DNA from: a plasmid | DNA length: 64,000 bases | Reading direction: 5' to 3' (one strand) | NCBI RefSeq assembly: GCF_054482595.1 | Contig: NZ_JBTHVH010000004.1 | In this document: positions 1 to 64,000 of the stretch, piece after piece | How the letters are laid out: the number at the start of each line of letters is the position of its first letter | How positions within the stretch are numbered: the stretch's first letter is position 1 | The notes under the pieces: generated by a model | Told to the model about the DNA's origin: nothing | Seen by the model: only the letters and a program-made list of their open reading frames with translations | Database searches by the model: none | Position numbers and translations under genes: made by a program

Positions 1-1121
1 GCACAGGAGCACCCTGCGCTGACCGGATCGGGCTAATGAACGTTATCTTGGCGGAAGGGATCAACCTCGGCTTGCGCAAAATGGCGGATGCGACAAACAC
101 CCACACCTTCTGGGAATTGATCCGCATTGGACGGTGGCATGTCGAGGGCGAAGCCTATGACCGGGCGCTGGCCATGGTGGTCGAGGCACAGGCAGCGTTA
201 CCCATGGCCCGGTTCTGGGGCATGGGCACGTCGGCTTCGAGCGACGGACAGTTCTTCGTCGCTACAGAGCAAGGTGAGGCCATGAACCTGGTCAACGCGA
301 AATATGGCAATACCCCGGGCCTGAAAGCCTATAGCCACGTCTCCGACCAATATGCGCCGTTCGCAACCCAGGTGATTCCTGCAACGGCAAGCGAAGCGCC
401 TTACATCCTCGATGGCCTGCTGATGAACGATGCTGGACGCCATATCCGCGAGCAGTTCACCGACACGGGCGGCTTCACCGATCACGTCTTTGCCGCATGT
501 GCCATTCTCGGCTACCGGTTCGCTCCGCGCATCCGCGACCTGCCATCCAAACGGCTCTACGCGTTCAATCCGTCGGCCGCCCCGGCGCACCTGCGAGCGT
601 TGATCGGCGGAAAGGTCAACCAAGCCATGATCGAGCGCAATTGGCCCGACATCCTGCGCATCGCCGCCACCATTGCTGCCGGGACCGTCGCGCCAAGCCA
701 GATTCTGCGGAAACTCGCCTCCTATCCGCGGCAGAACGAGCTCGCGACAGCCCTGCGGGAAGTCGGTCGCGTCGAGCGCACCCTGTTCATGATCGACTGG
801 ATTCTGGATGCCGAACTCCAACGGCGTGCCCAGATCGGGCTCAACAAAGGCGAAGCTCATCATGCGCTGAAGCGGGCAATCAGCTTCCACCGCCGCGGTG
901 AAATCCGCGACCGTTCCGCCGAAGGCCAGCATTACCGCATCGCCGGCATGAATCTGCTCGCCGCCATCATCATCTTCTGGAACACCATGAAGCTCGGCGA
1001 GGTCGTTGCAAACCAGAAACGCGATGGAAAGCTGCTATCGCCCGATCTCTTGGCCCATGTTTCGCCGCTCGGATGGGAACACATCAATCTCACCGGAGAA
1101 TATCGCTGGCCAAAGCCTTAG
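1..1121 (+). CDS. tnpA: Tn3-family transposase TnpA, C-terminal part (Tn5393-like); frame is open at the window start so the gene probably continues upstream
   Basis: ORF track 36..1121; Tn3-family C-terminal motifs ([33 protein letters not shown]); stop codon lies inside a 39-bp Tn5393-type terminal IR. Confidence 0.8.
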   Translation, partial: TGAPCADRIGLMNVILAEGINLGLRKMADATNTHTFWELIRIGRWHVEGEAYDRALAMVVEAQAALPMARFWGMGTSASSDGQFFVATEQGEAMNLVNAKYGNTPGLKAYSHVSDQYAPFATQVIPATASEAPYILDGLLMNDAGRHIREQFTDTGGFTDHVFAACAILGYRFAPRIRDLPSKRLYAFNPSAAPAHLRALIGGKVNQAMIERNWPDILRIAATIAAGTVAPSQILRKLASYPRQNELATALREVGRVERTLFMIDWILDAELQRRAQIGLNKGEAHHALKRAISFHRRGEIRDRSAEGQHYRIAGMNLLAAIIIFWNTMKLGEVVANQKRDGKLLSPDLLAHVSPLGWEHINLTGEYRWPKP

Positions 1122-1154
1122 CGTAGGATTCCGCCCCCTCCCGCAAACGACCCC
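1116..1154. repeat. Tn5393-type terminal inverted repeat at the tnpA end
   Basis: Reverse complement reads GGGGTCGTTTGCGGGAGGGGGCGGAATCCTACGCTAAGG; 37/39 identical to the IR at 3265..3303. Confidence 0.8.
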
Positions 1155-2066
1155 GTGATGACCCTGCAGGCATCCCCTGAGACCCGGTTAATGCGCGCCG
1201 AGGTGCAGCGGCATTATCCGCACATCTGGCAGGAGCTGGAGGGGCTGGCGCAGGGACTGGAGGCCACTGTTGATCAGGTCTTTGCCTGGAACTGCCGTGG
1301 CGATCTGGTGCGCTCAACGTCGGATGGCTGTACGACGGTGGCCGGGGTAAACGCCGCAGGCGAGCGGATTATCGCGCATAATGAAGACGGTTTTCCTCAG
1401 TTACGGGATGAATGCTTGCTGGCTACCATTACTCCGAGTCGCGGTCTGAGCTTTACGAGTTTTGCCTATCCGGGGTCGATTTGCGGCCACACCTTTGCGG
1501 TAAATGAAAAAGGTATCGTTAACACGGTGAATAACATCCGTGCAGTGTATCGTCCGCAGGGATTACCGCGTCAGATCCTGGCTCGCGCCTCGCTGAATGC
1601 GAACACCCTCGACGAGGCCATCACTATACTTACCGGCCAGCCGCGATCCGGGGCGTTTCACCATACGCTCGGGCAGCTGGGCGATGCGCGGCTGTTCAGC
1701 GTTGAGGCCACCGGTCAAGGCTGTTCCGTTCTACCCCTGACGACGGTAACCGGGCATGCCAACCATCTGGTGCATGCGGCACTGGCTGGCGTTGAGCAGA
1801 TCGTTACCGACAGTTCAGCGTCGCGGCAGTTACGCCTCGTGCAGTGGCGGGAAACGCAACCTCCGTTTGACGCCGCGGCGGCAAAAACCATTCTCTCAGA
1901 TACCCATGACGCAGAACTGCCAATTTACCGGCTGGCTGCCGACGATCCGGATGAGGAGAACACCCTCGCCACGGCAGTTTTCACCCTCGATGCCAACCAC
2001 GTCAGGTGGCAAATTTTCGACATTAACCGCGACGATGCTAAATTTCATGGAGAAGTGCGTGGGTGA
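1155..2066 (+). CDS. Ntn-hydrolase / peptidase C45 (acyl-CoA:6-APA acyltransferase-like) family protein
   Basis: 303-aa ORF with GTG start; DGCTT and AHNEDG motifs typical of C45 / choloylglycine-hydrolase fold. Confidence 0.45.
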   Translation: MMTLQASPETRLMRAEVQRHYPHIWQELEGLAQGLEATVDQVFAWNCRGDLVRSTSDGCTTVAGVNAAGERIIAHNEDGFPQLRDECLLATITPSRGLSFTSFAYPGSICGHTFAVNEKGIVNTVNNIRAVYRPQGLPRQILARASLNANTLDEAITILTGQPRSGAFHHTLGQLGDARLFSVEATGQGCSVLPLTTVTGHANHLVHAALAGVEQIVTDSSASRQLRLVQWRETQPPFDAAAAKTILSDTHDAELPIYRLAADDPDEENTLATAVFTLDANHVRWQIFDINRDDAKFHGEVRG

Positions 2067-2219
2067 AATAGCCGGTCGTCAGTCATAAAGGGCAGGGGAG
2101 TACCGTTGGCCCGGCGTTCGATAGTACCGTCCGGATACTGCCAGATATCGGCGTCCAGGGAGATGTCCTGAAGCGCGGTGTCCGGAATTTCAGGTTTGTG
2201 TCTCTACAAAGACTAACTA

Positions 2220-3035
2220 TCAGAAAAACTCATCGAGCATCAAATGAAACTGCAATTTATTCATATCAGGATTATCAATACCATATTTTTGAAAAAGCCG
2301 TTTCTGTAATGAAGGAGAAAATTCACCGAGGCAGTTCCATAGGATGGCAAGATCCTGGTATCGGTCTGCGATTCCGACTCGTCCAACATCAATACAACCT
2401 ATTAATTTCCCCTCGTCAAAAATAAGGTTATCAAGTGAGAAATCACCATGAGTGACGACTGAATCCGGTGAGAATGGCAAAAGCTTATGCATTTCTTTCC
2501 AGACTTGTTCAACAGGCCAGCCATTACGCTCGTCATCAAAATCACTCGCATCAACCAAACCGTTATTCATTCGTGATTGCGCCTGAGCGAGACGAAATAC
2601 GCGATCGCTGTTAAAAGGACAATTACTAACAGGAATCGAATGCAACCGGCGCAGGAACGCTGCCAGCGCATCAACAATATTTTCACCTGAATCAGGATAT
2701 TCTTCTAATACCTGGAATGCTGTTTTCCCGGGGAGCGCAGTGGTGAGTAACCATGCATCATCAGGAGTACGGATAAAATGCTTGATGGTCGGAAGAGGCA
2801 TAAATGCCGTCAGCCAGTTTAGTCTGACCATCTCATCTGTAACATCATTGGCAACGCTACCTTTGCCATGTTTCAGAAACAACTCTGGCGCATCGGGCTT
2901 CCCATACAATCGATAGATTGTCGCACCTGATTGCCCGACATTATCGCGAGCCCATTTATACCCATATAAATCAGCATCCAGGTTGGAATTTAATCGCGGC
3001 CTCGAGCAAGACGTTTCCCGTTGAATATGGCTCAT
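2220..3035 (-). CDS. aph(3')-Ia: Aminoglycoside 3'-phosphotransferase APH(3')-Ia (kanamycin/neomycin resistance, Tn903 type)
   Basis: 271-aa ORF MSHIQRETSCSRPRLNSN...HLMLDEFF, recalled as near-identical to Tn903 aphA1. Confidence 0.95.
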   Translation of the reverse strand: MSHIQRETSCSRPRLNSNLDADLYGYKWARDNVGQSGATIYRLYGKPDAPELFLKHGKGSVANDVTDEMVRLNWLTAFMPLPTIKHFIRTPDDAWLLTTALPGKTAFQVLEEYPDSGENIVDALAAFLRRLHSIPVSNCPFNSDRVFRLAQAQSRMNNGLVDASDFDDERNGWPVEQVWKEMHKLLPFSPDSVVTHGDFSLDNLIFDEGKLIGCIDVGRVGIADRYQDLAILWNCLGEFSPSLQKRLFQKYGIDNPDMNKLQFHLMLDEFF

Positions 3036-3139
3036 AACACCCCTTGTATTACTGTTTATGTAAGCAGACAGTTTTATTGTTCATGATGATATATTTTTAT
3101 CTTGTGCAATGTAACATCAGAGATTTTGAGACACAACGT

Positions 3140-3262
3140 GGATTTGTTGAATAAATCGAACTTTTGCTGAGTTGAAGGATCAGATCACGCATCTTCCCGA
3201 CAACGCAGACCGTTCCGTGGCAAAGCAAAAGTTCAAAATCACCAACTGGCCCACCTACAATA
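3140..3262 (+). mobile_element. IS903 terminal fragment (IR plus about 100 bp), as found flanking aphA1 in Tn903
   Basis: GGATTTGTTGAATAAATCGAACTTTTGCTGAG... matches recalled IS903 end; similarity stops 3 bp before the Tn5393 IR. Confidence 0.6.
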
Positions 3263-3264
3263 AA

Positions 3265-3303
3265 GGGGTCGTTTGCGGGAGAGGGCGAAATCCTACGCTA
3301 AGG
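3265..3303. repeat. Tn5393-type terminal inverted repeat (IRR downstream of strB)
   Basis: GGGGTCGTTTGCGGGAGAGGGCGAAATCCTACGCTAAGG followed by the conserved strB-proximal sequence. Confidence 0.85.
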
Positions 3304-3370
3304 CTTTGGCCAACGATATTCTCCGGTAAGATTGATGTGTTCCCAGGGGATAGGAGAAGTCGCTTGATAT

Positions 3371-4207
3371 CTAGTATGACGTCTGTCGCACCTGCTTGAT
3401 CGCGGCCGCGATAGCTAGATCGCGTTGCTCCTCTTCTCCATCCGCGTTCCAAGCTGCGGAAAGGCACCCATAAGCGTACGCCTGGTCGAGCAGGCGACGC
3501 GGATCGACGTCCAGCGCACGAGAGAATGCGTCCGCCATCTGTGCAATGCGTCTAGGATCGAGACAAAGGTCGTCTCTGTCAGCCGGATCGTAGAACATAT
3601 TGGCGGCGCCAAAGCCCACTTCACCGACCAGACCGACGGGATCTATCACCAGCCAGCCGCGACTGGAGAACATGATGTTTTCATGATGCAGATCGCCATG
3701 TAGCCCACGCAGTTCCGAGGCATTGCTCATCATTTGATCGGCTATAATCGCCGCGTGGACGTAGTCAGTTTGACAACCTGCGTTTTGATCATCGCGCGCC
3801 CGCTGAAACAAAGCTGCAAAGCGATCCCGGATCGGGAGAAGGGCAGAAGGCAGGGGTTCCTCAGATGCGGCATACAGCTTCGCCATTAGTTCCGCTGCAA
3901 TTTCGGTCGCCTGGTAGTCGCCGTGCTCGGCAACGATGTGAGAGAGCATTCGCTCCCCGGCATATTCGAGCAACATCAGATTGTTCTCACGACCGAGCAA
4001 CCGGACTGCTCCCCTCCCATTGCGCCATACCAGATAGTCGGCCCCGCGCAGTTCATCAGCAATGTCTTCTATAGGTTTCAATTCCTTGACGATTGCAGGA
4101 GTCCCGTCTGGCAATGAAACTTTCCAAACGAGGCTGGAAAAGGTGTCCGCAATGAGAACAGGTTGCGAAACGTGCCAATGAGCAGGAAAAACAGGCGGCA
4201 TGAACAT
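3371..4207 (-). CDS. strB: Aminoglycoside 6-phosphotransferase APH(6)-Id (StrB)
   Basis: ORF track 3371..4216; 278 aa from MFMPPVFPAHWHVSQPV... to ...AIKQVRQTSY; ATG overlaps strA stop by 1 nt. Confidence 0.95.
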   Translation of the reverse strand: MFMPPVFPAHWHVSQPVLIADTFSSLVWKVSLPDGTPAIVKELKPIEDIADELRGADYLVWRNGRGAVRLLGRENNLMLLEYAGERMLSHIVAEHGDYQATEIAAELMAKLYAASEEPLPSALLPIRDRFAALFQRARDDQNAGCQTDYVHAAIIADQMMSNASELRGLHGDLHHENIMFSSRGWLVIDPVGLVGEVGFGAANMFYDPADRDDLCLDPRRIAQMADAFSRALDVDPRRLLDQAYAYGCLSAAWNADGEEEQRDLAIAAAIKQVRQTSY

Positions 4208-5010
4208 CAACCCCAAGTCAGAGGGTCCAATCGCAGATAGAAGGCAAGGCGTTCGCGGTCGGGGGCTTCGATCCCCAATACATTGAATAGGACAGCGAAG
4301 GCGCGCTCTGCTTCATCTGGCGCTGCCCAGTTCTCTTCGGCGTTAGCAATCATGAGTGCCAAATCGGCATAGCGATCTGCTGTTCCGAGCCGCCCAAGGT
4401 CGATCAGACCCGTGCATTGAAGAGTTTTAGGGTCCACCATGAAGTTCGGCATGCAGGGATCACCATGGCAAACAACCATATCGGTGCGCTCTTGGTCGAG
4501 CCGCACCGGTAGCTCTCGTTCGACACGAGCCAAAAGATCGAGCTGCGGCGTACTCTTGTCCTCGTCCGGTAAGAAGTCGGGATTGACGGCATTGCGGGAC
4601 ACCACATCAACGGCGCGTCCGAACATTCGCGACAGCCTGCGCTCAAACGGACATTGATCAACCGATAGGCTGTGAACAGCGCCAAGTTGCTGCCCCATTG
4701 ACGGCCACGCTTTGAGCAAATCCGCTCCAGACAGATCAGCCGCCGGTACTCCCGGAATTGCCGTTATCACCAAGCATGCACCCTCCTGTTCCTCCTGCCA
4801 GTTGATCACCTCGGGGCAAGCCACACCTCGACCTTTGAGCCAAATGAGGCGGTCACGCTCTCCAGCGAGCTCACCGCGGCGGGAAGCAGGTGCGATTTTC
4901 GCGAAGGCATGCCCGTCACCACGTCGAAAAACAAAATCACCAGATTCTCCGCCTCTGACAGGCAACCAGTCAGAATGCGATTCACCAAAAAAAATATTAG
5001 TTCGATTCAA
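4207..5010 (-). CDS. strA: Aminoglycoside 3''-phosphotransferase APH(3'')-Ib (StrA)
   Basis: 267 aa from TTG start (LNRTNIFFGESHSDWLPV...) to ...YLRLDPLTWG; ORF track 4207..5196 is a longer upstream-extended frame. Confidence 0.95.
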   Translation of the reverse strand: MNRTNIFFGESHSDWLPVRGGESGDFVFRRGDGHAFAKIAPASRRGELAGERDRLIWLKGRGVACPEVINWQEEQEGACLVITAIPGVPAADLSGADLLKAWPSMGQQLGAVHSLSVDQCPFERRLSRMFGRAVDVVSRNAVNPDFLPDEDKSTPQLDLLARVERELPVRLDQERTDMVVCHGDPCMPNFMVDPKTLQCTGLIDLGRLGTADRYADLALMIANAEENWAAPDEAERAFAVLFNVLGIEAPDRERLAFYLRLDPLTWG

Positions 5011-5302
5011 TGGAGGTTCCTTCAGTTTTCTGATGAAGCGCGGAGGTGGCTCAACCTGCGAAAAGAAACGAGTTGCTATGGACTTGCACCGGTTGTGTTC
5101 CGGTCTATCTCTCATTTTAAGCGGCTTTTTTCTCAAATGCCACCGGCGATTTCCAGCCGAGTGTTGAATGTCTTCGGCGTGGATTATAAAAGCCATTTAC
5201 CCATATAATGCGCCTACTTATCAGCCTTTGGGACGTTGGGACGGTATTTTTCACTATATACCCCCAAGTTTTTAGACATGAAAAAAGGGTAATGACTCCA
5301 AC

Positions 5303-5806
5303 TTATTGATAGTGTTTTATGTTCAGATAATGCCCGATGACTTTGTCATGCAGCTCCACCGATTTTGAGAACGACAGCGACTTCCGTCCCAGCCGTGCCA
5401 GGTGCTGCCTCAGATTCAGGTTATGCCGCTCAATTCGCTGCGTATATCGCTTGCTGATTACGTGCAGCTTTCCCTTCAGGCGGGATTCATACAGCGGCCA
5501 GCCATCCGTCATCCATATCACCACGTCAAAGGGTGACAGCAGGCTCATAAGACGCCCCAGCGTCGCCATAGTGCGTTCACCGAATACGTGCGCAACAACC
5601 GTCTTCCGGAGCCTGTCATACGCGTAAAACAGCCAGCGCTGGCGCGATTTAGCCCCGACGTATCCCCACTGTTCGTCCATTTCCGCGCAGACGATGACGT
5701 CACTGCCCGGCTGTATGCGCGAGGTTACCGACTGCGGCCTGAGTTTTTTAAGTGACGTAAAATCGTGTTGAGGCCAACGCCCATAATGCGGGCTGTTGCC
5801 CGGCAT
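5303..5806 (-). CDS. insB: IS1 InsB (expressed as InsAB' by frameshifting)
   Basis: 167-aa ORF ...[37 protein letters not shown]... Confidence 0.85.
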
Positions 5807-6000
5807 CCAACGCCATTCATGGCCATATCAATGATTTTCTGGTGCGTACCGGGTTGAGAAGCGGTGTAAGTGAACTGCAGTTGCCATGTTTTACGGCAGT
5901 GAGAGCAGAGATAGCGCTGATGTCCGGCGGTGCTTTTGCCGTTACGCACCACCCCGTCAGTAGCTGAACAGGAGGGACAGCTGATAGAAACAGAAGCCAC
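5725..6000 (-). CDS. insA: IS1 InsA
   Basis: 91-aa [33 protein letters not shown]... Confidence 0.9.
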
Positions 6001-6055
6001 TGGAGCACCTCAAAAACACCATCATACACTAAATCAGTAAGTTGGCAGCATCACC

Positions 6056-6234
6056 CGACGCACTTTGCGCCGAATAAATACCTGTGACGGAAGATCACTT
6101 CGCAGAATAAATAAATCCTGGTGTCCCTGTTGATACCGGGAAGCCCTGGGCCAACTTTTGGCGAAAATGAGACGTTGATCGGCACGTAAGAGGTTCCAAC
6201 TTTCACCATAATGAAATAAGATCACTACCGGGCG
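6056..6234 (+). promoter_or_regulatory. Tn9 catA1 promoter/leader remnant; the cat coding sequence itself is absent
   Basis: Matches recalled Tn9/pACYC184 sequence between IS1 and the cat start codon (…TTTTGGCGAAAATGAGACGTTGATCGGCACGTAAGAGGTTCCAACTTTCACCATAATGAAATAAGATCACTACCGGGCG). Confidence 0.7.
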
Positions 6235-6793
6235 CTGAGAGATCCCCTCATAATTTCCCCAAAGCGTAACCATGTGTGAATAAATTTTGAGCTAGTAGGG
6301 TTGCAGCCACGAGTAAGTCTTCCCTTGTTATTGTGTAGCCAGAATGCCGCAAAACTTCCATGCCTAAGCGAACTGTTGAGAGTACGTTTCGATTTCTGAC
6401 TGTGTTAGCCTGGAAGTGCTTGTCCCAACCTTGTTTCTGAGCATGAACGCCCGCAAGCCAACATGTTAGTTGAAGCATCAGGGCGATTAGCAGCATGATA
6501 TCAAAACGCTCTGAGCTGCTCGTTCGGCTATGGCGTAGGCCTAGTCCGTAGGCAGGACTTTTCAAGTCTCGGAAGGTTTCTTCAATCTGCATTCGCTTCG
6601 AATAGATATTAACAAGTTGTTTGGGTGTTCGAATTTCAACAGGTAAGTTAGTTGCTAGAACCCATGGCTCCTTTGCCGACGCTGAGTAGATTTTAGGTGA
6701 CGGGTGGTGACAATGAGTCCGTGTCGAGCGCTGATTTTTTCGGCCTTTAGAGCGAGATTTATACAATAGAATTTGGCATGAGATTGGATTGCT
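6235..6793 (-). mobile_element. IS10 fragment (inside end plus 3' part of the transposase gene), cut by IS26
   Basis: Starts CTGAGAGATCCCCTCATAATTTCCCC (IS10 inside end); encodes the C-terminal 172 aa of an IS4-family transposase. Confidence 0.75.
6248..6766 (-). pseudogene. IS10 transposase, C-terminal fragment
   Basis: ORF ends ...TREDLLVAATLLAQNLFTHGYALGKL; 5' part removed by IS26. Confidence 0.75.
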
Positions 6794-7613
6794 GGCACTG
6801 TTGCAAAGTTAGCGATGAGGCAGCCTTTTGTCTTATTCAAAGGCCTTACATTTCAAAAACTCTGCTTACCAGGCGCATTTCGCCCAGGGGATCACCATAA
6901 TAAAATGCTGAGGCCTGGCCTTTGCGTAGTGCACGCATCACCTCAATACCTTTGATGGTGGCGTAAGCCGTCTTCATGGATTTAAATCCCAGCGTGGCGC
7001 CGATTATCCGTTTCAGTTTGCCATGATCGCATTCAATCACGTTGTTCCGGTACTTAATCTGTCGGTGTTCAACGTCAGACGGGCACCGGCCTTCGCGTTT
7101 GAGCAGAGCAAGCGCGCGACCATAGGCGGGCGCTTTATCCGTGTTGATGAATCGCGGGATCTGCCACTTCTTCACGTTGTTGAGGATTTTACCCAGAAAC
7201 CGGTATGCAGCTTTGCTGTTACGACGGGAGGAGAGATAAAAATCGACAGTGCGGCCCCGGCTGTCGACGGCCCGGTACAGATACGCCCAGCGGCCATTGA
7301 CCTTCACGTAGGTTTCATCCATGTGCCACGGGCAAAGATCGGAAGGGTTACGCCAGTACCAGCGCAGCCGTTTTTCCATTTCAGGCGCATAACGCTGAAC
7401 CCAGCGGTAAATCGTGGAGTGATCGACATTCACTCCGCGTTCAGCCAGCATCTCCTGCAGCTCACGGTAACTGATGCCGTATTTGCAGTACCAGCGTACG
7501 GCCCACAGAATGATGTCACGCTGAAAATGCCGGCCTTTGAATGGGTTCATGTGCAGCTCCATCAGCAAAAGGGGATGATAAGTTTATCACCACCGACTAT
7601 TTGCAACAGTGCC
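6794..7613 (-). mobile_element. IS26 copy 1
   Basis: 820 bp bounded by GGCACTGTTGCAAA and TTTGCAACAGTGCC. Confidence 0.97.
6846..7550 (-). CDS. tnp26: IS26 transposase Tnp26
   Basis: 234 aa from [18 protein letters not shown]... (track ORF 6846..7568 includes 6 extra upstream codons). Confidence 0.95.
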   Translation of the reverse strand: MNPFKGRHFQRDIILWAVRWYCKYGISYRELQEMLAERGVNVDHSTIYRWVQRYAPEMEKRLRWYWRNPSDLCPWHMDETYVKVNGRWAYLYRAVDSRGRTVDFYLSSRRNSKAAYRFLGKILNNVKKWQIPRFINTDKAPAYGRALALLKREGRCPSDVEHRQIKYRNNVIECDHGKLKRIIGATLGFKSMKTAYATIKGIEVMRALRKGQASAFYYGDPLGEMRLVSRVFEM

Positions 7614-7664
7614 ACTTGACCTGATAGTTTGGCTGTGAGCAATTATGTGCTTAGTGCATCTAAC
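7614..7664 (-). other. Start of class 1 integron 3'-CS (region upstream of qacEdelta1), cut by IS26
   Basis: Reverse complement GTTAGATGCACTAAGCACATAATTGCTCACAGCCAAACTATCAGGTCAAGT. Confidence 0.7.
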
Positions 7665-7702
7665 GTCAAAATCAGCGGCGCGTTTTTATGCGTCCGCTGG
7701 AT

Positions 7703-8524
7703 TTACTTGTTGTGCGGCGTCGCAGACTCATTGAACAACCTTTTTGCCTGCGCAATTACAGTTCTCGGAAGCTCGATATTCAGAGGTTCTGTCACGCTCT
7801 TGAACAATTCGAGACTCCACGTCCACGTTTGATGATAGGCTGCACATAGTGCTCTTGGTTCTGCACTGCTTGTGCATGCCAGATAGCGATTATACGAGTC
7901 CTCCGAGATATCCTTTTCGAGCGCGCGTGAAGGTGTCGGCCAGTGGTCTGTTGCCCCTTCGTGGAGTCGAACCAGCTTGAGTAGGTTTTCATGTGCTTTG
8001 CTGAGCAAAGCCCAGGCGCGAGCGTACTCTCCCCGATTTAAAAGATTGGCCCCAAAGAGCATCAGGCTGATGAGGTTCAACACAAGCCCTTCCACCAGCG
8101 GCGCGCCTTCACGTATCGGGGGACCGCCCACGAGAGCGCTTGCGTACCTTGACAACTCTCCTGATCGGTCCAACAAAACAGCCGCCTCAAGCGAGGGAAA
8201 CCACCCATAGCCTTGCCAAGTGGAAATGACCGGTATGTCCGATTTTCGCATGAAATGGAATTCACCGCGAATGCCGTTTTCAAAAAGTGCGGTGTGGTGG
8301 CCGAAGTCGTCCGGAAAGTAAGCAGCAACCGGACTTACGGCATTAAGCCACGAGCGCTGATCGAAATTTTCAAAATGGTCATCCTGGATGAACACTGCGA
8401 ATTCGATATCAGAGAACTCGTCACCCTCTCCGATAGCAAATGAGCCGAACATCAATGCCGCGATTATTCGTGCATCCTCATGACAACCTTCCTTGAAGAG
8501 TTCGATCATTTTCAGTTGAAGCAT
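7703..8524 (-). CDS. lnu(F): Lincosamide nucleotidyltransferase, Lnu(F)-type
   Basis: 273-aa ORF MLQLKMIELFKEGCHEDARIIAALMFGSFAIGEGDEFSDIEF... (NTase G-S...D-x-E motif); sits after aadA in the cassette array. Confidence 0.8.
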   Translation of the reverse strand: MLQLKMIELFKEGCHEDARIIAALMFGSFAIGEGDEFSDIEFAVFIQDDHFENFDQRSWLNAVSPVAAYFPDDFGHHTALFENGIRGEFHFMRKSDIPVISTWQGYGWFPSLEAAVLLDRSGELSRYASALVGGPPIREGAPLVEGLVLNLISLMLFGANLLNRGEYARAWALLSKAHENLLKLVRLHEGATDHWPTPSRALEKDISEDSYNRYLACTSSAEPRALCAAYHQTWTWSLELFKSVTEPLNIELPRTVIAQAKRLFNESATPHNK

Positions 8525-8655
8525 AGAAATATCCTTTTATTGAAGCCACAGATTATGAGGAAAGGTATACGCAGATTTTTGTTTTTTTTCGTCAGCACAA
8601 CGCCGGAGTTAAGCCGCCGCGCGTAGCGCGGTCGGCTTGAACGAATTGTTAGACA
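8525..8655 (-). other. aadA attC plus lnu(F) leader
   Basis: Reverse complement begins GTCTAACAATTCGTTCAAGCCGAC... (aadA attC-like imperfect palindrome). Confidence 0.6.
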
Positions 8656-9447
8656 TTATTTGCCGATTACCTTGGTGATCTCGCCTTTCACGTAGTGGAC
8701 AAATTCTTCCAACTGATCTGCGCGCGAGGCCAAGCGATCTTCTTCTTGTCCAAGATAAGCCTGTCTAGCTTCAAGTATGACGGGCTGATACTGGGCCGGC
8801 AGGCGCTCCATTGCCCAGTCGGCAGCGACATCCTTCGGCGCGATTTTGCCGGTTACTGCGCTGTACCAAATGCGGGACAACGTAAGCACTACATTTCGCT
8901 CATCGCCAGCCCAGTCGGGCGGCGAGTTCCATAGCGTTAAGGTTTCATTTAGCGCCTCAAATAGATCCTGTTCAGGAACCGGATCAAAGAGTTCCTCCGC
9001 CGCTGGACCTACCAAGGCAACGCTATGTTCTCTTGCTTTTGTCAGCAAGATAGCCAGATCAATGTCGATCGTGGCTGGCTCGAAGATACCTGCAAGAATG
9101 TCATTGCGCTGCCATTCTCCAAATTGCAGTTCGCGCTTAGCTGGATAACGCCACGGAATGATGTCGTCGTGCACAACAATGGTGACTTCTACAGCGCGGA
9201 GAATCTCGCTCTCTCCAGGGGAAGCCGAAGTTTCCAAAAGGTCGTTGATCAAAGCTCGCCGCGTTGTTTCATCAAGCCTTACGGTCACCGTAACCAGCAA
9301 ATCAATATCGCTGTATGGCTTCAGGCCGCCATCCACTGCGGAGCCGTACAAATGCACGGCCAGCAACGTTGATTCCAGATGGCGCTCAATGACGCTTAGC
9401 ACCTCTGATAGTTGGTTCGAAATTTCGATGGTCACCGCTACCCTCAT
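8656..9447 (-). CDS. aadA: Aminoglycoside (3'')(9)-adenylyltransferase AadA; aadA2-type N-terminus on an aadA1-type body
   Basis: 263 aa from MRVAVTIEISNQLSEVLSVIERHLES...; from about residue 55 identical to the aadA1 copy at 39702..40493 except ...KVIGK tail. Confidence 0.85.
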   Translation of the reverse strand: MRVAVTIEISNQLSEVLSVIERHLESTLLAVHLYGSAVDGGLKPYSDIDLLVTVTVRLDETTRRALINDLLETSASPGESEILRAVEVTIVVHDDIIPWRYPAKRELQFGEWQRNDILAGIFEPATIDIDLAILLTKAREHSVALVGPAAEELFDPVPEQDLFEALNETLTLWNSPPDWAGDERNVVLTLSRIWYSAVTGKIAPKDVAADWAMERLPAQYQPVILEARQAYLGQEEDRLASRADQLEEFVHYVKGEITKVIGK

Positions 9448-9595
9448 GATGTCTAACTTTGTTTTAGGGCGACTGCCCTGCTGCGTAACATCGTTGCTGC
9501 TCCATAACATCAAACATCGACCCACGGCGTAACGCGCTTGCTGCTTGGATGCCCGAGGCATAGACTGTACCCCAAAAAAACAGTCATAACAAGCC
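9448..9595 (-). promoter_or_regulatory. attI1 and 5'-CS leader of class 1 integron
   Basis: ...GCCCTAAAACAAAGTTAGAC immediately before aadA ATG; lies between aadA and the intI1 start. Confidence 0.75.
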
Positions 9596-9716
9596 ATGAA
9601 AACCGCCACTGCGCCGTTACCACCGCTGCGTTCGGTCAAGGTTCTGGACCAGTTGCGTGAGCGCATACGCTACTTGCATTACAGCTTACGAACCGAACAG
9701 GCTTATGTCCACTGGG
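9596..9716 (+). pseudogene. intI1: intI1, first 40 codons only (truncated by IS26)
   Basis: ATGAAAACCGCCACTGCGCCGTTACCACCG... identical to the start of the intI1 copy at 43780. Confidence 0.9.
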
Positions 9717-10536
9717 GGCACTGTTGCAAATAGTCGGTGGTGATAAACTTATCATCCCCTTTTGCTGATGGAGCTGCACATGAACCCATTCAAAGGCCGG
9801 CATTTTCAGCGTGACATCATTCTGTGGGCCGTACGCTGGTACTGCAAATACGGCATCAGTTACCGTGAGCTGCAGGAGATGCTGGCTGAACGCGGAGTGA
9901 ATGTCGATCACTCCACGATTTACCGCTGGGTTCAGCGTTATGCGCCTGAAATGGAAAAACGGCTGCGCTGGTACTGGCGTAACCCTTCCGATCTTTGCCC
10001 GTGGCACATGGATGAAACCTACGTGAAGGTCAATGGCCGCTGGGCGTATCTGTACCGGGCCGTCGACAGCCGGGGCCGCACTGTCGATTTTTATCTCTCC
10101 TCCCGTCGTAACAGCAAAGCTGCATACCGGTTTCTGGGTAAAATCCTCAACAACGTGAAGAAGTGGCAGATCCCGCGATTCATCAACACGGATAAAGCGC
10201 CCGCCTATGGTCGCGCGCTTGCTCTGCTCAAACGCGAAGGCCGGTGCCCGTCTGACGTTGAACACCGACAGATTAAGTACCGGAACAACGTGATTGAATG
10301 CGATCATGGCAAACTGAAACGGATAATCGGCGCCACGCTGGGATTTAAATCCATGAAGACGGCTTACGCCACCATCAAAGGTATTGAGGTGATGCGTGCA
10401 CTACGCAAAGGCCAGGCCTCAGCATTTTATTATGGTGATCCCCTGGGCGAAATGCGCCTGGTAAGCAGAGTTTTTGAAATGTAAGGCCTTTGAATAAGAC
10501 AAAAGGCTGCCTCATCGCTAACTTTGCAACAGTGCC
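9717..10536 (+). mobile_element. IS26 copy 2
   Basis: 820 bp with IS26 terminal IRs. Confidence 0.97.
9780..10484 (+). CDS. tnp26: IS26 transposase Tnp26
   Basis: 234 aa MNPFKGRHF... Confidence 0.95.
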   Translation: MNPFKGRHFQRDIILWAVRWYCKYGISYRELQEMLAERGVNVDHSTIYRWVQRYAPEMEKRLRWYWRNPSDLCPWHMDETYVKVNGRWAYLYRAVDSRGRTVDFYLSSRRNSKAAYRFLGKILNNVKKWQIPRFINTDKAPAYGRALALLKREGRCPSDVEHRQIKYRNNVIECDHGKLKRIIGATLGFKSMKTAYATIKGIEVMRALRKGQASAFYYGDPLGEMRLVSRVFEM

Positions 10537-10964
10537 GTAAAGGCGGCCTTATCCACCATTTCCCGAACAAGCAGGCGCTAATATTCGCCCTGTTCGCGCG
10601 TCTGCTGGCAATCATGGAAGAAGCGATTACCGCGCTGATGCAACAGGATGGCGTGAGCTATGGCCGGTTTACCCGCGCCTATCTGAACTATCTGGCGGAT
10701 CTCACGGACACCCATGAAAGCCGCCAGCTTATGGTTTTGTCGCTGGCAATGCCCGATGAACCGGTGCTGCGCAAATGCTGGCGCGACTGGATGCTGGAGA
10801 AACTGGCGCAGGGCGATGAGCTGGATAACAGCCCAACCGGCACGCTGGTGCGCTACGCCGCTGACGGCATCTGGCTTTCGGAGTTGACGGAAGGGATCAC
10901 CATGAGCGCCGACCACCGTCGCGCGCTGGTTGACTCCCTGAATAAAATGACGCTTCCCGCGTGA
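10537..10964 (+). pseudogene. TetR-family regulator, N-terminal HTH removed by IS26 (delta-orf3 of the fosA3 module)
   Basis: Frame begins at the IS26 junction: ...GGLIHHFPNKQALIFALF... through ...LNKMTLPA. Confidence 0.7.
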
Positions 10965-10983
10965 AGCACAGACTGAGGCCGCG

Positions 10984-11772
10984 ATGCGCTACAACATCAA
11001 TGCCCGTTTTATCTACGACGCCACCGACGGAACCCTGACGCTGCCGCAAAGCGATGAACCGGACAGCCAGCTATCCCTCACCGCCAGCGCCCTGTTTAAC
11101 TATTTTCTGCGCCATACCGAGATTGTCAGCCGGGAAGATGTTCTGAAAAAAGTCTGGGATGACAATGGATTAACCTCATCCAACAGCAATCTGAATCAGT
11201 ATCTCAGCATGCTGCGGAAGACCTTTCGCCATTACGGCGTCGATAACATCATCGTCACCGTCTCGCGCGGCTATTTGCAGCTTAATCCCGAGGTCATTAT
11301 CGAAGCGCTGGACGACGCGCCGCCGGTTTCACCACAACAGACGCCTGCCGAACCGCCGCCCGTTACGACAACGCCAGACGCACCGCGCTCCGCACATGCT
11401 CGCGGGATGTGCTGGTACATGGCCGGAGCCTGCTTGCTCACCATTGCCCTGCTTCTGGTTGCCTTCAGTCTGGTCGGCATCAGTGAATCCCAGCCTATCG
11501 CGCTGACCCGCCTCAGCCATAGCCAGTGCGAACTGCTGGCCAGCGATGAAATGCGACGTTCGGTCAGTGAAGAGTCCTACGGCAAAAACTTCGATGAGGT
11601 ACGCCAGCGGCTGAATATTGCCTGTAAACCCGGTGAACGTTTTCTTTTCTTCTACGGCGATCGGCTCGAAACCAACGGGCTGGGGCGCGTGTTCCTTGCC
11701 CACTGCGCCATGCATGAAGATAACCCGTTCAGCTATTGCGATAACTACTTTTACTACTCCTGGAAGCCGTAA
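10984..11772 (+). CDS. CadC/ToxR-like membrane-anchored winged-helix regulator (orf2 of the fosA3 module)
   Basis: 262-aa ORF with N-terminal OmpR-type DNA-binding region and one hydrophobic segment. Confidence 0.6.
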   Translation: MRYNINARFIYDATDGTLTLPQSDEPDSQLSLTASALFNYFLRHTEIVSREDVLKKVWDDNGLTSSNSNLNQYLSMLRKTFRHYGVDNIIVTVSRGYLQLNPEVIIEALDDAPPVSPQQTPAEPPPVTTTPDAPRSAHARGMCWYMAGACLLTIALLLVAFSLVGISESQPIALTRLSHSQCELLASDEMRRSVSEESYGKNFDEVRQRLNIACKPGERFLFFYGDRLETNGLGRVFLAHCAMHEDNPFSYCDNYFYYSWKP

Positions 11773-12290
11773 TGAGACTCGCGCCGCGTCCGTTCTTTGC
11801 CCTCTGCGTTCTGGTATTTATTGCCGCCGCCGCGTTTAGCGCCTGGCGGCTGCTGCCTGCCGACAACGCGGGTGTCATGAGCTGTTCCACTAAGGGCATC
11901 ATGCGCTTTGAGAACATGGACAAAGAGAACGTTAACGGCAATATTCACTTCAATTTTGGCGCGCAGGGTAAAGGCTCGATGGTGGTCGAAGGTTACACCG
12001 ACTCCGCCGCCGGCTGGCTCTACCTGCAACGCTACGTGAAGTTTACCTACAGCAGCAAACGCATCTCGGCCACCGAGCGTCATTACCGCATCAATCAGTG
12101 GGAATCGAGCGCCTCCTCGATTGATGAATCGCCGAACGTGATTTTCGACTACTTTATGCGCGAGATGTCCGACAGCCACGACGGGCTGTTTCTCAACGCT
12201 CAGAAGCTCAACGAAAAGGCTATCTTGCTCAGCTCTATCAATTCACCGCTGTGGATCTGCACGTTGAAATCCGGCAGTAAGCTGAACTAA
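11772..12290 (+). CDS. Hypothetical exported protein (orf1 of the fosA3 module)
   Basis: 172-aa ORF with N-terminal hydrophobic signal; start overlaps orf2 stop (TAATG). Confidence 0.6.
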   Translation: MRLAPRPFFALCVLVFIAAAAFSAWRLLPADNAGVMSCSTKGIMRFENMDKENVNGNIHFNFGAQGKGSMVVEGYTDSAAGWLYLQRYVKFTYSSKRISATERHYRINQWESSASSIDESPNVIFDYFMREMSDSHDGLFLNAQKLNEKAILLSSINSPLWICTLKSGSKLN

Positions 12291-12294
12291 CCCG

Positions 12295-12711
12295 TCAATC
12301 AAAAAAGACCATCCCCTTGTAGGGGCGTTCGCGACAGGCGGCCAGCCGCTGCGCCAGATTCCCCACATGCAGCTCCAGCTTATGGCCGTCAGGGTCGAGA
12401 AAATAGTAAGACGCCCCTTCACTGCGGTTATCTTTCCATACCTCAGCCCCCGCCTGCGCCAGCAGAGCCACCACCCCGGCAAACTCTTCTTCCGCCACGC
12501 TGAAGGCGTAGTGGGTATAGTCGCTTTCCTGAGGGGGCGTTTTACGCCGCTGCTCATCCAGCGACAAGCACAGCCACAGCGCCCCACAGGAGAGATAGGC
12601 TCCGCTATCCCAGCTGGCGTGCAGGCGCATTCCAGGTAACTGCTGATAAAATGCCAGGCTTGACGCCAGATCGCTGACCGCCAGCGTCAGATGATTCAAT
12701 CCCTGCAGCAT
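12295..12711 (-). CDS. fosA3: Fosfomycin-inactivating glutathione S-transferase FosA3
   Basis: 138 aa from [24 protein letters not shown]... to ...[12 protein letters not shown]; about 320 bp from the downstream IS26. Confidence 0.9.
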
Positions 12712-13033
12712 GACTTTTCCTCCCGTTATCAAACCCTGTTGTAAACTGTGATCGGCGACGCATCCCCTCCCGGCCTCACCTCATCACCGGCTAAAAAGCG
12801 CATTTTTTGCGTTTAGCCTGCCATCGGAAACCTGCGCCTCGCCACACTAATCCCCGCTCTATGTTACCCCTTTTTTGAAATCATTTAGCAATCCAATAAC
12901 ATTTCATCCCCCCGGAAAAAGCGGGCTAAAAATCGCCTTATTGAAGACCAAATCAGCACCGACATTACAGCATAAAGACATAAATAAACGCCCTAAAAAG
13001 ACTAAATCACAGAGCTATATCCTAAATAATTAC

Positions 13034-14594
<1,561 letters not shown>

Positions 14595-14703
14595 CTGTCA
14601 GACCAAGTTTACTCATATATACTTTAGATTGATTTAAAACTTCATTTTTAATTTAAAAGGATCTAGGTGAAGATCCTTTTTGATAATCTCATGACCAAAA
14701 TCC

Positions 14704-14741
14704 CTTAACGTGAGTTTTCGTTCCACTGAGCGTCAGACCCC
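14704..14741. repeat. Tn2/Tn3 38-bp terminal inverted repeat (IRR after blaTEM)
   Basis: CTTAACGTGAGTTTTCGTTCCACTGAGCGTCAGACCCC. Confidence 0.9.
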
Positions 14742-15355
14742 GTATATCGCTTGCTGATTACGTGCAGCTTTCCCTTCAGGCGGGATTCATACAGCGGCCA
14801 GCCATCCGTCATCCATATCACCACGTCAAAGGGTGACAGCAGGCTCAGAAGACGCTCCAGTGTGGCCAGAGTGCGTTCACCGAAAACGTGCGCCACAACT
14901 GTCCTCCGTATCCTGTCATACGCGTAAAACAGCCAGCGCTGACGTGATTTAGCACCGACGTAGCCCCACTGTTCGTCCATTTCAGCGCAGACAATCACAT
15001 CACTGCCCGGTTGTATGCGCGAGGTTACCGACTGCGGCCTGAGTTTTTTAAGTGACGTAAAACCGTGTTGAGGCCAACGCCCATAATGCGGGCAGTTGCC
15101 CGGCATCCAACGCCATTCATGGCCATATCAATGATTTTCTGGTGCGTACCGGGTTGAGAAGCGGTGTAAGTGAACTGCAGTTGCCATGTTTTACGGCAGT
15201 GAGAGCAGAGATAGCGCTGGTGTCCGGCAGTGCTTTTGCCGTTACGCACCACCCCGTCAGTAGCTGAACAGGAGGGACAGCTGATAGAAACAGAAGCCAC
15301 TGGAGCACCTCAAAAACACCATCATACACTAAATCAGTAAGTTGGCAGCATCACC
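14742..15355 (-). mobile_element. IS1, truncated (lacks about 154 bp at the insB end)
   Basis: Internal IS1 sequence begins directly after the Tn2 IR; other end GGTGATGCTGCCAAC at 15341..15355; differs at several positions from the IS1 at 5288. Confidence 0.85.
15025..15300 (-). CDS. insA: IS1 InsA
   Basis: 91-aa [21 protein letters not shown]... Confidence 0.85.
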
Positions 15356-15401
15356 CGATGCAGCTTTCGTCAATCATGACAGTTATGAGTTTTCCGGTTA
15401 C

Positions 15402-15725
15402 TTATCCATTTTTGCCAGCGTGTTCCGCAACATCTGTTTTACTGTTTACACAGCACTCTTCACGTAAGAATTCGATGATAGCTTCCAGTATTTCGTATTG
15501 AGAGACACACATGAGCGTTCGACTCTCCCGGTTTTGTGTGACGAGCCCTACTGATACCAGGGCTGAAATATGATGACTTAACGTTGATGAGGGAATGCCA
15601 AGCTGCTTTTGCAATTCACCTACAGGCAAACCTTGTTCTCCAGCTTTTACAAGATGTTTGAATATGAACAAACGGGTCGGGTGACCCAGCTCTTTTAGTG
15701 CTTTAGCTACTTCTTCCAGTTGCAT
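15402..15725 (-). CDS. arsR: ArsR/SmtB-family metalloregulator
   Basis: 107-aa ORF with HTH ...ELGHPTRLFIFKHL...VGELQKQLGIPSSTLSHHISAL... Confidence 0.7.
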   Translation of the reverse strand: MQLEEVAKALKELGHPTRLFIFKHLVKAGEQGLPVGELQKQLGIPSSTLSHHISALVSVGLVTQNRESRTLMCVSQYEILEAIIEFLREECCVNSKTDVAEHAGKNG

Positions 15726-15830
15726 GTGACAACCCTCTGTCTAATGATATTTCGATAATACCAGAAATATCTTGACCAGAATTATATTTCGATTATTCTA
15801 GAAACGTAGATTTTGTCAAGAGGGTTTAGT

Positions 15831-16964
15831 ATGAATAGTTGGATTTCTATGCTGCAAGATGCCGCAGAGATGTTTTTGTTTTTGGCCGTCGAGCTATCTT
15901 TGCTGTTTATTGTCATCAGTGCCGGTGTGAGCCTGATAAGGCAAAAGGTCCCGGACCATAAAATCCAGCAATTGATAGGGGCGAAAAAAGGAAAAGGCTA
16001 CCTGCTGGCCTCGTTGTTGGGAGCCGTTACCCCTTTCTGTAGTTGCTCAACAATTCCAATGCTACGAGGGTTGTTGTCGGCGAAAGCAGGGTTTGGTCCG
16101 ACACTCACTTTTTTGTTTGTTTCACCGTTGCTTAATCCCATTATCGTGGGGTTAATGTGGGTTACCTTTGGCTGGAAAGTAACTTTGTTGTACGCGATCA
16201 TCGCTGCCGGTGTCTCAGTCCTTGCCAGTATCGTATTGGATTTACTAGGATTTGAACGTCATATTGTTGATCACAAAAACTCAGCATCAAGTGGTTGCAC
16301 CACGAAATGCGATGATTCCGAAGCTTCGGTAAAAACGTCGGCGGGTTCCAGTTGTTGCAGCACTAGCTCGACTCAATTGCCTTTAAAAACGAGTTGCTGT
16401 ACTTCATCAGCGAACCCCATAATTAACTTAAGGACGGTAAAGAACGAGCAGAACGTATCAGCGTGTTGTTCATCAATATCATCTGAACAACCAGCTGTTA
16501 GCTGTTGCAGCAGCGAGAATCTGGGCAATGTGAATCTCACAACGAATACCACCTCTGGCCCAATAAAGTTAGCTATGAAAGATGCCTTACAGCAGTTTAA
16601 GGATGTTCTGCCTTATCTTTTGTTAAGTGTATTAATAGGTTCATTTATTTATGGCTTTATCCCTTCAGAGTGGATTGCAGCTCATGCCGGAGCAGATAAT
16701 CCCTTAGCCATACCGCTGAGTGCAGTTGTTGGTATTCCGTTGTATATCCGCGCAGAGGCAGTGATACCACTTGCATCAGTGCTGATGACTAAAGGAATGG
16801 GCCTGGGGGCATTAATGGCCTTGATAATCGGTAGTGCTGGAGCGAGTTTGACAGAAGTAATACTGCTTAAATCAATGTTCAGAATGCCTATGATAGTCGC
16901 TTTTCTGACAGTAATCCTGGGTATGGCCATACTTATGGGGTATCTGACCCAATTGCTTTTTTAA
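15831..16964 (+). CDS. ArsP-like permease carrying a Cys/Ser-rich loop
   Basis: ATG at 15831 preceded by AAGAGGG; multi-TM protein with TPFCSCS motif and central SSCCSTSS / TSCCTSS / SACCSS / VSCCSS repeats. Confidence 0.6.
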   Translation: MNSWISMLQDAAEMFLFLAVELSLLFIVISAGVSLIRQKVPDHKIQQLIGAKKGKGYLLASLLGAVTPFCSCSTIPMLRGLLSAKAGFGPTLTFLFVSPLLNPIIVGLMWVTFGWKVTLLYAIIAAGVSVLASIVLDLLGFERHIVDHKNSASSGCTTKCDDSEASVKTSAGSSCCSTSSTQLPLKTSCCTSSANPIINLRTVKNEQNVSACCSSISSEQPAVSCCSSENLGNVNLTTNTTSGPIKLAMKDALQQFKDVLPYLLLSVLIGSFIYGFIPSEWIAAHAGADNPLAIPLSAVVGIPLYIRAEAVIPLASVLMTKGMGLGALMALIIGSAGASLTEVILLKSMFRMPMIVAFLTVILGMAILMGYLTQLLF

Positions 16965-16988
16965 TAATAATAGTAAGGGTCTTCTGGT

Positions 16989-17808
16989 GGCACTGTTGCA
17001 AATAGTCGGTGGTGATAAACTTATCATCCCCTTTTGCTGATGGAGCTGCACATGAACCCATTCAAAGGCCGGCATTTTCAGCGTGACATCATTCTGTGGG
17101 CCGTACGCTGGTACTGCAAATACGGCATCAGTTACCGTGAGCTGCAGGAGATGCTGGCTGAACGCGGAGTGAATGTCGATCACTCCACGATTTACCGCTG
17201 GGTTCAGCGTTATGCGCCTGAAATGGAAAAACGGCTGCGCTGGTACTGGCGTAACCCTTCCGATCTTTGCCCGTGGCACATGGATGAAACCTACGTGAAG
17301 GTCAATGGCCGCTGGGCGTATCTGTACCGGGCCGTCGACAGCCGGGGCCGCACTGTCGATTTTTATCTCTCCTCCCGTCGTAACAGCAAAGCTGCATACC
17401 GGTTTCTGGGTAAAATCCTCAACAACGTGAAGAAGTGGCAGATCCCGCGATTCATCAACACGGATAAAGCGCCCGCCTATGGTCGCGCGCTTGCTCTGCT
17501 CAAACGCGAAGGCCGGTGCCCGTCTGACGTTGAACACCGACAGATTAAGTACCGGAACAACGTGATTGAATGCGATCATGGCAAACTGAAACGGATAATC
17601 GGCGCCACGCTGGGATTTAAATCCATGAAGACGGCTTACGCCACCATCAAAGGTATTGAGGTGATGCGTGCACTACGCAAAGGCCAGGCCTCAGCATTTT
17701 ATTATGGTGATCCCCTGGGCGAAATGCGCCTGGTAAGCAGAGTTTTTGAAATGTAAGGCCTTTGAATAAGACAAAAGGCTGCCTCATCGCTAACTTTGCA
17801 ACAGTGCC
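16989..17808 (+). mobile_element. IS26 copy 4
   Basis: 820 bp with IS26 terminal IRs. Confidence 0.97.
17052..17756 (+). CDS. tnp26: IS26 transposase Tnp26
   Basis: 234 aa MNPFKGRHF... Confidence 0.95.
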   Translation: MNPFKGRHFQRDIILWAVRWYCKYGISYRELQEMLAERGVNVDHSTIYRWVQRYAPEMEKRLRWYWRNPSDLCPWHMDETYVKVNGRWAYLYRAVDSRGRTVDFYLSSRRNSKAAYRFLGKILNNVKKWQIPRFINTDKAPAYGRALALLKREGRCPSDVEHRQIKYRNNVIECDHGKLKRIIGATLGFKSMKTAYATIKGIEVMRALRKGQASAFYYGDPLGEMRLVSRVFEM

Positions 17809-17919
17809 CTTCTGGTTTCATGTTGAACAAAGAAGACCCTTTAGCTTCTGTAATCCATTTAATCAGTCTGAATGAAATAGATTATAAATTCTGCTCTGCA
17901 TACCTGCTTAACCAAAGTC

Positions 17920-18225
17920 TCATGATTCTGATTGTCGGTACAGTGCCTGAATGTGGCATATCTGGGAGGTGCTGTACCCTGTTGCATCTGCCGTTTCTTT
18001 CTTGACCTGCCGGTAGTAAAGTACCTTTTGATGCCGTTCCTGAGCGACCTGTTTTCCCTGATATTTACCCAGCGTATGTGCGAGTTCAACTCCCTGCTTT
18101 TGGCGCTGGCGGTCAATTTGCTCGACCAGCAAAATATCATTGCGGTGACTGTCCATCAGTAAGCGACCCAGTTCCGGTCGGTCAAGTTTTGTACCGCTGA
18201 TATTCTCCCGGTAGTAACTGGCTAT
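17920..18225 (-). pseudogene. Serine resolvase (TnpR-like) remnant, degenerate
   Basis: Minus-strand frame ...ISGTKLDRPELGRLLMDSHRNDILLVEQIDR... resembles the resolvase catalytic core but has no start codon or catalytic-serine region; divergent from the adjacent tnpA. Confidence 0.45.
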
Positions 18226-18491
18226 TTTATGCCCCCGCTCCTAAACAAACTGCTCCAGCATCTCTTTTGCCCGATCGGTGAACTGATCTTCCGTCTATGC
18301 CCTTAAATAAGTGCTGATGAACATTTTTTCACCGCATTACCGCATTTAGGTTATTGCATTTAATCTATCGCATATAGGCTATGTCGTTCATTGTGTGCCG
18401 TCACGTTTAGATTATGGTGTCAGGGTATACCCTTATGCGATAACCATTTTTGTTAAAAATAACGCATCGAATAATTTATGAGGAAAACTAT

Positions 18492-21479
18492 ATGGCAAGG
18501 AGGCAGATTCTTTCTCTGTCGGAAAGAGAATCATTACTGGCATTACCGGACGATGAGTTAACGCTGACCCGAATGGCCTATTTCAGTGAGCATGATCTGG
18601 CGCTTATCAGTGCTCACCGTAAACCCGCCAGCCGTTTTGGTTTTGCCGTCCTTCTTTGCTATCTGAAAAATGTCGGCTTTGCCCCGGATAAAAAAATCTC
18701 TCCCTCTGATGCGCTGCTGAAGCATATCGCCAGCAGGCTAAAGCTTACCGGGGATCTCTGGCCTGCTTACCTTTCCGGCCGGGATACGACCCTGCGTGAG
18801 CATTTAACCGAACTGTACCGCTATCTTGGCGTAAAGGCGTTCACCGGCAAAATACAGCAGGACTGTATTACGCACCTGTTATCGATGGCGACGCGCACCG
18901 ATAAAGGCATTCTCCTAGCCGAAGAGTTACTTGTCTATCTCCGGCAGAACAACGTGATAATCCCCGCGATTGATGTCGTGGAGCGTACCTGTGCTGAAGT
19001 CATGGCAGGCGGCGATAAAATCGTATTTCAGACCCTGAATGCCCCGTTAACTCCGGCTCACAGGGATGCCCTGGATCATTTACTTGAGTCATCAGATAAT
19101 CAGCCTTCCAGGCTGACATGGCTTCTGCAACCGCCGGGTAAAATCAATGGTAAGAACGTGCTGCAACATCTTGATCGGCTCAGCAGCATTGAATCGCTGG
19201 CATTACCTGAAGGTATAGATCGTACCATTCACCAGAACCGGTTGCTGAAACTGGCGCGGGAAGGCCGAAAGATGAGTAGCCGGGATTTGACCCGATTTTC
19301 AGCTGCCCGGCGTCATGCGATCCTGGTGTGCGTGCTGGAAGAAGCCAGAGCCACACTGACAGACGAAGTGATTGAGCTGCATGAGCGAATGCTGAATAGT
19401 CTTTTCAGCAAAGCCAAACGAACACAGGCTGAGCGCCTTCAGCAGACCGGAAAGCTGATCCAGTCAAAACTGAGGCAGTACATCGATGTCGGTCAGGCGC
19501 TGTCTGATGCCCGTGATTCCGGTGGCGATCCCTGGCTCGCAATAGAAAACATACTCCCATGGGCTGAATTTGTCGCCAGTCTGGATGAAACACGCCATCT
19601 CGCCAGAAAAAATAATTTTGACCCGCTGCATATTATTACCGAGAAATACAGCACATTACGGAAATATGCCCCACGCATGTTGTCCGCTTTACAGTTAGTC
19701 GCAACCCCGGCAGCGCAACCTCTGGCTGATGCACTGGTTGTGATCAAGGATATGTACCGGAAGCAGTCACGTAAAGTTCCGGCGGCAGCGCCGCTTGAGT
19801 TTGTCCCTGAAAGCTGGCGCAAGGTGGTGATTACACCTGTGGGTATTGACCGGCAGTACTATGAGTTTTGTGCACTCAGCGAGCTTAAGGGGGCGTTGCG
19901 CTCCGGGGATATCTGGGTTAAAGGCTCGCGCCGCTACAAAAATTTTGATGATTACCTCATACCCGAGAAGGACTTTGACAAACTCACACCGGCACTGCCA
20001 CTGCCCGTATCTGCTGATTATCATGAGTACATTACCAGCCGTATGACCCTGCTTCAGTCCAGACTTGAAGAGGTCAATGCCATGGCTGCCCTTGGTGAAC
20101 TGCCCGATGTGGAAATATCCGACAGGGGCGTAAAAGTCTCTCCGCTGGATAACTGCGTTCCGGCGCAGGTTTCACCGCTGGCAGAGCTGGTTTACAGCAT
20201 GCTACCGCGACCTAAAATCACGGAAATTCTCGATGAGGTAAACAGCTGGACGACGTTTACCCGACATTTTTCGCATATAAAAAATGACATTACCCGTCCC
20301 GATACCCGCTTGCTCCTCACCACCATTCTTGCGGATGGCATCAATCTTGGCCTGACCAAAATGGCAGAAGCCTGCCCCGGGAGCACCAAATCATCACTCG
20401 AAGATATTCAGGCATGGTACATCCGTGACGAAACCTATTCAGCCGCTCTTGCAGAGCTGGTAAATGCGCAGGGGAAAAGACCGTTGGCGGCATTTTGGGG
20501 AGACGGAACAACGTCATCATCAGATGGACAAAATTTCAGAACCGGCAGCTCAGGCCGCTACGCAGGGCAGGTTAACCCGAAATATGGGCAAGAGCCTGGA
20601 CGTCAGTTTTATACCCATATTTCGGATCAATACAGCCCGTTTTACACCTGCATAATCAGTCGGGTCAGGGATTCAACCCATGTTCTCGATGGCTTGCTGT
20701 ACCACGAAAGCGACCTGGAAATCAGGGAACATTACACCGATACCGCTGGTTTCACCGATCATGTCTTTGCCCTGATGCATCTGTTGGGATTTGCGTTCTG
20801 TCCGCGAATCAGGGATCTCCACGACAAAAAACTGTTTATCAAAGGGAAAGCAGAGAAATACCCGGCGCTTCAGTCACTGATATCAACGACCAGCCTGAAT
20901 CTGAAAGAGATCGAAATCCACTGGCGTGAAGTGCTGCGTCTGGCAACCTCGATAAAGCAGGGAACCGTGACGGCATCCCTGATGCTGAAAAAGCTTGCCA
21001 GCTATCCCAAGCAAAACGGACTTGCCAAAGCACTGAGAGAAATTGGCCGCATTGAGCGAACCCTGTTTATGCTCGACTGGTTCCGCGACCCGGCTCTGCG
21101 TCGGCGGGTACAGGCGGGGCTGAATAAAGGCGAAGCCCGTAACGCGCTGGCGCGTGCGGTATTTATGCACCGACTGGGAGAAATCAGGGACAGAAAACCG
21201 GAAAATCAGAGCTATCGCGCCAGTGGACTGACGCTGCTGACGGCTGCCATATCCCTGTGGAATACCGTCTATATGGAAAGAGCGGTCGATGCCCTGAAGC
21301 GTAAAGGGGTGAAGATCAACGAGCAACTGCTGTCGCATTTGTCGCCGTTGGGCTGGGAACACATCAATCTGACAGGTGATTATATCTGGAAAAGCAACCG
21401 GATACCGGCTTCTGGTAAGTTTCGTCGGCTAAGACCAGCTAAAGTCGAAAGGTCAAAAAACAGCCTTAACGTACAATAA
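18492..21479 (+). CDS. tnpA: Tn3-family transposase TnpA, full length (unnamed element)
   Basis: 995 aa from [19 protein letters not shown]...; Tn3-family motifs throughout; stop overlaps a 38-bp terminal IR. Confidence 0.9.
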   Translation: MARRQILSLSERESLLALPDDELTLTRMAYFSEHDLALISAHRKPASRFGFAVLLCYLKNVGFAPDKKISPSDALLKHIASRLKLTGDLWPAYLSGRDTTLREHLTELYRYLGVKAFTGKIQQDCITHLLSMATRTDKGILLAEELLVYLRQNNVIIPAIDVVERTCAEVMAGGDKIVFQTLNAPLTPAHRDALDHLLESSDNQPSRLTWLLQPPGKINGKNVLQHLDRLSSIESLALPEGIDRTIHQNRLLKLAREGRKMSSRDLTRFSAARRHAILVCVLEEARATLTDEVIELHERMLNSLFSKAKRTQAERLQQTGKLIQSKLRQYIDVGQALSDARDSGGDPWLAIENILPWAEFVASLDETRHLARKNNFDPLHIITEKYSTLRKYAPRMLSALQLVATPAAQPLADALVVIKDMYRKQSRKVPAAAPLEFVPESWRKVVITPVGIDRQYYEFCALSELKGALRSGDIWVKGSRRYKNFDDYLIPEKDFDKLTPALPLPVSADYHEYITSRMTLLQSRLEEVNAMAALGELPDVEISDRGVKVSPLDNCVPAQVSPLAELVYSMLPRPKITEILDEVNSWTTFTRHFSHIKNDITRPDTRLLLTTILADGINLGLTKMAEACPGSTKSSLEDIQAWYIRDETYSAALAELVNAQGKRPLAAFWGDGTTSSSDGQNFRTGSSGRYAGQVNPKYGQEPGRQFYTHISDQYSPFYTCIISRVRDSTHVLDGLLYHESDLEIREHYTDTAGFTDHVFALMHLLGFAFCPRIRDLHDKKLFIKGKAEKYPALQSLISTTSLNLKEIEIHWREVLRLATSIKQGTVTASLMLKKLASYPKQNGLAKALREIGRIERTLFMLDWFRDPALRRRVQAGLNKGEARNALARAVFMHRLGEIRDRKPENQSYRASGLTLLTAAISLWNTVYMERAVDALKRKGVKINEQLLSHLSPLGWEHINLTGDYIWKSNRIPASGKFRRLRPAKVERSKNSLNVQ

Positions 21480-21502
21480 TTTTCGATATCCAAACTGACC
21501 CC
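21465..21502. repeat. 38-bp Tn3-family terminal IR at the tnpA end
   Basis: Reverse complement GGGGTCAGTTTGGATATCGAAAATTATTGTACGTTAAG. Confidence 0.75.
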
Positions 21503-31042: not shown

Positions 31043-31378
31043 AATCTTGAACCTTTTTTCACTCATTACAAGCCATGACCTAGTGCGTAGATCATACGAT
31101 CTTTAAACCTTATGTCATTGATTTATAAGTACATATAACAAAGATTATGTTAAATACTGTATGTATGTACAGCATCAACAGTTGCCCCCCTCATATTGAG
31201 GTAATTGCTACATTCATACCACTATTCTTCTTATAGTATCGACATCCTGAATTATTGCACCCTACTGCTTTGTCTTTAGCTGTTCCGAATTAAAATTCAT
31301 TGCTCAATTTGGATCACATGACGATCAGCGTATTCCTTTGCTTTATCAAAGTTAAGTTTTTAAAACATAAGATATGTA

Positions 31379-31840
31379 ATGACAAATTCTCAATCTGATT
31401 TTCCTTTGAACGATCAAAATTTTCAGGCAGATTTGCTGAAAATCAAAAAGGTTTTCGCCGACCTTATAACGCAGGCATCAGATGGTAAGATACCCATAAG
31501 GTCTTCTCATGTACACGGCTTACACCATTTCGAGGAGCTCTACATCCGGGCAAGAGCAGGCATGTGTTCGGTCCTGGGATATCCGGTCATGGTTGTTTCA
31601 ACTATCTCAGTTAAAGAGCCCGGCACAGGCATTTTTAGAGCGCTTCTTGCAGAATTGAAATGTATTGCAGATGAACAAAATTACATTTTGAAAATTGAAA
31701 ATGTACTGCCTCCCCTATTCCGCAAATACCTTATTCAAGAAGGTTTTGTTTTCCCAGGTGAACCTTGGATGTGTGGTTCCGGCTATTGGTTTAAGAACCC
31801 ACAAGTACTTCATGAAAATATTGAGTTATTATCTGTTTAA
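31379..31840 (+). CDS. Hypothetical protein (153 aa), possibly GNAT-like
   Basis: ...KEPGTGIFRALLAEL... weakly resembles the GNAT acetyl-CoA binding motif. Confidence 0.35.
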   Translation: MTNSQSDFPLNDQNFQADLLKIKKVFADLITQASDGKIPIRSSHVHGLHHFEELYIRARAGMCSVLGYPVMVVSTISVKEPGTGIFRALLAELKCIADEQNYILKIENVLPPLFRKYLIQEGFVFPGEPWMCGSGYWFKNPQVLHENIELLSV

Positions 31841-31869
31841 GTCGATCTAACAATTTCACTGGAGCTAAC

Positions 31870-32277
31870 ATGTCCCCGGAATTGGTATCAGACATTGCAA
31901 GAGTGGCGCATGAAAAGCTACTTTCAATTTTAACGGAGTGCGGCATAGAGAAGACGGCAGGCACTTGCCTTTTTGCAAGCTATCTTGTGTGTTATTTAGC
32001 AAAAACTAAAGGTCTAGATGCTGTTGTCCGTGGGGGTAACGGTGCAGATGATGGCGGTATATTTATAGAGTGTGGTGGCTTTGGCCATTATTGGTGTGAG
32101 TTGAATTTCGAAGAAGTGCAATATTATATTGACATCACTTCCGAACAGTTTGGGTTTCATCCATACATAGTGAAACTCGCCAACGATATAACAGGATGGC
32201 CTCGATATATTCCTGGTGATCAGGAAACGGTCGATAGTCATTTAGAACAATTATTACGCGACGGCTATACAGAATAG
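31870..32277 (+). CDS. Hypothetical protein (135 aa)
   Basis: ORF track; 29 bp after previous gene. Confidence 0.4.
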   Translation: MSPELVSDIARVAHEKLLSILTECGIEKTAGTCLFASYLVCYLAKTKGLDAVVRGGNGADDGGIFIECGGFGHYWCELNFEEVQYYIDITSEQFGFHPYIVKLANDITGWPRYIPGDQETVDSHLEQLLRDGYTE

Positions 32278-32327
32278 GCTGCGTATACCCTATCGCAGCC
32301 TTTCAGGCTCTTAACCCTTGTGACCTG

Positions 32328-32855
32328 TTAACGGAACCACTCAGGATGACGCTGCCGATCAACTTTGATAACCTGCGAATTAAATTCAACGACATCCGCT
32401 GGAGTAAGCATTAATTCATCAGGATTTACAATAAATGGTCTTAAAACCACTTCGCCACCGTCTTCTTTTGCACCGTAGATATTAATAAGAAAGTGCAGTC
32501 GTTGATTTCCTTCAGCATTGCGTTGCCATTCTCTAAAAGTCAAAGTTTGTTTAATATAGTTTGTTAAAAGAAATGCGAATTCAGATTCTTCCGTTTGTGA
32601 GATACCGATTTTGTTAGACATTTTTTTTAGTATCTTTCCGAGCATGGACACACAGGCATCTAGACTTAACGATGTTGAAATTTTGGTCGTATTAAAATCC
32701 TCCTGCGAAAGTGAAATCATCCATGTATTATCTTTATGATAGTCGGTAATATAAATAAAATGAGATGTAAAAGGCGTTGAGTGATTGAACTCTCCTAAGT
32801 TCCATCCATACTGACTCACTGTATTTGAGCTAAGTTCTTTGTCGGTAATGTTCAT
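32328..32855 (-). CDS. Hypothetical protein (175 aa)
   Basis: ORF track only. Confidence 0.4.
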   Translation of the reverse strand: MNITDKELSSNTVSQYGWNLGEFNHSTPFTSHFIYITDYHKDNTWMISLSQEDFNTTKISTSLSLDACVSMLGKILKKMSNKIGISQTEESEFAFLLTNYIKQTLTFREWQRNAEGNQRLHFLINIYGAKEDGGEVVLRPFIVNPDELMLTPADVVEFNSQVIKVDRQRHPEWFR

Positions 32856-33021
32856 AATTCATACCTTTCGATAAAGTCTGTAATGATAATTAGCTATCTC
32901 AAAGGACCAGAACAACTCTTGAAATAACCACACTCGAAGAATTTATCATATTGAACACCCCTACCTAATAACCTTGCCGACTTAATAAATCACAATAGCC
33001 CTCCCCTGACATTTTAAAATG

Positions 33022-33408
33022 CTACTTGAATTTTTGATAGCTTATGGTTGTTTTATGTTCTTTGTGATACGCATATGTCATCTTCTCTTTCCAGTACCAA
33101 TCTTGTAGATCCTGCAAGTCTAGCCCATTTTTCTCACGTATGCTTTCGTGTAATTCGCTAAGCGCGAGTTTATCATTAGGTTTATAAATGGCTAATTTTT
33201 CTTCAAATAAATCCAGCCAACGTTTCCCCATCTTACGACGCAAAACAAACACCATCGTGATAAATGTAATGAAATGCACAGCAATTAGTTCCAACTTATG
33301 CGATTGCTGACCAGATAAAATTACTATTGTAACAACAGGGATGGCCGTATATAAAGCAATCAAAGCGACCATAAGTTGGTATGGTTTTTCCCGTATTACC
33401 ATGTTCAT
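33022..33408 (-). CDS. Hypothetical membrane protein (128 aa)
   Basis: Two hydrophobic segments then a charged C-terminal region. Confidence 0.4.
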   Translation of the reverse strand: MNMVIREKPYQLMVALIALYTAIPVVTIVILSGQQSHKLELIAVHFITFITMVFVLRRKMGKRWLDLFEEKLAIYKPNDKLALSELHESIREKNGLDLQDLQDWYWKEKMTYAYHKEHKTTISYQKFK

Positions 33409-33448
33409 GGGTAAACCAGAGGACGCTACTGCTTGCCAAAATCTTAAA

Positions 33449-33486
33449 GGGGAGCCCGCAGAATTCGGAAAAAATCGTACGCTAAG
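33449..33486. repeat. Tn1721/Tn501-type 38-bp terminal inverted repeat
   Basis: GGGGAGCCCGCAGAATTCGGAAAAAATCGTACGCTAAG. Confidence 0.9.
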
Positions 33487-35302
33487 GTTTTCCGGGCATC
33501 CGTAAGGGCCGAAACTTCCCGTCTTCCAGTCTGCGGCTCTGCCGCCAGACGTAATCGCCGGTTAGGTTGATGTGCTCCCAGCCCAGCGGCGACAGGAATT
33601 GCAGCAGCTCGCCGTCCACCGGCTTGCCGGCCTCGACCAACCCCTGGGTGGCGCGTTCCAGGTACACCGTGTTCCACAGCACGATAGCCGCCGTCACCAG
33701 GTTGAGGCCGCTGGCCCGGTAGCGCTGCTGCTCGAAGCTCCGATCCCTGATTTCCCCAAGGCGGTTGAAGAACACCGCCCTGGCCAGCGAGTTGCGCGCC
33801 TCACCTTTGTTCAGGCCGGCATGCACGCGGCGGCGCAGTTCAACACTTTGCAGCCAGTCCAGGATGAACAGCGTGCGCTCGATCCGGCCCAGCTCGCGCA
33901 GGGCCACGGCCAGTCCGTTCTGGCGCGGGTAGCTGCCGAGCTTGCGCAGCATCAGCGAGGCGGTGACGGTGCCCTGCTTGATCGAGCTGGCCAGGCGCAG
34001 GATGTCGTCCCAGTGGGCACGCACGTGCTTGATGTTCAGGGTGCCGCCGATCAGCGGGCGCAACGTCGGGTAGGCTTGCACGCCCTGCGGCACGTACAGC
34101 TTGGTTTCGCCGAGGTCGCGGATGCGCGGCGCGAAGCGGAAGCCTAGCAGGTGCATCAGGGCAAAGACGTGATCGGTGAAGCCGGCCGTGTCGGTGTAGT
34201 GCTCCTCGATCCGCAGGTCGGACTCGTGGTACAGCAGGCCGTCGAGCACATAGGTGGAATCGCGGACGCCGACATTCACCACGCGGGTGCTGAACGGCGC
34301 GTACTGGTCGGAGATATGGGTATAGAACAGCCGTCCCGGCTCGCTACCGTACTTCGGGTTGACGTGCCCGGTGCTCTCGCCCCGGCCACCCGCGCGGAAG
34401 CGCTGGCCATCGGAGGATGAGGTCGTGCCGTCGCCCCAGTGGGCGGCAAAGGCGTGGCGATACTGGTGGTTGACCAGCTCGGCCAAGGCCGCCGAATAGG
34501 TTTCGTCGCGGATGTGCCAGGCTTGCAGCCAGGACAGCTTGGCGTAGGTCAGGCCGGGGCTCGACTCGGCCATCTTGGTCAGCCCGAGGTTGATCGCATC
34601 ACCGAGGATTGCGGACAGCAGCAACGTCCTGTCTTTGGCCTCGGCCCCGTCCTTCAAGTGGGTGAAGTGGCGGCTGAAGCCCGTCCAGTCGTCCACGTCC
34701 ATCAGCAGTTCGGTGATCTTGATGCGCGGCAGTAACTGGCTGGTTTGGTCGATCAGCGCCTGCGCCCGATCCGGCACCGCCGCATCCAGCGGGGTGATTT
34801 TCAGCCCTGACTCGGTGAGGATGGCATCGGGCAGCTCGTTGTCCTTGGCCAGGCGGGTGACGGTGGCCAACTGCTCGTCCAGCAGCTGCAAACGCTCTTC
34901 CAGGTACTGGTCGCTGTTCGGGTTGATCGCCAGGGGCAGGGCCTGCTCGCGCTTGAGTGCGGCGAACTTCTCGGCCGGCAGCAGGTAGTCGTCGAAGTCG
35001 CGGAACTGCCGCGAGCCCTTGACCCAGATGTCGCCGGAGCGCAGGGCGTTCTTCAGCTCGGACAGGGCGCAGATTTCGTAGAATTTCCGGTCGAGGCCTT
35101 CCGGGGTGATCACCAGCGGCTTCCAGCGCGGCTTGATGAAGGCCGTGGGTGCATCGGCCGGCACCTTGCGCAGGTTGTCGGCGTTCATCTCACGCAGGGT
35201 CTGCACGGCTGCCAGCACGCCTTGCGCGGCCGGCCCGTGCTGTTCCCCAACTTTTCGCTCGGCGAAGAGTATGAACATGCGCCGCCGGCGACGAATCGCC
35301 AA
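33482..35302 (-). pseudogene. tnpA: Tn1721-type tnpA, 3' fragment (the truncated tnpA copy that follows pecM in Tn1721)
   Basis: Homology to Tn21-family TnpA begins about 40 codons into the ORF (…[21 protein letters not shown]…) and runs to the IR. Confidence 0.85.
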
Positions 35303-35766
35303 ATCTCACCGTATCTCCCGAGCGGACGATTTCGCACCGGTCTGCCCGTCGAAGGGCTTGCGATCGAACGGGGCGACCTTTTCTATGCATGTCCGCGAGC
35401 CAGCGTCTTTTATGGCACGGCGCTCGACGCCGACCTTCGGACGCGCGGCGTAAGCACGCTTGTCATGGCCGGGATAAGCACCACCGGCGTTGTTCTTTCA
35501 AGCGTCGCCTGGGCTAGTGATGCGGACTACGACGTGCGTTTGGTCCAGGACTGCTGCTACGACCCGGATCGGGATGCCCACGAAGCTCTGTTGCGTTCCG
35601 GGTTCGGCGGACGTGTACAGGTCGTGTAATTTTCGGGCCTCGCATGATCGCGGCCATAGCCGCAGGTGGATTGGTGCGAGGCAGGGCCAGTCCAAGTCAG
35701 GGTGCGGTCATCGCGGCGCCTGCAACTCTCAAAAACCCATCGCCGTAGCGGAGGTCTTGTAATCGC

Positions 35767-36651
35767 ATGTCATTACGCACGCCCGATTTATTGTTCACAG
35801 CGATAGCACCTGCCATTTGGGGCAGCACCTACATTGTCACCACCCAATACCTGCCGAACTTCTCACCGATGACGGTCGCGATGCTGCGGGCGTTGCCGGC
35901 GGGTTTATTGCTCGTGATGATCGTCCGACAGATTCCAACGGGAATCTGGTGGATGCGCATCTTCATCCTCGGCGCACTTAATATTTCGCTATTCTGGAGC
36001 TTGTTGTTTATTTCGGTCTACCGCCTGCCGGGCGGGGTCGCGGCGACGGTAGGCGCTGTGCAGCCGCTGATGGTCGTGTTCATCTCTGCCGCTCTGCTAG
36101 GTAGCCCGATACGATTGATGGCGGTCCTGGGGGCTATTTGCGGAACTGCGGGCGTGGCGCTGTTGGTGTTGACACCAAACGCAGCGCTAGATCCTGTCGG
36201 CGTCGCAGCGGGCCTGGCGGGGGCGGTTTCCATGGCGTTCGGAACCGTGCTGACCCGCAAGTGGCAACCTCCCGTGCCTCTGCTCACCTTTACCGCCTGG
36301 CAACTGGCGGCCGGAGGACTTCTGCTCGTTCCAGTAGCTTTAGTGTTTGATCCGCCAATCCCGATGCCTACAGGAACCAATGTTCTCGGCCTGGCGTGGC
36401 TCGGCCTGATCGGAGCGGGTTTAACCTACTTCCTTTGGTTCCGGGGGATCTCGCGACTCGAACCTACAGTTGTTTCCTTACTGGGCTTTCTCAGCCCGGG
36501 GACCGCCGTGTTGCTAGGATGGTTGTTCTTGGATCAGACGCTGAGTGCGCTTCAAATCATCGGCGTCCTGCTCGTGATCGGGAGTATCTGGCTGGGCCAA
36601 CCTTCCAACCGCACTCCTAGGGCGCGTATAGCTTGCCGGAAGTCGCCTTGA
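35767..36651 (+). CDS. pecM: PecM-like EamA-family transporter (Tn1721 pecM)
   Basis: 294-aa multi-TM ORF; convergent with tetA(A) as in Tn1721. Confidence 0.85.
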   Translation: MSLRTPDLLFTAIAPAIWGSTYIVTTQYLPNFSPMTVAMLRALPAGLLLVMIVRQIPTGIWWMRIFILGALNISLFWSLLFISVYRLPGGVAATVGAVQPLMVVFISAALLGSPIRLMAVLGAICGTAGVALLVLTPNAALDPVGVAAGLAGAVSMAFGTVLTRKWQPPVPLLTFTAWQLAAGGLLLVPVALVFDPPIPMPTGTNVLGLAWLGLIGAGLTYFLWFRGISRLEPTVVSLLGFLSPGTAVLLGWLFLDQTLSALQIIGVLLVIGSIWLGQPSNRTPRARIACRKSP

Positions 36652-36682
36652 CCCGCATGGCATAGGCCTATCGTTTCCACGA

Positions 36683-37584
36683 TCAGCGATCGGCTCGTTG
36701 CCCTGCGCCGCTCCAAAGCCCGCGACGCAGCGCCGGCAGGCAGAGCAAGTAGAGGGCAGCGCCTGCAATCCATGCCCACCCGTTCCACGTTGTTATAGAA
36801 GCCGCATAGATCGCCGTGAAGAGGAGGGGTCCGACGATCGAGGTCAGGCTGGTGAGCGCCGCCAGTGAGCCTTGCAGCTGCCCCTGACGTTCCTCATCCA
36901 CCTGCCTGGACAACATTGCTTGCAGCGCCGGCATTCCGATGCCACCCGAAGCAAGCAGGACCATGATCGGGAACGCCATCCATCCCCGTGTCGCGAAGGC
37001 AAGCAGGATGTAGCCTGTGCCGTCGGCAATCATTCCGAGCATGAGTGCCCGCCTTTCGCCGAGCCGGGCGGCTACAGGGCCGGTGATCATTGCCTGGGCG
37101 AGTGAATGCAGAATGCCAAATGCGGCAAGCGAAATGCCGATCGTGGTCGCGTCCCAGTGAAAGCGATCCTCGCCGAAAATGACCCAAAGCGCGGCCGGCA
37201 CCTGTCCGACAAGTTGCATGATGAAGAAGACCGCCATCAGGGCGGCGACGACGGTCATGCCCCGGGCCCACCGGAACGAAGCGAGCGGGTTGAGAGCCTC
37301 CCGGCGTAACGGCCGGCGTTCGCCTTTGTGCGACTCCGGCAAAAGGAAACAGCCCGTCAGGAAATTGAGGCCGTTCAAGGCTGCCGCGGCGAAGAACGGA
37401 GCGTGGGGGGAGAAACCGCCCATCAGCCCACCGAGCACAGGTCCCGCGACCATCCCGAACCCGAAACAGGCGCTCATGAAGCCGAAGTGCCGCGCGCGCT
37501 CATCGCCATCAGTGATATCGGCAATATAAGCGCCGGCTACCGCCCCAGTCGCCCCGGTGATGCCGGCCACGATCCGCCCGATAT
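36683..37584 (-). pseudogene. tetA(A): tetA(A), 3' fragment with canonical C-terminus, 5'-truncated at a Tn2 IR
   Basis: Frame ...ITGATGAVAGAYIADITDG... to ...LRRGLWSGAGQRADR; same DNA as the inner part of the complete tetA(A) at 51931..53130. Confidence 0.9.
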
Positions 37585-37622
37585 GGGGTCTGACGCTCAG
37601 TGGAACGAAAACTCACGTTAAG
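37585..37622. repeat. Tn2/Tn3 38-bp terminal inverted repeat
   Basis: GGGGTCTGACGCTCAGTGGAACGAAAACTCACGTTAAG. Confidence 0.9.
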
Positions 37623-37731
37623 GGATTTTGGTCATGAGATTATCAAAAAGGATCTTCACCTAGATCCTTTTAAATTAAAAATGAAGTTTTAAATCAATCT
37701 AAAGTATATATGAGTAAACTTGGTCTGACAG

Positions 37732-38970
<1,239 letters not shown>

Positions 38971-39153
38971 GTCCTGCGAATATGTGAGTTTTGACCTAAT
39001 GAGCCACAAAAACTCATTTTCGCCCACGATAATTTTTCTACTTCCTTTCTTTGGAATGCTCATTTCAATATTCACATAACGTCGCTATCAATCGCGGAAA
39101 AGGCGTAGTGCGCGAAGCGAACGAAGCTTTTTGCCGTCGATTGCATAGCTTTG

Positions 39154-39636
39154 TTAACCCTTTTTCCAAATTTGATAGCAATAGTTAATGTTTGAAGTAA
39201 AGTGTTGCTCAAAAACAACTTCGAAGGTATTTGGAATACTCGGGAAGAAAACATCCCCCTCTGGCTCGATGTCGATCGTCGATAAGTGGAGCGTAGAGGC
39301 CATGGGTAATGTTTCTCGGTAAATTTCTCCGCCACCAGACACTATAACGTGACCGGTGAATTCAGCTAGCCTGTCCATGGCCTCTTCGATTGACTGAAAT
39401 ACAACTACATTGTCATCATTTGATGTCCAACCTGAGCGGGTAACGACCGCGTATTTCCTATTGGGGAGTGCGCCCATAGATTCAAACGTCTTGCGACCCA
39501 CCAGAAGCCACTGATTGTAGGTCAATGCTTTAAAAAGTAGCTGCTCCCCTTTCGCGGACCAGGGTATGTCTGGACCGCAACCAATCACGCCGTTTTTCGC
39601 TTTCGCAGCCATCAATGATACTTTCAAGGTTCTCAT
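39154..39636 (-). CDS. dfrA14: Trimethoprim-resistant dihydrofolate reductase, DfrA14-like (DfrA5/14 group)
   Basis: 160-aa [71 protein letters not shown]...; true start may be a few codons in. Confidence 0.8.
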
Positions 39637-39701
39637 CCTGGGTTAACGCTTGAGTTAAGCCGCGCCGCGAAGCGGCGTCGGCTTGAACGAATTGTTAGAC
39701 A

Positions 39702-40493
39702 TTATTTGCCGACTACCTTGGTGATCTCGCCTTTCACGTAGTGAACAAATTCTTCCAACTGATCTGCGCGCGAGGCCAAGCGATCTTCTTCTTGTCCAAG
39801 ATAAGCCTGTCTAGCTTCAAGTATGACGGGCTGATACTGGGCCGGCAGGCGCTCCATTGCCCAGTCGGCAGCGACATCCTTCGGCGCGATTTTGCCGGTT
39901 ACTGCGCTGTACCAAATGCGGGACAACGTAAGCACTACATTTCGCTCATCGCCAGCCCAGTCGGGCGGCGAGTTCCATAGCGTTAAGGTTTCATTTAGCG
40001 CCTCAAATAGATCCTGTTCAGGAACCGGATCAAAGAGTTCCTCCGCCGCTGGACCTACCAAGGCAACGCTATGTTCTCTTGCTTTTGTCAGCAAGATAGC
40101 CAGATCAATGTCGATCGTGGCTGGCTCGAAGATACCTGCAAGAATGTCATTGCGCTGCCATTCTCCAAATTGCAGTTCGCGCTTAGCTGGATAACGCCAC
40201 GGAATGATGTCGTCGTGCACAACAATGGTGACTTCTACAGCGCGGAGAATCTCGCTCTCTCCAGGGGAAGCCGAAGTTTCCAAAAGGTCGTTGATCAAAG
40301 CTCGCCGCGTTGTTTCATCAAGCCTTACGGTCACCGTAACCAGCAAATCAATATCACTGTGTGGCTTCAGGCCGCCATCCACTGCGGAGCCGTACAAATG
40401 TACGGCCAGCAACGTCGGTTCGAGATGGCGCTCGATGACGCCAACTACCTCTGATAGTTGAGTCGATACTTCGGCGATCACCACTTCCCTCAT
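39702..40493 (-). CDS. aadA1: Aminoglycoside (3'')(9)-adenylyltransferase AadA1
   Basis: 263 aa from MREVVIAEVSTQLSEVVGVIERHLEP... to ...VKGEITKVVGK; 16 bp after blaOXA-10 (fused cassette). Confidence 0.9.
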   Translation of the reverse strand: MREVVIAEVSTQLSEVVGVIERHLEPTLLAVHLYGSAVDGGLKPHSDIDLLVTVTVRLDETTRRALINDLLETSASPGESEILRAVEVTIVVHDDIIPWRYPAKRELQFGEWQRNDILAGIFEPATIDIDLAILLTKAREHSVALVGPAAEELFDPVPEQDLFEALNETLTLWNSPPDWAGDERNVVLTLSRIWYSAVTGKIAPKDVAADWAMERLPAQYQPVILEARQAYLGQEEDRLASRADQLEEFVHYVKGEITKVVGK

Positions 40494-40509
40494 GATGTTT
40501 AACTTTGTT

Positions 40510-41310
40510 TTAGCCACCAATGATGCCCTCACTTTCCATGATTTTGGTGGGAATGGATTTTCTTAGCGGCAACTTACTTTCGTTGTCTATATCCATGTTA
40601 AAGGCGAAAAAGTAAACCTCTGTCTCCTTCTCAACCCACCCAACCCACCATGCGACACCAGGATTTGACTCAGTTCCCACACCAGAAAAACCAGTTTTTG
40701 AATGCACTAGATATTCAGGTGCCGCCTCCGTTACCAAAGCCTCTTTTACTATTAGCTGGTTTTCTTTAGATGCTGACAATTTATTTAAATATAGAGACTC
40801 TAGAAACTCCACTTGATTAACTGCGGAAATTCTAAGCTGGCCTTCCAACCAGAATTTGTCAATGCCACCACTGATATTCTGGTTGCCATAGGAAAATTTT
40901 TTAAGGTATTTCTGCATTCTTACTTCGCCAACTTCTCTGGCGATTTGTTGAAATACGGGAACAGCTGAAACTTGTATTGCCCCTCTTAAGGTCAAGTCTC
41001 TTTCCCATTGCTTCATGGCTCTTGGCTTTCCGTCCCATTTGAAAACCTGATGCTCATTCTTTATGACACCAGTTTCTAGGCCGATAATTGCGTTGGGGAT
41101 CTTAAATGTTGATGCTGGAAGATATTCCTTTGATGCACGAGCTAAGTCATTGGTAGCGCAGGATTTACTGCTACTTTTACAAAGCACGAAGACACCATTG
41201 ACGGCTTCGGCAGAGAACTCTTTGTTCCAAGACGTATTTTCTGTAATTGAACCAGCTAATGCCGTACTCGAAAGACACGCGATAATTACATATGCGGCAA
41301 ATGTTTTCAT
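40510..41310 (-). CDS. blaOXA-10: Class D beta-lactamase OXA-10 family
   Basis: 266-aa [35 protein letters not shown]...STFK...KTG... Confidence 0.9.
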
Positions 41311-41574
41311 GGCACCTTCTTGGTGGCTAACGTTAATTCGACCTCAGAGGCGTTTAAGTCAAAATACCTCTGACGTCTAACATGATTAATCAAAGTCTGA
41401 TTTTTTAACAAAATCAGAAAGATAGACGCGAAACTTTAAAACAAAGGCGTCAACACTTCAAGTAGCGATCTTTCGCTTCGGCGAGGCCTAACGCCTGAGC
41501 TCAGCCGACCGAAACCGCGTAGCGGTTTTGGGTCGGCTGCAGCGATTTGTTGGGCGATAGCTTGCCACATTCTC

Positions 41575-42834
41575 TCAACGATTGGGATTTGATGTACTTT
41601 CCGCACTTTGTAGCGCGACCACATCATGCTCCCCCTGGCCGCGAGAGCCCTTCACTCGGGAAACACAAGACAGACCGAGCACGACTGTTGCAAGGGTCAA
41701 ACAGTACACGACAACCGGCCAAGCCGTGTTGCGCGGCAACAGCGAAATGATCAACGTTCCGATGCTTCCTAGCAGTACACCGCCCAAGCAGAAGTAGACT
41801 GCCGTGACCGTTCCAGCAACATGGTCGAATCCTCGAAGAGCGCCATTGGGCGACACAGATACCGCTGTGGCGACACCAATACCCACTAGCCACATTGGAG
41901 CAATAAAGCCTAACACGGACTGCGAAGCCCATATTTCGGTGATGGCAAGCAATACTGCTCCAGCTATCAGGCATCCCATTCCCATTCGCAAGACACTTGG
42001 GCTGCCCCACTTGGGTATCACACGCCCCATAAAACGAGCCGTAAACACCATGGCAATTGCCACTGTGGCGAACAGCAGGCTGAAGCCAAGCTGAGACACA
42101 CCTTGCCTGCCCATCATTAGTCCGGGCGCAATGGAGAAAAAGACGAAGAAGCTACCCATTCCAGCGGCGTAACACAACGTGTACAACCAGAAGTTCAGGC
42201 ACTTAACGGGGAGTAGCAGCTGCGACCATTGCAAGCCCGCAACTCGTTGCACCCGGGTTTCAGGCCAGAATCGCCACGCTGCTGCAGATGCAGCGATCAT
42301 GCCCAAACCTAGAAACGCAAAGATAGCCCGCCACCCAAGCCACATGTCGACGAGCGCTCCGAGCAATGGGCCTACCGCCGGGACCATGGCCAGCATGGAT
42401 CCGAGTATGCCGTAAATGACATTACTTTCCTCGCGACCTGCGTAAATGTCACGTACTGTTGCAAATGTGGAAACAAGGCACGCCGAGGCACCACAAGCCT
42501 GAAGAATCCGAAGCCCCAGAAAGACTTCAGCCGATGACGTAAGAGCGAGGCCCATTGACGCCACAACGTAGGCGAGGCCACCTCCCAGTAGAACGGGGCG
42601 GCGCCCCAGTCGGTCCGATAGCGGTCCAAACAAGAGCTGACCGGCACCAATCATGACCAAGTACGTTGTCAGCGTAAGCTGAATTGTGCTCGCTGTCGTA
42701 CCAAGCGCGTTTGGCATAAACGGCACTGCTGGCAAGTACATGTCCATGCCGAGTGATGCCAATAAATCGAACGGTGATAACAACAACACCGTGGCGGCAA
42801 GGGAGTACCGCCAACTAAAGTTTTTTGAGCGCAC
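41575..42834 (-). CDS. cmlA: Chloramphenicol efflux MFS transporter CmlA
   Basis: 419 aa from GTG start (RSKNFSWRYSLAATVLLLSPFD...); track ORF 41575..42882 is a longer upstream frame. Confidence 0.9.
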   Translation of the reverse strand: MRSKNFSWRYSLAATVLLLSPFDLLASLGMDMYLPAVPFMPNALGTTASTIQLTLTTYLVMIGAGQLLFGPLSDRLGRRPVLLGGGLAYVVASMGLALTSSAEVFLGLRILQACGASACLVSTFATVRDIYAGREESNVIYGILGSMLAMVPAVGPLLGALVDMWLGWRAIFAFLGLGMIAASAAAWRFWPETRVQRVAGLQWSQLLLPVKCLNFWLYTLCYAAGMGSFFVFFSIAPGLMMGRQGVSQLGFSLLFATVAIAMVFTARFMGRVIPKWGSPSVLRMGMGCLIAGAVLLAITEIWASQSVLGFIAPMWLVGIGVATAVSVSPNGALRGFDHVAGTVTAVYFCLGGVLLGSIGTLIISLLPRNTAWPVVVYCLTLATVVLGLSCVSRVKGSRGQGEHDVVALQSAESTSNPNR

Positions 42835-43154
42835 GAAACCATCTCCTTGAACAAAGGATTTGGCGGCGCTCCCGTAGAGCAAAAGGATTCATGAGAACGC
42901 CGCAACAACCGAAAAATGAAGGTTGCTGCGGCTTACTTGTCTGCGTTCTTGGAAGTGCTCATCTGCTGACTATCTCATGATTGAATTTGAATCGTAACAA
43001 CTTTCAAGCAACTCTGCGAGGAGCCTTATTGTGCGCCCAACGCCGCCATAAACGGCGACAGGGTGGCGCGCCTATTGCGCATAAAATGGCGAAGCCATGC
43101 GCAACAGGCGCGGAATCTCTGGCGTCCGGTTTGATGGCTTTGTTATGCAAAGGA

Positions 43155-64000: not shown

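Follow-up and report, generated by a model that had tools for sequence, protein, structure and literature searches.

Tn5393 (Tn5393c) is a streptomycin-resistance transposon of the Tn3 family, 6,705 bp long with IS1133 and 5,470 bp without it. Tn3-family elements transpose replicatively, give rise to deletion products when they transpose intramolecularly, and undergo resolution at directly repeated res sites. Target immunity is typical of the family and, if Tn5393 has it, would disfavor both intramolecular events and second insertions. Linkage of Tn5393 to the kanamycin-resistance gene aphA1 has several forms: Tn5393e carries Tn6023, and with it aphA1, inside Tn5393, and IS903-aphA1 insertions lie inside Tn5393 in Escherichia coli 82.0312 p2 and in pYR1. 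In all three of these cases, aphA1 sits within one Tn5393, upstream of strAB, on a transposon bounded by insertion sequences (ISs).

The origin of aphA1 in Klebsiella michiganensis has been published (PMC12670165), and both the K. michiganensis aphA1 region and TnaphA1-pIE545 place a gene for a C45-family peptidase after aphA1, with an IS903-group element upstream. In TnaphA1-pIE545 the IS lies 116 bp from aphA1, and the passenger DNA continues through glnQ to a second IS102 (Moran & Hall 2025, PMC12670165). A form of aphA1 bounded by Tn5393 is absent from the aphA1 elements in Table 1 of that paper (Moran & Hall 2025, PMC12670165).

Here we describe such a form in a 64-kb stretch of plasmid DNA (NZ_JBTHVH010000004.1; hereafter the window), in which aphA1, unlike in Tn5393e, 82.0312 p2 and pYR1, lies outside both Tn5393 copies, between their termini. 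The arrangement is real, is widespread on resistance plasmids, and is made entirely of known parts, which are as follows:

1..1154, plus strand: left Tn5393 remnant, tnpA 3' part and tnpA-end repeat (identity to intact Tn5393)
1074..1154, plus strand: 81-bp tnpA-end terminal inverted repeat of Tn5393 (same as that end of the intact Tn5393 in pSE81-1705-1)
1155..2066, plus strand: C45-family peptidase gene without its first 37 codons (NCBIfam C45_proenzyme; K. michiganensis identity)
2067..2219, no strand: native C45-aphA1 intergenic DNA (collinear with contig L012)
2220..3035, minus strand: aphA1, or aph(3')-Ia, kanamycin and neomycin resistance (NCBIfam APH(3')-Ia)
3036..3139, minus strand: aphA1 upstream region, 104 bp, with promoter TTGTGT-17-TACATT (sequence read directly)
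3140..3264, plus strand: IS903-group stub, first 125 bp, ended by the Tn5393 terminus (IS903B identity)
3265..3345, plus strand: 81-bp strB-end terminal inverted repeat of Tn5393 (same as the strB-end repeat of intact Tn5393)
3371..4207, minus strand: strB, aph(6)-Id-type allele with one SNP (NCBIfam APH(6)-I; annotated at 99.64% identity)
4207..5010, minus strand: strA, aph(3'')-Ib (NCBIfam APH(3'')-Ib, 637.7 bits against a cut-off of 600)
5011..5078, minus strand: Tn5393 spacer from the tnpR stop to strA, the final Tn5393 backbone of the right copy
5079..5199, minus strand: IS1133 right-end remnant, 121 bp, at the canonical Tn5393 site (reference positions 4771-4891)
5200..5287, no strand: unrelated DNA, 88 bp, between the IS1133 remnant and IS1 (without Tn5393 match)
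5288..6055, minus strand: IS1, 768 bp, right boundary of the region (terminal sequences; IS1A annotation in relatives)

The initial annotation had recognized two 39-nt termini, at 1116-1154 and 3265-3303, differing at two positions, and direct comparison agrees: the two stretches are reverse complements with 2 mismatches. They are genuine Tn5393 ends, yet only the outer halves of the full 81-bp repeats, which match each other at 77 of 81 positions. Each 81-bp repeat has no mismatch over its 81 positions to the corresponding end of the intact Tn5393 in pSE81-1705-1, an element flanked on either side by the 5-bp duplication ATATC. Since the two ends of that intact element show the same four differences, the mismatches between the window repeats reflect the normal asymmetry of Tn5393 ends rather than divergence between copies. 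A repeat search of the first 8 kb returned a 99-nt inverted arm pair at 88%, the next inverted pair being 31 nt long at 71%.

The geometry needs careful wording. On the left, the outer tip (...CCCC) has its last base at 1154 and the transposon body runs leftward; on the right, the outer tip (GGGG...) begins at 3265 and the body runs rightward. The bodies thus run outward from the 2,110-bp interval 1155-3264, as the earlier description of ends facing away from each other implied, but the termini themselves do not face away: their outer tips are opposed across the interval. The 5-bp sequences abutting them are unequal, GTGAT at 1155-1159 and ATAAA at 3260-3264, compared with ATATC/ATATC and ATAGC/ATAGC around intact Tn5393 copies. 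With repeats oriented in this way and flanks that differ, the two termini do not bound a single Tn5393 within a target duplication.

The left remnant (1-1154) has no mismatches over 1,154 bp to positions 1154 to 1 of intact Tn5393. Its tnpA open reading frame (36-1121) runs off the window start, reads into the tnpA-end repeat, is 100% identical to the reference, and covers positions 597-954 of the 954 in the NCBIfam Tn3 transposase model (transpos_Tn3). On the right, 3265-5199 differs from reference Tn5393 by a single mismatch, and the backbone from 3265 to 5078 is collinear with it, strA-strB adjoining the terminal repeat. Against elements with a resolvase gene directly upstream of strA, the match stops at 5078. 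IS1 does begin at 5288, where the strAB copy had been thought to be cut by it, but IS1 neither cuts nor adjoins Tn5393: the 121-bp IS1133 remnant and 88 bp of unrelated DNA intervene. Those 88 bp are 100% identical to part of pHNLDH4-2 (L003 7001-7088), in which the fragment extends into a 1.9-kb segment with an MBL-fold hydrolase gene. The flanks of IS1 are unequal, which makes it the junction of a rearrangement and not a simple insertion. BLAST of the full Tn5393 reference against the 64-kb window recovered positions 1-1154 and 4771-6705 and no further Tn5393 DNA; res and tnpR are absent from the window by the same search. The window thus resembles Tn5393 in having repeats, a tnpA 3' end, strA-strB, and an IS1133 remnant that are identical to, or one nucleotide off, an intact copy, and departs from it in that each terminus comes from a separate, truncated copy, most of tnpA is missing along with res and tnpR, and the flanking 5-mers are unequal.

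Between the termini, the reported content of C45 gene, aph(3')-Ia and IS903 stub was upheld by profile matches and sequence comparison. The aphA1 gene scores 643.6 bits against the NCBIfam APH(3')-Ia model (cut-off 625), with a RefSeq annotation at 100% identity. Its promoter (-35 at 3136-3131, -10 at 3113-3108) is the one also described for TnaphA1-pIE545 (PMC12670165). The C45 match covers only profile positions 42-312 of 313; the native frame encodes 340 amino acids, and the left (IRL) junction falls 111 nt inside it. Relative to K. michiganensis DSM 25444 (L011) this C45 region has 98.2% identity, a value that holds for 1155-2206, and relative to contig L012 it has 98.0%. Segments 1155-2206 and 2207-3101 are 98.0-98.4% identical to that contig in conserved order, the contig alone having 54 bp extra at window position 2206/2207. 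Judged by these identities, the 2.1-kb segment is K. michiganensis-type chromosomal DNA comprising the 3' part of the C45 gene and aphA1 with its promoter, in agreement with the published origin of aphA1 (PMC12670165). The truncated C45 gene is hitch-hiking chromosomal DNA from this source and is probably non-functional.

The segment shares gene order and promoter with the K. michiganensis region and TnaphA1-pIE545, but its IS stub lies 104 rather than 116 bp from aphA1, and its passenger DNA is cut within C45 by a Tn5393 terminus. With Tn903, whose IS903 end lies some 104 bp ahead of the aphA1 start, it shares the aphA1 gene and the position of the IS903-aphA1 upstream junction. Alignment with an IS903B-aphA1-IS903B element (L009) places the junction within 1 nt of the one there, and the stub is 97.7-99% identical to the IS903B copies of this element and of pHNLDH4-2. 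Whereas Tn903 holds aphA1 between two inverted IS903 copies, the window has a 125-bp stub on one side and native C45 DNA on the other, departing from Tn903-type elements at the aphA1 stop codon (TGA, not TAA).

The number of Tn5393 copies behind this structure is decided by its relatives. The left part in pCFS3273-1 comprises Tn5393 positions 1-3659 and 4892-4924, and its counterpart on the right covers 3314-6705; the right part of pCFS3292-2 covers 3145-6705. The tnpR stretch common to left and right is 346 bp long in the first plasmid and 515 bp long in the second, and two Tn5393 copies in direct orientation must therefore have existed. This bears out the proposal of two directly repeated copies with a captured segment between them, and excludes the circular-junction-like, single-copy alternative that had been offered beside it. 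The copies are unequal: in both plasmids the left one has a clean, empty IS1133 site and the right one carries IS1133, in a context that the IncHI2 and pSH696_117 lineages do not share. All four res-retaining configurations inspected (L002, L007, L008 and L013) have the tnpA-tnpR intergenic region, the location of res, in the left copy only; the closest relatives (L001 and L006) are without it, their left remnant stopping at Tn5393 position 1538, where an IS26-family element cuts it. No relative inspected retains the outer end of either copy.

An assembly error, named at the outset as the result that would refute the arrangement, can be set aside. In principle, 81-bp repeats and multi-copy Tn5393 can mislead short-read assemblers into collapsing or misjoining repeats, and no positive evidence of this was found; the junction-to-junction sequence is shared, at 100% identity, by at least 138 complete PLSDB plasmids (IncHI2 and IncF; E. 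coli, Salmonella and E. fergusonii) from many laboratories, hosts and years, and the same junctions are present at 100% identity in 112 of 5,426 complete E. coli genomes. The chance of an artefact is negligible. Very probably, the region preserves the two inner junctions of a now immobile Tn5393-X-Tn5393 structure, with same-orientation copies around the 2.1-kb aphA1 segment (X).

How the structure arose can be put forward in outline. On this reading, an IS903-group element already lay 104 bp ahead of aphA1 when the right Tn5393 copy entered it at position 125 (flank ATAAA); on the other side, codon 38 of the C45 gene abuts the tnpA end of the left copy (flank GTGAT). The most likely route, in which our confidence falls a little short of even, begins with a single Tn5393 in IS903 that would have transposed replicatively and intramolecularly into the C45 gene, releasing a non-replicating circle of Tn5393 and X. 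Rescue of this circle by homologous recombination with a plasmid-borne Tn5393 would give exactly these two non-matching flanks; differing flanks are expected of ends that come from different copies or events. As the copies are unequal in IS1133, this route requires later exchange with other Tn5393 variants. A somewhat less probable but still substantial possibility is that two Tn5393 insertions occurred independently in the same orientation, one into IS903 and a second, without IS1133, into C45, either on the same molecule or on two separate aphA1 regions that homologous recombination within X later united, with trimming afterwards. Separate arrivals would predict non-matching 5-bp flanks, would make the IS1133 difference in pCFS3273-1 and pCFS3292-2 natural, and fit junctions lying exactly at complete repeat termini; they also require two events of the same orientation to have fallen within 2.1 kb, which the target immunity common in the Tn3 family would oppose if it extends to Tn5393. 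The surviving sequence fits the circle route and two insertions alike. Neither reciprocal junction (IRL abutting ATAAA and the IS903 remainder, or the C45 5' part ending in GTGAT abutting IRR) was found in PLSDB or JGI metagenome contigs, which counts against the circle route and two insertions alike and leaves transposition with a 5-bp duplication putative at each junction. The Tn5393 repeat and native C45 DNA have a 7-nt match (GCAAACG) at the left junction, which might hint that they were joined without transposition.

Two further explanations are very improbable, each for a reason visible in the junctions or the relatives. A single, circularly permuted Tn5393, arising from a circle of Tn5393 and X that an IS26-type event broke within tnpR/res before insertion, would suit the window and pSH696_117, where the left parts (Tn5393 positions 1-1538 or 1-3153) do not overlap the right parts (the strA/strB end, starting just inside tnpR or IS1133) and IS26 or other ISs bound them; it is contradicted by the 346-515 bp of tnpR shared across the same junctions in pCFS3273-1 and pCFS3292-2, whose left and right parts differ in IS1133 content as well. 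Similarly remote is an unresolved intermolecular cointegrate in which X was the entire small target circle of Tn5393. Direct transposon copies bracketing a short foreign segment are the hallmark of Tn3-family cointegrates and are shared with intramolecular (adjacent-deletion) products, but a whole target circle requires an equal 5-bp duplication in place of GTGAT and ATAAA, and in every native molecule seen, C45 codon 38 and IS903 position 125, the points at which X ends, are non-contiguous. The structure further differs from such cointegrates in that its copies are unlike in IS1133 and both are truncated and inert.

Two directly repeated res sites would be resolved by TnpR, so that only derivatives with one res lost would persist; survival restricted to forms with no more than one res site is in keeping with how resolvase is known to act. 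IS26, IS1, IS10 and ISKpn12 have trimmed both copies, in different ways in different lineages. In the window, the left remnant is the tnpA 3' end and the right comprises strB, strA and 121 bp of IS1133. With no shared homology between them, and without res, tnpR or an intact tnpA, the structure is predicted to be fixed and immobile. Its present role, as read from the sequence, is linked expression of aphA1 and strAB, carried passively by the plasmid and neighboring ISs. By analogy, direct mobile copies around a resistance segment, with a plausible circular intermediate that enters at a copy already in place, recall IS26 translocatable units and pseudo-compound transposons; here the flanking elements are instead Tn3-family transposons, and circle formation is argued by analogy only. 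Tn5393 might have acted as a capture vehicle: a copy beside aphA1 would have transposed replicatively within its own molecule and released circles of Tn5393 with flanking DNA, which would have re-entered other Tn5393 copies by recombination much as IS26 units do, a suggestion that we regard as doubtful. On the E. coli E6 chromosome, a second aphA1 version has different junctions (IRL abutting ATAAA at one end, TTCCC abutting IRR at the other), is without IS903 and C45 DNA, and differs by 10 SNPs in 1,031 bp; Tn5393-mediated capture of aphA1 may thus have occurred at least twice.

The significance of these findings is modest, and the understanding of transposition or resistance is unchanged by them. 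They add a widespread context that the 2025 study of aphA1 origins (PMC12670165) does not list, one that joins the Tn903-type IS903 junction to a longer chromosomal passenger, and they identify the annotated "C45 family peptidase" as an accidental, truncated piece of the K. michiganensis chromosome rather than a plasmid function. The exact sequences at junctions 1154/1155 and 3264/3265 are usable as lineage markers for this resistance block, and the arrangement accounts for the joint carriage of kanamycin/neomycin and streptomycin resistance by many IncHI2 and IncF plasmids of food animals and humans.

A 2,110-bp segment (1155-3264) carrying aph(3')-Ia (aphA1) lies between two remnants of Tn5393 whose tips oppose each other across it: the transposon bodies extend leftward from the tip ending in CCCC at 1154 and rightward from the tip beginning with GGGG at 3265, and both run in the same orientation. 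The initial annotation had described two 39-nt stretches, at 1116-1154 and 3265-3303, that are reverse complementary with 2 mismatches. We reproduced this match, and found these stretches to be the outer halves of complete 81-bp repeats (1074-1154, the tnpA-end repeat or IRL, and 3265-3345, the strB-end repeat or IRR) with 77 of their 81 positions in agreement. In the first 8 kb, a search for repeats recovered the pair as 99-nt arms (88%) and no other pair comparable to it. As a reference we used the intact, IS1133-bearing Tn5393 of 6,705 bp in Salmonella plasmid pSE81-1705-1 (L005 2231-8935), which has the 5-bp duplication ATATC on either side. Both window repeats are identical to their counterparts in this reference, whose own two ends differ at the same four positions, so the mismatches are the usual difference between the two ends of Tn5393 and do not mean that the copies have diverged.

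Features of the aphA1 region (window coordinates; strand where assigned)
1-1154: left Tn5393 remnant, tnpA 3' end into the repeat; equals reference 1154..1 with no mismatch
1155-2066: open reading frame of a C45-family peptidase
2220-3035, minus strand: aph(3')-Ia (aphA1), with 104 bp of upstream DNA
3140-3264: first 125 bp of an IS903-group element
3265-5199: right Tn5393 remnant including an IS1133 end; equals reference 6705..4771 with one mismatch
5079-5199: final 121 bp of IS1133, located where Tn5393 normally carries it
5200-5287: 88-bp orphan fragment between the IS1133 remnant and IS1, with no Tn5393 match
5288-6055: IS1, flanks unmatched
about 6056-6231: Tn9 IS1-catA1 intergenic region, following IS1

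The strB allele of the right remnant (3371-4207) is one nucleotide off the common aph(6)-Id and appears in the annotation as 'APH(6)-I family' (99.64% identity); its sole NCBIfam match above cut-off is the general APH(6)-I model, and the same SNP is common to the IncHI2 plasmids L001 and L006, the window's closest relatives.

In the window and these closest relatives, the left part is confined to positions 1-1538 of Tn5393 and the right part to 4771-6705. A single, circularly permuted copy was therefore taken seriously, since the window and pSH696_117 show no overlap between the two parts. Better-preserved relatives, found through PLSDB queries with synthetic sequences joining the captured segment to longer stretches of Tn5393, rule it out. 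In pCFS3273-1 the left part covers 1-3659 and then 4892-4924, a clean empty IS1133 site, and the right part covers 3314-6705 with IS1133 complete; in pCFS3292-2 the right part covers 3145-6705. The left and right parts in these plasmids share 346-515 bp of tnpR, and two directly oriented copies must therefore have existed, which bears out the initial proposal of two directly repeated Tn5393 elements.

In Tn3-type elements the res site lies within the tnpA-tnpR intergenic region, and resolvase acts on directly repeated res sites, so that forms with two would delete the captured segment. All four inspected configurations that retain res (pSH696_117, L007, L008 and L013) have the intergenic region in the left copy only, while in L001 and L006 it is absent from both copies. 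The left-only pattern fits loss of two-res forms through resolvase. In pSH696_117 (L002 16177-16293) and the E. coli E6 chromosome (L014 10018-10134), the strA-proximal right end of IS1133 measures 89 bp, and after it the final 34 bp of tnpR ahead of the spacer occur a second time; this IS1133 context differs from the canonical 3-bp duplication of the window and the reference; in both, IS10/Tn10 adjoins the IS1133 stub.

At the right boundary, the match between the window and elements in which strA directly follows tnpR stops at 5078. The strAB copy had been described as cut by IS1, which is incorrect: between the two lie the remnant of IS1133 and a foreign fragment of 88 bp. This fragment is 100% identical to part of pHNLDH4-2 (L003 7001-7088), where it closes a 1.9-kb segment that includes an MBL-fold hydrolase gene. 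That segment has IS10 on one side and the same remnant of IS1133 on the other, within a derivative of Tn5393 bounded by the 5-bp duplication ATAGC. Beyond IS1, an IS10 (from 6232) interrupts the Tn9 region roughly 45 bp before the start of catA1; IS1 and the Tn9 intergenic region are a Tn9 remnant from which the chloramphenicol resistance gene has been deleted. Apart from the IS1 detail, the initial observation stands, as does most of its interpretation.

The captured segment has a chromosomal counterpart. The aphA1 gene has been traced to K. michiganensis (Moran & Hall 2025, PMC12670165), and the same work describes, in TnaphA1-pIE545, a gene for a C45 peptidase lying downstream of aphA1, as well as the aphA1 promoter TTGTGT-17-TACATT, which the window carries on its minus strand (3136-3131 and 3113-3108). 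When one genome per species was scanned for the C45 stretch, K. michiganensis DSM 25444 matched 1155-2206 at 98.2%, and a contig labelled Acinetobacter idrijaensis was seen to carry glnQ, C45 and aphA1 in matching order (98.0% and 98.4% identity), with an additional 54 bp at window position 2206/2207. At the level of sequence, these matches agree with the published K. michiganensis origin. The native C45 reading frame on that contig encodes 340 aa and the Tn5393 tip falls 111 nt inside it, so the window copy is missing 37 codons and has no start; correspondingly, the C45 family model aligns to the window copy only from profile position 42 onward. A PLSDB query with the missing C45 5' part plus glnQ returned no high-identity plasmid, the best match being a Phytobacter plasmid at 91.7%; only the 89-bp R478-type glnP fragment was present. 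The Acinetobacter contig (strain MII, JQCU01000494.1, 5600-8460) is ~98% identical to both the window and K. michiganensis, which suggests contamination, misassignment or horizontal transfer behind its species label; the K. michiganensis type strain locus has the C45 gene with no adjoining aphA1. The window's IS stub lies 104 bp from the aphA1 start, a position shared with Tn903-type elements, whereas the published spacing in pIE545 is 116 bp; Tn903-type elements diverge from the window downstream of aphA1, from the stop codon, where the window follows the chromosome.

As to how the structure formed, GTGAT follows 1154 and ATAAA precedes 3265, and this mismatch rules out a cointegrate in which the segment would be an entire target circle. 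Two routes are compatible with the data. In one, to which we give somewhat less than an even chance, a Tn5393 resident in an IS903 adjoining aphA1 would have undergone intramolecular replicative transposition into the C45 gene, and a circle of Tn5393 plus the captured segment would have been freed and then have recombined with a plasmid-borne Tn5393. The other, rated somewhat less likely, is two separate Tn5393 insertions in the same orientation; the unequal IS1133 content of the copies favours these, or alternatively later exchange with other Tn5393 variants, which does occur, given that the right-copy IS1133 context varies between lineages. Target immunity, typical of the Tn3 family, would hinder a circle and paired insertions alike.

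Both the circle route and paired insertion predict reciprocal junctions that once existed, represented by synthetic queries joining IRL to ATAAA-IS903 (121 onward) and the C45 5' part-GTGAT to IRR. No PLSDB record spans either query, and exact junction strings of 24-26 nt had zero matches in JGI metagenome contigs, so that surviving sequence does not separate the two routes. Just before the junction, native C45 sequence shares 7 nt (GCAAACG) with the inner part of the repeat tip of Tn5393 (window 1144-1165; L011, K. michiganensis DSM 25444, 5434-5455); this is probably due to chance, but could point to a non-transpositional joining.

A related arrangement occurs in the E. coli E6 chromosome (NZ_CP104539.1, 2341-10134), which reads IS10-IS1133-tnpR-tnpA-IRL, then ATAAA, a 1,051-bp aphA1 segment and TTCCC, then IRR-strB-strA. 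Its aphA1 segment, without IS903 or C45 DNA and with about 111 bp of upstream DNA, differs from the window's at 10 of 1,031 positions, and the variant was absent from PLSDB. It seems to have arisen independently by a similar event, and keeps open the idea that Tn5393 may repeatedly pick up neighbouring DNA. Within Tn5393 just downstream of tnpR, E. coli 82.0312 p2 (6079-9489) and pYR1 (6079-7408) carry IS903B-aphA1-IS903B in direct repeat or a lone IS903B, linking aphA1/IS903 to Tn5393 by a route different from that in the window.

The structure is widespread. A 2.7-kb junction-to-junction query, counted at a coverage of at least 80% of its length, matched 138 PLSDB plasmids; the best 30 of these all show 100% coverage and identity, and are IncHI2 and IncF plasmids from E. 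coli, Salmonella and E. fergusonii, with poultry, pigs, cattle, sewage and humans as sources. It is present in 112 of 5,426 complete E. coli genomes, and carriers include pSH696_117, from a turkey isolate of 2000, and pCFS3273-1, from an isolate of 2007. The assembly artefact that the initial annotation had allowed for is excluded, the junctions being replicated by independent assemblies.

The 64-kb window lacks res, tnpR and any intact tnpA, and its two Tn5393 remnants share no homology, so the block is incapable of transposition, resolution or looping out; all it does is express aphA1, driven by the native promoter, plus strAB. A named or dissected Tn5393-aphA1-Tn5393 structure was not found in the open-access literature searched, where papers deal with the parts or host plasmids only, and the 2025 paper on the origin of aphA1 (PMC12670165) does not list the arrangement among its tabulated elements. 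By sequence comparison, each component is a known element whose identity is 100% or close to it, in an arrangement already present in many public records. The structure is an ordinary mosaic of a resistance region that had been sequenced before; its general interest is low, with a small value for tracing the lineages of aphA1 and Tn5393.

Follow-up and report, generated by a model that had tools for sequence, protein, structure and literature searches.

Serially truncated remnants of a Tn9-like catA1 transposon and of IS10 in the multidrug-resistance region of a large conjugative plasmid

The described elements that lie closest to the segment analyzed here are the catA1 transposons of the Tn9 type, in which two directly repeated copies of IS1 surround catA1, and IS10-Right, the IS4-family insertion sequence of Tn10. 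The passenger DNA is 1102 bp long in Tn9 and 1547 bp long in the Tn9-like element, and the passenger of the Tn9-like part of Tn2670 derives from Atlantibacter hermannii (PMC12494131). The plasmid R100 (NC_002134) has both the Tn9-like catA1 segment and Tn10, and it served as the reference for alignment. Two further plasmid contexts are relevant. The first is a Tn10-catA1 junction carried mostly by IncF plasmids (pMG336, p13C1079T-1, the pPCN033 plasmid and others), in which the IS10 beside cat is the left arm of Tn10, with tetB in the transposon and gltS adjoining the inside end. The second is the blaNDM-5 context of pEC6622-1 (IncHI2/IncHI2A), which has been drawn as IS26-ΔISVsa5-IS3000-IS1A in a paper with 0 mentions of “catA1” (PMC12918755).

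Comparison of these systems with the window (the whole 64-kb stretch of plasmid DNA that was analyzed) identifies a segment that is a remnant both of a Tn9-like transposon and of IS10, neither of them intact, and that constitutes a non-functional rearrangement scar in the multidrug-resistance region of a large conjugative plasmid (Table 1). Of what makes up Tn9 and the Tn9-like elements, the window retains one IS1 and 179 bp of the passenger; it lacks the second bounding IS1, catA1 and the remaining passenger DNA. R100 positions 21992-21046 are collinear with window positions 5288-6234 in a gap-free alignment of 99.58% identity, and the four mismatches all fall within IS1, at 5752-5794. The IS1 is 99.5% identical to the IS1 beside catA1 in R100, it abuts the cat upstream DNA at the same base as in the Tn2670 segment of R100/NR1 and in Tn9, and the 179 bp that follow are identical to R100 21224-21046, with no mismatch. 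Since the four pieces of the segment match at full length and at 99.6-100% identity, chance can be discounted.

The sequence-only reading of this DNA had named an IS1, Tn9-type cat upstream DNA, an IS10 inside end and an IS26, all of which are borne out at their positions by full-length matches to R100 and to other IS26 copies. It had also given the length of the cat promoter and leader beside IS1 as 179 bp, which the R100 alignment reproduces, and the mistaken leader sequence that it had named as a ground for refutation is excluded, as both the 179-bp leader and the 559-bp IS10 portion are found exactly in R100. The cat gene was rightly described as absent: BLAST of the Tn9-like region of R100, and of Tn10 with IS10R, against the full 64-kb window returned no catA1 and no second IS10 fragment. 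The same reading had interpreted the arrangement as nested scars of three successive IS events. The IS events themselves stand, including the cutting of IS10 by IS26 (the 559 bp of IS10 end at 6793 and IS26 runs from 6794), but the arrangement is one of serial truncation and not of nesting, and the events number more than three, as a 975-bp deletion described below must be counted as well, together with an IS3000 insertion in derivative plasmids.

Table 1. Coordinates of the scar, of the DNA adjoining it and of resistance genes in the window
Feature	Position	Strand	Remarks
88-bp fragment adjoining the outer end of IS1	5200-5287	.	also present in IncN plasmid backbone
Complete IS1	5288-6055	- (transposase)	768 bp; outer end 5288; end facing the cat passenger 6055
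catA1 upstream DNA of a Tn9-like element (promoter region and first part of leader)	6056-6234	+	179 bp
TACCGGGCG, one copy of the putative 9-bp IS10 target-site duplication	6226-6234	+	directly before the IS10 inside end
IS10 remnant, inside-end-proximal 559 of 1329 bp	6235-6793	-	100% IS10-Right
Complete IS26	6794-7613	-	820 bp; tnp26 6846-7550, - strand
Lnu(F)	7706-8524		
cmlA1	41578-42882		
floR	53733-54944		

The position of the IS10 relative to the cat gene can be read directly from R100: its catA1 start codon ATG lies at 21001, and 21046 is the counterpart of the last base that the window retains. The stretch TATTTTTTGAGTTATCGAGATTTTCAGGAGCTAAGGAAGCTAAA, of 44 nt, is missing between the break and the ATG. 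IS10 therefore interrupts the 5' untranslated leader at a point 44 nt before the ATG, and does not lie exactly where the coding region would begin, as had been proposed. The ribosome-binding region lies within the missing 44 nt and is thus absent from the window. Within the part that is retained, TGAGACGTTGATCGGCA at 6168-6184 is the putative CRP site and CATAAT at 6208-6213 the putative -10 element of the cat promoter. The scan for sigma-70 consensus promoters did not call this weak, activator-dependent promoter within 6056-6234; the lone promoter-like site that was returned is at 6048-6021 on the - strand, inside IS1, and no terminators were predicted in 5950-6900. The strand geometry and the lack of a predicted terminator would allow the orphaned, catabolite-sensitive cat promoter (~6168-6213) to fire still and its transcript to cross what is left of IS10 and enter IS26 in antisense orientation to tnp26, an idea that we regard as highly improbable; if it were true, the activity of this IS26 copy would depend on the carbon source. 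A more precise name for the cat segment than Tn9 is the Tn9-like part of Tn2670 (the R100/NR1 type), although the 179 bp taken alone do not discriminate between that part and Tn9 proper.

The IS10 inside-end terminus CTGAGAGATCCCC begins at 6235, and the terminal sequence from this position (CTGAGAGATCCCCTCATAA...) is the same as that of the inside ends of both IS10R and IS10L of R100. The two arms can be distinguished over the length of the remnant: the window sequence is 100% identical to IS10-Right of R100 (43950-44508), IS10-Left differs from it at 7 positions, and the IS10R-type base is present at all 7. What is left of the transposase is the C-terminal part of ~181 codons (6248-6793, - strand), the N-terminal ~221 of 402 codons being gone, so that there is neither a full 1329-bp IS10 with an outside end nor an intact 402-codon reading frame. 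Relatives are annotated accordingly with an ISVsa5-family transposase that is missing its N-terminus (NCBI PGAP; ISVsa5 corresponds to IS10). Loss of the outside end has also removed the start and promoter of the transposase gene, and presumably pOUT and the RNA-OUT region; an Rfam scan of 4800-8000 gave no match. The remnant, with one inside end only, cannot transpose.

The nine bases that precede the inside end allow the missing half of the IS10 insertion to be sought elsewhere. The predicted reciprocal junction, in which an IS10 outside end is followed by TACCGGGCG, the remaining leader and cat, was used as a query and is present base for base in 19 PLSDB records and in 20 complete E. coli records, mostly of the IncF type. 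In pMG336 and p13C1079T-1, for example, the outside end is followed by TACCGGGCG, then by TATTTTTT... and the ATG of an intact catA1, and the orientation of IS10 relative to cat is the same as in the window. The IncF junction is thus the complement of the scar: it shares the 9-mer target and the IS10 orientation, but retains the outside end and catA1, and has lost the promoter and IS1. A single IS10 insertion that duplicates 9 bp would leave just this pattern, the same 9-mer being bordered by an inside end in one case and by an outside end in the other. One copy of the 9-mer is present in the window, and the second is found only in other plasmids, beside an IS10 outside end; no single record contains both. 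The cat gene of the IncF lineage keeps 53 nt of upstream DNA without its own promoter. IS10 is known to possess an outward promoter, pOUT (PMC9330008), and this cat gene is presumably transcribed from it.

The IS10 copies on the IncF side carry further information in the positions that distinguish the two arms of Tn10. Beside cat, 18 of the 19 copies are of the IS10L type throughout, up to position 1306 of 1329. The copy in pMG336 is a mosaic, with IS10L-type bases at positions 30-81 from the inside end and IS10R-type bases at 427-1306, as would be expected if a solo copy of the IS10R type, located in the leader, had recombined with IS10-Left of Tn10. The copies that are entirely IS10L-type are poorly explained by a single crossover with such a solo copy, and may reflect later gene conversion or independent insertions.

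On the distal side, the IS10 remnant is cut by an IS26 that is identical to the 6 other copies in the window (7 in all), and that has the 820-bp length, the 14-bp terminal inverted repeats GGCACTGTTGCAAA and the intact tnp26 of this element; relatives annotate it as an IS26 transposase. It lacks an 8-bp target duplication, as its flanks are GGATTGCT and ACTTGACC, in contrast to the copy at 16989-17808, which has CTTCTGGT on both sides. Nor is a partner flank of GGATTGCT or its complement, of the kind left by IS26-mediated inversion or deletion within the window, present at any of the 7 copies. The mismatched flanks indicate a history of deletion, recombination or cointegrate formation. To the left the IS26 truncates IS10, and to the right it truncates the lnu(F)-aadA cassette array of a class 1 integron, in which 7614-7665 corresponds to the boundary between the cassette end and the 3'-CS in R100 and is followed by lnu(F) and aadA. 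Since the flanks differ, no partner is found and an integron end lies on the right, this IS26 joins two unrelated truncated pieces, a common product of such IS26 reactions. The loss of catA1 is attributable to an IS26 event that came after the IS10 insertion; IS10 did not replace cat.

At the other end of the segment, 5288-6055 shows the size, terminal inverted repeats (GGTAATGACTCC... and ...GGCAGCATCACC) and insA/insB' frames of the IS1 family, with open reading frames at 5725-6000 and 5303-5806, both on the - strand, and it is annotated in relatives as IS1A with a programmed frameshift. A simple insertion of IS1 produces a target duplication of 8-9 bp. No such duplication is present here, the flanks being TGAAAAAAG and CGACGCACT, as is to be expected where Tn9-like passenger DNA lies on one side and an adjacent deletion of 975 bp ends on the other. 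The DNA to the left of IS1 consists of strB-strA, the end of the Tn5393 tnpR, the 3' end of IS1133 (5079-5199) and the 88-bp fragment, which is found separately beside an MBL-fold hydrolase gene in pJIE137 (IncN) and in pAMA1167-NDM-5. Positions 3264-5287 of the window correspond to 7115-9138 of a related record (L012), in which IS1 starts only at 10114, while in the window it starts immediately. The same DNA to the left, including strAB and the IS1133 remnant, is present in pCF2206-1 and in pNCYU-25-82-1_MCR3, an IncHI2A plasmid, but both continue for 975 bp more through the MBL-fold hydrolase gene and then, unlike the window, enter an intact IS1-leader-catA1-GNAT arrangement. As these relatives carry 975 bp extra beside IS1, the lineage of the window has lost these 975 bp, exactly up to the outer end of IS1. 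A loss of this form is typical of IS1 adjacent deletion, and the two relatives probably show the form of the locus before IS10 and IS26 acted. A further piece of IS1 in the window, at 14741-15355, is truncated by Tn2, lies 8.7 kb away and has different adjoining DNA.

These observations can be assembled into a history that we consider likely to be correct, in which one IS10 inserted into the cat leader with a 9-bp duplication, an IS26 event later removed the distal part of IS10 together with cat, and the 975-bp deletion flush with IS1 was a further event. The starting arrangement would have begun with strB-strA and the IS1133 remnant, followed by the IncN-like fragment and IS1, and then by the promoter, leader and coding region of catA1 and the remainder of the Tn9-like/Tn2670 element. 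An IS10 of the IS10-Right type would then have entered the leader by cut-and-paste transposition, 44 nt upstream of the ATG, and, to judge from the junction sequences, would have duplicated TACCGGGCG, with its inside end toward IS1 and the promoter and its outside end toward cat. The subsequent IS26 event would have eliminated the outside-end 770 bp of IS10, catA1 and all that lay beyond, and joined the remnant to the end of the lnu(F)-aadA integron. The truncation is evident in the sequence, and its route may have been any of three: formation of a cointegrate, an adjacent deletion, or an insertion after which two IS26 copies recombined. The deletion at the outer end of IS1, in which the MBL-fold hydrolase gene was lost, is established by comparison with the relatives, and could have occurred at any point relative to the IS10 and IS26 events. 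The complementary part of this IS10 insertion would have survived among the IncF plasmids, recombined with IS10-Left of Tn10.

The single-insertion model combines two half-junctions from different plasmid lineages and is most likely the correct one, but it must be weighed against the case in which IS10 inserted twice, independently, into the same 9-bp target and in the same orientation. The scar in the window would then still be an IS10 insertion truncated by IS26, but it would have no ancestor in common with the IncF junction. This would account for an IS10R-type copy in the window as against IS10L-type copies throughout in 18 of the 19 IncF plasmids, it agrees with the general knowledge that IS10 reuses preferred targets, and it is compatible with the lack of any complete intermediate, IS1-leader-IS10-TACCGGGCG-catA1, among the matches to a synthetic 1663-nt query in PLSDB and the complete E. 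coli genomes. The three best matches to that query, in Shigella dysenteriae plasmids, have a different arrangement, in which IS10R is truncated by IS1. The 25-mers CACTACCGGGCGCTGAGAGATCCCC and GGGGATTCATCAGTACCGGGCGTAT, which would lie ~1.33 kb apart in the intermediate of a single insertion, and CACTACCGGGCGCTGATGAATCCCC, which represents the whole-Tn10 version, define the junctions concerned. Preferred-target reuse is difficult to reconcile with the site itself. The consensus target of IS10 is NGCTNAGCN, and by our own count TACCGGGCG matches it at 3 of the 6 specified positions, so that the site is not an obvious or canonical hotspot. Both the position, to the base, and the orientation are the same in the two lineages. 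In addition, the pMG336 hybrid has the mosaic predicted by recombination with a solo IS10R-type copy, and an origin of the IncF junction in the insertion of a whole Tn10 predicts a junction of the leader, TACCGGGCG and an outside end, of which there is none in PLSDB or in 5,426 complete E. coli genomes. Two independent insertions are on these grounds unlikely.

Two observations suggest a rearrangement promoted by a Tn10 resident on this replicon, both inside ends of which would have attacked the cat leader in an inside-out deletion or inversion: the leader is joined to an inside end, as generally happens in Tn10-promoted deletions and inversions, and Tn10 and Tn9-like elements coexist on plasmids such as R100. 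Such an event places inside ends on both sides of the target, but the only other junction at this 9-bp site has an outside end, and among the matches inspected there was no second inside-end junction with TACCGGGCG, for which the expected form is an inside end followed by TACCGGGCGTATTTTTT; this mechanism is accordingly very unlikely. Illegitimate recombination at a microhomology was also considered, because BLAST hinted at three bases (6232-6234) common to the leader and the interior of Tn10, but inspection reduced these to two matches and a mismatch, explained by the GC in the target consensus of IS10, and the idea was rejected. With 7 copies of IS26 the region is rich in repeats, and the 179 bp also occur as a cat promoter fragment that is frequent in cloning vectors; misassembly across IS repeats is one conceivable source of error, and stray DNA from a laboratory construct (a mini-Tn10 Cm derivative or a vector of the pACYC184 type, for instance) is another. 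The probability of such an artefact is negligible: the junction lies in unique sequence and not within a repeat, mini-Tn10 constructs do not carry 559 bp of inside-end IS10, the identical junction occurs in 47 complete, independently assembled plasmids from many laboratories, hosts and years, and the derivatives that bear IS3000 with its own target duplication attest to evolution in nature. The reading retained is therefore one IS10 insertion followed by truncation by IS26.

The 47 plasmids were found in PLSDB with the leader/IS10 junction as the query (6140-6330), which they match at 100% identity. They are about 140-370 kb in size, come from E. coli, Salmonella, Klebsiella and E. fergusonii, mostly isolated from animals and people in China, and are IncHI2 in the few cases in which the replicon type was noted. 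Among complete E. coli genomes, 33 contain the wider stretch from IS1 to IS26 (5950-6900). JGI metagenome contigs, scanned for exact patterns with either IS10 end, and GTDB species-representative genomes, scanned with the inside end only, gave 0 matches. The blaNDM-5 sub-lineage represented by pEC6622-1 has the same IS1, leader remnant, IS10 remnant and IS26 as the window, base for base; it differs in having the NDM-5 module beyond IS26 and an IS3000 in the leader remnant, 11 bp from IS1, with a 5-bp duplication, ACTTT. Because this IS3000 lies inside the remnant with a duplication of its own, the scar is older than the NDM-5 derivatives. The published drawing of pEC6622-1, which omits the cat remnant, was the only representation of an IS1-cat leader-IS10 junction found in the literature; several literature matches to “IS10” were really to IS102. 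RefSeq likewise annotates IS1A, an ISVsa5-family transposase and IS26, and leaves the 179 bp between IS1A and the transposase blank. The structure is thus already known from dozens of public sequences, and all of its components and steps are of the textbook kind. What is added here is the identity of the unannotated 179 bp, the exact position of the IS10 at -44, and the link through the 9-bp target to the IncF Tn10-catA1 junction.

The value of these additions is mainly for annotation and for plasmid history, and no new mechanism is involved. The 179 bp, which neither public records nor the single published drawing of the region annotate, comprise the promoter of catA1 together with some of its leader. 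As the 9-bp target is common to the scar and to the IncF Tn10-catA1 junction, the two are linked, and the junction CACTACCGGGCG/CTGAGAGATCC can be used as a cheap diagnostic marker for a lineage of large plasmids (IncHI2 where typed), some members of which now carry blaNDM-5. Between 6056 and 6793 no functional protein can be expressed, there is no capacity for self-movement, and the cat promoter is orphaned, while the IS1 and IS26 on either side are intact and presumably active elements. Phenicol resistance is kept in the window through cmlA1 and floR, and the loss of catA1 would therefore not be selected against and costs no phenicol resistance. The scar also accounts for the presence of cat-derived sequence without catA1 in these plasmids.

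The loss of DNA beside the outer end of IS1 is revealed by comparison of the window with two relatives that retain catA1. Relative to the loci L012 (9139-10113) and L011 of these plasmids, 975 bp are missing from the window between the 5200-5287 fragment and IS1, flush with the outer IS1 end; pCF2206-1 and the IncHI2A plasmid pNCYU-25-82-1_MCR3, unlike the window, keep the gene for an MBL-fold hydrolase and have IS1, leader and catA1 intact. The 975-bp loss looks like an IS1 adjacent deletion. The segment upstream of strA, at 5030-5199, is a remnant of Tn5393 with IS1133, whose components are listed in the table together with resistance genes of the window.

Components of the Tn5393/IS1133 remnant and resistance genes, with window coordinates
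Feature	Window position	Detail
Stretch in common with RSF1010-type context	before the Tn5393 tnpR end	32 bp, upstream of strA
Tn5393 tnpR end	5030-5078	after the 32-bp RSF1010-type stretch
IS1133 3' end	5079-5199	codes for ...NPRRRHSTLGWKSPVAFEKKAA*
aadA-type gene (one of 2)	8659-9666	
tet(A), truncated	36686-37570	C-terminal 295 codons
aadA-type gene (one of 2)	39705-40532	
cmlA1	41578-42882	
tet(A), complete	51856-53127	
floR	53733-54944	

The cat leader remnant has been altered further in the blaNDM-5 derivatives, where it is interrupted by IS3000 (4736-8030 in the pEC6622-1 locus, corresponding to window 6062-6066) and the insertion is accompanied by its 5-bp duplication, ACTTT. This region of pEC6622-1 has been drawn in a publication as IS26-ΔISVsa5-IS3000-IS1A, and the cat-derived DNA goes unrecognised there (PMC12918755). 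In the IncF-type plasmid pMG336, the IS10 that adjoins catA1 (L005, 5710-7038) is a mosaic of IS10-Left and IS10-Right with a crossover between positions 81 and 427, counted from the inside end. The IS10-Right of the same Tn10 ends at position 692, where it is cut by the end of a Tn2 carrying blaTEM-1 (L008, 7787-8478).

Because cmlA1 and floR are both present, phenicol efflux is encoded despite the catA1 deletion. The co-occurrence of a truncated and a complete tet(A) and of two aadA-type genes in one window indicates that modules have been duplicated or reshuffled. At 1155-3035, the aphA1 gene (aph(3')-Ia) adjoins a truncated C45-family peptidase gene; Klebsiella michiganensis was recently identified as the origin of a passenger with this arrangement (PMC12670165).

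A second, 96% identical copy of IS1 (14640-15355) has the same orientation but is missing the first 153 bp; the Tn2 inverted repeat located after blaTEM-1 truncates it. Of the seven copies of IS26, the one at 16989-17808 alone is flanked by a clean 8-bp target duplication (CTTCTGGT). This copy entered a permease-like gene, which starts at 15813, by simple insertion. Downstream of floR, an IS6-family element with just 75.6% identity to IS26 (56908-57726) adjoins a truncated ISCR-type transposase gene (56079-56912) and a relaxase fragment (55164-56045).

Follow-up and report, generated by a model that had tools for sequence, protein, structure and literature searches.

Complexes of IS26 and class 1 integrons on IncHI2-type plasmids have been extensively described (PMC6206278, PMC8407110). 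In these IS26-truncated integrons the 5'-CS and/or the 3'-CS is cut by IS26, target-site duplications are absent, identical copies of IS26 are numerous and resistance modules are bounded by IS26. The locus analysed here shares all of these properties and shows no difference in kind; its IS26 breakpoint at nucleotide (nt) 121 of intI1 is unmatched in the collections that we searched. Closer relatives are known for each of the two integrons found in our window, by which we mean the whole 64-kb stretch of DNA that was analysed. For the first, integron A, these are the plasmids pYUYZMCS14-1, pNDM33-1 and pE-T84-1-mcr-1, which have the same cassettes, the same IS26/3'-CS junction and the same 5'-CS with PcW and P2, whereas their intI1 remnants are 798, 798 and 538 nt long respectively, against 121 nt in the window. 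For the second, integron B, it is the WP_024166810.1 module IS26-intI1-arr-2-cmlA5-blaOXA-10-aadA1-dfrA14-IS26, with which integron B shares the same protein and from which it shows no difference. IntegronFinder uses the term CALIN for attC sites that occur in a cluster with no integron integrase. Integron A is like a CALIN in having attC cassettes and no functional integrase, but differs in retaining attI1, Pc and P2, and is better described as a decapitated mobile integron than as a bare attC cluster.

The explanation that best accounts for the locus as a whole, and which is very probably correct, is that the window contains two unrelated class 1 integrons, each bounded by IS26 on its integrase side, of which A is integrase-less and B encodes an integrase fusion. 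The form of the P2 promoter differs between A and B, so that they are not duplicates of each other, and a k-mer scan found no further intI1 fragments in the 64-kb window besides the two copies. The original prediction that both integrases are clipped by IS26, one of them to a stub of 121 bp and 40 codons, holds to the exact base, as IS26 repeats abut intI1 at 9717 and at 44786. The finding is accurate and also ordinary: clipped integrases are the routine, well-documented state of such regions, and the significance of this pair lies in little beyond correct annotation.

Seven identical 820-bp copies of IS26 are present in the window. They have the 820-bp length, the 14-bp terminal inverted repeats and the single transposase gene of this element, and the transposase is annotated as IS26 family in related sequences. 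Within the window the 14-nt repeat is found at 17 places, compared with 0 expected by chance. An 819-bp element at 56908..57726 also carries the IS26 14-nt terminal repeats, but at about 75% identity it is a different member of the IS6 family, and a lone repeat match at 47524 is 14 nt only.

Integron A (7614..9716) and the two IS26 copies that bound it are composed of the following features.

6794..7613, minus strand: IS26 at the 3'-CS end of integron A, 820 bp, with the same sequence as the other copies
7614..7663, minus strand: start of the 3'-CS, 50 nt, cut by IS26; identical to the segment preceding qacEdelta1 in a standard integron (L016)
7658..7715, minus strand: attC of lnu(F), ending GTTAGAT
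7703..8524, minus strand: lnu(F) cassette coding region, annotated lnu(F)/linG in relatives (99.6% identity)
8595..8654, minus strand: attC of aadA22, GTCTAAC ... GTTGTGC
8656..9447, minus strand: aadA22 cassette coding region, annotated AadA22 in PLSDB relatives (100% identity)
9454..9520, minus strand: complete attI1, with the cassette junction G/TTAGAC beside aadA22
9564..9592, minus strand: P2 in its active form, TTGTTA-17 nt-TACAGT, made by a GGG insertion
9596..9716, plus strand: intI1 stub, recognised by identity to the second copy and by its NF011946 match
9683..9711, minus strand: PcW inside the stub, TGGACA-17 nt-TAAGCT, exact motif
9717..10536, plus strand: IS26 clipping intI1 at nt 121, with its transposase-proximal end (IRL) abutting the stub; also the left IS26 of the fosA3 module

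The stub has its ATG at 9596 and its last intI1 base at 9716, and encodes M1 to W40 plus one base (40 codons plus 1 nt). Its sequence is identical to nt 1-121 of the second intI1 copy. Directly after it, at 9717, begins GGCACTGTTGCAAA, the 14-nt terminal inverted repeat of IS26. The 8-nt flanks of this IS26 are CCACTGGG and GTAAAGGC, and there is no target-site duplication. For the assessment of the two integrases we used the NCBIfam model NF011946 'integron integrase', an equivalog model for the integron integrase IntI1 with a cut-off of 435 bits. The stub matches profile positions 1-41 of 337 with 81 bits, and with only codons 1-40 integron A lacks the functional intI1 of a class 1 integron. 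The other elements expected of a class 1 integron are present, namely attI1 beside the first cassette, a Pc promoter and cassettes that end in attC sites. The 3'-CS (qacEdelta1-sul1) typical of clinical class 1 integrons is represented by its first 50 nt only, which in the standard integron sit between the last cassette and qacEdelta1; beyond these 50 nt the window contains no qacEdelta1, sul1 or other 3'-CS sequence. The same 50 nt are found in 1872 of 5426 E. coli genomes. The IS26 at 6794..7613 has no target-site duplication, and its junction with the 3'-CS is common to many PLSDB relatives. The two copies that flank integron A are not in direct orientation, with 6794 on the minus and 9717 on the plus strand.

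PcW and P2 were recognised by their published sequences (PMC2791841, PcW from its Table 1). In integron A, 5 nt separate the end of the PcW -35 hexamer from the IS26 boundary. P2 is located between intI1 and attI1, where the form with the 17-nt spacer is present and the 14-nt form is absent. P2 is about 7 times more active than PcW, and the GGG insertion that creates it disrupts the LexA site (PMC2791841). This is consistent with the absence of the CTGT-N8-ACAG motif of a LexA box from integron A. A scan of 9400..9800 for generic sigma-70 consensus promoters flagged nothing, because both PcW and P2 are weak matches to the consensus. We also considered a hybrid promoter made of an IS26 -35 element (TTGCAA) and stub sequence, but inspection showed no acceptable -10 element at 16-18 nt downstream, and we reject it as a significant contributor. 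The recombination sites are complete. The attI1 core of integron A (9454..9470) is identical to that of integron B, and when the bottom strands of the two attC sites were folded and compared with shuffled controls, both folded better than the controls, as bulged hairpins with dG -16.1 kcal/mol and z -2.4 for aadA22, and dG -11.9 kcal/mol and z -3.5 for lnu(F).

Judged by these sequence features, integron A keeps all that is needed for expression and for serving as a substrate of IntI1. It would act as a fixed expression module in which PcW and the active P2 drive both cassettes, with no integrase of its own, and its rearrangement would be possible only by IntI1 in trans, or through movement or deletion by IS26. 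IntI1 is a diffusible recombinase and works in trans. The assays in PMC2791841 rely on trans-supplied IntI1. The cassette array had originally been called frozen. The loss of its own integrase stands, but attI1 and both attC sites are complete and thus a substrate for IntI1 acting in trans, so that "frozen" becomes a conditional statement: it applies only if the cell is without an active integron integrase, and the earlier wording was overstated. A candidate source of IntI1 in trans could be the second copy, 34 kb away on the same molecule. The integron A segment also stays mobile via IS26.

Integron B (38971..44785) has attI1, Pc, an intI1 promoter and a LexA box, and its main features are given below together with the flanking IS26 copies.

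38151..38970, minus strand: IS26 at the dfrA14 end of integron B, directly oriented relative to the copy at 44786
38971..43657, minus strand: cassette array arr-2, cmlA5, blaOXA-10, aadA1, dfrA14
43725..43767, plus strand: intI1 promoter, TTGCTG-17-TAGACT, and intact LexA box CTGTACAAAAAAACAG
43780..44785, plus strand: intI1 of 1006 nt, codons 1-335 plus 1 nt
43780..44892, plus strand: read-through ORF of 370 aa, IntI1(1-335) plus a 35-aa IS26-encoded tail
43867..43895, minus strand: PcW, exact motif
44786..45605, minus strand: IS26 clipping intI1 at nt 1006, with the end distal to the transposase start (IRR) abutting intI1

The P2 of integron B (43751..43776) has the inactive 14-nt spacer, and the role of the LexA site in the integron is described in PMC2791841. 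The second intI1 was originally said to lack just its last two codons. The codons for E336 and R337 are indeed gone, but so is the stop codon, and the open reading frame reads into IS26. Full-length IntI1 proteins end in ...PPLTSER; with the native stop codon lost, the frame continues for 35 codons into IS26 and ends at 44892. The resulting 370-aa fusion matches NF011946 over profile positions 1-336 of 337 with 797 bits against the cut-off of 435, and the six catalytic residues R146, K171, H277, R280, H303 and Y312 are all present. In contrast to integron A, integron B therefore has an intI1 product that matches the IntI1 equivalog model and carries the catalytic residues. Residues 1-335 of the fusion represent the consensus IntI1 R32_H39, since the full-length IntI1 proteins drawn from its cluster each depart from it at a position, or positions, of their own. 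R32_H39 is the most excision-proficient IntI1 variant (Jové et al., PMC2791841).

The IS26 at 44786..45605 is flanked by CACTAGTG and CGTTCTCA, without a target-site duplication. Both copies that flank integron B, at 38151 and at 44786, are on the minus strand and thus directly oriented, as in an IS26 pseudo-compound transposon or a translocatable unit. The annotation of the array was taken from pLD67-1-157kb, and the module is 100% identical in PLSDB and RefSeq sequences; at its full 6.66 kb it is 100% identical in many plasmids. In the identical RefSeq module of pLD67-1-157kb the aadA1 cassette (39702..40532) carries a frameshift annotation, and across assemblies the products called from it range from 263 to 276 aa.

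The two junctions have very different distributions. For the searches we used 54-nt queries straddling each breakpoint, so that a match must be seeded by the junction itself. With a 341-nt junction query against PLSDB, the "100% covered" matches were joined from separate intI1 and IS26 pieces, all with different breakpoints. The junction of integron B between intI1 nt 1006 and IS26 is found in 226 PLSDB plasmids, and among the matches returned at least 167 PLSDB records carry at least 80% of the 6.66-kb integron B module. The exact 370-aa fusion protein occurs on 841 contigs, chromosomes included, and is identical to WP_024166810.1, which RefSeq/PGAP names "class 1 integron integrase IntI1" without a pseudogene flag. 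In public assemblies the nt-1006 junction is tied to at least four different cassette arrays: the arr-2 array found here, the array dfrA12, gcuF, aadA2, cmlA1, aadA1, qacH, and two short dfrA-led arrays. Three of these assemblies (L011, L012 and L014; locus 5862..7113) have the same nt-1006 junction and the same 370-aa fusion, and L012 and L014 also have the same qnrS1 context on the IS26 side of the junction. The nt-1006 fusion is an old and widely disseminated allele.

The exact nt-121 junction of integron A is absent from PLSDB and from the complete RefSeq E. coli genomes. The GTDB representative genomes contain no match to an exact 38-nt pattern of this junction. Neither these genomes nor the JGI metagenomes matched a gapped pattern that allows IS26 to join intI1 anywhere from nt 98 to nt 128, and the exact 45-aa ORF of the stub is not in a collection of 15 billion proteins. 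Closest to the junction in the window are three records in which IS26 has independently joined intI1 at nt 127, in a PcH1 integron (NZ_CP091047.1 at 2907..3033, MN657248.1 and NZ_CP180608.1), 6 nt from the breakpoint in the window. The nt-121 breakpoint is a previously uncatalogued one of a well-known kind, and with no match in the searched collections it has no placement in a lineage.

How the stub arose can be approached through the relatives of integron A. An identical aadA22-lnu(F) array and an identical IS26/3'-CS junction are found in pYUYZMCS14-1, where the IRL of IS26 is adjacent to the 798-nt intI1 remnant, in pNDM33-1, where the remnant also ends at nt 798 and IS26 is inverted, and in pE-T84-1-mcr-1 (CP090269.1) with its 538-nt remnant. 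In pE-T84-1-mcr-1, around locus 4077..5480, the far flank of IS26 is the reverse complement of intI1 and ends at nt 798, which is the footprint of IS26 having inverted part of intI1 within one molecule. Intramolecular replicative transposition of IS26 is known to produce adjacent deletions and inversions and to reorganise plasmids (PMC4471558). The most likely route to the nt-121 stub would start from an older IS26 junction at nt 798 and proceed by stepwise adjacent deletion through this mechanism. The series of 798, 538 and 121 nt on the same array fits such repeated attacks of IS26 on intI1. Neither of the two integrase-clipping copies has the 8-bp target-site duplication of IS26, which is expected if they result from deletion, cointegrate or recombination events. 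Among the relatives compared we found no ancestor-descendant pair for the step from 798 to 121.

The far flank of the clipping IS26 in the window is the fosA3 module, unlike in pYUYZMCS14-1 and pE-T84-1-mcr-1. The nt-121 junction could therefore owe its origin or its present flanks to recombination between IS26 copies, or to a translocatable unit that inserted there. We infer that exchange between copies of IS26 has rearranged this region as well. The seven identical copies within 64 kb speak for such a history, as does the fact that the clipping IS26 is also the left copy of an IS26-fosA3-IS26 module whose two ends are directly oriented. It seems unlikely, however, that the nt-121 junction was imported or re-assorted instead of being made in place by adjacent deletion. 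The routes for such an import, whether homologous recombination between IS26 copies or conservative insertion of an IS26-fosA3 translocatable unit beside an existing IS26, alter the far side of IS26 and create no new breakpoint between IS26 and intI1, so that a transposition or deletion at nt 121/122 is still needed at some stage. The nested series of remnants, with the IRL abutting intI1 in pYUYZMCS14-1, in pE-T84-1-mcr-1 and in the window, points instead to repeated attacks by IS26. An artefact of assembly, through a collapse or misjoin across identical IS26 copies, is extremely improbable for either junction. Seven identical 820-bp repeats are hard for short-read assembly, but a misjoin would change the flank beyond IS26 and not the base-exact boundary between intI1 and the IS26 repeat, and the junction of integron B is exactly reproduced in hundreds of independent complete assemblies.

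A further consideration is the point at which the stub ends. With the breakpoint 5 nt beyond the -35 hexamer, it is tempting to suggest that the stub is short through selection, IS26 deletions stopping at the -35 element of Pc since aadA22 and lnu(F) would otherwise be silenced. The independent nt-127 junction on a PcH1 integron in three records would agree with such a limit. We regard this explanation as unlikely. Only two such breakpoints are known and the scans of nt 98-128 in the GTDB representatives and JGI metagenomes were empty; P2 would persist even without Pc; and arrays from which IS26 has removed the entire 5'-CS are common and still expressed (PMC6206278). That the stub still has Pc does not have to mean that Pc was selected for.

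A separate question is the activity of the 370-aa fusion. The C-terminus of IntI1 forms a 7-residue helix with a conserved S-P326-L-D motif, around S325-D328, which docks into the neighbouring subunit (bioRxiv 10.64898/2026.03.10.710562). According to this preprint IntI1 continues past the helix for 7 unstructured residues that IntI4 lacks, and unstructured extensions beyond the helix are natural in most integron integrases. Among solved structures the closest is Vibrio cholerae IntI4 (2A3V); its alignment covers residues 19-329, and it ends opposite approximately residue 330 of IntI1. In the fusion the SPLD docking motif is intact, everything through S335 is kept and, of the unstructured extension, only the two final residues give way to IS26-encoded ones. 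We found no activity experiment on the 370-aa fusion or on an IS26-truncated IntI1 in the literature. Retention of the catalytic residues and the docking helix, with only the unstructured end replaced, favours activity, and we lean towards the view that the fusion is still a functional recombinase. The original suggestion that the second copy may still be active is in this respect plausible and a reasonable one. Taken with its promoter and LexA box, the fusion is probably an SOS-inducible and at least partly active integrase.

There are reasons for caution, since 35 extra residues beside the docking element could interfere with docking or tetramer formation. The IS26 tail begins only about 7 residues past the docking helix, which must dock in the neighbouring subunit. 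The A321X truncation, which drops residues 321-337 including this helix, is reported to impair synapse stability and recombination, and perturbing the docking lowers both (PMC11641012; bioRxiv 10.64898/2026.03.10.710562). The commonest array linked to the nt-1006 junction is also invariant across many records. An inactive fusion, in which the tail blocks C-terminal docking or destabilises the protein, is therefore a possibility to be taken seriously, if a somewhat doubtful one: the catalytic residues and the docking motif are all intact, the lost residues belong to a stretch that the solved homologue lacks and that has been described as unstructured, and most integron integrases bear natural extensions past the helix. 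If the fusion were inactive, both arrays would be fixed in any cell without a further integron integrase. A further idea, which we consider very unlikely, is that the fusion is a selected, attenuated but active integrase in which the tail weakens docking and so cuts the fitness cost while cassette exchange is kept. If true, it would help to explain how this junction came to be carried by hundreds of replicons and joined to at least four different arrays. We also considered these four arrays as evidence of activity and rejected them as such, because homologous recombination in the shared 5'-CS or in IS26 explains the array diversity equally well.

For annotation, a better description of integron A than "frozen" is an expression module that lacks an integrase but has its promoters and recombination sites intact. 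The second integrase, currently plain IntI1 in RefSeq, would better be entered as an IS26 read-through fusion of 370 aa. Should the fusion prove active, many IS26-bounded modules that are assumed to be static would count as self-rearranging, and it could mobilise the cassettes of integrase-less arrays on the same plasmid, for example aadA22-lnu(F) here.

The wider window is in all likelihood an IS26-rich multiresistance region of the type seen on IncHI2-type plasmids of livestock-associated E. coli and Salmonella. Its central 24 kb match IncHI2-type plasmids of these two groups of bacteria, E. coli and Salmonella, at approximately 100% identity, and its other genes include aph(3')-Ia, strA, strB, fosA3, a 5'-truncated blaTEM, qnrS1, tet(A), floR and Tn3-family transposases. 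The segment 9717..13853 is a typical fosA3 module between two directly oriented copies of IS26, of which the left one clips the intI1 stub; it contains a truncated TetR-like gene, a winged-helix regulator, a FidL-like gene and fosA3. The adjoining blaTEM (13854..14594) is 5'-truncated by the IS26 at 13034..13853, and the remaining ORF of 245 aa is without the signal-peptide region, so that its product is presumably non-functional. The IS26 at 16989..17808 has an 8-bp target-site duplication (CTTCTGGT); no other copy in the window does, and for this reason it is the only one that resembles a simple insertion.

Follow-up and report, generated by a model that had tools for sequence, protein, structure and literature searches.

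Two adjacent, divergently oriented genes on a plasmid probably form the regulator-plus-pump core of an organoarsenical module. They lie in a stretch of 64,000 nucleotides, referred to here as the window. One gene encodes an ArsR/SmtB repressor (ArsR2), and the other encodes an ArsP-family permease with a long central loop that is rich in cysteine, serine and threonine. Relatives of the pair occur among ars genes and next to arsH, and the cysteines of ArsR2 are arranged as in the methylarsenite-responsive repressor SpArsR. These two observations make inducible efflux of trivalent organoarsenicals the best explanation of the pair, and we give this reading a probability of about 60%.

Table 1. 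Features of the regulator/permease locus and its flanking insertion sequences (window coordinates).
Feature	Position	Strand	Remarks
IS1 remnant	14741..15356	-	insA intact, insB region shortened
arsR2, 107-aa ArsR/SmtB repressor of the AfArsR/SpArsR type	15402..15725	-	Cys91-Cys92, Cys73
Operator box 1, GATATTTC-N10-GAAATATC	15746..15771	.	Perfect 8-nt inverted repeat
Divergent sigma-70-like promoters (predicted)	15772..15819	.	Consensus matches only
Permease promoter (predicted), TTGACC-16-TATTCT	15772-15799	+	Consensus match
Operator box 2, ATATTTCGATTATTCTAGAAAC	15784..15805	.	Overlaps -10 elements of both divergent promoters
Regulator promoter (predicted), TTGACA-16-AATAAT	15819-15792	-	11/12 consensus matches
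ArsP-family permease, 377 aa	15831..16964	+	Predicted exporter of trivalent organoarsenicals
TPFCSCS motif (residues 67-73, Cys70/Cys72)	16029..16049	+	Break of second helix
Central Cys/Ser/Thr-rich disordered loop (residues 145-244)	16263..16562	+	Four CC dyads plus C156 and C160
IS26	16989..17808	+	Right breakpoint, 25 bp past permease stop codon
IS26 transposase ORF	17034..17756	+	From the ORF list

The trimmed arsenic-resistance island

Both open reading frames are found where an earlier note on this DNA had placed them (regulator, 15402 to 15725 on the minus strand; permease, ending at 16964). The truncated IS1 and the IS26 that it saw boxing in the pair are confirmed by alignment to copies in pTB-nb4. 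On the left, 627 bp (aligned span 14741-15367) match an intact IS1A copy at 96%, and the terminal inverted repeat, read by eye in the sequence, sets the end of the element at 15356. On the right, approximately 820 bp match the IS26 copies at 99.4-100% identity. Homology to the Salmonella chromosomal ars locus is limited to positions 15355-17002 of the window, and thus the IS1 and IS26 cuts fall exactly around arsR2 and the permease gene. The IS1 inverted repeat at 15356 forms the left breakpoint, which appears from the sequence to have removed arsH. Neither arsH nor any other ars gene occurs within the 64-kb window. The pair is what remains here of a common enterobacterial arsenic-resistance island, two intact genes without their usual neighbours. 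The locus is largely an ordinary one, representing a known kind of resistance module.

More complete versions of the island are present in other replicons. In E. fergusonii and E. coli chromosomes, arsRBC is followed by the divergent regulator/permease pair. In the Salmonella chromosome, plasmid B of E. coli S30 and Buttiauxella p1WJP83, arsRDABC or arsDA is followed by arsH, the regulator and the permease. In these three cases arsH (identified by TIGR02690, 405.6 bits versus a cutoff of 292) lies directly downstream of the arsR2-type regulator gene. The usual order would be arsR(D A)BC, then arsH and arsR2 reading in one direction and arsP diverging from them. IS1 and IS26 would have trimmed such an island to arsR2 and arsP, which presumably then came to lie in the resistance region of a multidrug-resistance plasmid of the IncHI2 type. 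Beside the Enterobacterales orthologues there are no cop, czc, znt or mer genes; their neighbours are ars genes and arsH. Taken with the cysteine pattern of the regulator, these neighbourhoods favor a role in metalloid resistance, as the earlier note had proposed.

Outside the Enterobacterales, the pair adjoins arsD-arsA-acr3 in Endozoicomonas. Most of the related marine pairs are solitary: no ars gene lies within 8 kb of them, and linkage to ars genes is therefore shown mainly for Enterobacterales and Endozoicomonas. These solitary marine pairs count against the organoarsenical reading, as does the lack of arsH and other ars genes in the window.

The exact pair is found in 648 PLSDB plasmids; many of the matches listed come from poultry and pigs. 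A chromosomal homologue with approximately 84% identity is present in 2386 of 5426 complete E. coli genomes (~44%), where the pair adjoins arsRBC, and its permease is still annotated only as 'permease'. If the organoarsenical reading is true, an efflux module for compounds such as methylarsenite and roxarsone rides on hundreds of conjugative multidrug-resistance plasmids in E. coli and Salmonella. In this case, organoarsenical feed additives, or methylarsenite made by microbes in the gut, could co-select these plasmids.

The permease and its cysteine-rich loop

The permease matches Pfam family PF03773 (ArsP_1) with E = 6.7e-53, residues 10-374 aligning to positions 4-293 of the 294 in the model. 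Its start is taken as the ATG at 15831, which is the RefSeq choice (WP_001089729.1) and aligns with all homologues; a mechanical ORF call begins upstream at a TTG (15813). The TPFCSCS motif is nearly invariant among 88 homologues. It fits the form 'tPF-C(S/T)C' described for ArsP cluster 2, and C(S/T)C is kept in all ars-operon ArsPs surveyed (PMC4435449). Family and motif together bear out the ArsP assignment of the earlier note, and Cys70 and Cys72 are presumed to constitute an intramembrane substrate site. No transport, binding or induction experiments on this permease clade were found in the literature searched, including searches with RefSeq protein accessions.

Among NCBIfam models, the best match is that for SO_0444 (NF033936), to which the permease scores 116.1 bits versus an equivalog cutoff of 300. 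The SaoE model (NF040736) yields 87.8 bits versus a cutoff of 325. Identity with SO_0444 (Cu/Zn) or SaoE was rejected on these scores, which are about one third of the cutoffs. C. jejuni ArsP scores about as low on the SO_0444 model (94 bits), so that the match reflects only membership in the family; on the SaoE model, too, its score is like that of the window permease. A Shewanella indica permease considered as a true SO_0444 orthologue was also rejected, at 98 bits.

Hydropathy and the secondary structure of an AF2 model divide the permease into two repeats of four hydrophobic segments with a hydrophilic loop between them. Repeats of this kind, separated by a loop of variable size, are the reported build of the family (PMC7176098). 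The model (mean pLDDT 81.5) has two broken helices per repeat. A membrane helix unwinds where the invariant Cys70-x-Cys72 is placed (the second helix, broken at residues 67-70), and the long disordered loop joins the repeats. A Foldseek search with the model returned no match. Assuming one re-entrant hairpin per repeat, lysines and arginines average 16-17 on the side with L1, the central loop and L7, versus 2.5-3 on the other. With this topology, residues around 45, 85, 200 and 350 would lie inside and those around 116 and 285, like both termini, outside; Y305-I-R307 would form the tip in the second repeat. A plain 8-crossing topology was judged unlikely in either orientation because no positive-inside bias remains (approximately 9 versus 12), and one of two loops, the central one or the strongly basic L1, would then be periplasmic. 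The predicted fold suggests that ArsP proteins are small, hairpin-type proteins resembling ArsB/DASS, and not 4+4 TOG proteins. Charge counts and this hairpin-type fold favor a cytoplasmic location for the central loop.

The four CC dyads of the loop (SSCCSTSS, TSCCTSS, SACCSS and VSCCSS) are as the earlier note wrote them, but its estimate of some 90 residues was too low. The loop spans about 100 residues (145-244) and contains ten cysteines, of which C156 and C160 are single, and 35 serines or threonines. When the residues of the loop are shuffled (200,000 times), 0.83 dyads are expected on average, and four or more are seen with P = 0.0007. Low pLDDT values (39-57 over residues ~155-240) predict disorder. 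A recent tandem duplication of the dyads was considered and rejected, for the short DNA repeats in this region show shared codons only; the coding DNA of the loop holds a weak 13-nt repeat, AGYTGTTGCAGCA, in three copies.

The earlier note saw this loop as an insertion, absent from ArsP proteins, that might be a novel binding loop. Its absence from ArsP proteins is not supported, and the loop is no novel insertion. The central loop of the C. jejuni ars-operon ArsP contains KSSCCSNNTFQNSYCQKSSS, including SSCCS, so the motif is already present in a characterized homologue, and the loop of the window permease is a longer version of that one. Across PF03773, cysteine-rich loops are common, with lengths of 16-125 residues and up to seven CC dyads. 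The window permease stands out only by the length of its loop and by having four dyads, both high in a continuous range.

In the mechanism that we propose for the pump, Cys70 and Cys72 would bind R-As(III) within the membrane, and the proton-motive force would drive export, as reported for C. jejuni ArsP. The CC dyads of a cytoplasmic loop could serve as two-thiol sites in a flexible antenna that captures substrate near the entrance and hands it over, in a manner likened to the vicinal cysteine pairs of the ArsD chaperone. Such a loop would be accessory, not essential. The case for this antenna is weakened in that only charge counts and a predicted fold place the loop in the cytoplasm.

A more specific version of this idea is possible but tentative. 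The loop might be a built-in chaperone of variable copy number. Each S-C-C-S dyad would bind one trivalent organoarsenical through two thiols in the cytoplasm and deliver it to Cys70-x-Cys72, at the tip of a hairpin in a small elevator of the ArsB/DASS kind. Affinity or capacity would then be adjusted as dyads are gained and lost (two, three or four in plasmid alleles, as many as seven elsewhere). In the literature searched, no arsenic pump was found described as having an ArsD equivalent tethered to the transporter. The loop lets one ask whether tethered vicinal-thiol sites aid substrate capture by a secondary transporter.

The loop could instead be a neutral, low-complexity linker between the repeats that resides in the periplasm and whose dyads have no role with the substrate. 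Plasmid alleles differ, with four, three or two CC dyads (377, 359 and 345 aa), and near-identical alleles tolerate in-frame loop deletions of 18 and 32 residues. In ars-linked ArsPs from Firmicutes the loop has 17-19 residues and no cysteine, and it is therefore not needed for the function of the family. A neutral linker would also suit the predicted disorder, the range of loop lengths in the family, and an 8-helix topology with L1 inside, which puts the loop outside. However, although the loop drifts (identity among homologues is 18-76%, versus 82-96% in the core), five of its cysteines reach a conservation of 85% or more, and no other position does. Composition predicts four to five times fewer CC dyads than are present, and such dyads also turn up independently in distant lineages, as well as in the N-terminal tails of 1+4+4 homologues. 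The charge distribution and hairpin-type predicted fold also speak for the cytoplasm, and a neutral linker thus seems rather unlikely. In the shortest loops beside ArsR2-type regulators, two cysteines are usually kept, as C-x3-C.

The regulator, its operators and its inducer

ArsR2 scores 63.2 bits on NCBIfam model NF033788 (cutoff 55), confirming that an ArsR/SmtB winged-helix metalloregulator is encoded upstream of the permease. The earlier note called it divergent, which is correct for its orientation. Its sequence is not an odd one, since it belongs to a large, conserved AfArsR/SpArsR-like clade with a conserved operator of its own. In the PDB, AfArsR matches best (6J05; E = 1.8e-11). In the alignment, FLREECCVNSK of ArsR2 lies over YLTENCCHGTR, which puts Cys91-Cys92, at the end of the last, C-terminal helix, on Cys95-Cys96, two As(III) ligands of AfArsR. 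No cysteine follows Cys92 in ArsR2 and three orthologues that could take the place of the third ligand, AfArsR Cys102. Some regulators of the clade do have an extra cysteine five residues past the CC pair, like Cys102.

The only cysteines of ArsR2 are 73, 91 and 92, and all are invariant in the four close orthologues aligned. Every one of the 26 regulators recovered beside related permeases has the C-terminal CC, and all except the three most distant (29-36% identical) have an equivalent of Cys73. The vicinal Cys91-Cys92 and the conserved Cys73 are therefore the only candidate sensing residues. With no cysteine in its N-terminal two-thirds, ArsR2 has no N-terminal alpha3-type cysteine site, and it also lacks a His-containing alpha5 site. 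A sulfur sensor of the BigR/YgaV type (the PDB matches ranked second and third are YgaV and BigR) was rejected, as ArsR2 scores 37.8 bits on the BigR model versus a cutoff of 155 and is missing the N-terminal cysteine needed for redox sensing of this type.

The cysteine pattern of ArsR2 is that of SpArsR, a two-cysteine repressor that is reported to be selective for MAs(III) and unresponsive to As(III) (PMC11868830; PMC13236881). A corresponding inducer specificity is predicted for ArsR2. A Shewanella xiamenensis regulator connects the two proteins: it is 53% identical to ArsR2, its cysteines (81, 99 and 100) have the spacing of those in ArsR2, and the permease encoded next to it is 47% identical to the window permease.

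The operators of the pair are two conserved inverted-repeat boxes that overlap both divergent promoters. Box 1, directly 5' of the -35 element of the permease promoter, is nearly invariant from Aeromonas to Enterobacteriaceae. It is also found 5' of related pairs in Vibrio, Shewanella, Colwellia, Pseudomonas and a Chloroflexi MAG, and the TTGAC that follows it is conserved across related pairs. Box 2 is a direct repeat of box 1 (84% over 25 nt, 37-nt spacing) and is conserved in the same cross-genus comparisons. Presumably, ArsR2 dimers occupy both boxes to repress both genes. Methylarsenite or reduced roxarsone, for which two thiol ligands suffice, would bind Cys91-Cys92 and free the repressor, as reported for SpArsR.

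Cys73 could add a third ligand and so permit sensing of inorganic As(III), which counts against the organoarsenical reading. If Cys73 joined Cys91-Cys92 of the other subunit in a three-coordinate site, the pair might encode a pump inducible by inorganic As(III)/Sb(III), in which the permease exports As(III) and backs up ArsB. The conservation of Cys73 described above would fit this arrangement. Cys73 lies just before the last helix, and an antiparallel dimer could bring the three thiols close together. A beta-wing cysteine of ArArsR serves as an As(III) ligand (PMC11868830), some clade members have the Cys102-like residue, and thiols of the loop could hold As(III) with three ligands. However, SpArsR is reported to be unresponsive to As(III), although the spacing in the S. 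xiamenensis regulator makes it probable that SpArsR, too, has these three cysteines, and C. jejuni ArsP does not transport As(III) (PMC6205960). In orthologous loci, genes for dedicated As(III) pumps (ArsB or ArsAB) also adjoin the pair, and arsH, which encodes an organoarsenical oxidase, is in one operon with the regulator gene. This context argues for a complementary substrate, not a redundant one, and an inorganic arsenic pump is accordingly unlikely.

Efflux of a soft metal (Cu, Zn, Cd or Hg), with loop and CSC binding a thiophilic cation that the ArsR/SmtB regulator also senses, is very improbable: PF03773 includes SO_0444, whose model is the best NCBIfam match, some relatives have loops or N-terminal tails rich in histidine, as is typical of metal transporters, and Cys-rich segments bind Cd, Hg and Cu well, but the match is far under its cutoff and nearly equaled by C. 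jejuni ArsP, the partner regulator is AfArsR-like and not of the ZntR/MerR type found with SO_0444, ArsR2 has neither the alpha5 nor the alpha3-type site, and the Enterobacterales neighbours are never cop, czc, znt or mer genes.

Comparison with known systems

The organoarsenical reading draws most directly on C. jejuni ArsP, the prototype of TC 2.A.119, which exports MAs(III) and Rox(III) but neither As(III) nor pentavalent arsenicals, as summarized in PMC6205960. Both permeases belong to PF03773 and have TPFCSCS, in which Cys65 and Cys67 of C. jejuni ArsP are reported to be essential. In both, a central hydrophilic loop that contains SSCCS is flanked on either side by four hydrophobic segments. 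Both come with an ArsR repressor, and ars genes adjoin C. jejuni arsP and the orthologues of the window permease gene. However, identity is only 31% over the full length (E = 7e-52) and approximately 32% in the core, a value equal to that for other PF03773 branches. In a neighbour-joining tree the permease belongs to a clade of gammaproteobacterial proteins, apart from that of Campylobacter/Helicobacter. The C. jejuni loop has about 55 residues with one dyad and one further cysteine, versus about 100 residues and four dyads in the window permease. The C. jejuni ArsR has a CVC-type site, while ArsR2 has the C-terminal CC. Finally, arsP is the first gene of a four-gene arsP-arsR-arsC-acr3 operon in C. 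jejuni, whereas the window permease gene diverges from its regulator. The low identity to C. jejuni ArsP, and the inclusion of a Cu/Zn exporter (SO_0444) in the family, count against the organoarsenical reading.

SO_0444 and SaoE resemble the permease in family (PF03773) and CSC motif but differ in partner regulator and gene neighbourhood. SO_0444 is needed by Shewanella oneidensis for growth under Zn and Cu stress and is paired with a ZntR/MerR-type regulator (PMC3219624). SaoE, expected to co-occur with SaoP/A/B/X, is reported only alongside SAO uptake genes; the annotated neighbourhoods of the orthologues contain no ABC-transporter cluster, only ars and unrelated genes.

Elevator-type transporters of the IT superfamily, such as ArsB/DASS, have no detectable sequence similarity to the permease. 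Judged from the predicted structure, the permease would be the smaller, with 8 helical elements versus 11-12.

The ArsD metallochaperone uses vicinal cysteine pairs to pass As(III) to the ArsA pump. Salmonella ArsD (ArsD_Sal) begins with MCCSTGVCG and ends with SCCGGNTSCC, sequences that resemble the S-C-C-S dyads of the permease loop. Any parallel would be one of function only. ArsD is soluble and folds as a protein of its own, in the service of the ArsA ATPase, whereas the dyads of the permease reside in its own disordered loop.

The regulator has two close points of reference. With AfArsR from Acidithiobacillus ferrooxidans (6J05), ArsR2 has the position of the cysteine pair in common but is missing Cys102. 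With SpArsR from Shewanella putrefaciens 200, it shares both the pair (Cys101-Cys102 in SpArsR) and the missing third ligand, and orthology of these two proteins is inferred through the S. xiamenensis regulator. Beside this SpArsR-type pair, ArsR2 carries an additional conserved cysteine, Cys73.

The gene pair and its surroundings

The earlier note's coordinates for the regulator and permease genes are confirmed by the ORF list and the sequence, and the pair is indeed boxed by an IS1 remnant and IS26. Mechanical ORF calling opens the permease gene at TTG 15813. The ATG listed in the table is the RefSeq start of the identical protein WP_001089729.1, and this start is consistent with all aligned homologues. 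Because similarity to the counterpart locus on the Salmonella chromosome is confined to 15355-17002, the insertion sequences have cut closely around the two genes. IS1 is located 46 bp downstream of the regulator stop codon, where arsH would begin, and no other ars genes were found in the whole 64-kb window. The pair is stranded here without its ars neighbours.

Features of the gene pair, its flanks and its intergenic region
Feature	Sequence	Coordinates	Strand	Basis or remark
Regulator ORF (ArsR2), 107 aa		15402-15725	-	ORF list and sequence
Permease ORF, 377 aa	ATG start	15831-16964	+	RefSeq start and homologue alignment
IS1 remnant		ends at 15356		left flank of pair
IS26		starts at 16989		right flank of pair
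Candidate operator box 1	GATATTTC-N10-GAAATATC	15746-15771		inverted repeat
Candidate operator box 2	ATATTTCGATTATTCTAGAAAC	15784-15805		inverted-repeat box copy
Permease promoter, sigma-70-like	TTGACC-16-TATTCT			predicted
Regulator promoter, sigma-70-like	TTGACA-16-AATAAT			predicted

Elsewhere the window matches the resistance region that IncHI2-type plasmids carry in Salmonella and E. coli of pigs and poultry. blaTEM (13857-14594) is a 245-aa ORF that begins at GTG, its 5' end lost to an IS26 copy at 13034-13853. TEM-1 is complete (861 bp, 286 codons) in pTB-nb4 (CP033636), to which 13849-18300 is otherwise 99.9% identical. A 1009-aa Tn3-family transposase (18450-21479) follows the IS26. 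The next 25 kb (18300-43000), where a DNA cytosine methyltransferase, a DUF1173 protein and cmlA are among the annotated genes, is 100% identical to pig-derived Salmonella IncHI2-type plasmids. This stretch spans 24.7 kb here and about 38 kb in the best-matching records; an insertion of about 14 kb in those records is therefore missing from the window.

In E. fergusonii and E. coli chromosomes, arsR-arsB-arsC is followed directly by the pair, as in L091 (E. coli 2012C-4221, 4975-6403) and L002 (E. fergusonii, 5573-7014), where a pair about 84% identical lies between arsC and slp and the annotation goes no further than 'permease' and 'ArsR/SmtB family transcription factor'. Of 5426 complete E. 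coli genomes, 2386 contain this chromosomal homologue, and 2249 of the matching places are on chromosomes. A Salmonella chromosome, E. coli S30 plasmid B and Buttiauxella plasmid p1WJP83 share the order arsRDABC (or arsDA), arsH, regulator and divergent permease, with arsH directly 3' of the regulator on the same strand. The identity of arsH is confirmed by TIGR02690 (405.6 bits, cutoff 292); ArsH is an oxidiser of trivalent organoarsenicals (PMC6205960). The pair adjoins arsD-arsA-acr3 in Endozoicomonas and is found by itself in most marine relatives.

The unique 1.6-kb segment of the pair is present in 648 of 72,556 PLSDB plasmids (246 at ≥99% identity, 258 at 95-99% and 131 at 90-95%), and arsH is also retained in about 250 plasmids. 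Most carriers are conjugative and belong to E. coli and Salmonella; chickens, pigs or meat are the source of many of the records listed. The pair is very common in sequenced Enterobacterales. The permease is annotated as 'permease' in all records, and a literature search for the accessions and the pair returned no paper that names the former or characterises the latter.

Both boxes in the 105-bp intergenic region, two copies of one inverted repeat, overlap divergent sigma-70-like promoters recognised by consensus matches. They are close to invariant from Aeromonas through Enterobacteriaceae. The same box, of the form TTTCGA-N6-TAGAAA (consensus TATTTCGATAWTACTAGAAATA) and usually present twice at a spacing of about 49 bp, lies upstream of related permeases in Vibrio, Shewanella, Colwellia, Pseudoalteromonas, Aliivibrio, Pseudomonas saliphila and a Chloroflexi MAG (loci L017, L019, L020, L022, L023, L028, L036-L047, L050 and L057). 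No ars gene lies within 8 kb of most of these related pairs. Judged from sequence, the pair is a dedicated, old and self-contained module of regulator, operator and pump.

Permease family and regulator

The permease belongs to ArsP_1 (PF03773, E=6.7e-53), and the TPFCSCS motif reported in the earlier note is present at residues 67-73. According to Yang et al., every ArsP homologue of ars operons carries a C(S/T)C motif, preceded by 'tPF' in cluster 2 (PMC4435449). C. jejuni ArsP, from the operon arsP-arsR-arsC-acr3 (L048), carries Cys65 and Cys67 within TPFCSCS and aligns over its full length with the window protein (BLASTP, 31% identity, E=7e-52). It is reported to export methylarsenite and trivalent roxarsone and not arsenite (PMC6205960). 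Of the named NCBIfam models, the permease scores highest on the SO_0444 Cu/Zn exporter (116 bits against a cutoff of 300) and on SaoE (88 bits against 325). Neither identity was accepted; both scores fall below the cutoffs and reflect family only, since C. jejuni ArsP obtains 94 and 103 bits on the same models.

A neighbour-joining tree of 79 genomic homologues and the query places the permease in a mainly gammaproteobacterial clade, where its core is 55-60% identical to those of proteins from Shewanella, Vibrio and Endozoicomonas. The Campylobacter/Helicobacter clade lies apart (30-37% core identity). Among more distant relatives (P0157, P0174, P0184 and P0186; P0222, P0245 and P0168), some have TPLCTFS in place of the CSC motif and N-tails of 70-100 residues that are nearly all His, Asp or Glu with very few Lys or Arg. 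Others have a basic, Cys-rich N-tail and then an extra transmembrane helix, and P0168 has a dyad-rich segment (SSCCAPQ, SSCCETA, SSCCSGE, TPCCSQE) N-terminal to its core. Across relatives, a thiol- or His-rich module seems to shift between N-terminus and central loop. The ars island of the Salmonella chromosome (L006) also encodes, within 1-1159, a second, different PF03773 permease (333 aa), giving two ArsP-family pumps in one island. It sits beside a small Thioredoxin_3 protein (PF13192), an arrangement named ArsP-ArsE in Pseudodesulfovibrio.

ArsR2, the regulator, scores 63.2 bits (cutoff 55) on the NCBIfam ArsR/SmtB metalloregulator model, and its best solved relative is AfArsR (PDB 6J05, E=1.8e-11). 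Cys91-Cys92 align exactly on AfArsR Cys95-Cys96, but the third ligand of that protein, Cys102, has no counterpart. SpArsR from Shewanella putrefaciens, with Cys101-Cys102 and no third Cys in this pattern, is described in two papers as responding to methylarsenite and not arsenite, since two thiol ligands suffice for MAs(III) (PMC11868830, PMC13236881). The C-terminal CC pair is present in all 26 related regulators that adjoin homologous permeases. An equivalent of Cys73 is found in all except the three most distant (29-36% identical), and a further Cys five residues past the CC pair occurs in a minority. In a Shewanella xiamenensis regulator 53% identical to ArsR2, Cys 81, 99 and 100 have the spacing of ArsR2 73, 91 and 92. 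SpArsR reportedly also has a Cys at position 83, its third, which induction does not require.

The central loop and its predicted location

The loop spans about 100 residues (145-244), slightly more than the 90 or so estimated at first, and contains 35 Ser/Thr and ten Cys, eight of which form the four CC dyads already recognised, all with Ser, Thr or Ala as neighbours. Shuffling its composition yields a mean of 0.83 dyads, and at least four in 0.07% of shuffles. The earlier note regarded this loop as foreign to ArsP proteins and proposed alignment with characterised members. The alignment contradicts that view: the central loop of C. jejuni ArsP reads ...LEQKSSCCSNNTFQNSYCQKSSSIF..., and in the BLASTP alignment its SSCCS falls opposite the first SSCCS in the window permease. 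In 95 full-length sequences, each representing a 50%-identity cluster related to the query, the loop is 16 to 125 residues long and contains up to seven dyads. Among the 79 genomic homologues, four dyads also occur in Shewanella, Psychromonas and a Chloroflexi MAG, and one or two in Helicobacter. Such loops are common in the family, and the one in the window is long.

In the close clade (Enterobacteriaceae, Aeromonas, Citrobacter), cores are 82-96% identical to the query and loops, 52-100 residues long, 18-76%. Five cysteines (C156, C189, C190, C225 and C226) are the sole loop residues with conservation of ≥85%, which means that selection acts on the cysteines while the remainder drifts. Plasmid alleles with in-frame loop deletions carry four, three or two dyads in 377, 359 or 345 aa. 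Compared with window 16263-16562, the near-identical allele P0015 (L008, 7474-8553) has lost 18 residues and one dyad, and the likewise near-identical P0009 (L009, 7474-8511) 32 residues and two dyads; it is the 345-aa allele that retains its linkage to arsH and arsDA, on S30 plasmid B. Ars-linked homologues from Firmicutes have loops of 17-19 residues with no Cys, so the loop is accessory to the function of the ArsP family.

An AlphaFold2 model built from an alignment of 88 sequences (mean pLDDT 81.5) is confident in the membrane core, where most blocks exceed 90, and disordered in the loop, where pLDDT is 39-57 at residues ~155-240. In each half a long and a short helix precede two broken helices, and one further helix closes the half. 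The first of the breaks falls at 67-70 (TPFC), with its second-half counterpart at 305-307 (Y-I-R). Across the 88 homologues, mean Lys+Arg is 4.65 in the loop between segments 1 and 2, 8.28 in the central loop and 2.51 between segments 7 and 8, and 0.1-0.6 in the termini and the 3-4 and 5-6 loops. In a plain eight-crossing topology, which was judged unlikely, these three basic regions cannot share one side. One re-entrant hairpin per repeat brings them together (about 16-17 Lys+Arg inside versus 2.5-3 outside), and accommodates both the homologues with an extra N-terminal helix after a basic, Cys-rich tail and those with long His-rich N-tails nearly free of Lys/Arg. From these charge counts and the predicted fold we infer that the central loop is cytoplasmic and that both termini are periplasmic.

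Proposed mechanism and related systems

The best-supported reading, with a probability of roughly 0.6, is that the pair is an inducible exporter of trivalent organoarsenicals. The analysis establishes the sequence features, conservation, genomic context and predicted fold; the inducer, the substrate, the energy coupling and the part played by the loop we infer. ArsR2 would occupy the two boxes and repress both promoters until methylarsenite-type compounds bind Cys91-Cys92 and release it. Cys70 and Cys72 of the permease would hold the substrate in the membrane, and the proton-motive force would drive export. More tentatively, the cytoplasmic CC dyads could act as an antenna of two-thiol capture sites that feed the entrance. 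This step is suggested by analogy with Salmonella ArsD, whose vicinal Cys pairs (MCCSTGVCG... and ...SCCGGNTSCC) resemble the dyads of the loop.

An alternative that concerns the loop only, that it is a neutral and possibly periplasmic linker, is rather doubtful, given that its cysteines are selectively conserved and over-represented. Cys73 is the basis for another, in which this residue would be a third ligand and the pair would handle inorganic As(III)/Sb(III). That is unlikely, for the reported behaviour of SpArsR and of C. jejuni ArsP stands against it, and such a system would duplicate the adjacent ArsB. An SO_0444-like exporter of soft metals is improbable in view of the model score, the regulator type and the gene neighbourhood.

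The observation in the earlier note was accurate, and its general guess at function was reasonable. What gives the pair interest is the putative function of the CC-dyad loop and the possibility that organoarsenicals co-select multidrug-resistance plasmids. The pair is an uncharacterised new member of a module type that is already known. The loop that made it appear novel recurs widely across the family, and the prototype ArsP already has a shorter version of it.

Follow-up and report, generated by a model that had tools for sequence, protein, structure and literature searches.

The right-hand part of a probable TnEc1/Tn6901-subgroup transposon with ars cargo and a dead resolvase gene in an IncHI2 backbone

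Positions 17920-21502 of the window, the whole 64,000-nucleotide stretch of plasmid DNA analysed here, carry a Tn3-type transposase gene next to what is left of a resolvase gene, which raises the questions of which transposon this DNA belongs to, how far that transposon extends, and whether its lineage can still move. The first-pass annotation had described these positions as a Tn3-family transposon in which tnpA is intact but the resolvase has decayed, and profile matches and alignments bear out this assignment. The span, however, holds only for the tnpR-res-tnpA module and not for the whole element, since element-derived DNA continues leftward through a permease gene, an arsR-like gene and IS1, and thus covers 14742-21502. 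We consider it highly probable that a Tn3-family transposon of the TnEc1/Tn6901 subgroup, with arsenic-resistance cargo and a dead tnpR, has left its right-hand 6.8 kb here, and that this copy was damaged later. The features of the region are the following:

14742-15355, minus strand: IS1 remnant, 614 of 768 bp (sequence read; the full IS1 is at 3608-4375 of copy L001)
15402-15725, minus strand: arsR-like gene, 107 aa, ArsR/SmtB-family regulator (NCBIfam NF033788, 63 bits, cutoff 55; Pfam HTH_20/HTH_5)
15831-16964, plus strand: ArsP_1-family permease gene, 377 aa (Pfam PF03773, E = 5.7e-53)
16981-16988: left 8-bp IS26 target duplication, CTTCTGGT (sequence read)
16989-17808, plus strand: IS26, 820 bp, between the permease gene and the tnpR pseudogene (terminal repeats GGCACTGTTGCAAA and TTTGCAACAGTGCC)
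17809-17816: right 8-bp IS26 target duplication, CTTCTGGT (sequence read)
17817-17919: spacer of 103 bp from the cargo to the end of tnpR (comparison with relatives)
17920-18324, minus strand: tnpR pseudogene, 405 bp long where intact relatives have 636-642 bp (alignment with tnpR of Tn6901, L006, and of a TnEc1-like element, L009)
18325-18491: res-like intergenic region (motif scan)
18492-21479, plus strand: tnpA, intact, 995 aa (NF033527, Pfam, Tn4430 alignment)
21465-21502, minus strand: right terminal inverted repeat (IR), 38 bp, exact, GGGGTCAGTTTGGATATCGAAAATTATTGTACGTTAAG (pattern search of the window)
21503-21800: IncHI2 backbone at the insertion point (in other IncHI2 plasmids the empty site reads ...GTGATTACCT followed directly by GAATACAAGG)

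The 995-aa transposase is intact, as had been stated: it matches the Tn3-family profile NF033527 over its full length with 1128 bits (cutoff 500), as well as the Pfam families DUF4158 (PF13700) and DDE_Tnp_Tn3 (PF01526, E = 5e-148). Residues 3-985 align with the Tn4430 TnpA structure, and the SSSDG, HYTDTAG and NKGEA motifs are kept. A single substitution, R101L (18793), separates the protein from TnpA in most other copies, and NCBI gives the exact protein the generic name 'Tn3 family transposase'. Comparison with Tn6901 TnpA (96.8% aa identity) gave a dN/dS of 0.08, and relative to Tn6901 the gene is under purifying selection.

The 38-bp IR is likewise exact at 21465-21502, where 0 matches are expected by chance; the tnpA stop codon sits within it, and the likeness to relatives reaches about 48 bp (21455-21502). 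It had been regarded as not assignable to a named transposon, but it is identical to the IRs of TnEc1 and of Tn6901/Tn6399/Tn7489, an IR family known from the literature (bioRxiv 10.1101/2022.09.12.507718). Precisely at its tip, the IR meets an IncHI2 backbone gene. The window contains no second copy with up to three mismatches, a scan for inverted repeats over 8000-22500 did not yield one either, and in pTB-nb4 the left IR (IRL) is absent from the opposite end of the IncHI2 resistance region, where IS26 forms the left boundary. Elsewhere, full-length copies have exact IRs at both ends; the window has the right one alone. With its single IR, the window copy is an incomplete transposon: its left end is gone, and what remains in the IncHI2 backbone is one-ended. 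Tn5393 was also considered, as strB lies near some copies; its IR and gene order differ, and strB is a mere flank in L001.

Tn6901, Tn6399 and Tn7489 are formaldehyde-resistance Tn3-family transposons present on Rts1, R471, pBK31551 and others. They share with the window the order cargo, tnpR, res, tnpA (bioRxiv 10.1101/2022.09.12.507718), their tnpA-side IR is identical to that of the window, their frm-side IR is one base off, and Tn6901 (L006) is flanked by a 5-bp duplication, AATTA. Across tnpA, res and the initial 213 bp of tnpR (18110-21502), Tn6901 and the window are about 94-95% identical in nucleotides. Yet the Tn6901 group carries frmR-frmA-VOC(gloA)-fghA(frmB) downstream of an intact tnpR (211 aa) and has no IS1, whereas the lineage of the window carries ars genes, a dead tnpR and IS1. 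The cargo-less TnEc1 (ISfinder) has the identical IR and the same divergent tnpR/tnpA layout. However, the window TnpA is only 91% identical in amino acids to a protein that NCBI names as TnEc1-family, and the DNA about 82%, which falls short of the near-identity expected of TnEc1 itself. Furthermore, in the TnEc1-like L009 an intact 213-aa resolvase gene is followed directly by the IR; in the window a 103-bp unrelated spacer and the ars cargo follow instead. This spacer has no similarity to Tn6901 or TnEc1 (45% identity), contains no IR remnant that we could find, and has only identical copies in PLSDB. At a greater distance, the group resembles Tn3 and gamma-delta (Tn1000) in its DDE transposase of about 1000 aa, its 38-bp IRs of the GGGG...ACGTTAAG type, its 5-bp duplications, and the divergent arrangement of tnpR and tnpA around res. 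It differs from them in a longer type of resolvase (211 aa), of which the catalytic domain alone exceeds the Pfam threshold and the tail is weakly HTH_23/Sigma70_r4-like, in the death of tnpR in the lineage of the window, and in a res motif, TAYCGCAT, that is unrelated to Tn3 res.

Full-length members of the lineage measure 6.4, 9.0 or 10.2 kb; the longest form, of 10,213 bp, is a reconstruction from NZ_CP068387.1 (21063-41875) after subtraction of a nested Tn2. All three share a left end consisting of IRL, 269 bp and IS1, and differ only by deletions of ars cargo adjacent to IS1, so that only the junction between the inner end of IS1 and the cargo varies. The same IS1, without a duplication of its own, is present in all full-length copies and is therefore part of the lineage; in the window its outer part is missing along with IRL, and the remnant adjoins the right IR of Tn2 (14704-14741). 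At a query coverage of at least 80%, the 6,394-bp unit, which spans 42327-48720 in NZ_CP024287.1 and is bounded on either side by an exact IR, occurs in at least 116 plasmids of PLSDB; among 5,426 complete E. coli genomes, 64 carry it. Chicken and pig predominate among the listed host sources, and some isolates are human. Exact target duplications surround five copies in unrelated replicons; four of these duplications measure 5 bp and one measures 6 bp:

TACAA: pVM01
AGATA: CP123651
TCCCTG (6 bp): IncY, NZ_LC511659
TAATC: E. coli PC6 chromosome, 9.0-kb form
AATAA: S. Gallinarum IncX1, 10.2-kb form with nested Tn2

In a sixth copy the two flanks nearly match (CTATA/CTAAA). Among the seven full-length 6.4-kb copies examined, two (L001 and L017) have no duplication and one has a duplication with a mismatch.

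These copies bear on how the cargo and IS26 are to be understood. It had been proposed that IS26 cuts the element at 17808. If so, the window would hold a self-contained tnpR-res-tnpA transposon that lost its left part to IS26, and the permease and arsR-like genes would be unrelated plasmid DNA. An IS26 end does lie at 17808, no IR is present between the permease gene and tnpR, and IncI and IncF backbones that lack the transposon harbour variants of the arsR-permease pair at 90-96% identity. However, IS26 is a simple insertion flanked by the 8-bp duplication CTTCTGGT rather than a cut, and in L001 and L016-L022, which lack IS26, the flanks are contiguous at that point. Moreover, full-length copies have their IRL on the far side of arsR and IS1, and target duplications bracket the unit including its cargo in the five different replicons, by which plasmid backbone is ruled out as the status of the pair in the window copy. 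We therefore give an IS26-truncated, cargo-free transposon very little credence, and retain the larger ars-cargo unit; it is possible that the cargo originated from IncI/IncF-type backbones.

The permease belongs to the ArsP_1 family and lies in an ars operon context: in the longer forms (L021 and L022) the arsR-like gene is the first of arsR-arsH-sigma70-arsD-arsA, and the permease gene is divergent from these genes. It has a PFCSCS motif and a Cys-rich loop, and NCBIfam relates it only below threshold to the SO_0444 (Cu/Zn) and SaoE families. The ArsP of C. jejuni effluxes MAs(III) or trivalent roxarsone (PMC6205960), and from this known function a specificity of the cargo for arsenicals would follow by analogy.

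The resolvase gene is indeed present as a degenerate frame divergent from tnpA, but two details of its first description need correction. Firstly, it was said to have no start codon; its ATG is at 18324-18322. Secondly, it was said to lack the catalytic-serine region; this region is there as the N-terminal YLRA*TEDQ, in which the Ser10 codon has become amber. Mapped against the intact relatives of 211 aa (Tn6901, L006) and 213 aa (TnEc1-like, L009), tnpR has four lesions: TCG to TAG at Ser10 (18297-18295), TAG in place of Gln28 (18243-18241), an in-frame deletion of 222 bp (junction 18112/18111), and an in-frame deletion of 12 bp (junction 17999/17998). The 74 codons lost in the larger deletion encoded the remainder of the catalytic domain together with the linker to the DNA-binding domain, and only positions 3-94 of the 145 in the Pfam Resolvase profile are still matched, 95-145 being gone. 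The smaller deletion removes four codons of the DNA-binding domain. Because of these stop codons and deletions the resolvase is dead, and since the window contains no cognate intact resolvase, it has no cointegrate-resolution module with a functional recombinase. No named transposon was found whose resolvase is naturally of this form; those of the named relatives are intact (211-213 aa).

It could be argued that the remnant still functions, either because a 78-aa product (18156-17920) binds res and represses tnpA, or because amber suppression restores a shortened protein. Both deletions are in frame, the 78-aa ORF is open from an internal ATG and keeps the C-terminal helix-turn-helix, and many short C-terminal resolvase fragments (45-111 aa) exist in the protein database. 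Against this, the 12-bp deletion takes out LSIR at the very start of the helix-turn-helix, the 74-codon deletion takes about the latter half of the catalytic domain, the internal ATG is not preceded by a visible Shine-Dalgarno sequence, and with its two stop codons the gene is called by PGAP as a pseudogene with an internal stop. That the remnant is perfectly conserved carries no information, since the entire element is conserved to the same degree. A functional remnant thus seems to us hardly credible, and we treat tnpR as dead.

The tnpR lesions are not peculiar to the window. The 6.4-, 9.0- and 10.2-kb versions all have the identical dead tnpR; sequence identity of the pseudogene and res is 100% among the duplication-flanked L016, L018-L020 and L022 as well as L001 and L017, and L021, annotated with an internal stop, is 99.98% identical to L001 over the tnpR/res stretch. 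As all copies examined, including the duplication-flanked ones, share the same lesions, the lesions predate those moves. The gene is also a mosaic: its 3' 186 bp are only 77% identical to Tn6901, against about 94-95% for the first 213 bp, and thus a breakpoint lies within tnpR (Fisher p = 4e-7). The best match to an intact ancestor of the 3' part reached 86% aa and about 79% nt identity in PLSDB and a set of 5.8 billion proteins.

Next to the pseudogene, the res-like region contains three TAYYGCAT repeats with a 14-bp spacing (18338, 18352 and 18366), the palindrome AGGGTATACCCT at 18422-18433, and the inverted pair ATGCGATA (18435-18442) and TAACGCAT (18460-18467). Tn6901 and the TnEc1-like element have these motifs as well, with divergent spacers between them, and res was apparently retained while tnpR decayed. 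A promoter scan of res gave only consensus-level matches, no more than in shuffled sequences.

Does a lineage without resolvase still move? At least seven distinct IRL junctions and at least eight distinct right IR (IRR) junctions lie exactly at the IR tips, and together with the five duplications they show repeated TnpA-mediated insertion after the present form was reached. The five duplication-flanked copies further indicate that the lineage transposes without a resolvase of its own. One could object that the element is a relic that no longer transposes, spread by IS26/IS1 rearrangement and plasmid recombination, with a tnpA too young to have decayed. In accordance with this, copies of the lineage are 99.8-100% identical, so that selection on tnpA cannot be read within it; many copies are one-ended or rearranged (for example the window, L002 and L013); and two full copies lack a duplication. 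However, the junctions at the IR tips and the five exact duplications, which include the IS1-containing 6.4-kb form, are not accounted for in this way, and we consider a dead relic unlikely. The IRL and cargo sides could in principle have been joined via IS1 recombination without being contiguous ancestrally, but the five duplication-flanked copies speak for joint movement of both sides ever since.

A history of transposition followed by local damage may be outlined from these comparisons. The most complete form, the reconstructed one of 10.2 kb, has the order IRL, 269 bp, IS1, a truncated ModE-like gene, arsA, arsD, sigma-70, arsH and arsR, then a divergent ArsP-type permease gene, tnpR, res, tnpA and IRR. 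Stepwise deletions from the inner end of IS1 would have given the 9.0-kb and then the common 6.4-kb form, left with only arsR and the permease gene, which is the type carried by the window. The window copy would later have lost its IRL side, with Tn2 coming to lie against an internal point of IS1 and the region being reworked by IS26, and a further IS26 would have entered the interval between the permease gene and tnpR. Having the right IR only, it is barred from normal two-ended movement; judged from its sequence, it can probably still supply TnpA.

Tn3 and gamma-delta are the paradigm of replicative transposition followed by resolution through a serine resolvase; in Tn3 tnpR mutants, cointegrates accumulate and tnpA is overexpressed. 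IS1071 and similar Tn3-family elements consist of TnpA and IRs, have neither tnpR nor res, and are mobile without a resolvase of their own; unlike them, the lineage of the window keeps a decayed tnpR, an apparently intact res and cargo. TnpA acting on two 38-bp IRs would produce replicative cointegrates, which we infer to be resolved by host homologous recombination or, on the retained res, by the resolvase of a related element in trans. By analogy with Tn3, loss of TnpR may also derepress tnpA. More speculative, and as a whole rather improbable in our view, is the reading that this ars transposon had already lost its resolvase when its recent spread began, that it is still actively transposing in Enterobacteriaceae, and that it may fuse plasmids and be selected by organoarsenicals. 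Since its own cointegrates are not resolvable by the element itself, it may act as a plasmid-fusion engine that links IncHI2, IncF and IncX1 plasmids, P1-like phage-plasmids and the chromosome, and organoarsenical feed additives may select it via the ArsP/ArsH cargo. The lineage is a natural case in which to ask how Tn3-family elements without a resolvase finish transposition in the wild.

The current view of Tn3-family biology is not challenged by these results: the element is ordinary resistance-plasmid scaffolding from a widespread lineage, and their value lies chiefly in annotation. DNA in hundreds of resistance plasmids can be recognised as the backbone of an ars-cargo transposon whose ends and deletion derivatives are defined and whose resolvase knockout is fixed, and this unit explains why the arsR-like gene, the permease gene and IS1 travel with tnpA. 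It is distinct, although usually tagged as deltaTnEc1 or 'Tn3 family transposase'. We found no account of it in the literature on pVM01, on the RefSeq proteins of the element, or on arsP/arsH with Tn3/IS1; it may already bear a Tn number. The junction has been labelled deltaTnEc1 in a report that also cites the IS26 duplication CTTCTGGT (PMC8920835). This duplication, together with the IRR-IncHI2 junction, is a marker for lineages of IncHI2 multiresistance regions; a query across that junction is covered to at least 80% by 52 records of PLSDB.

The first-pass annotation had described an intact transposase, a 38-bp inverted repeat and a decayed resolvase between 17920 and 21502. This observation is real, although its details were partly misread. 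The transposase covers the whole NCBIfam profile (1128 bits), contains the Pfam domains DUF4158 and DDE_Tnp_Tn3, and aligns with the solved TnpA of Tn4430 across residues 3-985. The motifs SSSDG, HYTDTAG and NKGEA are kept and align with three Tn4430 residues, which we take to be D679, D751 and E881. R101L (position 18793) is the single substitution that separates the window tnpA from most other copies. The 38-bp repeat is exact, and no second copy of it was found in the window.

Transposase gene and right end
18492-21479: tnpA, full-length Tn3-family transposase of 995 aa (NF033527, Pfam, Tn4430 alignment)
21465-21502, minus strand: right inverted repeat, 38 bp, exact match (0 expected by chance)

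The first-pass annotation had not assigned the inverted repeat to a named transposon. The element is a member of a named family, and exactly the same repeat also ends Tn6901-type and TnEc1-like elements. In the Tn6901 type, a formaldehyde-resistance transposon carried by Rts1 and by Klebsiella plasmids (L005, L006), it is found at the tnpA end, whereas the repeat at the frm end is one base off. The TnEc1-like element L009, whose TnpA carries the NCBI name "TnEc1 family", has no cargo and has the exact repeat at both ends. TnEc1 has been described as cargo-less, and the frm-cargo type has been named Tn6901, Tn6399 and Tn7489, with near-identical 47-bp inverted repeats (10.1101/2022.09.12.507718); PMC4551976 likewise uses the name Tn6901. 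Nucleotide identity to our element, taken across tnpA, res and the 5' 213 bp of tnpR, is about 94-95% for the Tn6901 type and about 82% for the TnEc1-like type (L009 / P0006), the TnpA amino acid identities being 96.8% and 91%, respectively; the dN/dS of tnpA against the Tn6901 type is 0.08. The remnant has already been labelled in the literature: on IncHI2 NDM-5 plasmids, an IS26 upstream of "deltaTnEc1", with the duplication CTTCTGGT, adjoins IS26-blaTEM-IS1, as in the window (PMC8920835). The literature searched held no description of the full ars-cargo transposon or of its deletion series, though the former may already have been numbered. The value of the present analysis is modest, and lies in annotation and plasmid-lineage tracing.

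There is no doubt that the resolvase gene is dead, but the first description, in which it had no start codon or catalytic-serine region, does not hold. When 17809-18500 (minus strand) was aligned with intact tnpR genes from two relatives, both proved to be present, the catalytic motif reading YLRA*TEDQ instead of the YLRASTEDQ of the relatives.

State of tnpR
18324-18322, minus strand: start codon, present
18297-18295: Ser10 codon, TCG changed to TAG
18243-18241: Gln28 codon, CAG changed to TAG
junction 18112/18111: 222-bp in-frame deletion, codons 72-145 lost
junction 17999/17998: 12-bp deletion, LSIR at the start of the helix-turn-helix lost

The Pfam Resolvase profile matches the remnant only over positions 3-94 of 145, and the identical sequence is annotated by PGAP as a pseudogene with an internal stop; the decay is real and has become fixed in this lineage. 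The final 186 bp of tnpR share only 77-79% identity with either relative (Tn6901, TnEc1-like), a significant departure from the 5' portion of the gene (against Tn6901, Fisher p = 4e-7), and no intact relative closer to the 3' part was present in PLSDB or a large protein set. The tnpR remnant is therefore a mosaic, whose breakpoint lies at or inside the deleted segment. Matches to the 63-aa C-terminal part of the pseudo-resolvase were all short (45-111 aa) resolvase-tail or helix-turn-helix proteins, mostly from Enterobacterales where a source was named; either such truncated tails are widespread, or the candidate filter was biased towards proteins of small size. The res-like region keeps TAYCGCAT repeats conserved across three lineages, and no intact cognate resolvase is encoded in the window.

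On the Escherichia albertii plasmid NZ_CP024287 (L001), the right inverted repeat has an exact, oppositely oriented counterpart 6.4 kb to its left, and the two enclose 269 bp, a complete IS1, an arsR-like gene, a permease gene, pseudo-tnpR, res and tnpA. At least 80% of this 6,394-bp unit is covered in at least 116 PLSDB plasmids; among 5,426 complete E. coli genomes, 64 cover it to this extent. Flanks were inspected in seven copies of the 6.4-kb form and in two of longer forms.

Copies with flanking duplications (left / right)
L018, pVM01, IncF, 6.4 kb: TACAA / TACAA
L020, CP123651, 257-kb Salmonella plasmid, 6.4 kb: AGATA / AGATA
L019, NZ_LC511659, IncY, 6.4 kb: TCCCTG / TCCCTG
L016, NZ_CP073978, P1-like plasmid, 6.4 kb: CTATA / CTAAA, one mismatch
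L021, E. coli PC6 chromosome, 9,032 bp: TAATC / TAATC
L022, S. Gallinarum IncX1 plasmid, 10,213 bp minus a nested Tn2: AATAA / AATAA

The 6.4-kb copies L001 and L017 (IncX1 pCP53-38k) have no flanking duplication. Repeated insertions of the entire unit, dead tnpR included, have produced Tn3-type duplications. Among the copies flanked by duplications, L016, L018-L020 and L022 do not differ from one another by a single base in pseudo-tnpR and res, nor do they differ there from L001 and L017 (99.98% identity in L021); the knockout of tnpR is therefore older than those moves. Following the established Tn3 pathway, TnpA would generate cointegrates which, without TnpR, would be resolved either through homologous recombination of the two copies by the host or by the resolvase of a resident Tn6901 or TnEc1 acting in trans. 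In Tn3, tnpR mutants overexpress tnpA, and by analogy the loss of tnpR may raise tnpA expression here too; a promoter scan of res was uninformative.

Since the full element is present in P1-like and IncY plasmids, phage-type replicons may be carriers; in the P1-like plasmid it sits between the lpa and c1 genes. A topB-H-NS-hypothetical segment lies beside the left repeat in one of L015 (pSI96-1) and L002 (pHS30-1) and, inverted, beside the right repeat in the other, which suggests an inversion or intramolecular transposition involving the element.

All three forms share an IRL-269 bp-IS1 end and a tnpR-res-tnpA-IRR end, and differ only in the cargo point abutted by the inner end of IS1.

Inner end of IS1
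10.2-kb form: after a truncated ModE-like gene, beyond an intact arsA
9.0-kb form: within arsA
6.4-kb form (the type of the window copy): just past the arsR stop codon

IS1 is known to cause adjacent deletions starting at its end, and no target duplication of this IS1 itself was found; by analogy, we infer that the three forms are products of such deletions. The ancestral cargo was therefore an ars cluster in which arsR-arsH-sigma70-arsD-arsA and an ArsP_1-family permease gene are divergently arranged. The protein encoded by the latter has a match to Pfam PF03773 (E = 5.7e-53), falls below every NCBIfam family cutoff, and carries a PFCSCS motif that presumably resembles the vicinal-cysteine motif of ArsP. 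In Campylobacter jejuni, ArsP is an exporter of trivalent organoarsenicals, roxarsone among them (PMC6205960), and the permease here may act likewise.

In the window, IS1 is cut internally at 14742 by the right inverted repeat of a Tn2 (14704-14741), and the IRL side is therefore missing; IRL is absent from the window and from the 50 kb leftward in the near-identical pTB-nb4 (NZ_CP033636), where an IS26 forms the start of the resistance region. The tip of the right repeat joins an IncHI2 backbone gene exactly, uninterrupted IncHI2 plasmids reading GTGATTACCT followed directly by GAATACAAGG across this site, and a query spanning the junction is at least 80% covered in 52 PLSDB records. With one inverted repeat, the window copy would be immobile by the standard route, while still encoding TnpA. 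Tn2 struck the IS1 of this transposon twice, independently: near the IS1 3' end in the window (14704-14742), and in L022 (16316-26910), where a Tn2 carrying TnAs1 lies inside insA with its own duplication, CGTAA.

The IS26 at 16989-17808 had been read as cutting the element. It is instead bracketed by two direct copies of CTTCTGGT, at 16981-16988 and 17809-17816, and in eight other loci lacking it the sequence ending at 16988 is contiguous with that from 17817. This IS26 also splits an 11-bp inverted repeat (AAGGGTCTTCT ... AGAAGACCCTT; 16976-16988 and 17809-17836) directly downstream of the permease stop codon, which may be the terminator hairpin of that gene. The window, an IS26-rich IncHI2 multiresistance region closely matching pTB-nb4, contains eight complete IS26 copies within 6794-63682.

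IS26 in the window
6794-7613, 9717-10536, 13034-13853 and 16989-17808: copies 1-4
38151-38970, 44786-45605, 56908-57726 and 62863-63682: copies 5-8
47524: lone IS26 end

A second Tn3-family transposase frame (983 aa, minus strand) lies beside a 185-aa resolvase frame at the right end of the window (59496-62914), and belongs to a different transposon, probably of the Tn21/Tn1721 type.

Follow-up and report, generated by a model that had tools for sequence, protein, structure and literature searches.

The dfrA14 end of a published IS26-bounded class 1 integron module and its truncated mobC segment

We conclude, with a probability of about 0.9, that the dfrA14 region analyzed here forms the 3′ end of a resistance module which is widespread and already published, namely a class 1 integron lying between two directly oriented copies of IS26. 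The whole IS26-bounded unit occupies positions 38151-45605 (7,455 bp) of the window, i.e., of the complete stretch of 64,000 nucleotides of plasmid DNA under analysis (contig NZ_JBTHVH010000004.1), and is read on the minus strand from 45605 to 38151. The order on this strand is IS26, intI1-attI1, arr-2, cmlA5, blaOXA-10/aadA1 (fused), dfrA14, a 108-bp stub of a so-called mobC segment and IS26 again. This order and the gene identities confirm what an initial annotation, made from the sequence alone, had proposed, that dfrA14 lies distal to the blaOXA-10/aadA1 cassette.

The cassettes are bounded by core sites and end in attC sites, with G/TT crossover points at 43644/43643, 43041/43040, 41492/41491, 39647/39646 and 39079/39078; only the last core, GTTATGT, departs from the GTTRRRY consensus. 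The first cassette after attI1 carries arr-2 (cassette 43041-43643, minus strand; coding sequence 43155-43607), which scores 223 bits against the NCBIfam profile for rifampin ADP-ribosyltransferases. It is followed by cmlA5 (cassette 41492-43040, minus strand; coding sequence 41575-42834) with 951.7 bits against NCBIfam CmlA. Arr-2 and CmlA5 are both called at 100% identity in a DNA-identical record. The third cassette, blaOXA-10/aadA1 (39647-41491, minus strand), contains the coding sequences of blaOXA-10 (40510-41310; NCBIfam OXA-10 family, 625 bits) and of aadA1 (39702-40493; AadA1, 597.6 bits), which are separated by only 16 nt without an attC in between. A fusion of these two genes through loss of the blaOXA-10 attC has been described in In53 (Naas 2001, reviewed in PMC8876359). 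The 16 nt from the blaOXA-10 stop codon to the aadA1 ATG read AACAAAGTTAAACATC (window 40494-40512, minus strand) and, with the stop codon included, form CTAAAACAAAGTTA, which is the same as the 3′ end of attI1. Owing to this match, the sequence hints at a fusion event, either a deletion or a recombination, involving an attI1 upstream of an aadA1 cassette. In53 shares the complete run arr-2-cmlA5-blaOXA-10/aadA1 with the window, including the lost blaOXA-10 attC. It reportedly differs in having extra upstream cassettes, blaVEB-1 and aadB among them, and in that its aadA1 is not followed by dfrA14.

The dfrA14 cassette (39079-39646, minus strand, 568 bp) has G/TT crossover points at both ends and encodes DfrA14 within the reference boundaries. 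A 160-aa open reading frame starts with ATG at 39636 and ends with the stop codon at 39156-39154 (coding sequence 39154-39636, minus strand); the DfrA14 reference protein has 157 aa, and AMRFinder coordinates given for a record of identical DNA place its start at TTG 39627. In that record DfrA14 is called at 100% identity, and the gene scores 302.5 bits against NCBIfam trim_DfrA1_like (cut-off 250). On the proximal side, the stop codon of aadA1 (39704-39702, minus strand) is followed by a 60-bp attC (39641-39700, minus strand) with the inverse core GTCTAAC at 39700-39694 and the core GTTAACC at 39647-39641, and its bottom strand folds into a hairpin (z = −3.35). The initial annotation had this attC ending in GTTAAC and dfrA14 starting 6 bp later. 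GTTAAC is indeed present at 39647-39642 on the minus strand and is followed by five bases, CCAGG, and then by ATG 39636, so that the spacing is correct for the 160-aa reading frame.

At its distal end, dfrA14 has an 87-bp attC (39073-39159, minus strand) with the inverse core GGTTAAC at 39159-39153 and the core GTTATGT at 39079-39073; the bottom strand forms a long imperfect hairpin (−19.9 kcal/mol, z = −3.26). In records with another cassette after dfrA14, the match to the query stops at the end of this attC (query positions 1-79). The start of the cassette, TTAACCCAGG, aligns exactly with the start directly after attI1 in pHCM1, CP050283 and pEsco-36073cz, and across the four contexts the cassette is invariant except for a 1-bp gap in CP050283 and an intron insertion in pEsco-36073cz. 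The latter is a group II intron (ltrA) which lies within the dfrA14 attC directly after GGGTTAA (NZ_MG252895.1, 4030-6000). As a separate observation, the junction of the aadA1 attC and dfrA14 in pVAS3-1 (KU160531.1, approx. 7100-7134) is approximately 40 bp shorter than that of the window.

The opposite end of the array has the remaining elements of a class 1 integron. An intI1 gene (43780-44785, plus strand) is located beside attI1 and diverges from the cassettes, and attI1 ends at the crossover AAACAAAG/TTATGC (boundary 43644/43643). Alignment with intact intI1 copies revealed that IS26 has cut the gene, which is missing its last two codons; the open reading frame continues into IS26 for 35 codons to 44892. 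The resulting fusion of 370 aa has lost two residues and gained a 35-residue tail, retains the catalytic C-terminal region, matches the integron integrase profile PRK15417 (NCBIfam) with 797 bits over profile positions 1-336 of 337, and is listed in RefSeq as IntI1 (WP_024166810.1). Within intI1, the cassette promoter Pc is predicted at 43867-43895 (minus strand) as the weak PcW variant (TGGACA, 17-nt spacer, TAAGCT, no TGN), and P2 has the inactive form with a 14-nt spacer. Apart from one nucleotide in Pc, the 5′-CS is identical to that of pHCM1 and of other records. Transcription of dfrA14 would presumably depend on read-through from the weak PcW and from internal cmlA5 and blaOXA-10 promoters, which have been reported for In53 (PMC8876359, reviewing Naas 2001). 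A simple consensus scan for promoters and terminators, itself uninformative, flagged no promoter of its own for dfrA14 on the coding strand.

The initial annotation further stated that approximately 180 bp after dfrA14 the array is terminated by IS26, with no 3′-CS. The distance from the stop codon to IS26 is exactly 183 bp (38971-39153), and the element which cuts the array is a complete IS26 of 820 bp (38151-38970, minus strand), whose other flank is a truncated blaTEM. As to the 3′-CS, the qacE start motif has no match in the window, and a blastn search of the whole window with a 1.3-kb qacEdelta1-sul1 segment found nothing near the array; the sole match is a 22-bp stub at 7614-7635, situated in a separate aadA-lnu(F) remnant. 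A 3′-CS is typical of “clinical” class 1 integrons and is not obligatory for membership.

The 183 bp consist of the 87-bp attC and the 108-bp stub (38971-39078, minus strand), which have a few bases of the recombination core site in common. They are identical to positions 3001-3183 of pHCM1 from Salmonella Typhi CT18 (NC_003384.1) and present in 1,467 plasmid records. In pHCM1, the 183 bp follow intI1-attI1-dfrA14 and lead into a MobC-like ORF (Pfam PF05713, E = 3.7e-7), an inverted IRt and IS6100. This is the structure of In191, which comprises the 5′-CS, a single dfrA14 cassette and mobC-IRt-IS6100 and has lost the 3′-CS (PMC7319535). Since the 183 bp continue into mobC-IRt-IS6100 in In191, the mobC segment takes the place of the 3′-CS, and it is this segment which IS26 has truncated, not a 3′-CS which it has removed. 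No remainder of the segment was found: the rest of it together with IS6100 (pHCM1 3184-4500, blastn) has no match anywhere within the 64-kb window.

The window thus contains a truncated In191-type derivative and not In191 itself. This derivative shares with In191, as present in pHCM1 and in pKPN3-type Klebsiella plasmids, the dfrA14 cassette, its boundaries and the identical first 108 bp of the mobC segment past the attC, and both are without qacEdelta1-sul1. In contrast to In191, three cassettes with four genes precede dfrA14 in the window, the MobC ORF, IRt and IS6100 were removed by IS26, and Pc is PcW instead of the PcH1 of pHCM1, a difference of a single nucleotide.

A different origin of the stub was considered, in which it is the 5′ end of a further gene cassette truncated by IS26, so that the array would once have continued, perhaps as far as a 3′-CS. 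The stub does start right at a G/TT crossover point and has an ORF with an ATG start, MSIPKKGSRKIIVGENEFLWLIRSKLTYSQD, which amounts to 52 aa in pHCM1. However, this ORF is without match in Pfam or NCBIfam, the core GTTATGT at the junction is off the GTTRRRY consensus, and the segment is annotated as mobC both by depositors and in PMC7319535. Above all, more than 1,000 uncut records run without any cassette end into the MobC-like ORF, IRt and IS6100, and on account of these relatives another cassette was rejected as quite improbable. The first approximately 130 bp of the mobC segment may nevertheless be the fragment of a very old cassette.

The In191-type end also offers an account of why dfrA14 is last. 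Uncut arrays with the same end exist: using a synthetic query in which aadA1-dfrA14-stub of the window was joined to the remaining mobC segment of pHCM1, we obtained 100% matches over 1,102 bp to aadA1-dfrA14 with the full mobC segment. One such uncut array reads aacA4cr-qnrVC1-aacA4-blaOXA-10/aadA1-dfrA14-mobC-IS6100 and another qnrVC4-qacF-aacA4-cmlA5-blaOXA-10/aadA1-dfrA14-mobC-IS6100, and the same search showed that aadB-dfrA14-mobC exists as well. To judge from these sequences, dfrA14-mobC-IS6100 behaves in several arrays as a fixed 3′ end with variable upstream cassettes. New cassettes normally enter at attI1, and reinsertion is strongly biased to this first position rather than to the last; with entry at attI1, a fixed dfrA14-mobC-IS6100 end is to be expected. 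We therefore infer that dfrA14 is distal because an In191-type backbone already held it as its last cassette when later cassettes were joined upstream, most likely by IntI1-mediated recombination at attI1 or by an exchange between the aadA1 attC and attI1. Afterwards, one IS26 would have cut into the mobC segment, leaving 108 bp of it beyond the dfrA14 attC, and another would have clipped the end of intI1.

A different course of events would be that dfrA14 was excised from an array of the In633 type and reinserted after aadA1, followed by an IS26 which removed the 3′-CS. Cyclically permuted arrays of this kind do occur, as pEsco-36073cz and In633 have dfrA14 in first position and a qacEdelta1-sul1 3′-CS (PMC11201502, which mentions In633 as dfrA14-arr-2-cmlA5-blaOXA-10/aadA1). 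The In633-type array of pEsco-36073cz shares all five resistance genes and their cassettes with the array in the window, but its dfrA14 comes first, its 3′ region is a normal qacEdelta1-sul1-ISCR1 and its promoter is PcW-TGN-10. Yet in the window dfrA14 is followed by the mobC segment of In191 and not by a 3′-CS, blaOXA-10/aadA1-dfrA14-mobC-IS6100 is common to arrays with different upstream cassettes, and the preference of reinsertion for attI1 would place a cassette first and not last. Moreover, aadA1-dfrA14 directly before qacEdelta1-sul1 was absent among the best matches to the 861-bp dfrA14 junction and to the synthetic query. Such a relocation of dfrA14 is, thus, most improbable.

For dfrA14 as the resident last cassette, the truncated forms add a further relation. 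The same junction between IS26 and the mobC stub is found in 392 records, one of which, CP050283, has the single-cassette arrangement intI1-attI1-dfrA14-183 bp-IS26. As this junction is shared, the single- and multi-cassette forms must be related by recombination upstream of one and the same IS26 insertion, which could have been either a gain or a loss of cassettes. Stepwise addition of cassettes at the attI1 of a single In191 lineage was also tried as an explanation and rejected as too simple, since the Pc variants differ despite the shared 3′ end: pHCM1 and CP050283 have PcH1, the window shares PcW with a Pseudomonas plasmid, and pVAS3-1 has PcW-TGN-10, as does the In633-type array. Three Pc variants on arrays sharing the dfrA14-mobC end imply that exchanges between integrons, or point mutation, must also have occurred, and the 5′-CS and the dfrA14-mobC 3′ backbone have therefore been re-assorted among arrays. 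The one modest conceptual point is that a family of class 1 integron arrays has in dfrA14-mobC an alternative fixed 3′ end, which explains why dfrA14 is repeatedly the last cassette. This point derives from published descriptions of In191, and no new biology is required.

Both IS26 copies enclosing the integron are intact. The copy at the dfrA14 side (38151-38970) has 14-bp terminal inverted repeats, GGCACTGTTGCAAA, at both ends, is without mismatch to six other copies in the window, and carries the annotation IS26-family transposase in records of identical sequence. The copy at the intI1 side (44786-45605, minus strand) is likewise complete with 820 bp and has the same orientation. Two identical IS26 in direct orientation, here without a single mismatch, are the hallmark of a pseudo-compound transposon. 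An 8-bp target-site duplication is expected after copy-in transposition and not after conservative incorporation beside an existing IS26; around the 7,455-bp unit there is none, the flanks being CAAAAAAG and CGTTCTCA. Hence, the flanks give no sign that the unit entered here as a whole by classical transposition. Elsewhere in the window, an 8-bp duplication occurs only at the IS26 at 16989-17808 (CTTCTGGT).

A circular record of 6,635 bp, NZ_CP032077.1, was found to be a circular permutation of window positions 38151-44785 without mismatch, that is, the unit minus one IS26; it was deposited as a “plasmid” without replicon typing. Its sequence fits a circular translocatable-unit intermediate of IS26, and it may equally be an artefact, produced when a segment bounded by IS26 or repeated in tandem was assembled. 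Together with one IS26, the integron segment would, in principle, be able to move as a translocatable unit or as a pseudo-compound transposon, and movement mediated by IS26 would explain the occurrence of the identical unit in many plasmid types and in chromosomes. That the boxed-in integron is still active in both respects, with the 6,635-bp circle moving freely as a translocatable unit and a functional IntI1 exchanging cassettes, seems doubtful.

Databases and the literature were searched for the module. A query of 7,601 bp spanning the unit is matched from end to end at 100% identity by at least 20 PLSDB plasmids, which come from E. coli, E. fergusonii, Salmonella and Klebsiella, and 133 PLSDB records cover at least 80% of it. 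The same coverage is reached by 66 of 5,426 complete E. coli genomes, in some of them on the chromosome. At least 40 plasmid records contain the 861-bp dfrA14 junction at 100% identity, which is far beyond chance. An assembly chimera is excluded, since the junctions recur in hundreds of independent records. In the literature, IS26-int1-arr-2-cmlA5-blaOXA-10-ant(3″)-IIa-dfrA14-IS26 has been described as a structure of 7,340 bp without a 3′-CS, and 84 near-identical GenBank sequences were listed (PMC10026359); in the window, the two IS26 coding sequences likewise span exactly this distance, 7,340 bp. The same IS26-flanked array is described in PMC11201502, which cites CP101668, a record among our 100% matches to the 861-bp junction. 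The initial annotation had named an exact match to a catalogued array as the observation that would speak against it; with the matches above, the feature is real and its novelty is lost, and the IS26-bounded arr-2/cmlA5/blaOXA-10/aadA1/dfrA14 module is already known in the literature and in databases. The publications describing the array give no INTEGRALL In-number for exactly arr-2-cmlA5-blaOXA-10/aadA1-dfrA14.

The plasmids pKP167-261 (PMC10026359), pLD67-1-157kb (NZ_CP061187.1) and pM171-1.2 (CP101668) carry the same module, with nothing different inside the unit. NZ_CP061187.1 also shares its neighbors, qnrS1 on one side and the truncated blaTEM with tet(A) on the other. The wider arrangement of 25 kb is colinear with no single PLSDB record, the best match being in four pieces. 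Regarding its relevance, a single 6.6-kb module which can be mobilized by IS26 combines resistance to rifampicin, chloramphenicol, beta-lactams, streptomycin/spectinomycin and trimethoprim, adjoins qnrS1, tet(A) and floR, and is spreading unchanged in plasmids and chromosomes of E. coli, Klebsiella and Salmonella. This relevance is limited to routine resistance epidemiology.

Further elements were observed in the rest of the window. There are eight copies of IS26 (6794-7613, 9717-10536, 13034-13853, 16989-17808, 38151-38970, 44786-45605, 56908-57726 and 62863-63682), seven of which are identical with 820 bp, the copy at 56908-57726 having 819 bp; a lone IS26-like inverted repeat is found at 47524. 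The remnant of a second class 1 integron is located between two IS26 at approximately 7614-9716, with a PcW promoter near 9711, an aadA-family gene (8656-9666) scoring just under the AadA1 cut-off, and lnu(F) (7703-8524). It ends with a short 3′-CS stub cut by IS26 at 7613/7614 and, thus, unlike the dfrA14 integron, once had a 3′-CS. Beyond the IS26 at the dfrA14 side (window 36683-38150), tet(A) is truncated at approximately codon 105 by the 38-bp inverted repeat (37586-37623) of a Tn2/Tn3-type transposon, and the blaTEM of this transposon is itself cut short by IS26 at 38150/38151. On the other side, qnrS1 (46620-47276) and an ISKra4-family transposase (48056-49450; ISKpn19 in an identical record) directly flank the IS26 next to intI1, as they do in pLD67-1-157kb. 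A second, intact tetR(A)-tet(A) is present at 51175-53130 beside floR (53730-54944) and a truncated ISCR element (56076-56912), and aph(3′)-Ia, aph(6)-Id and aph(3″)-Ib lie within 2220-5196.
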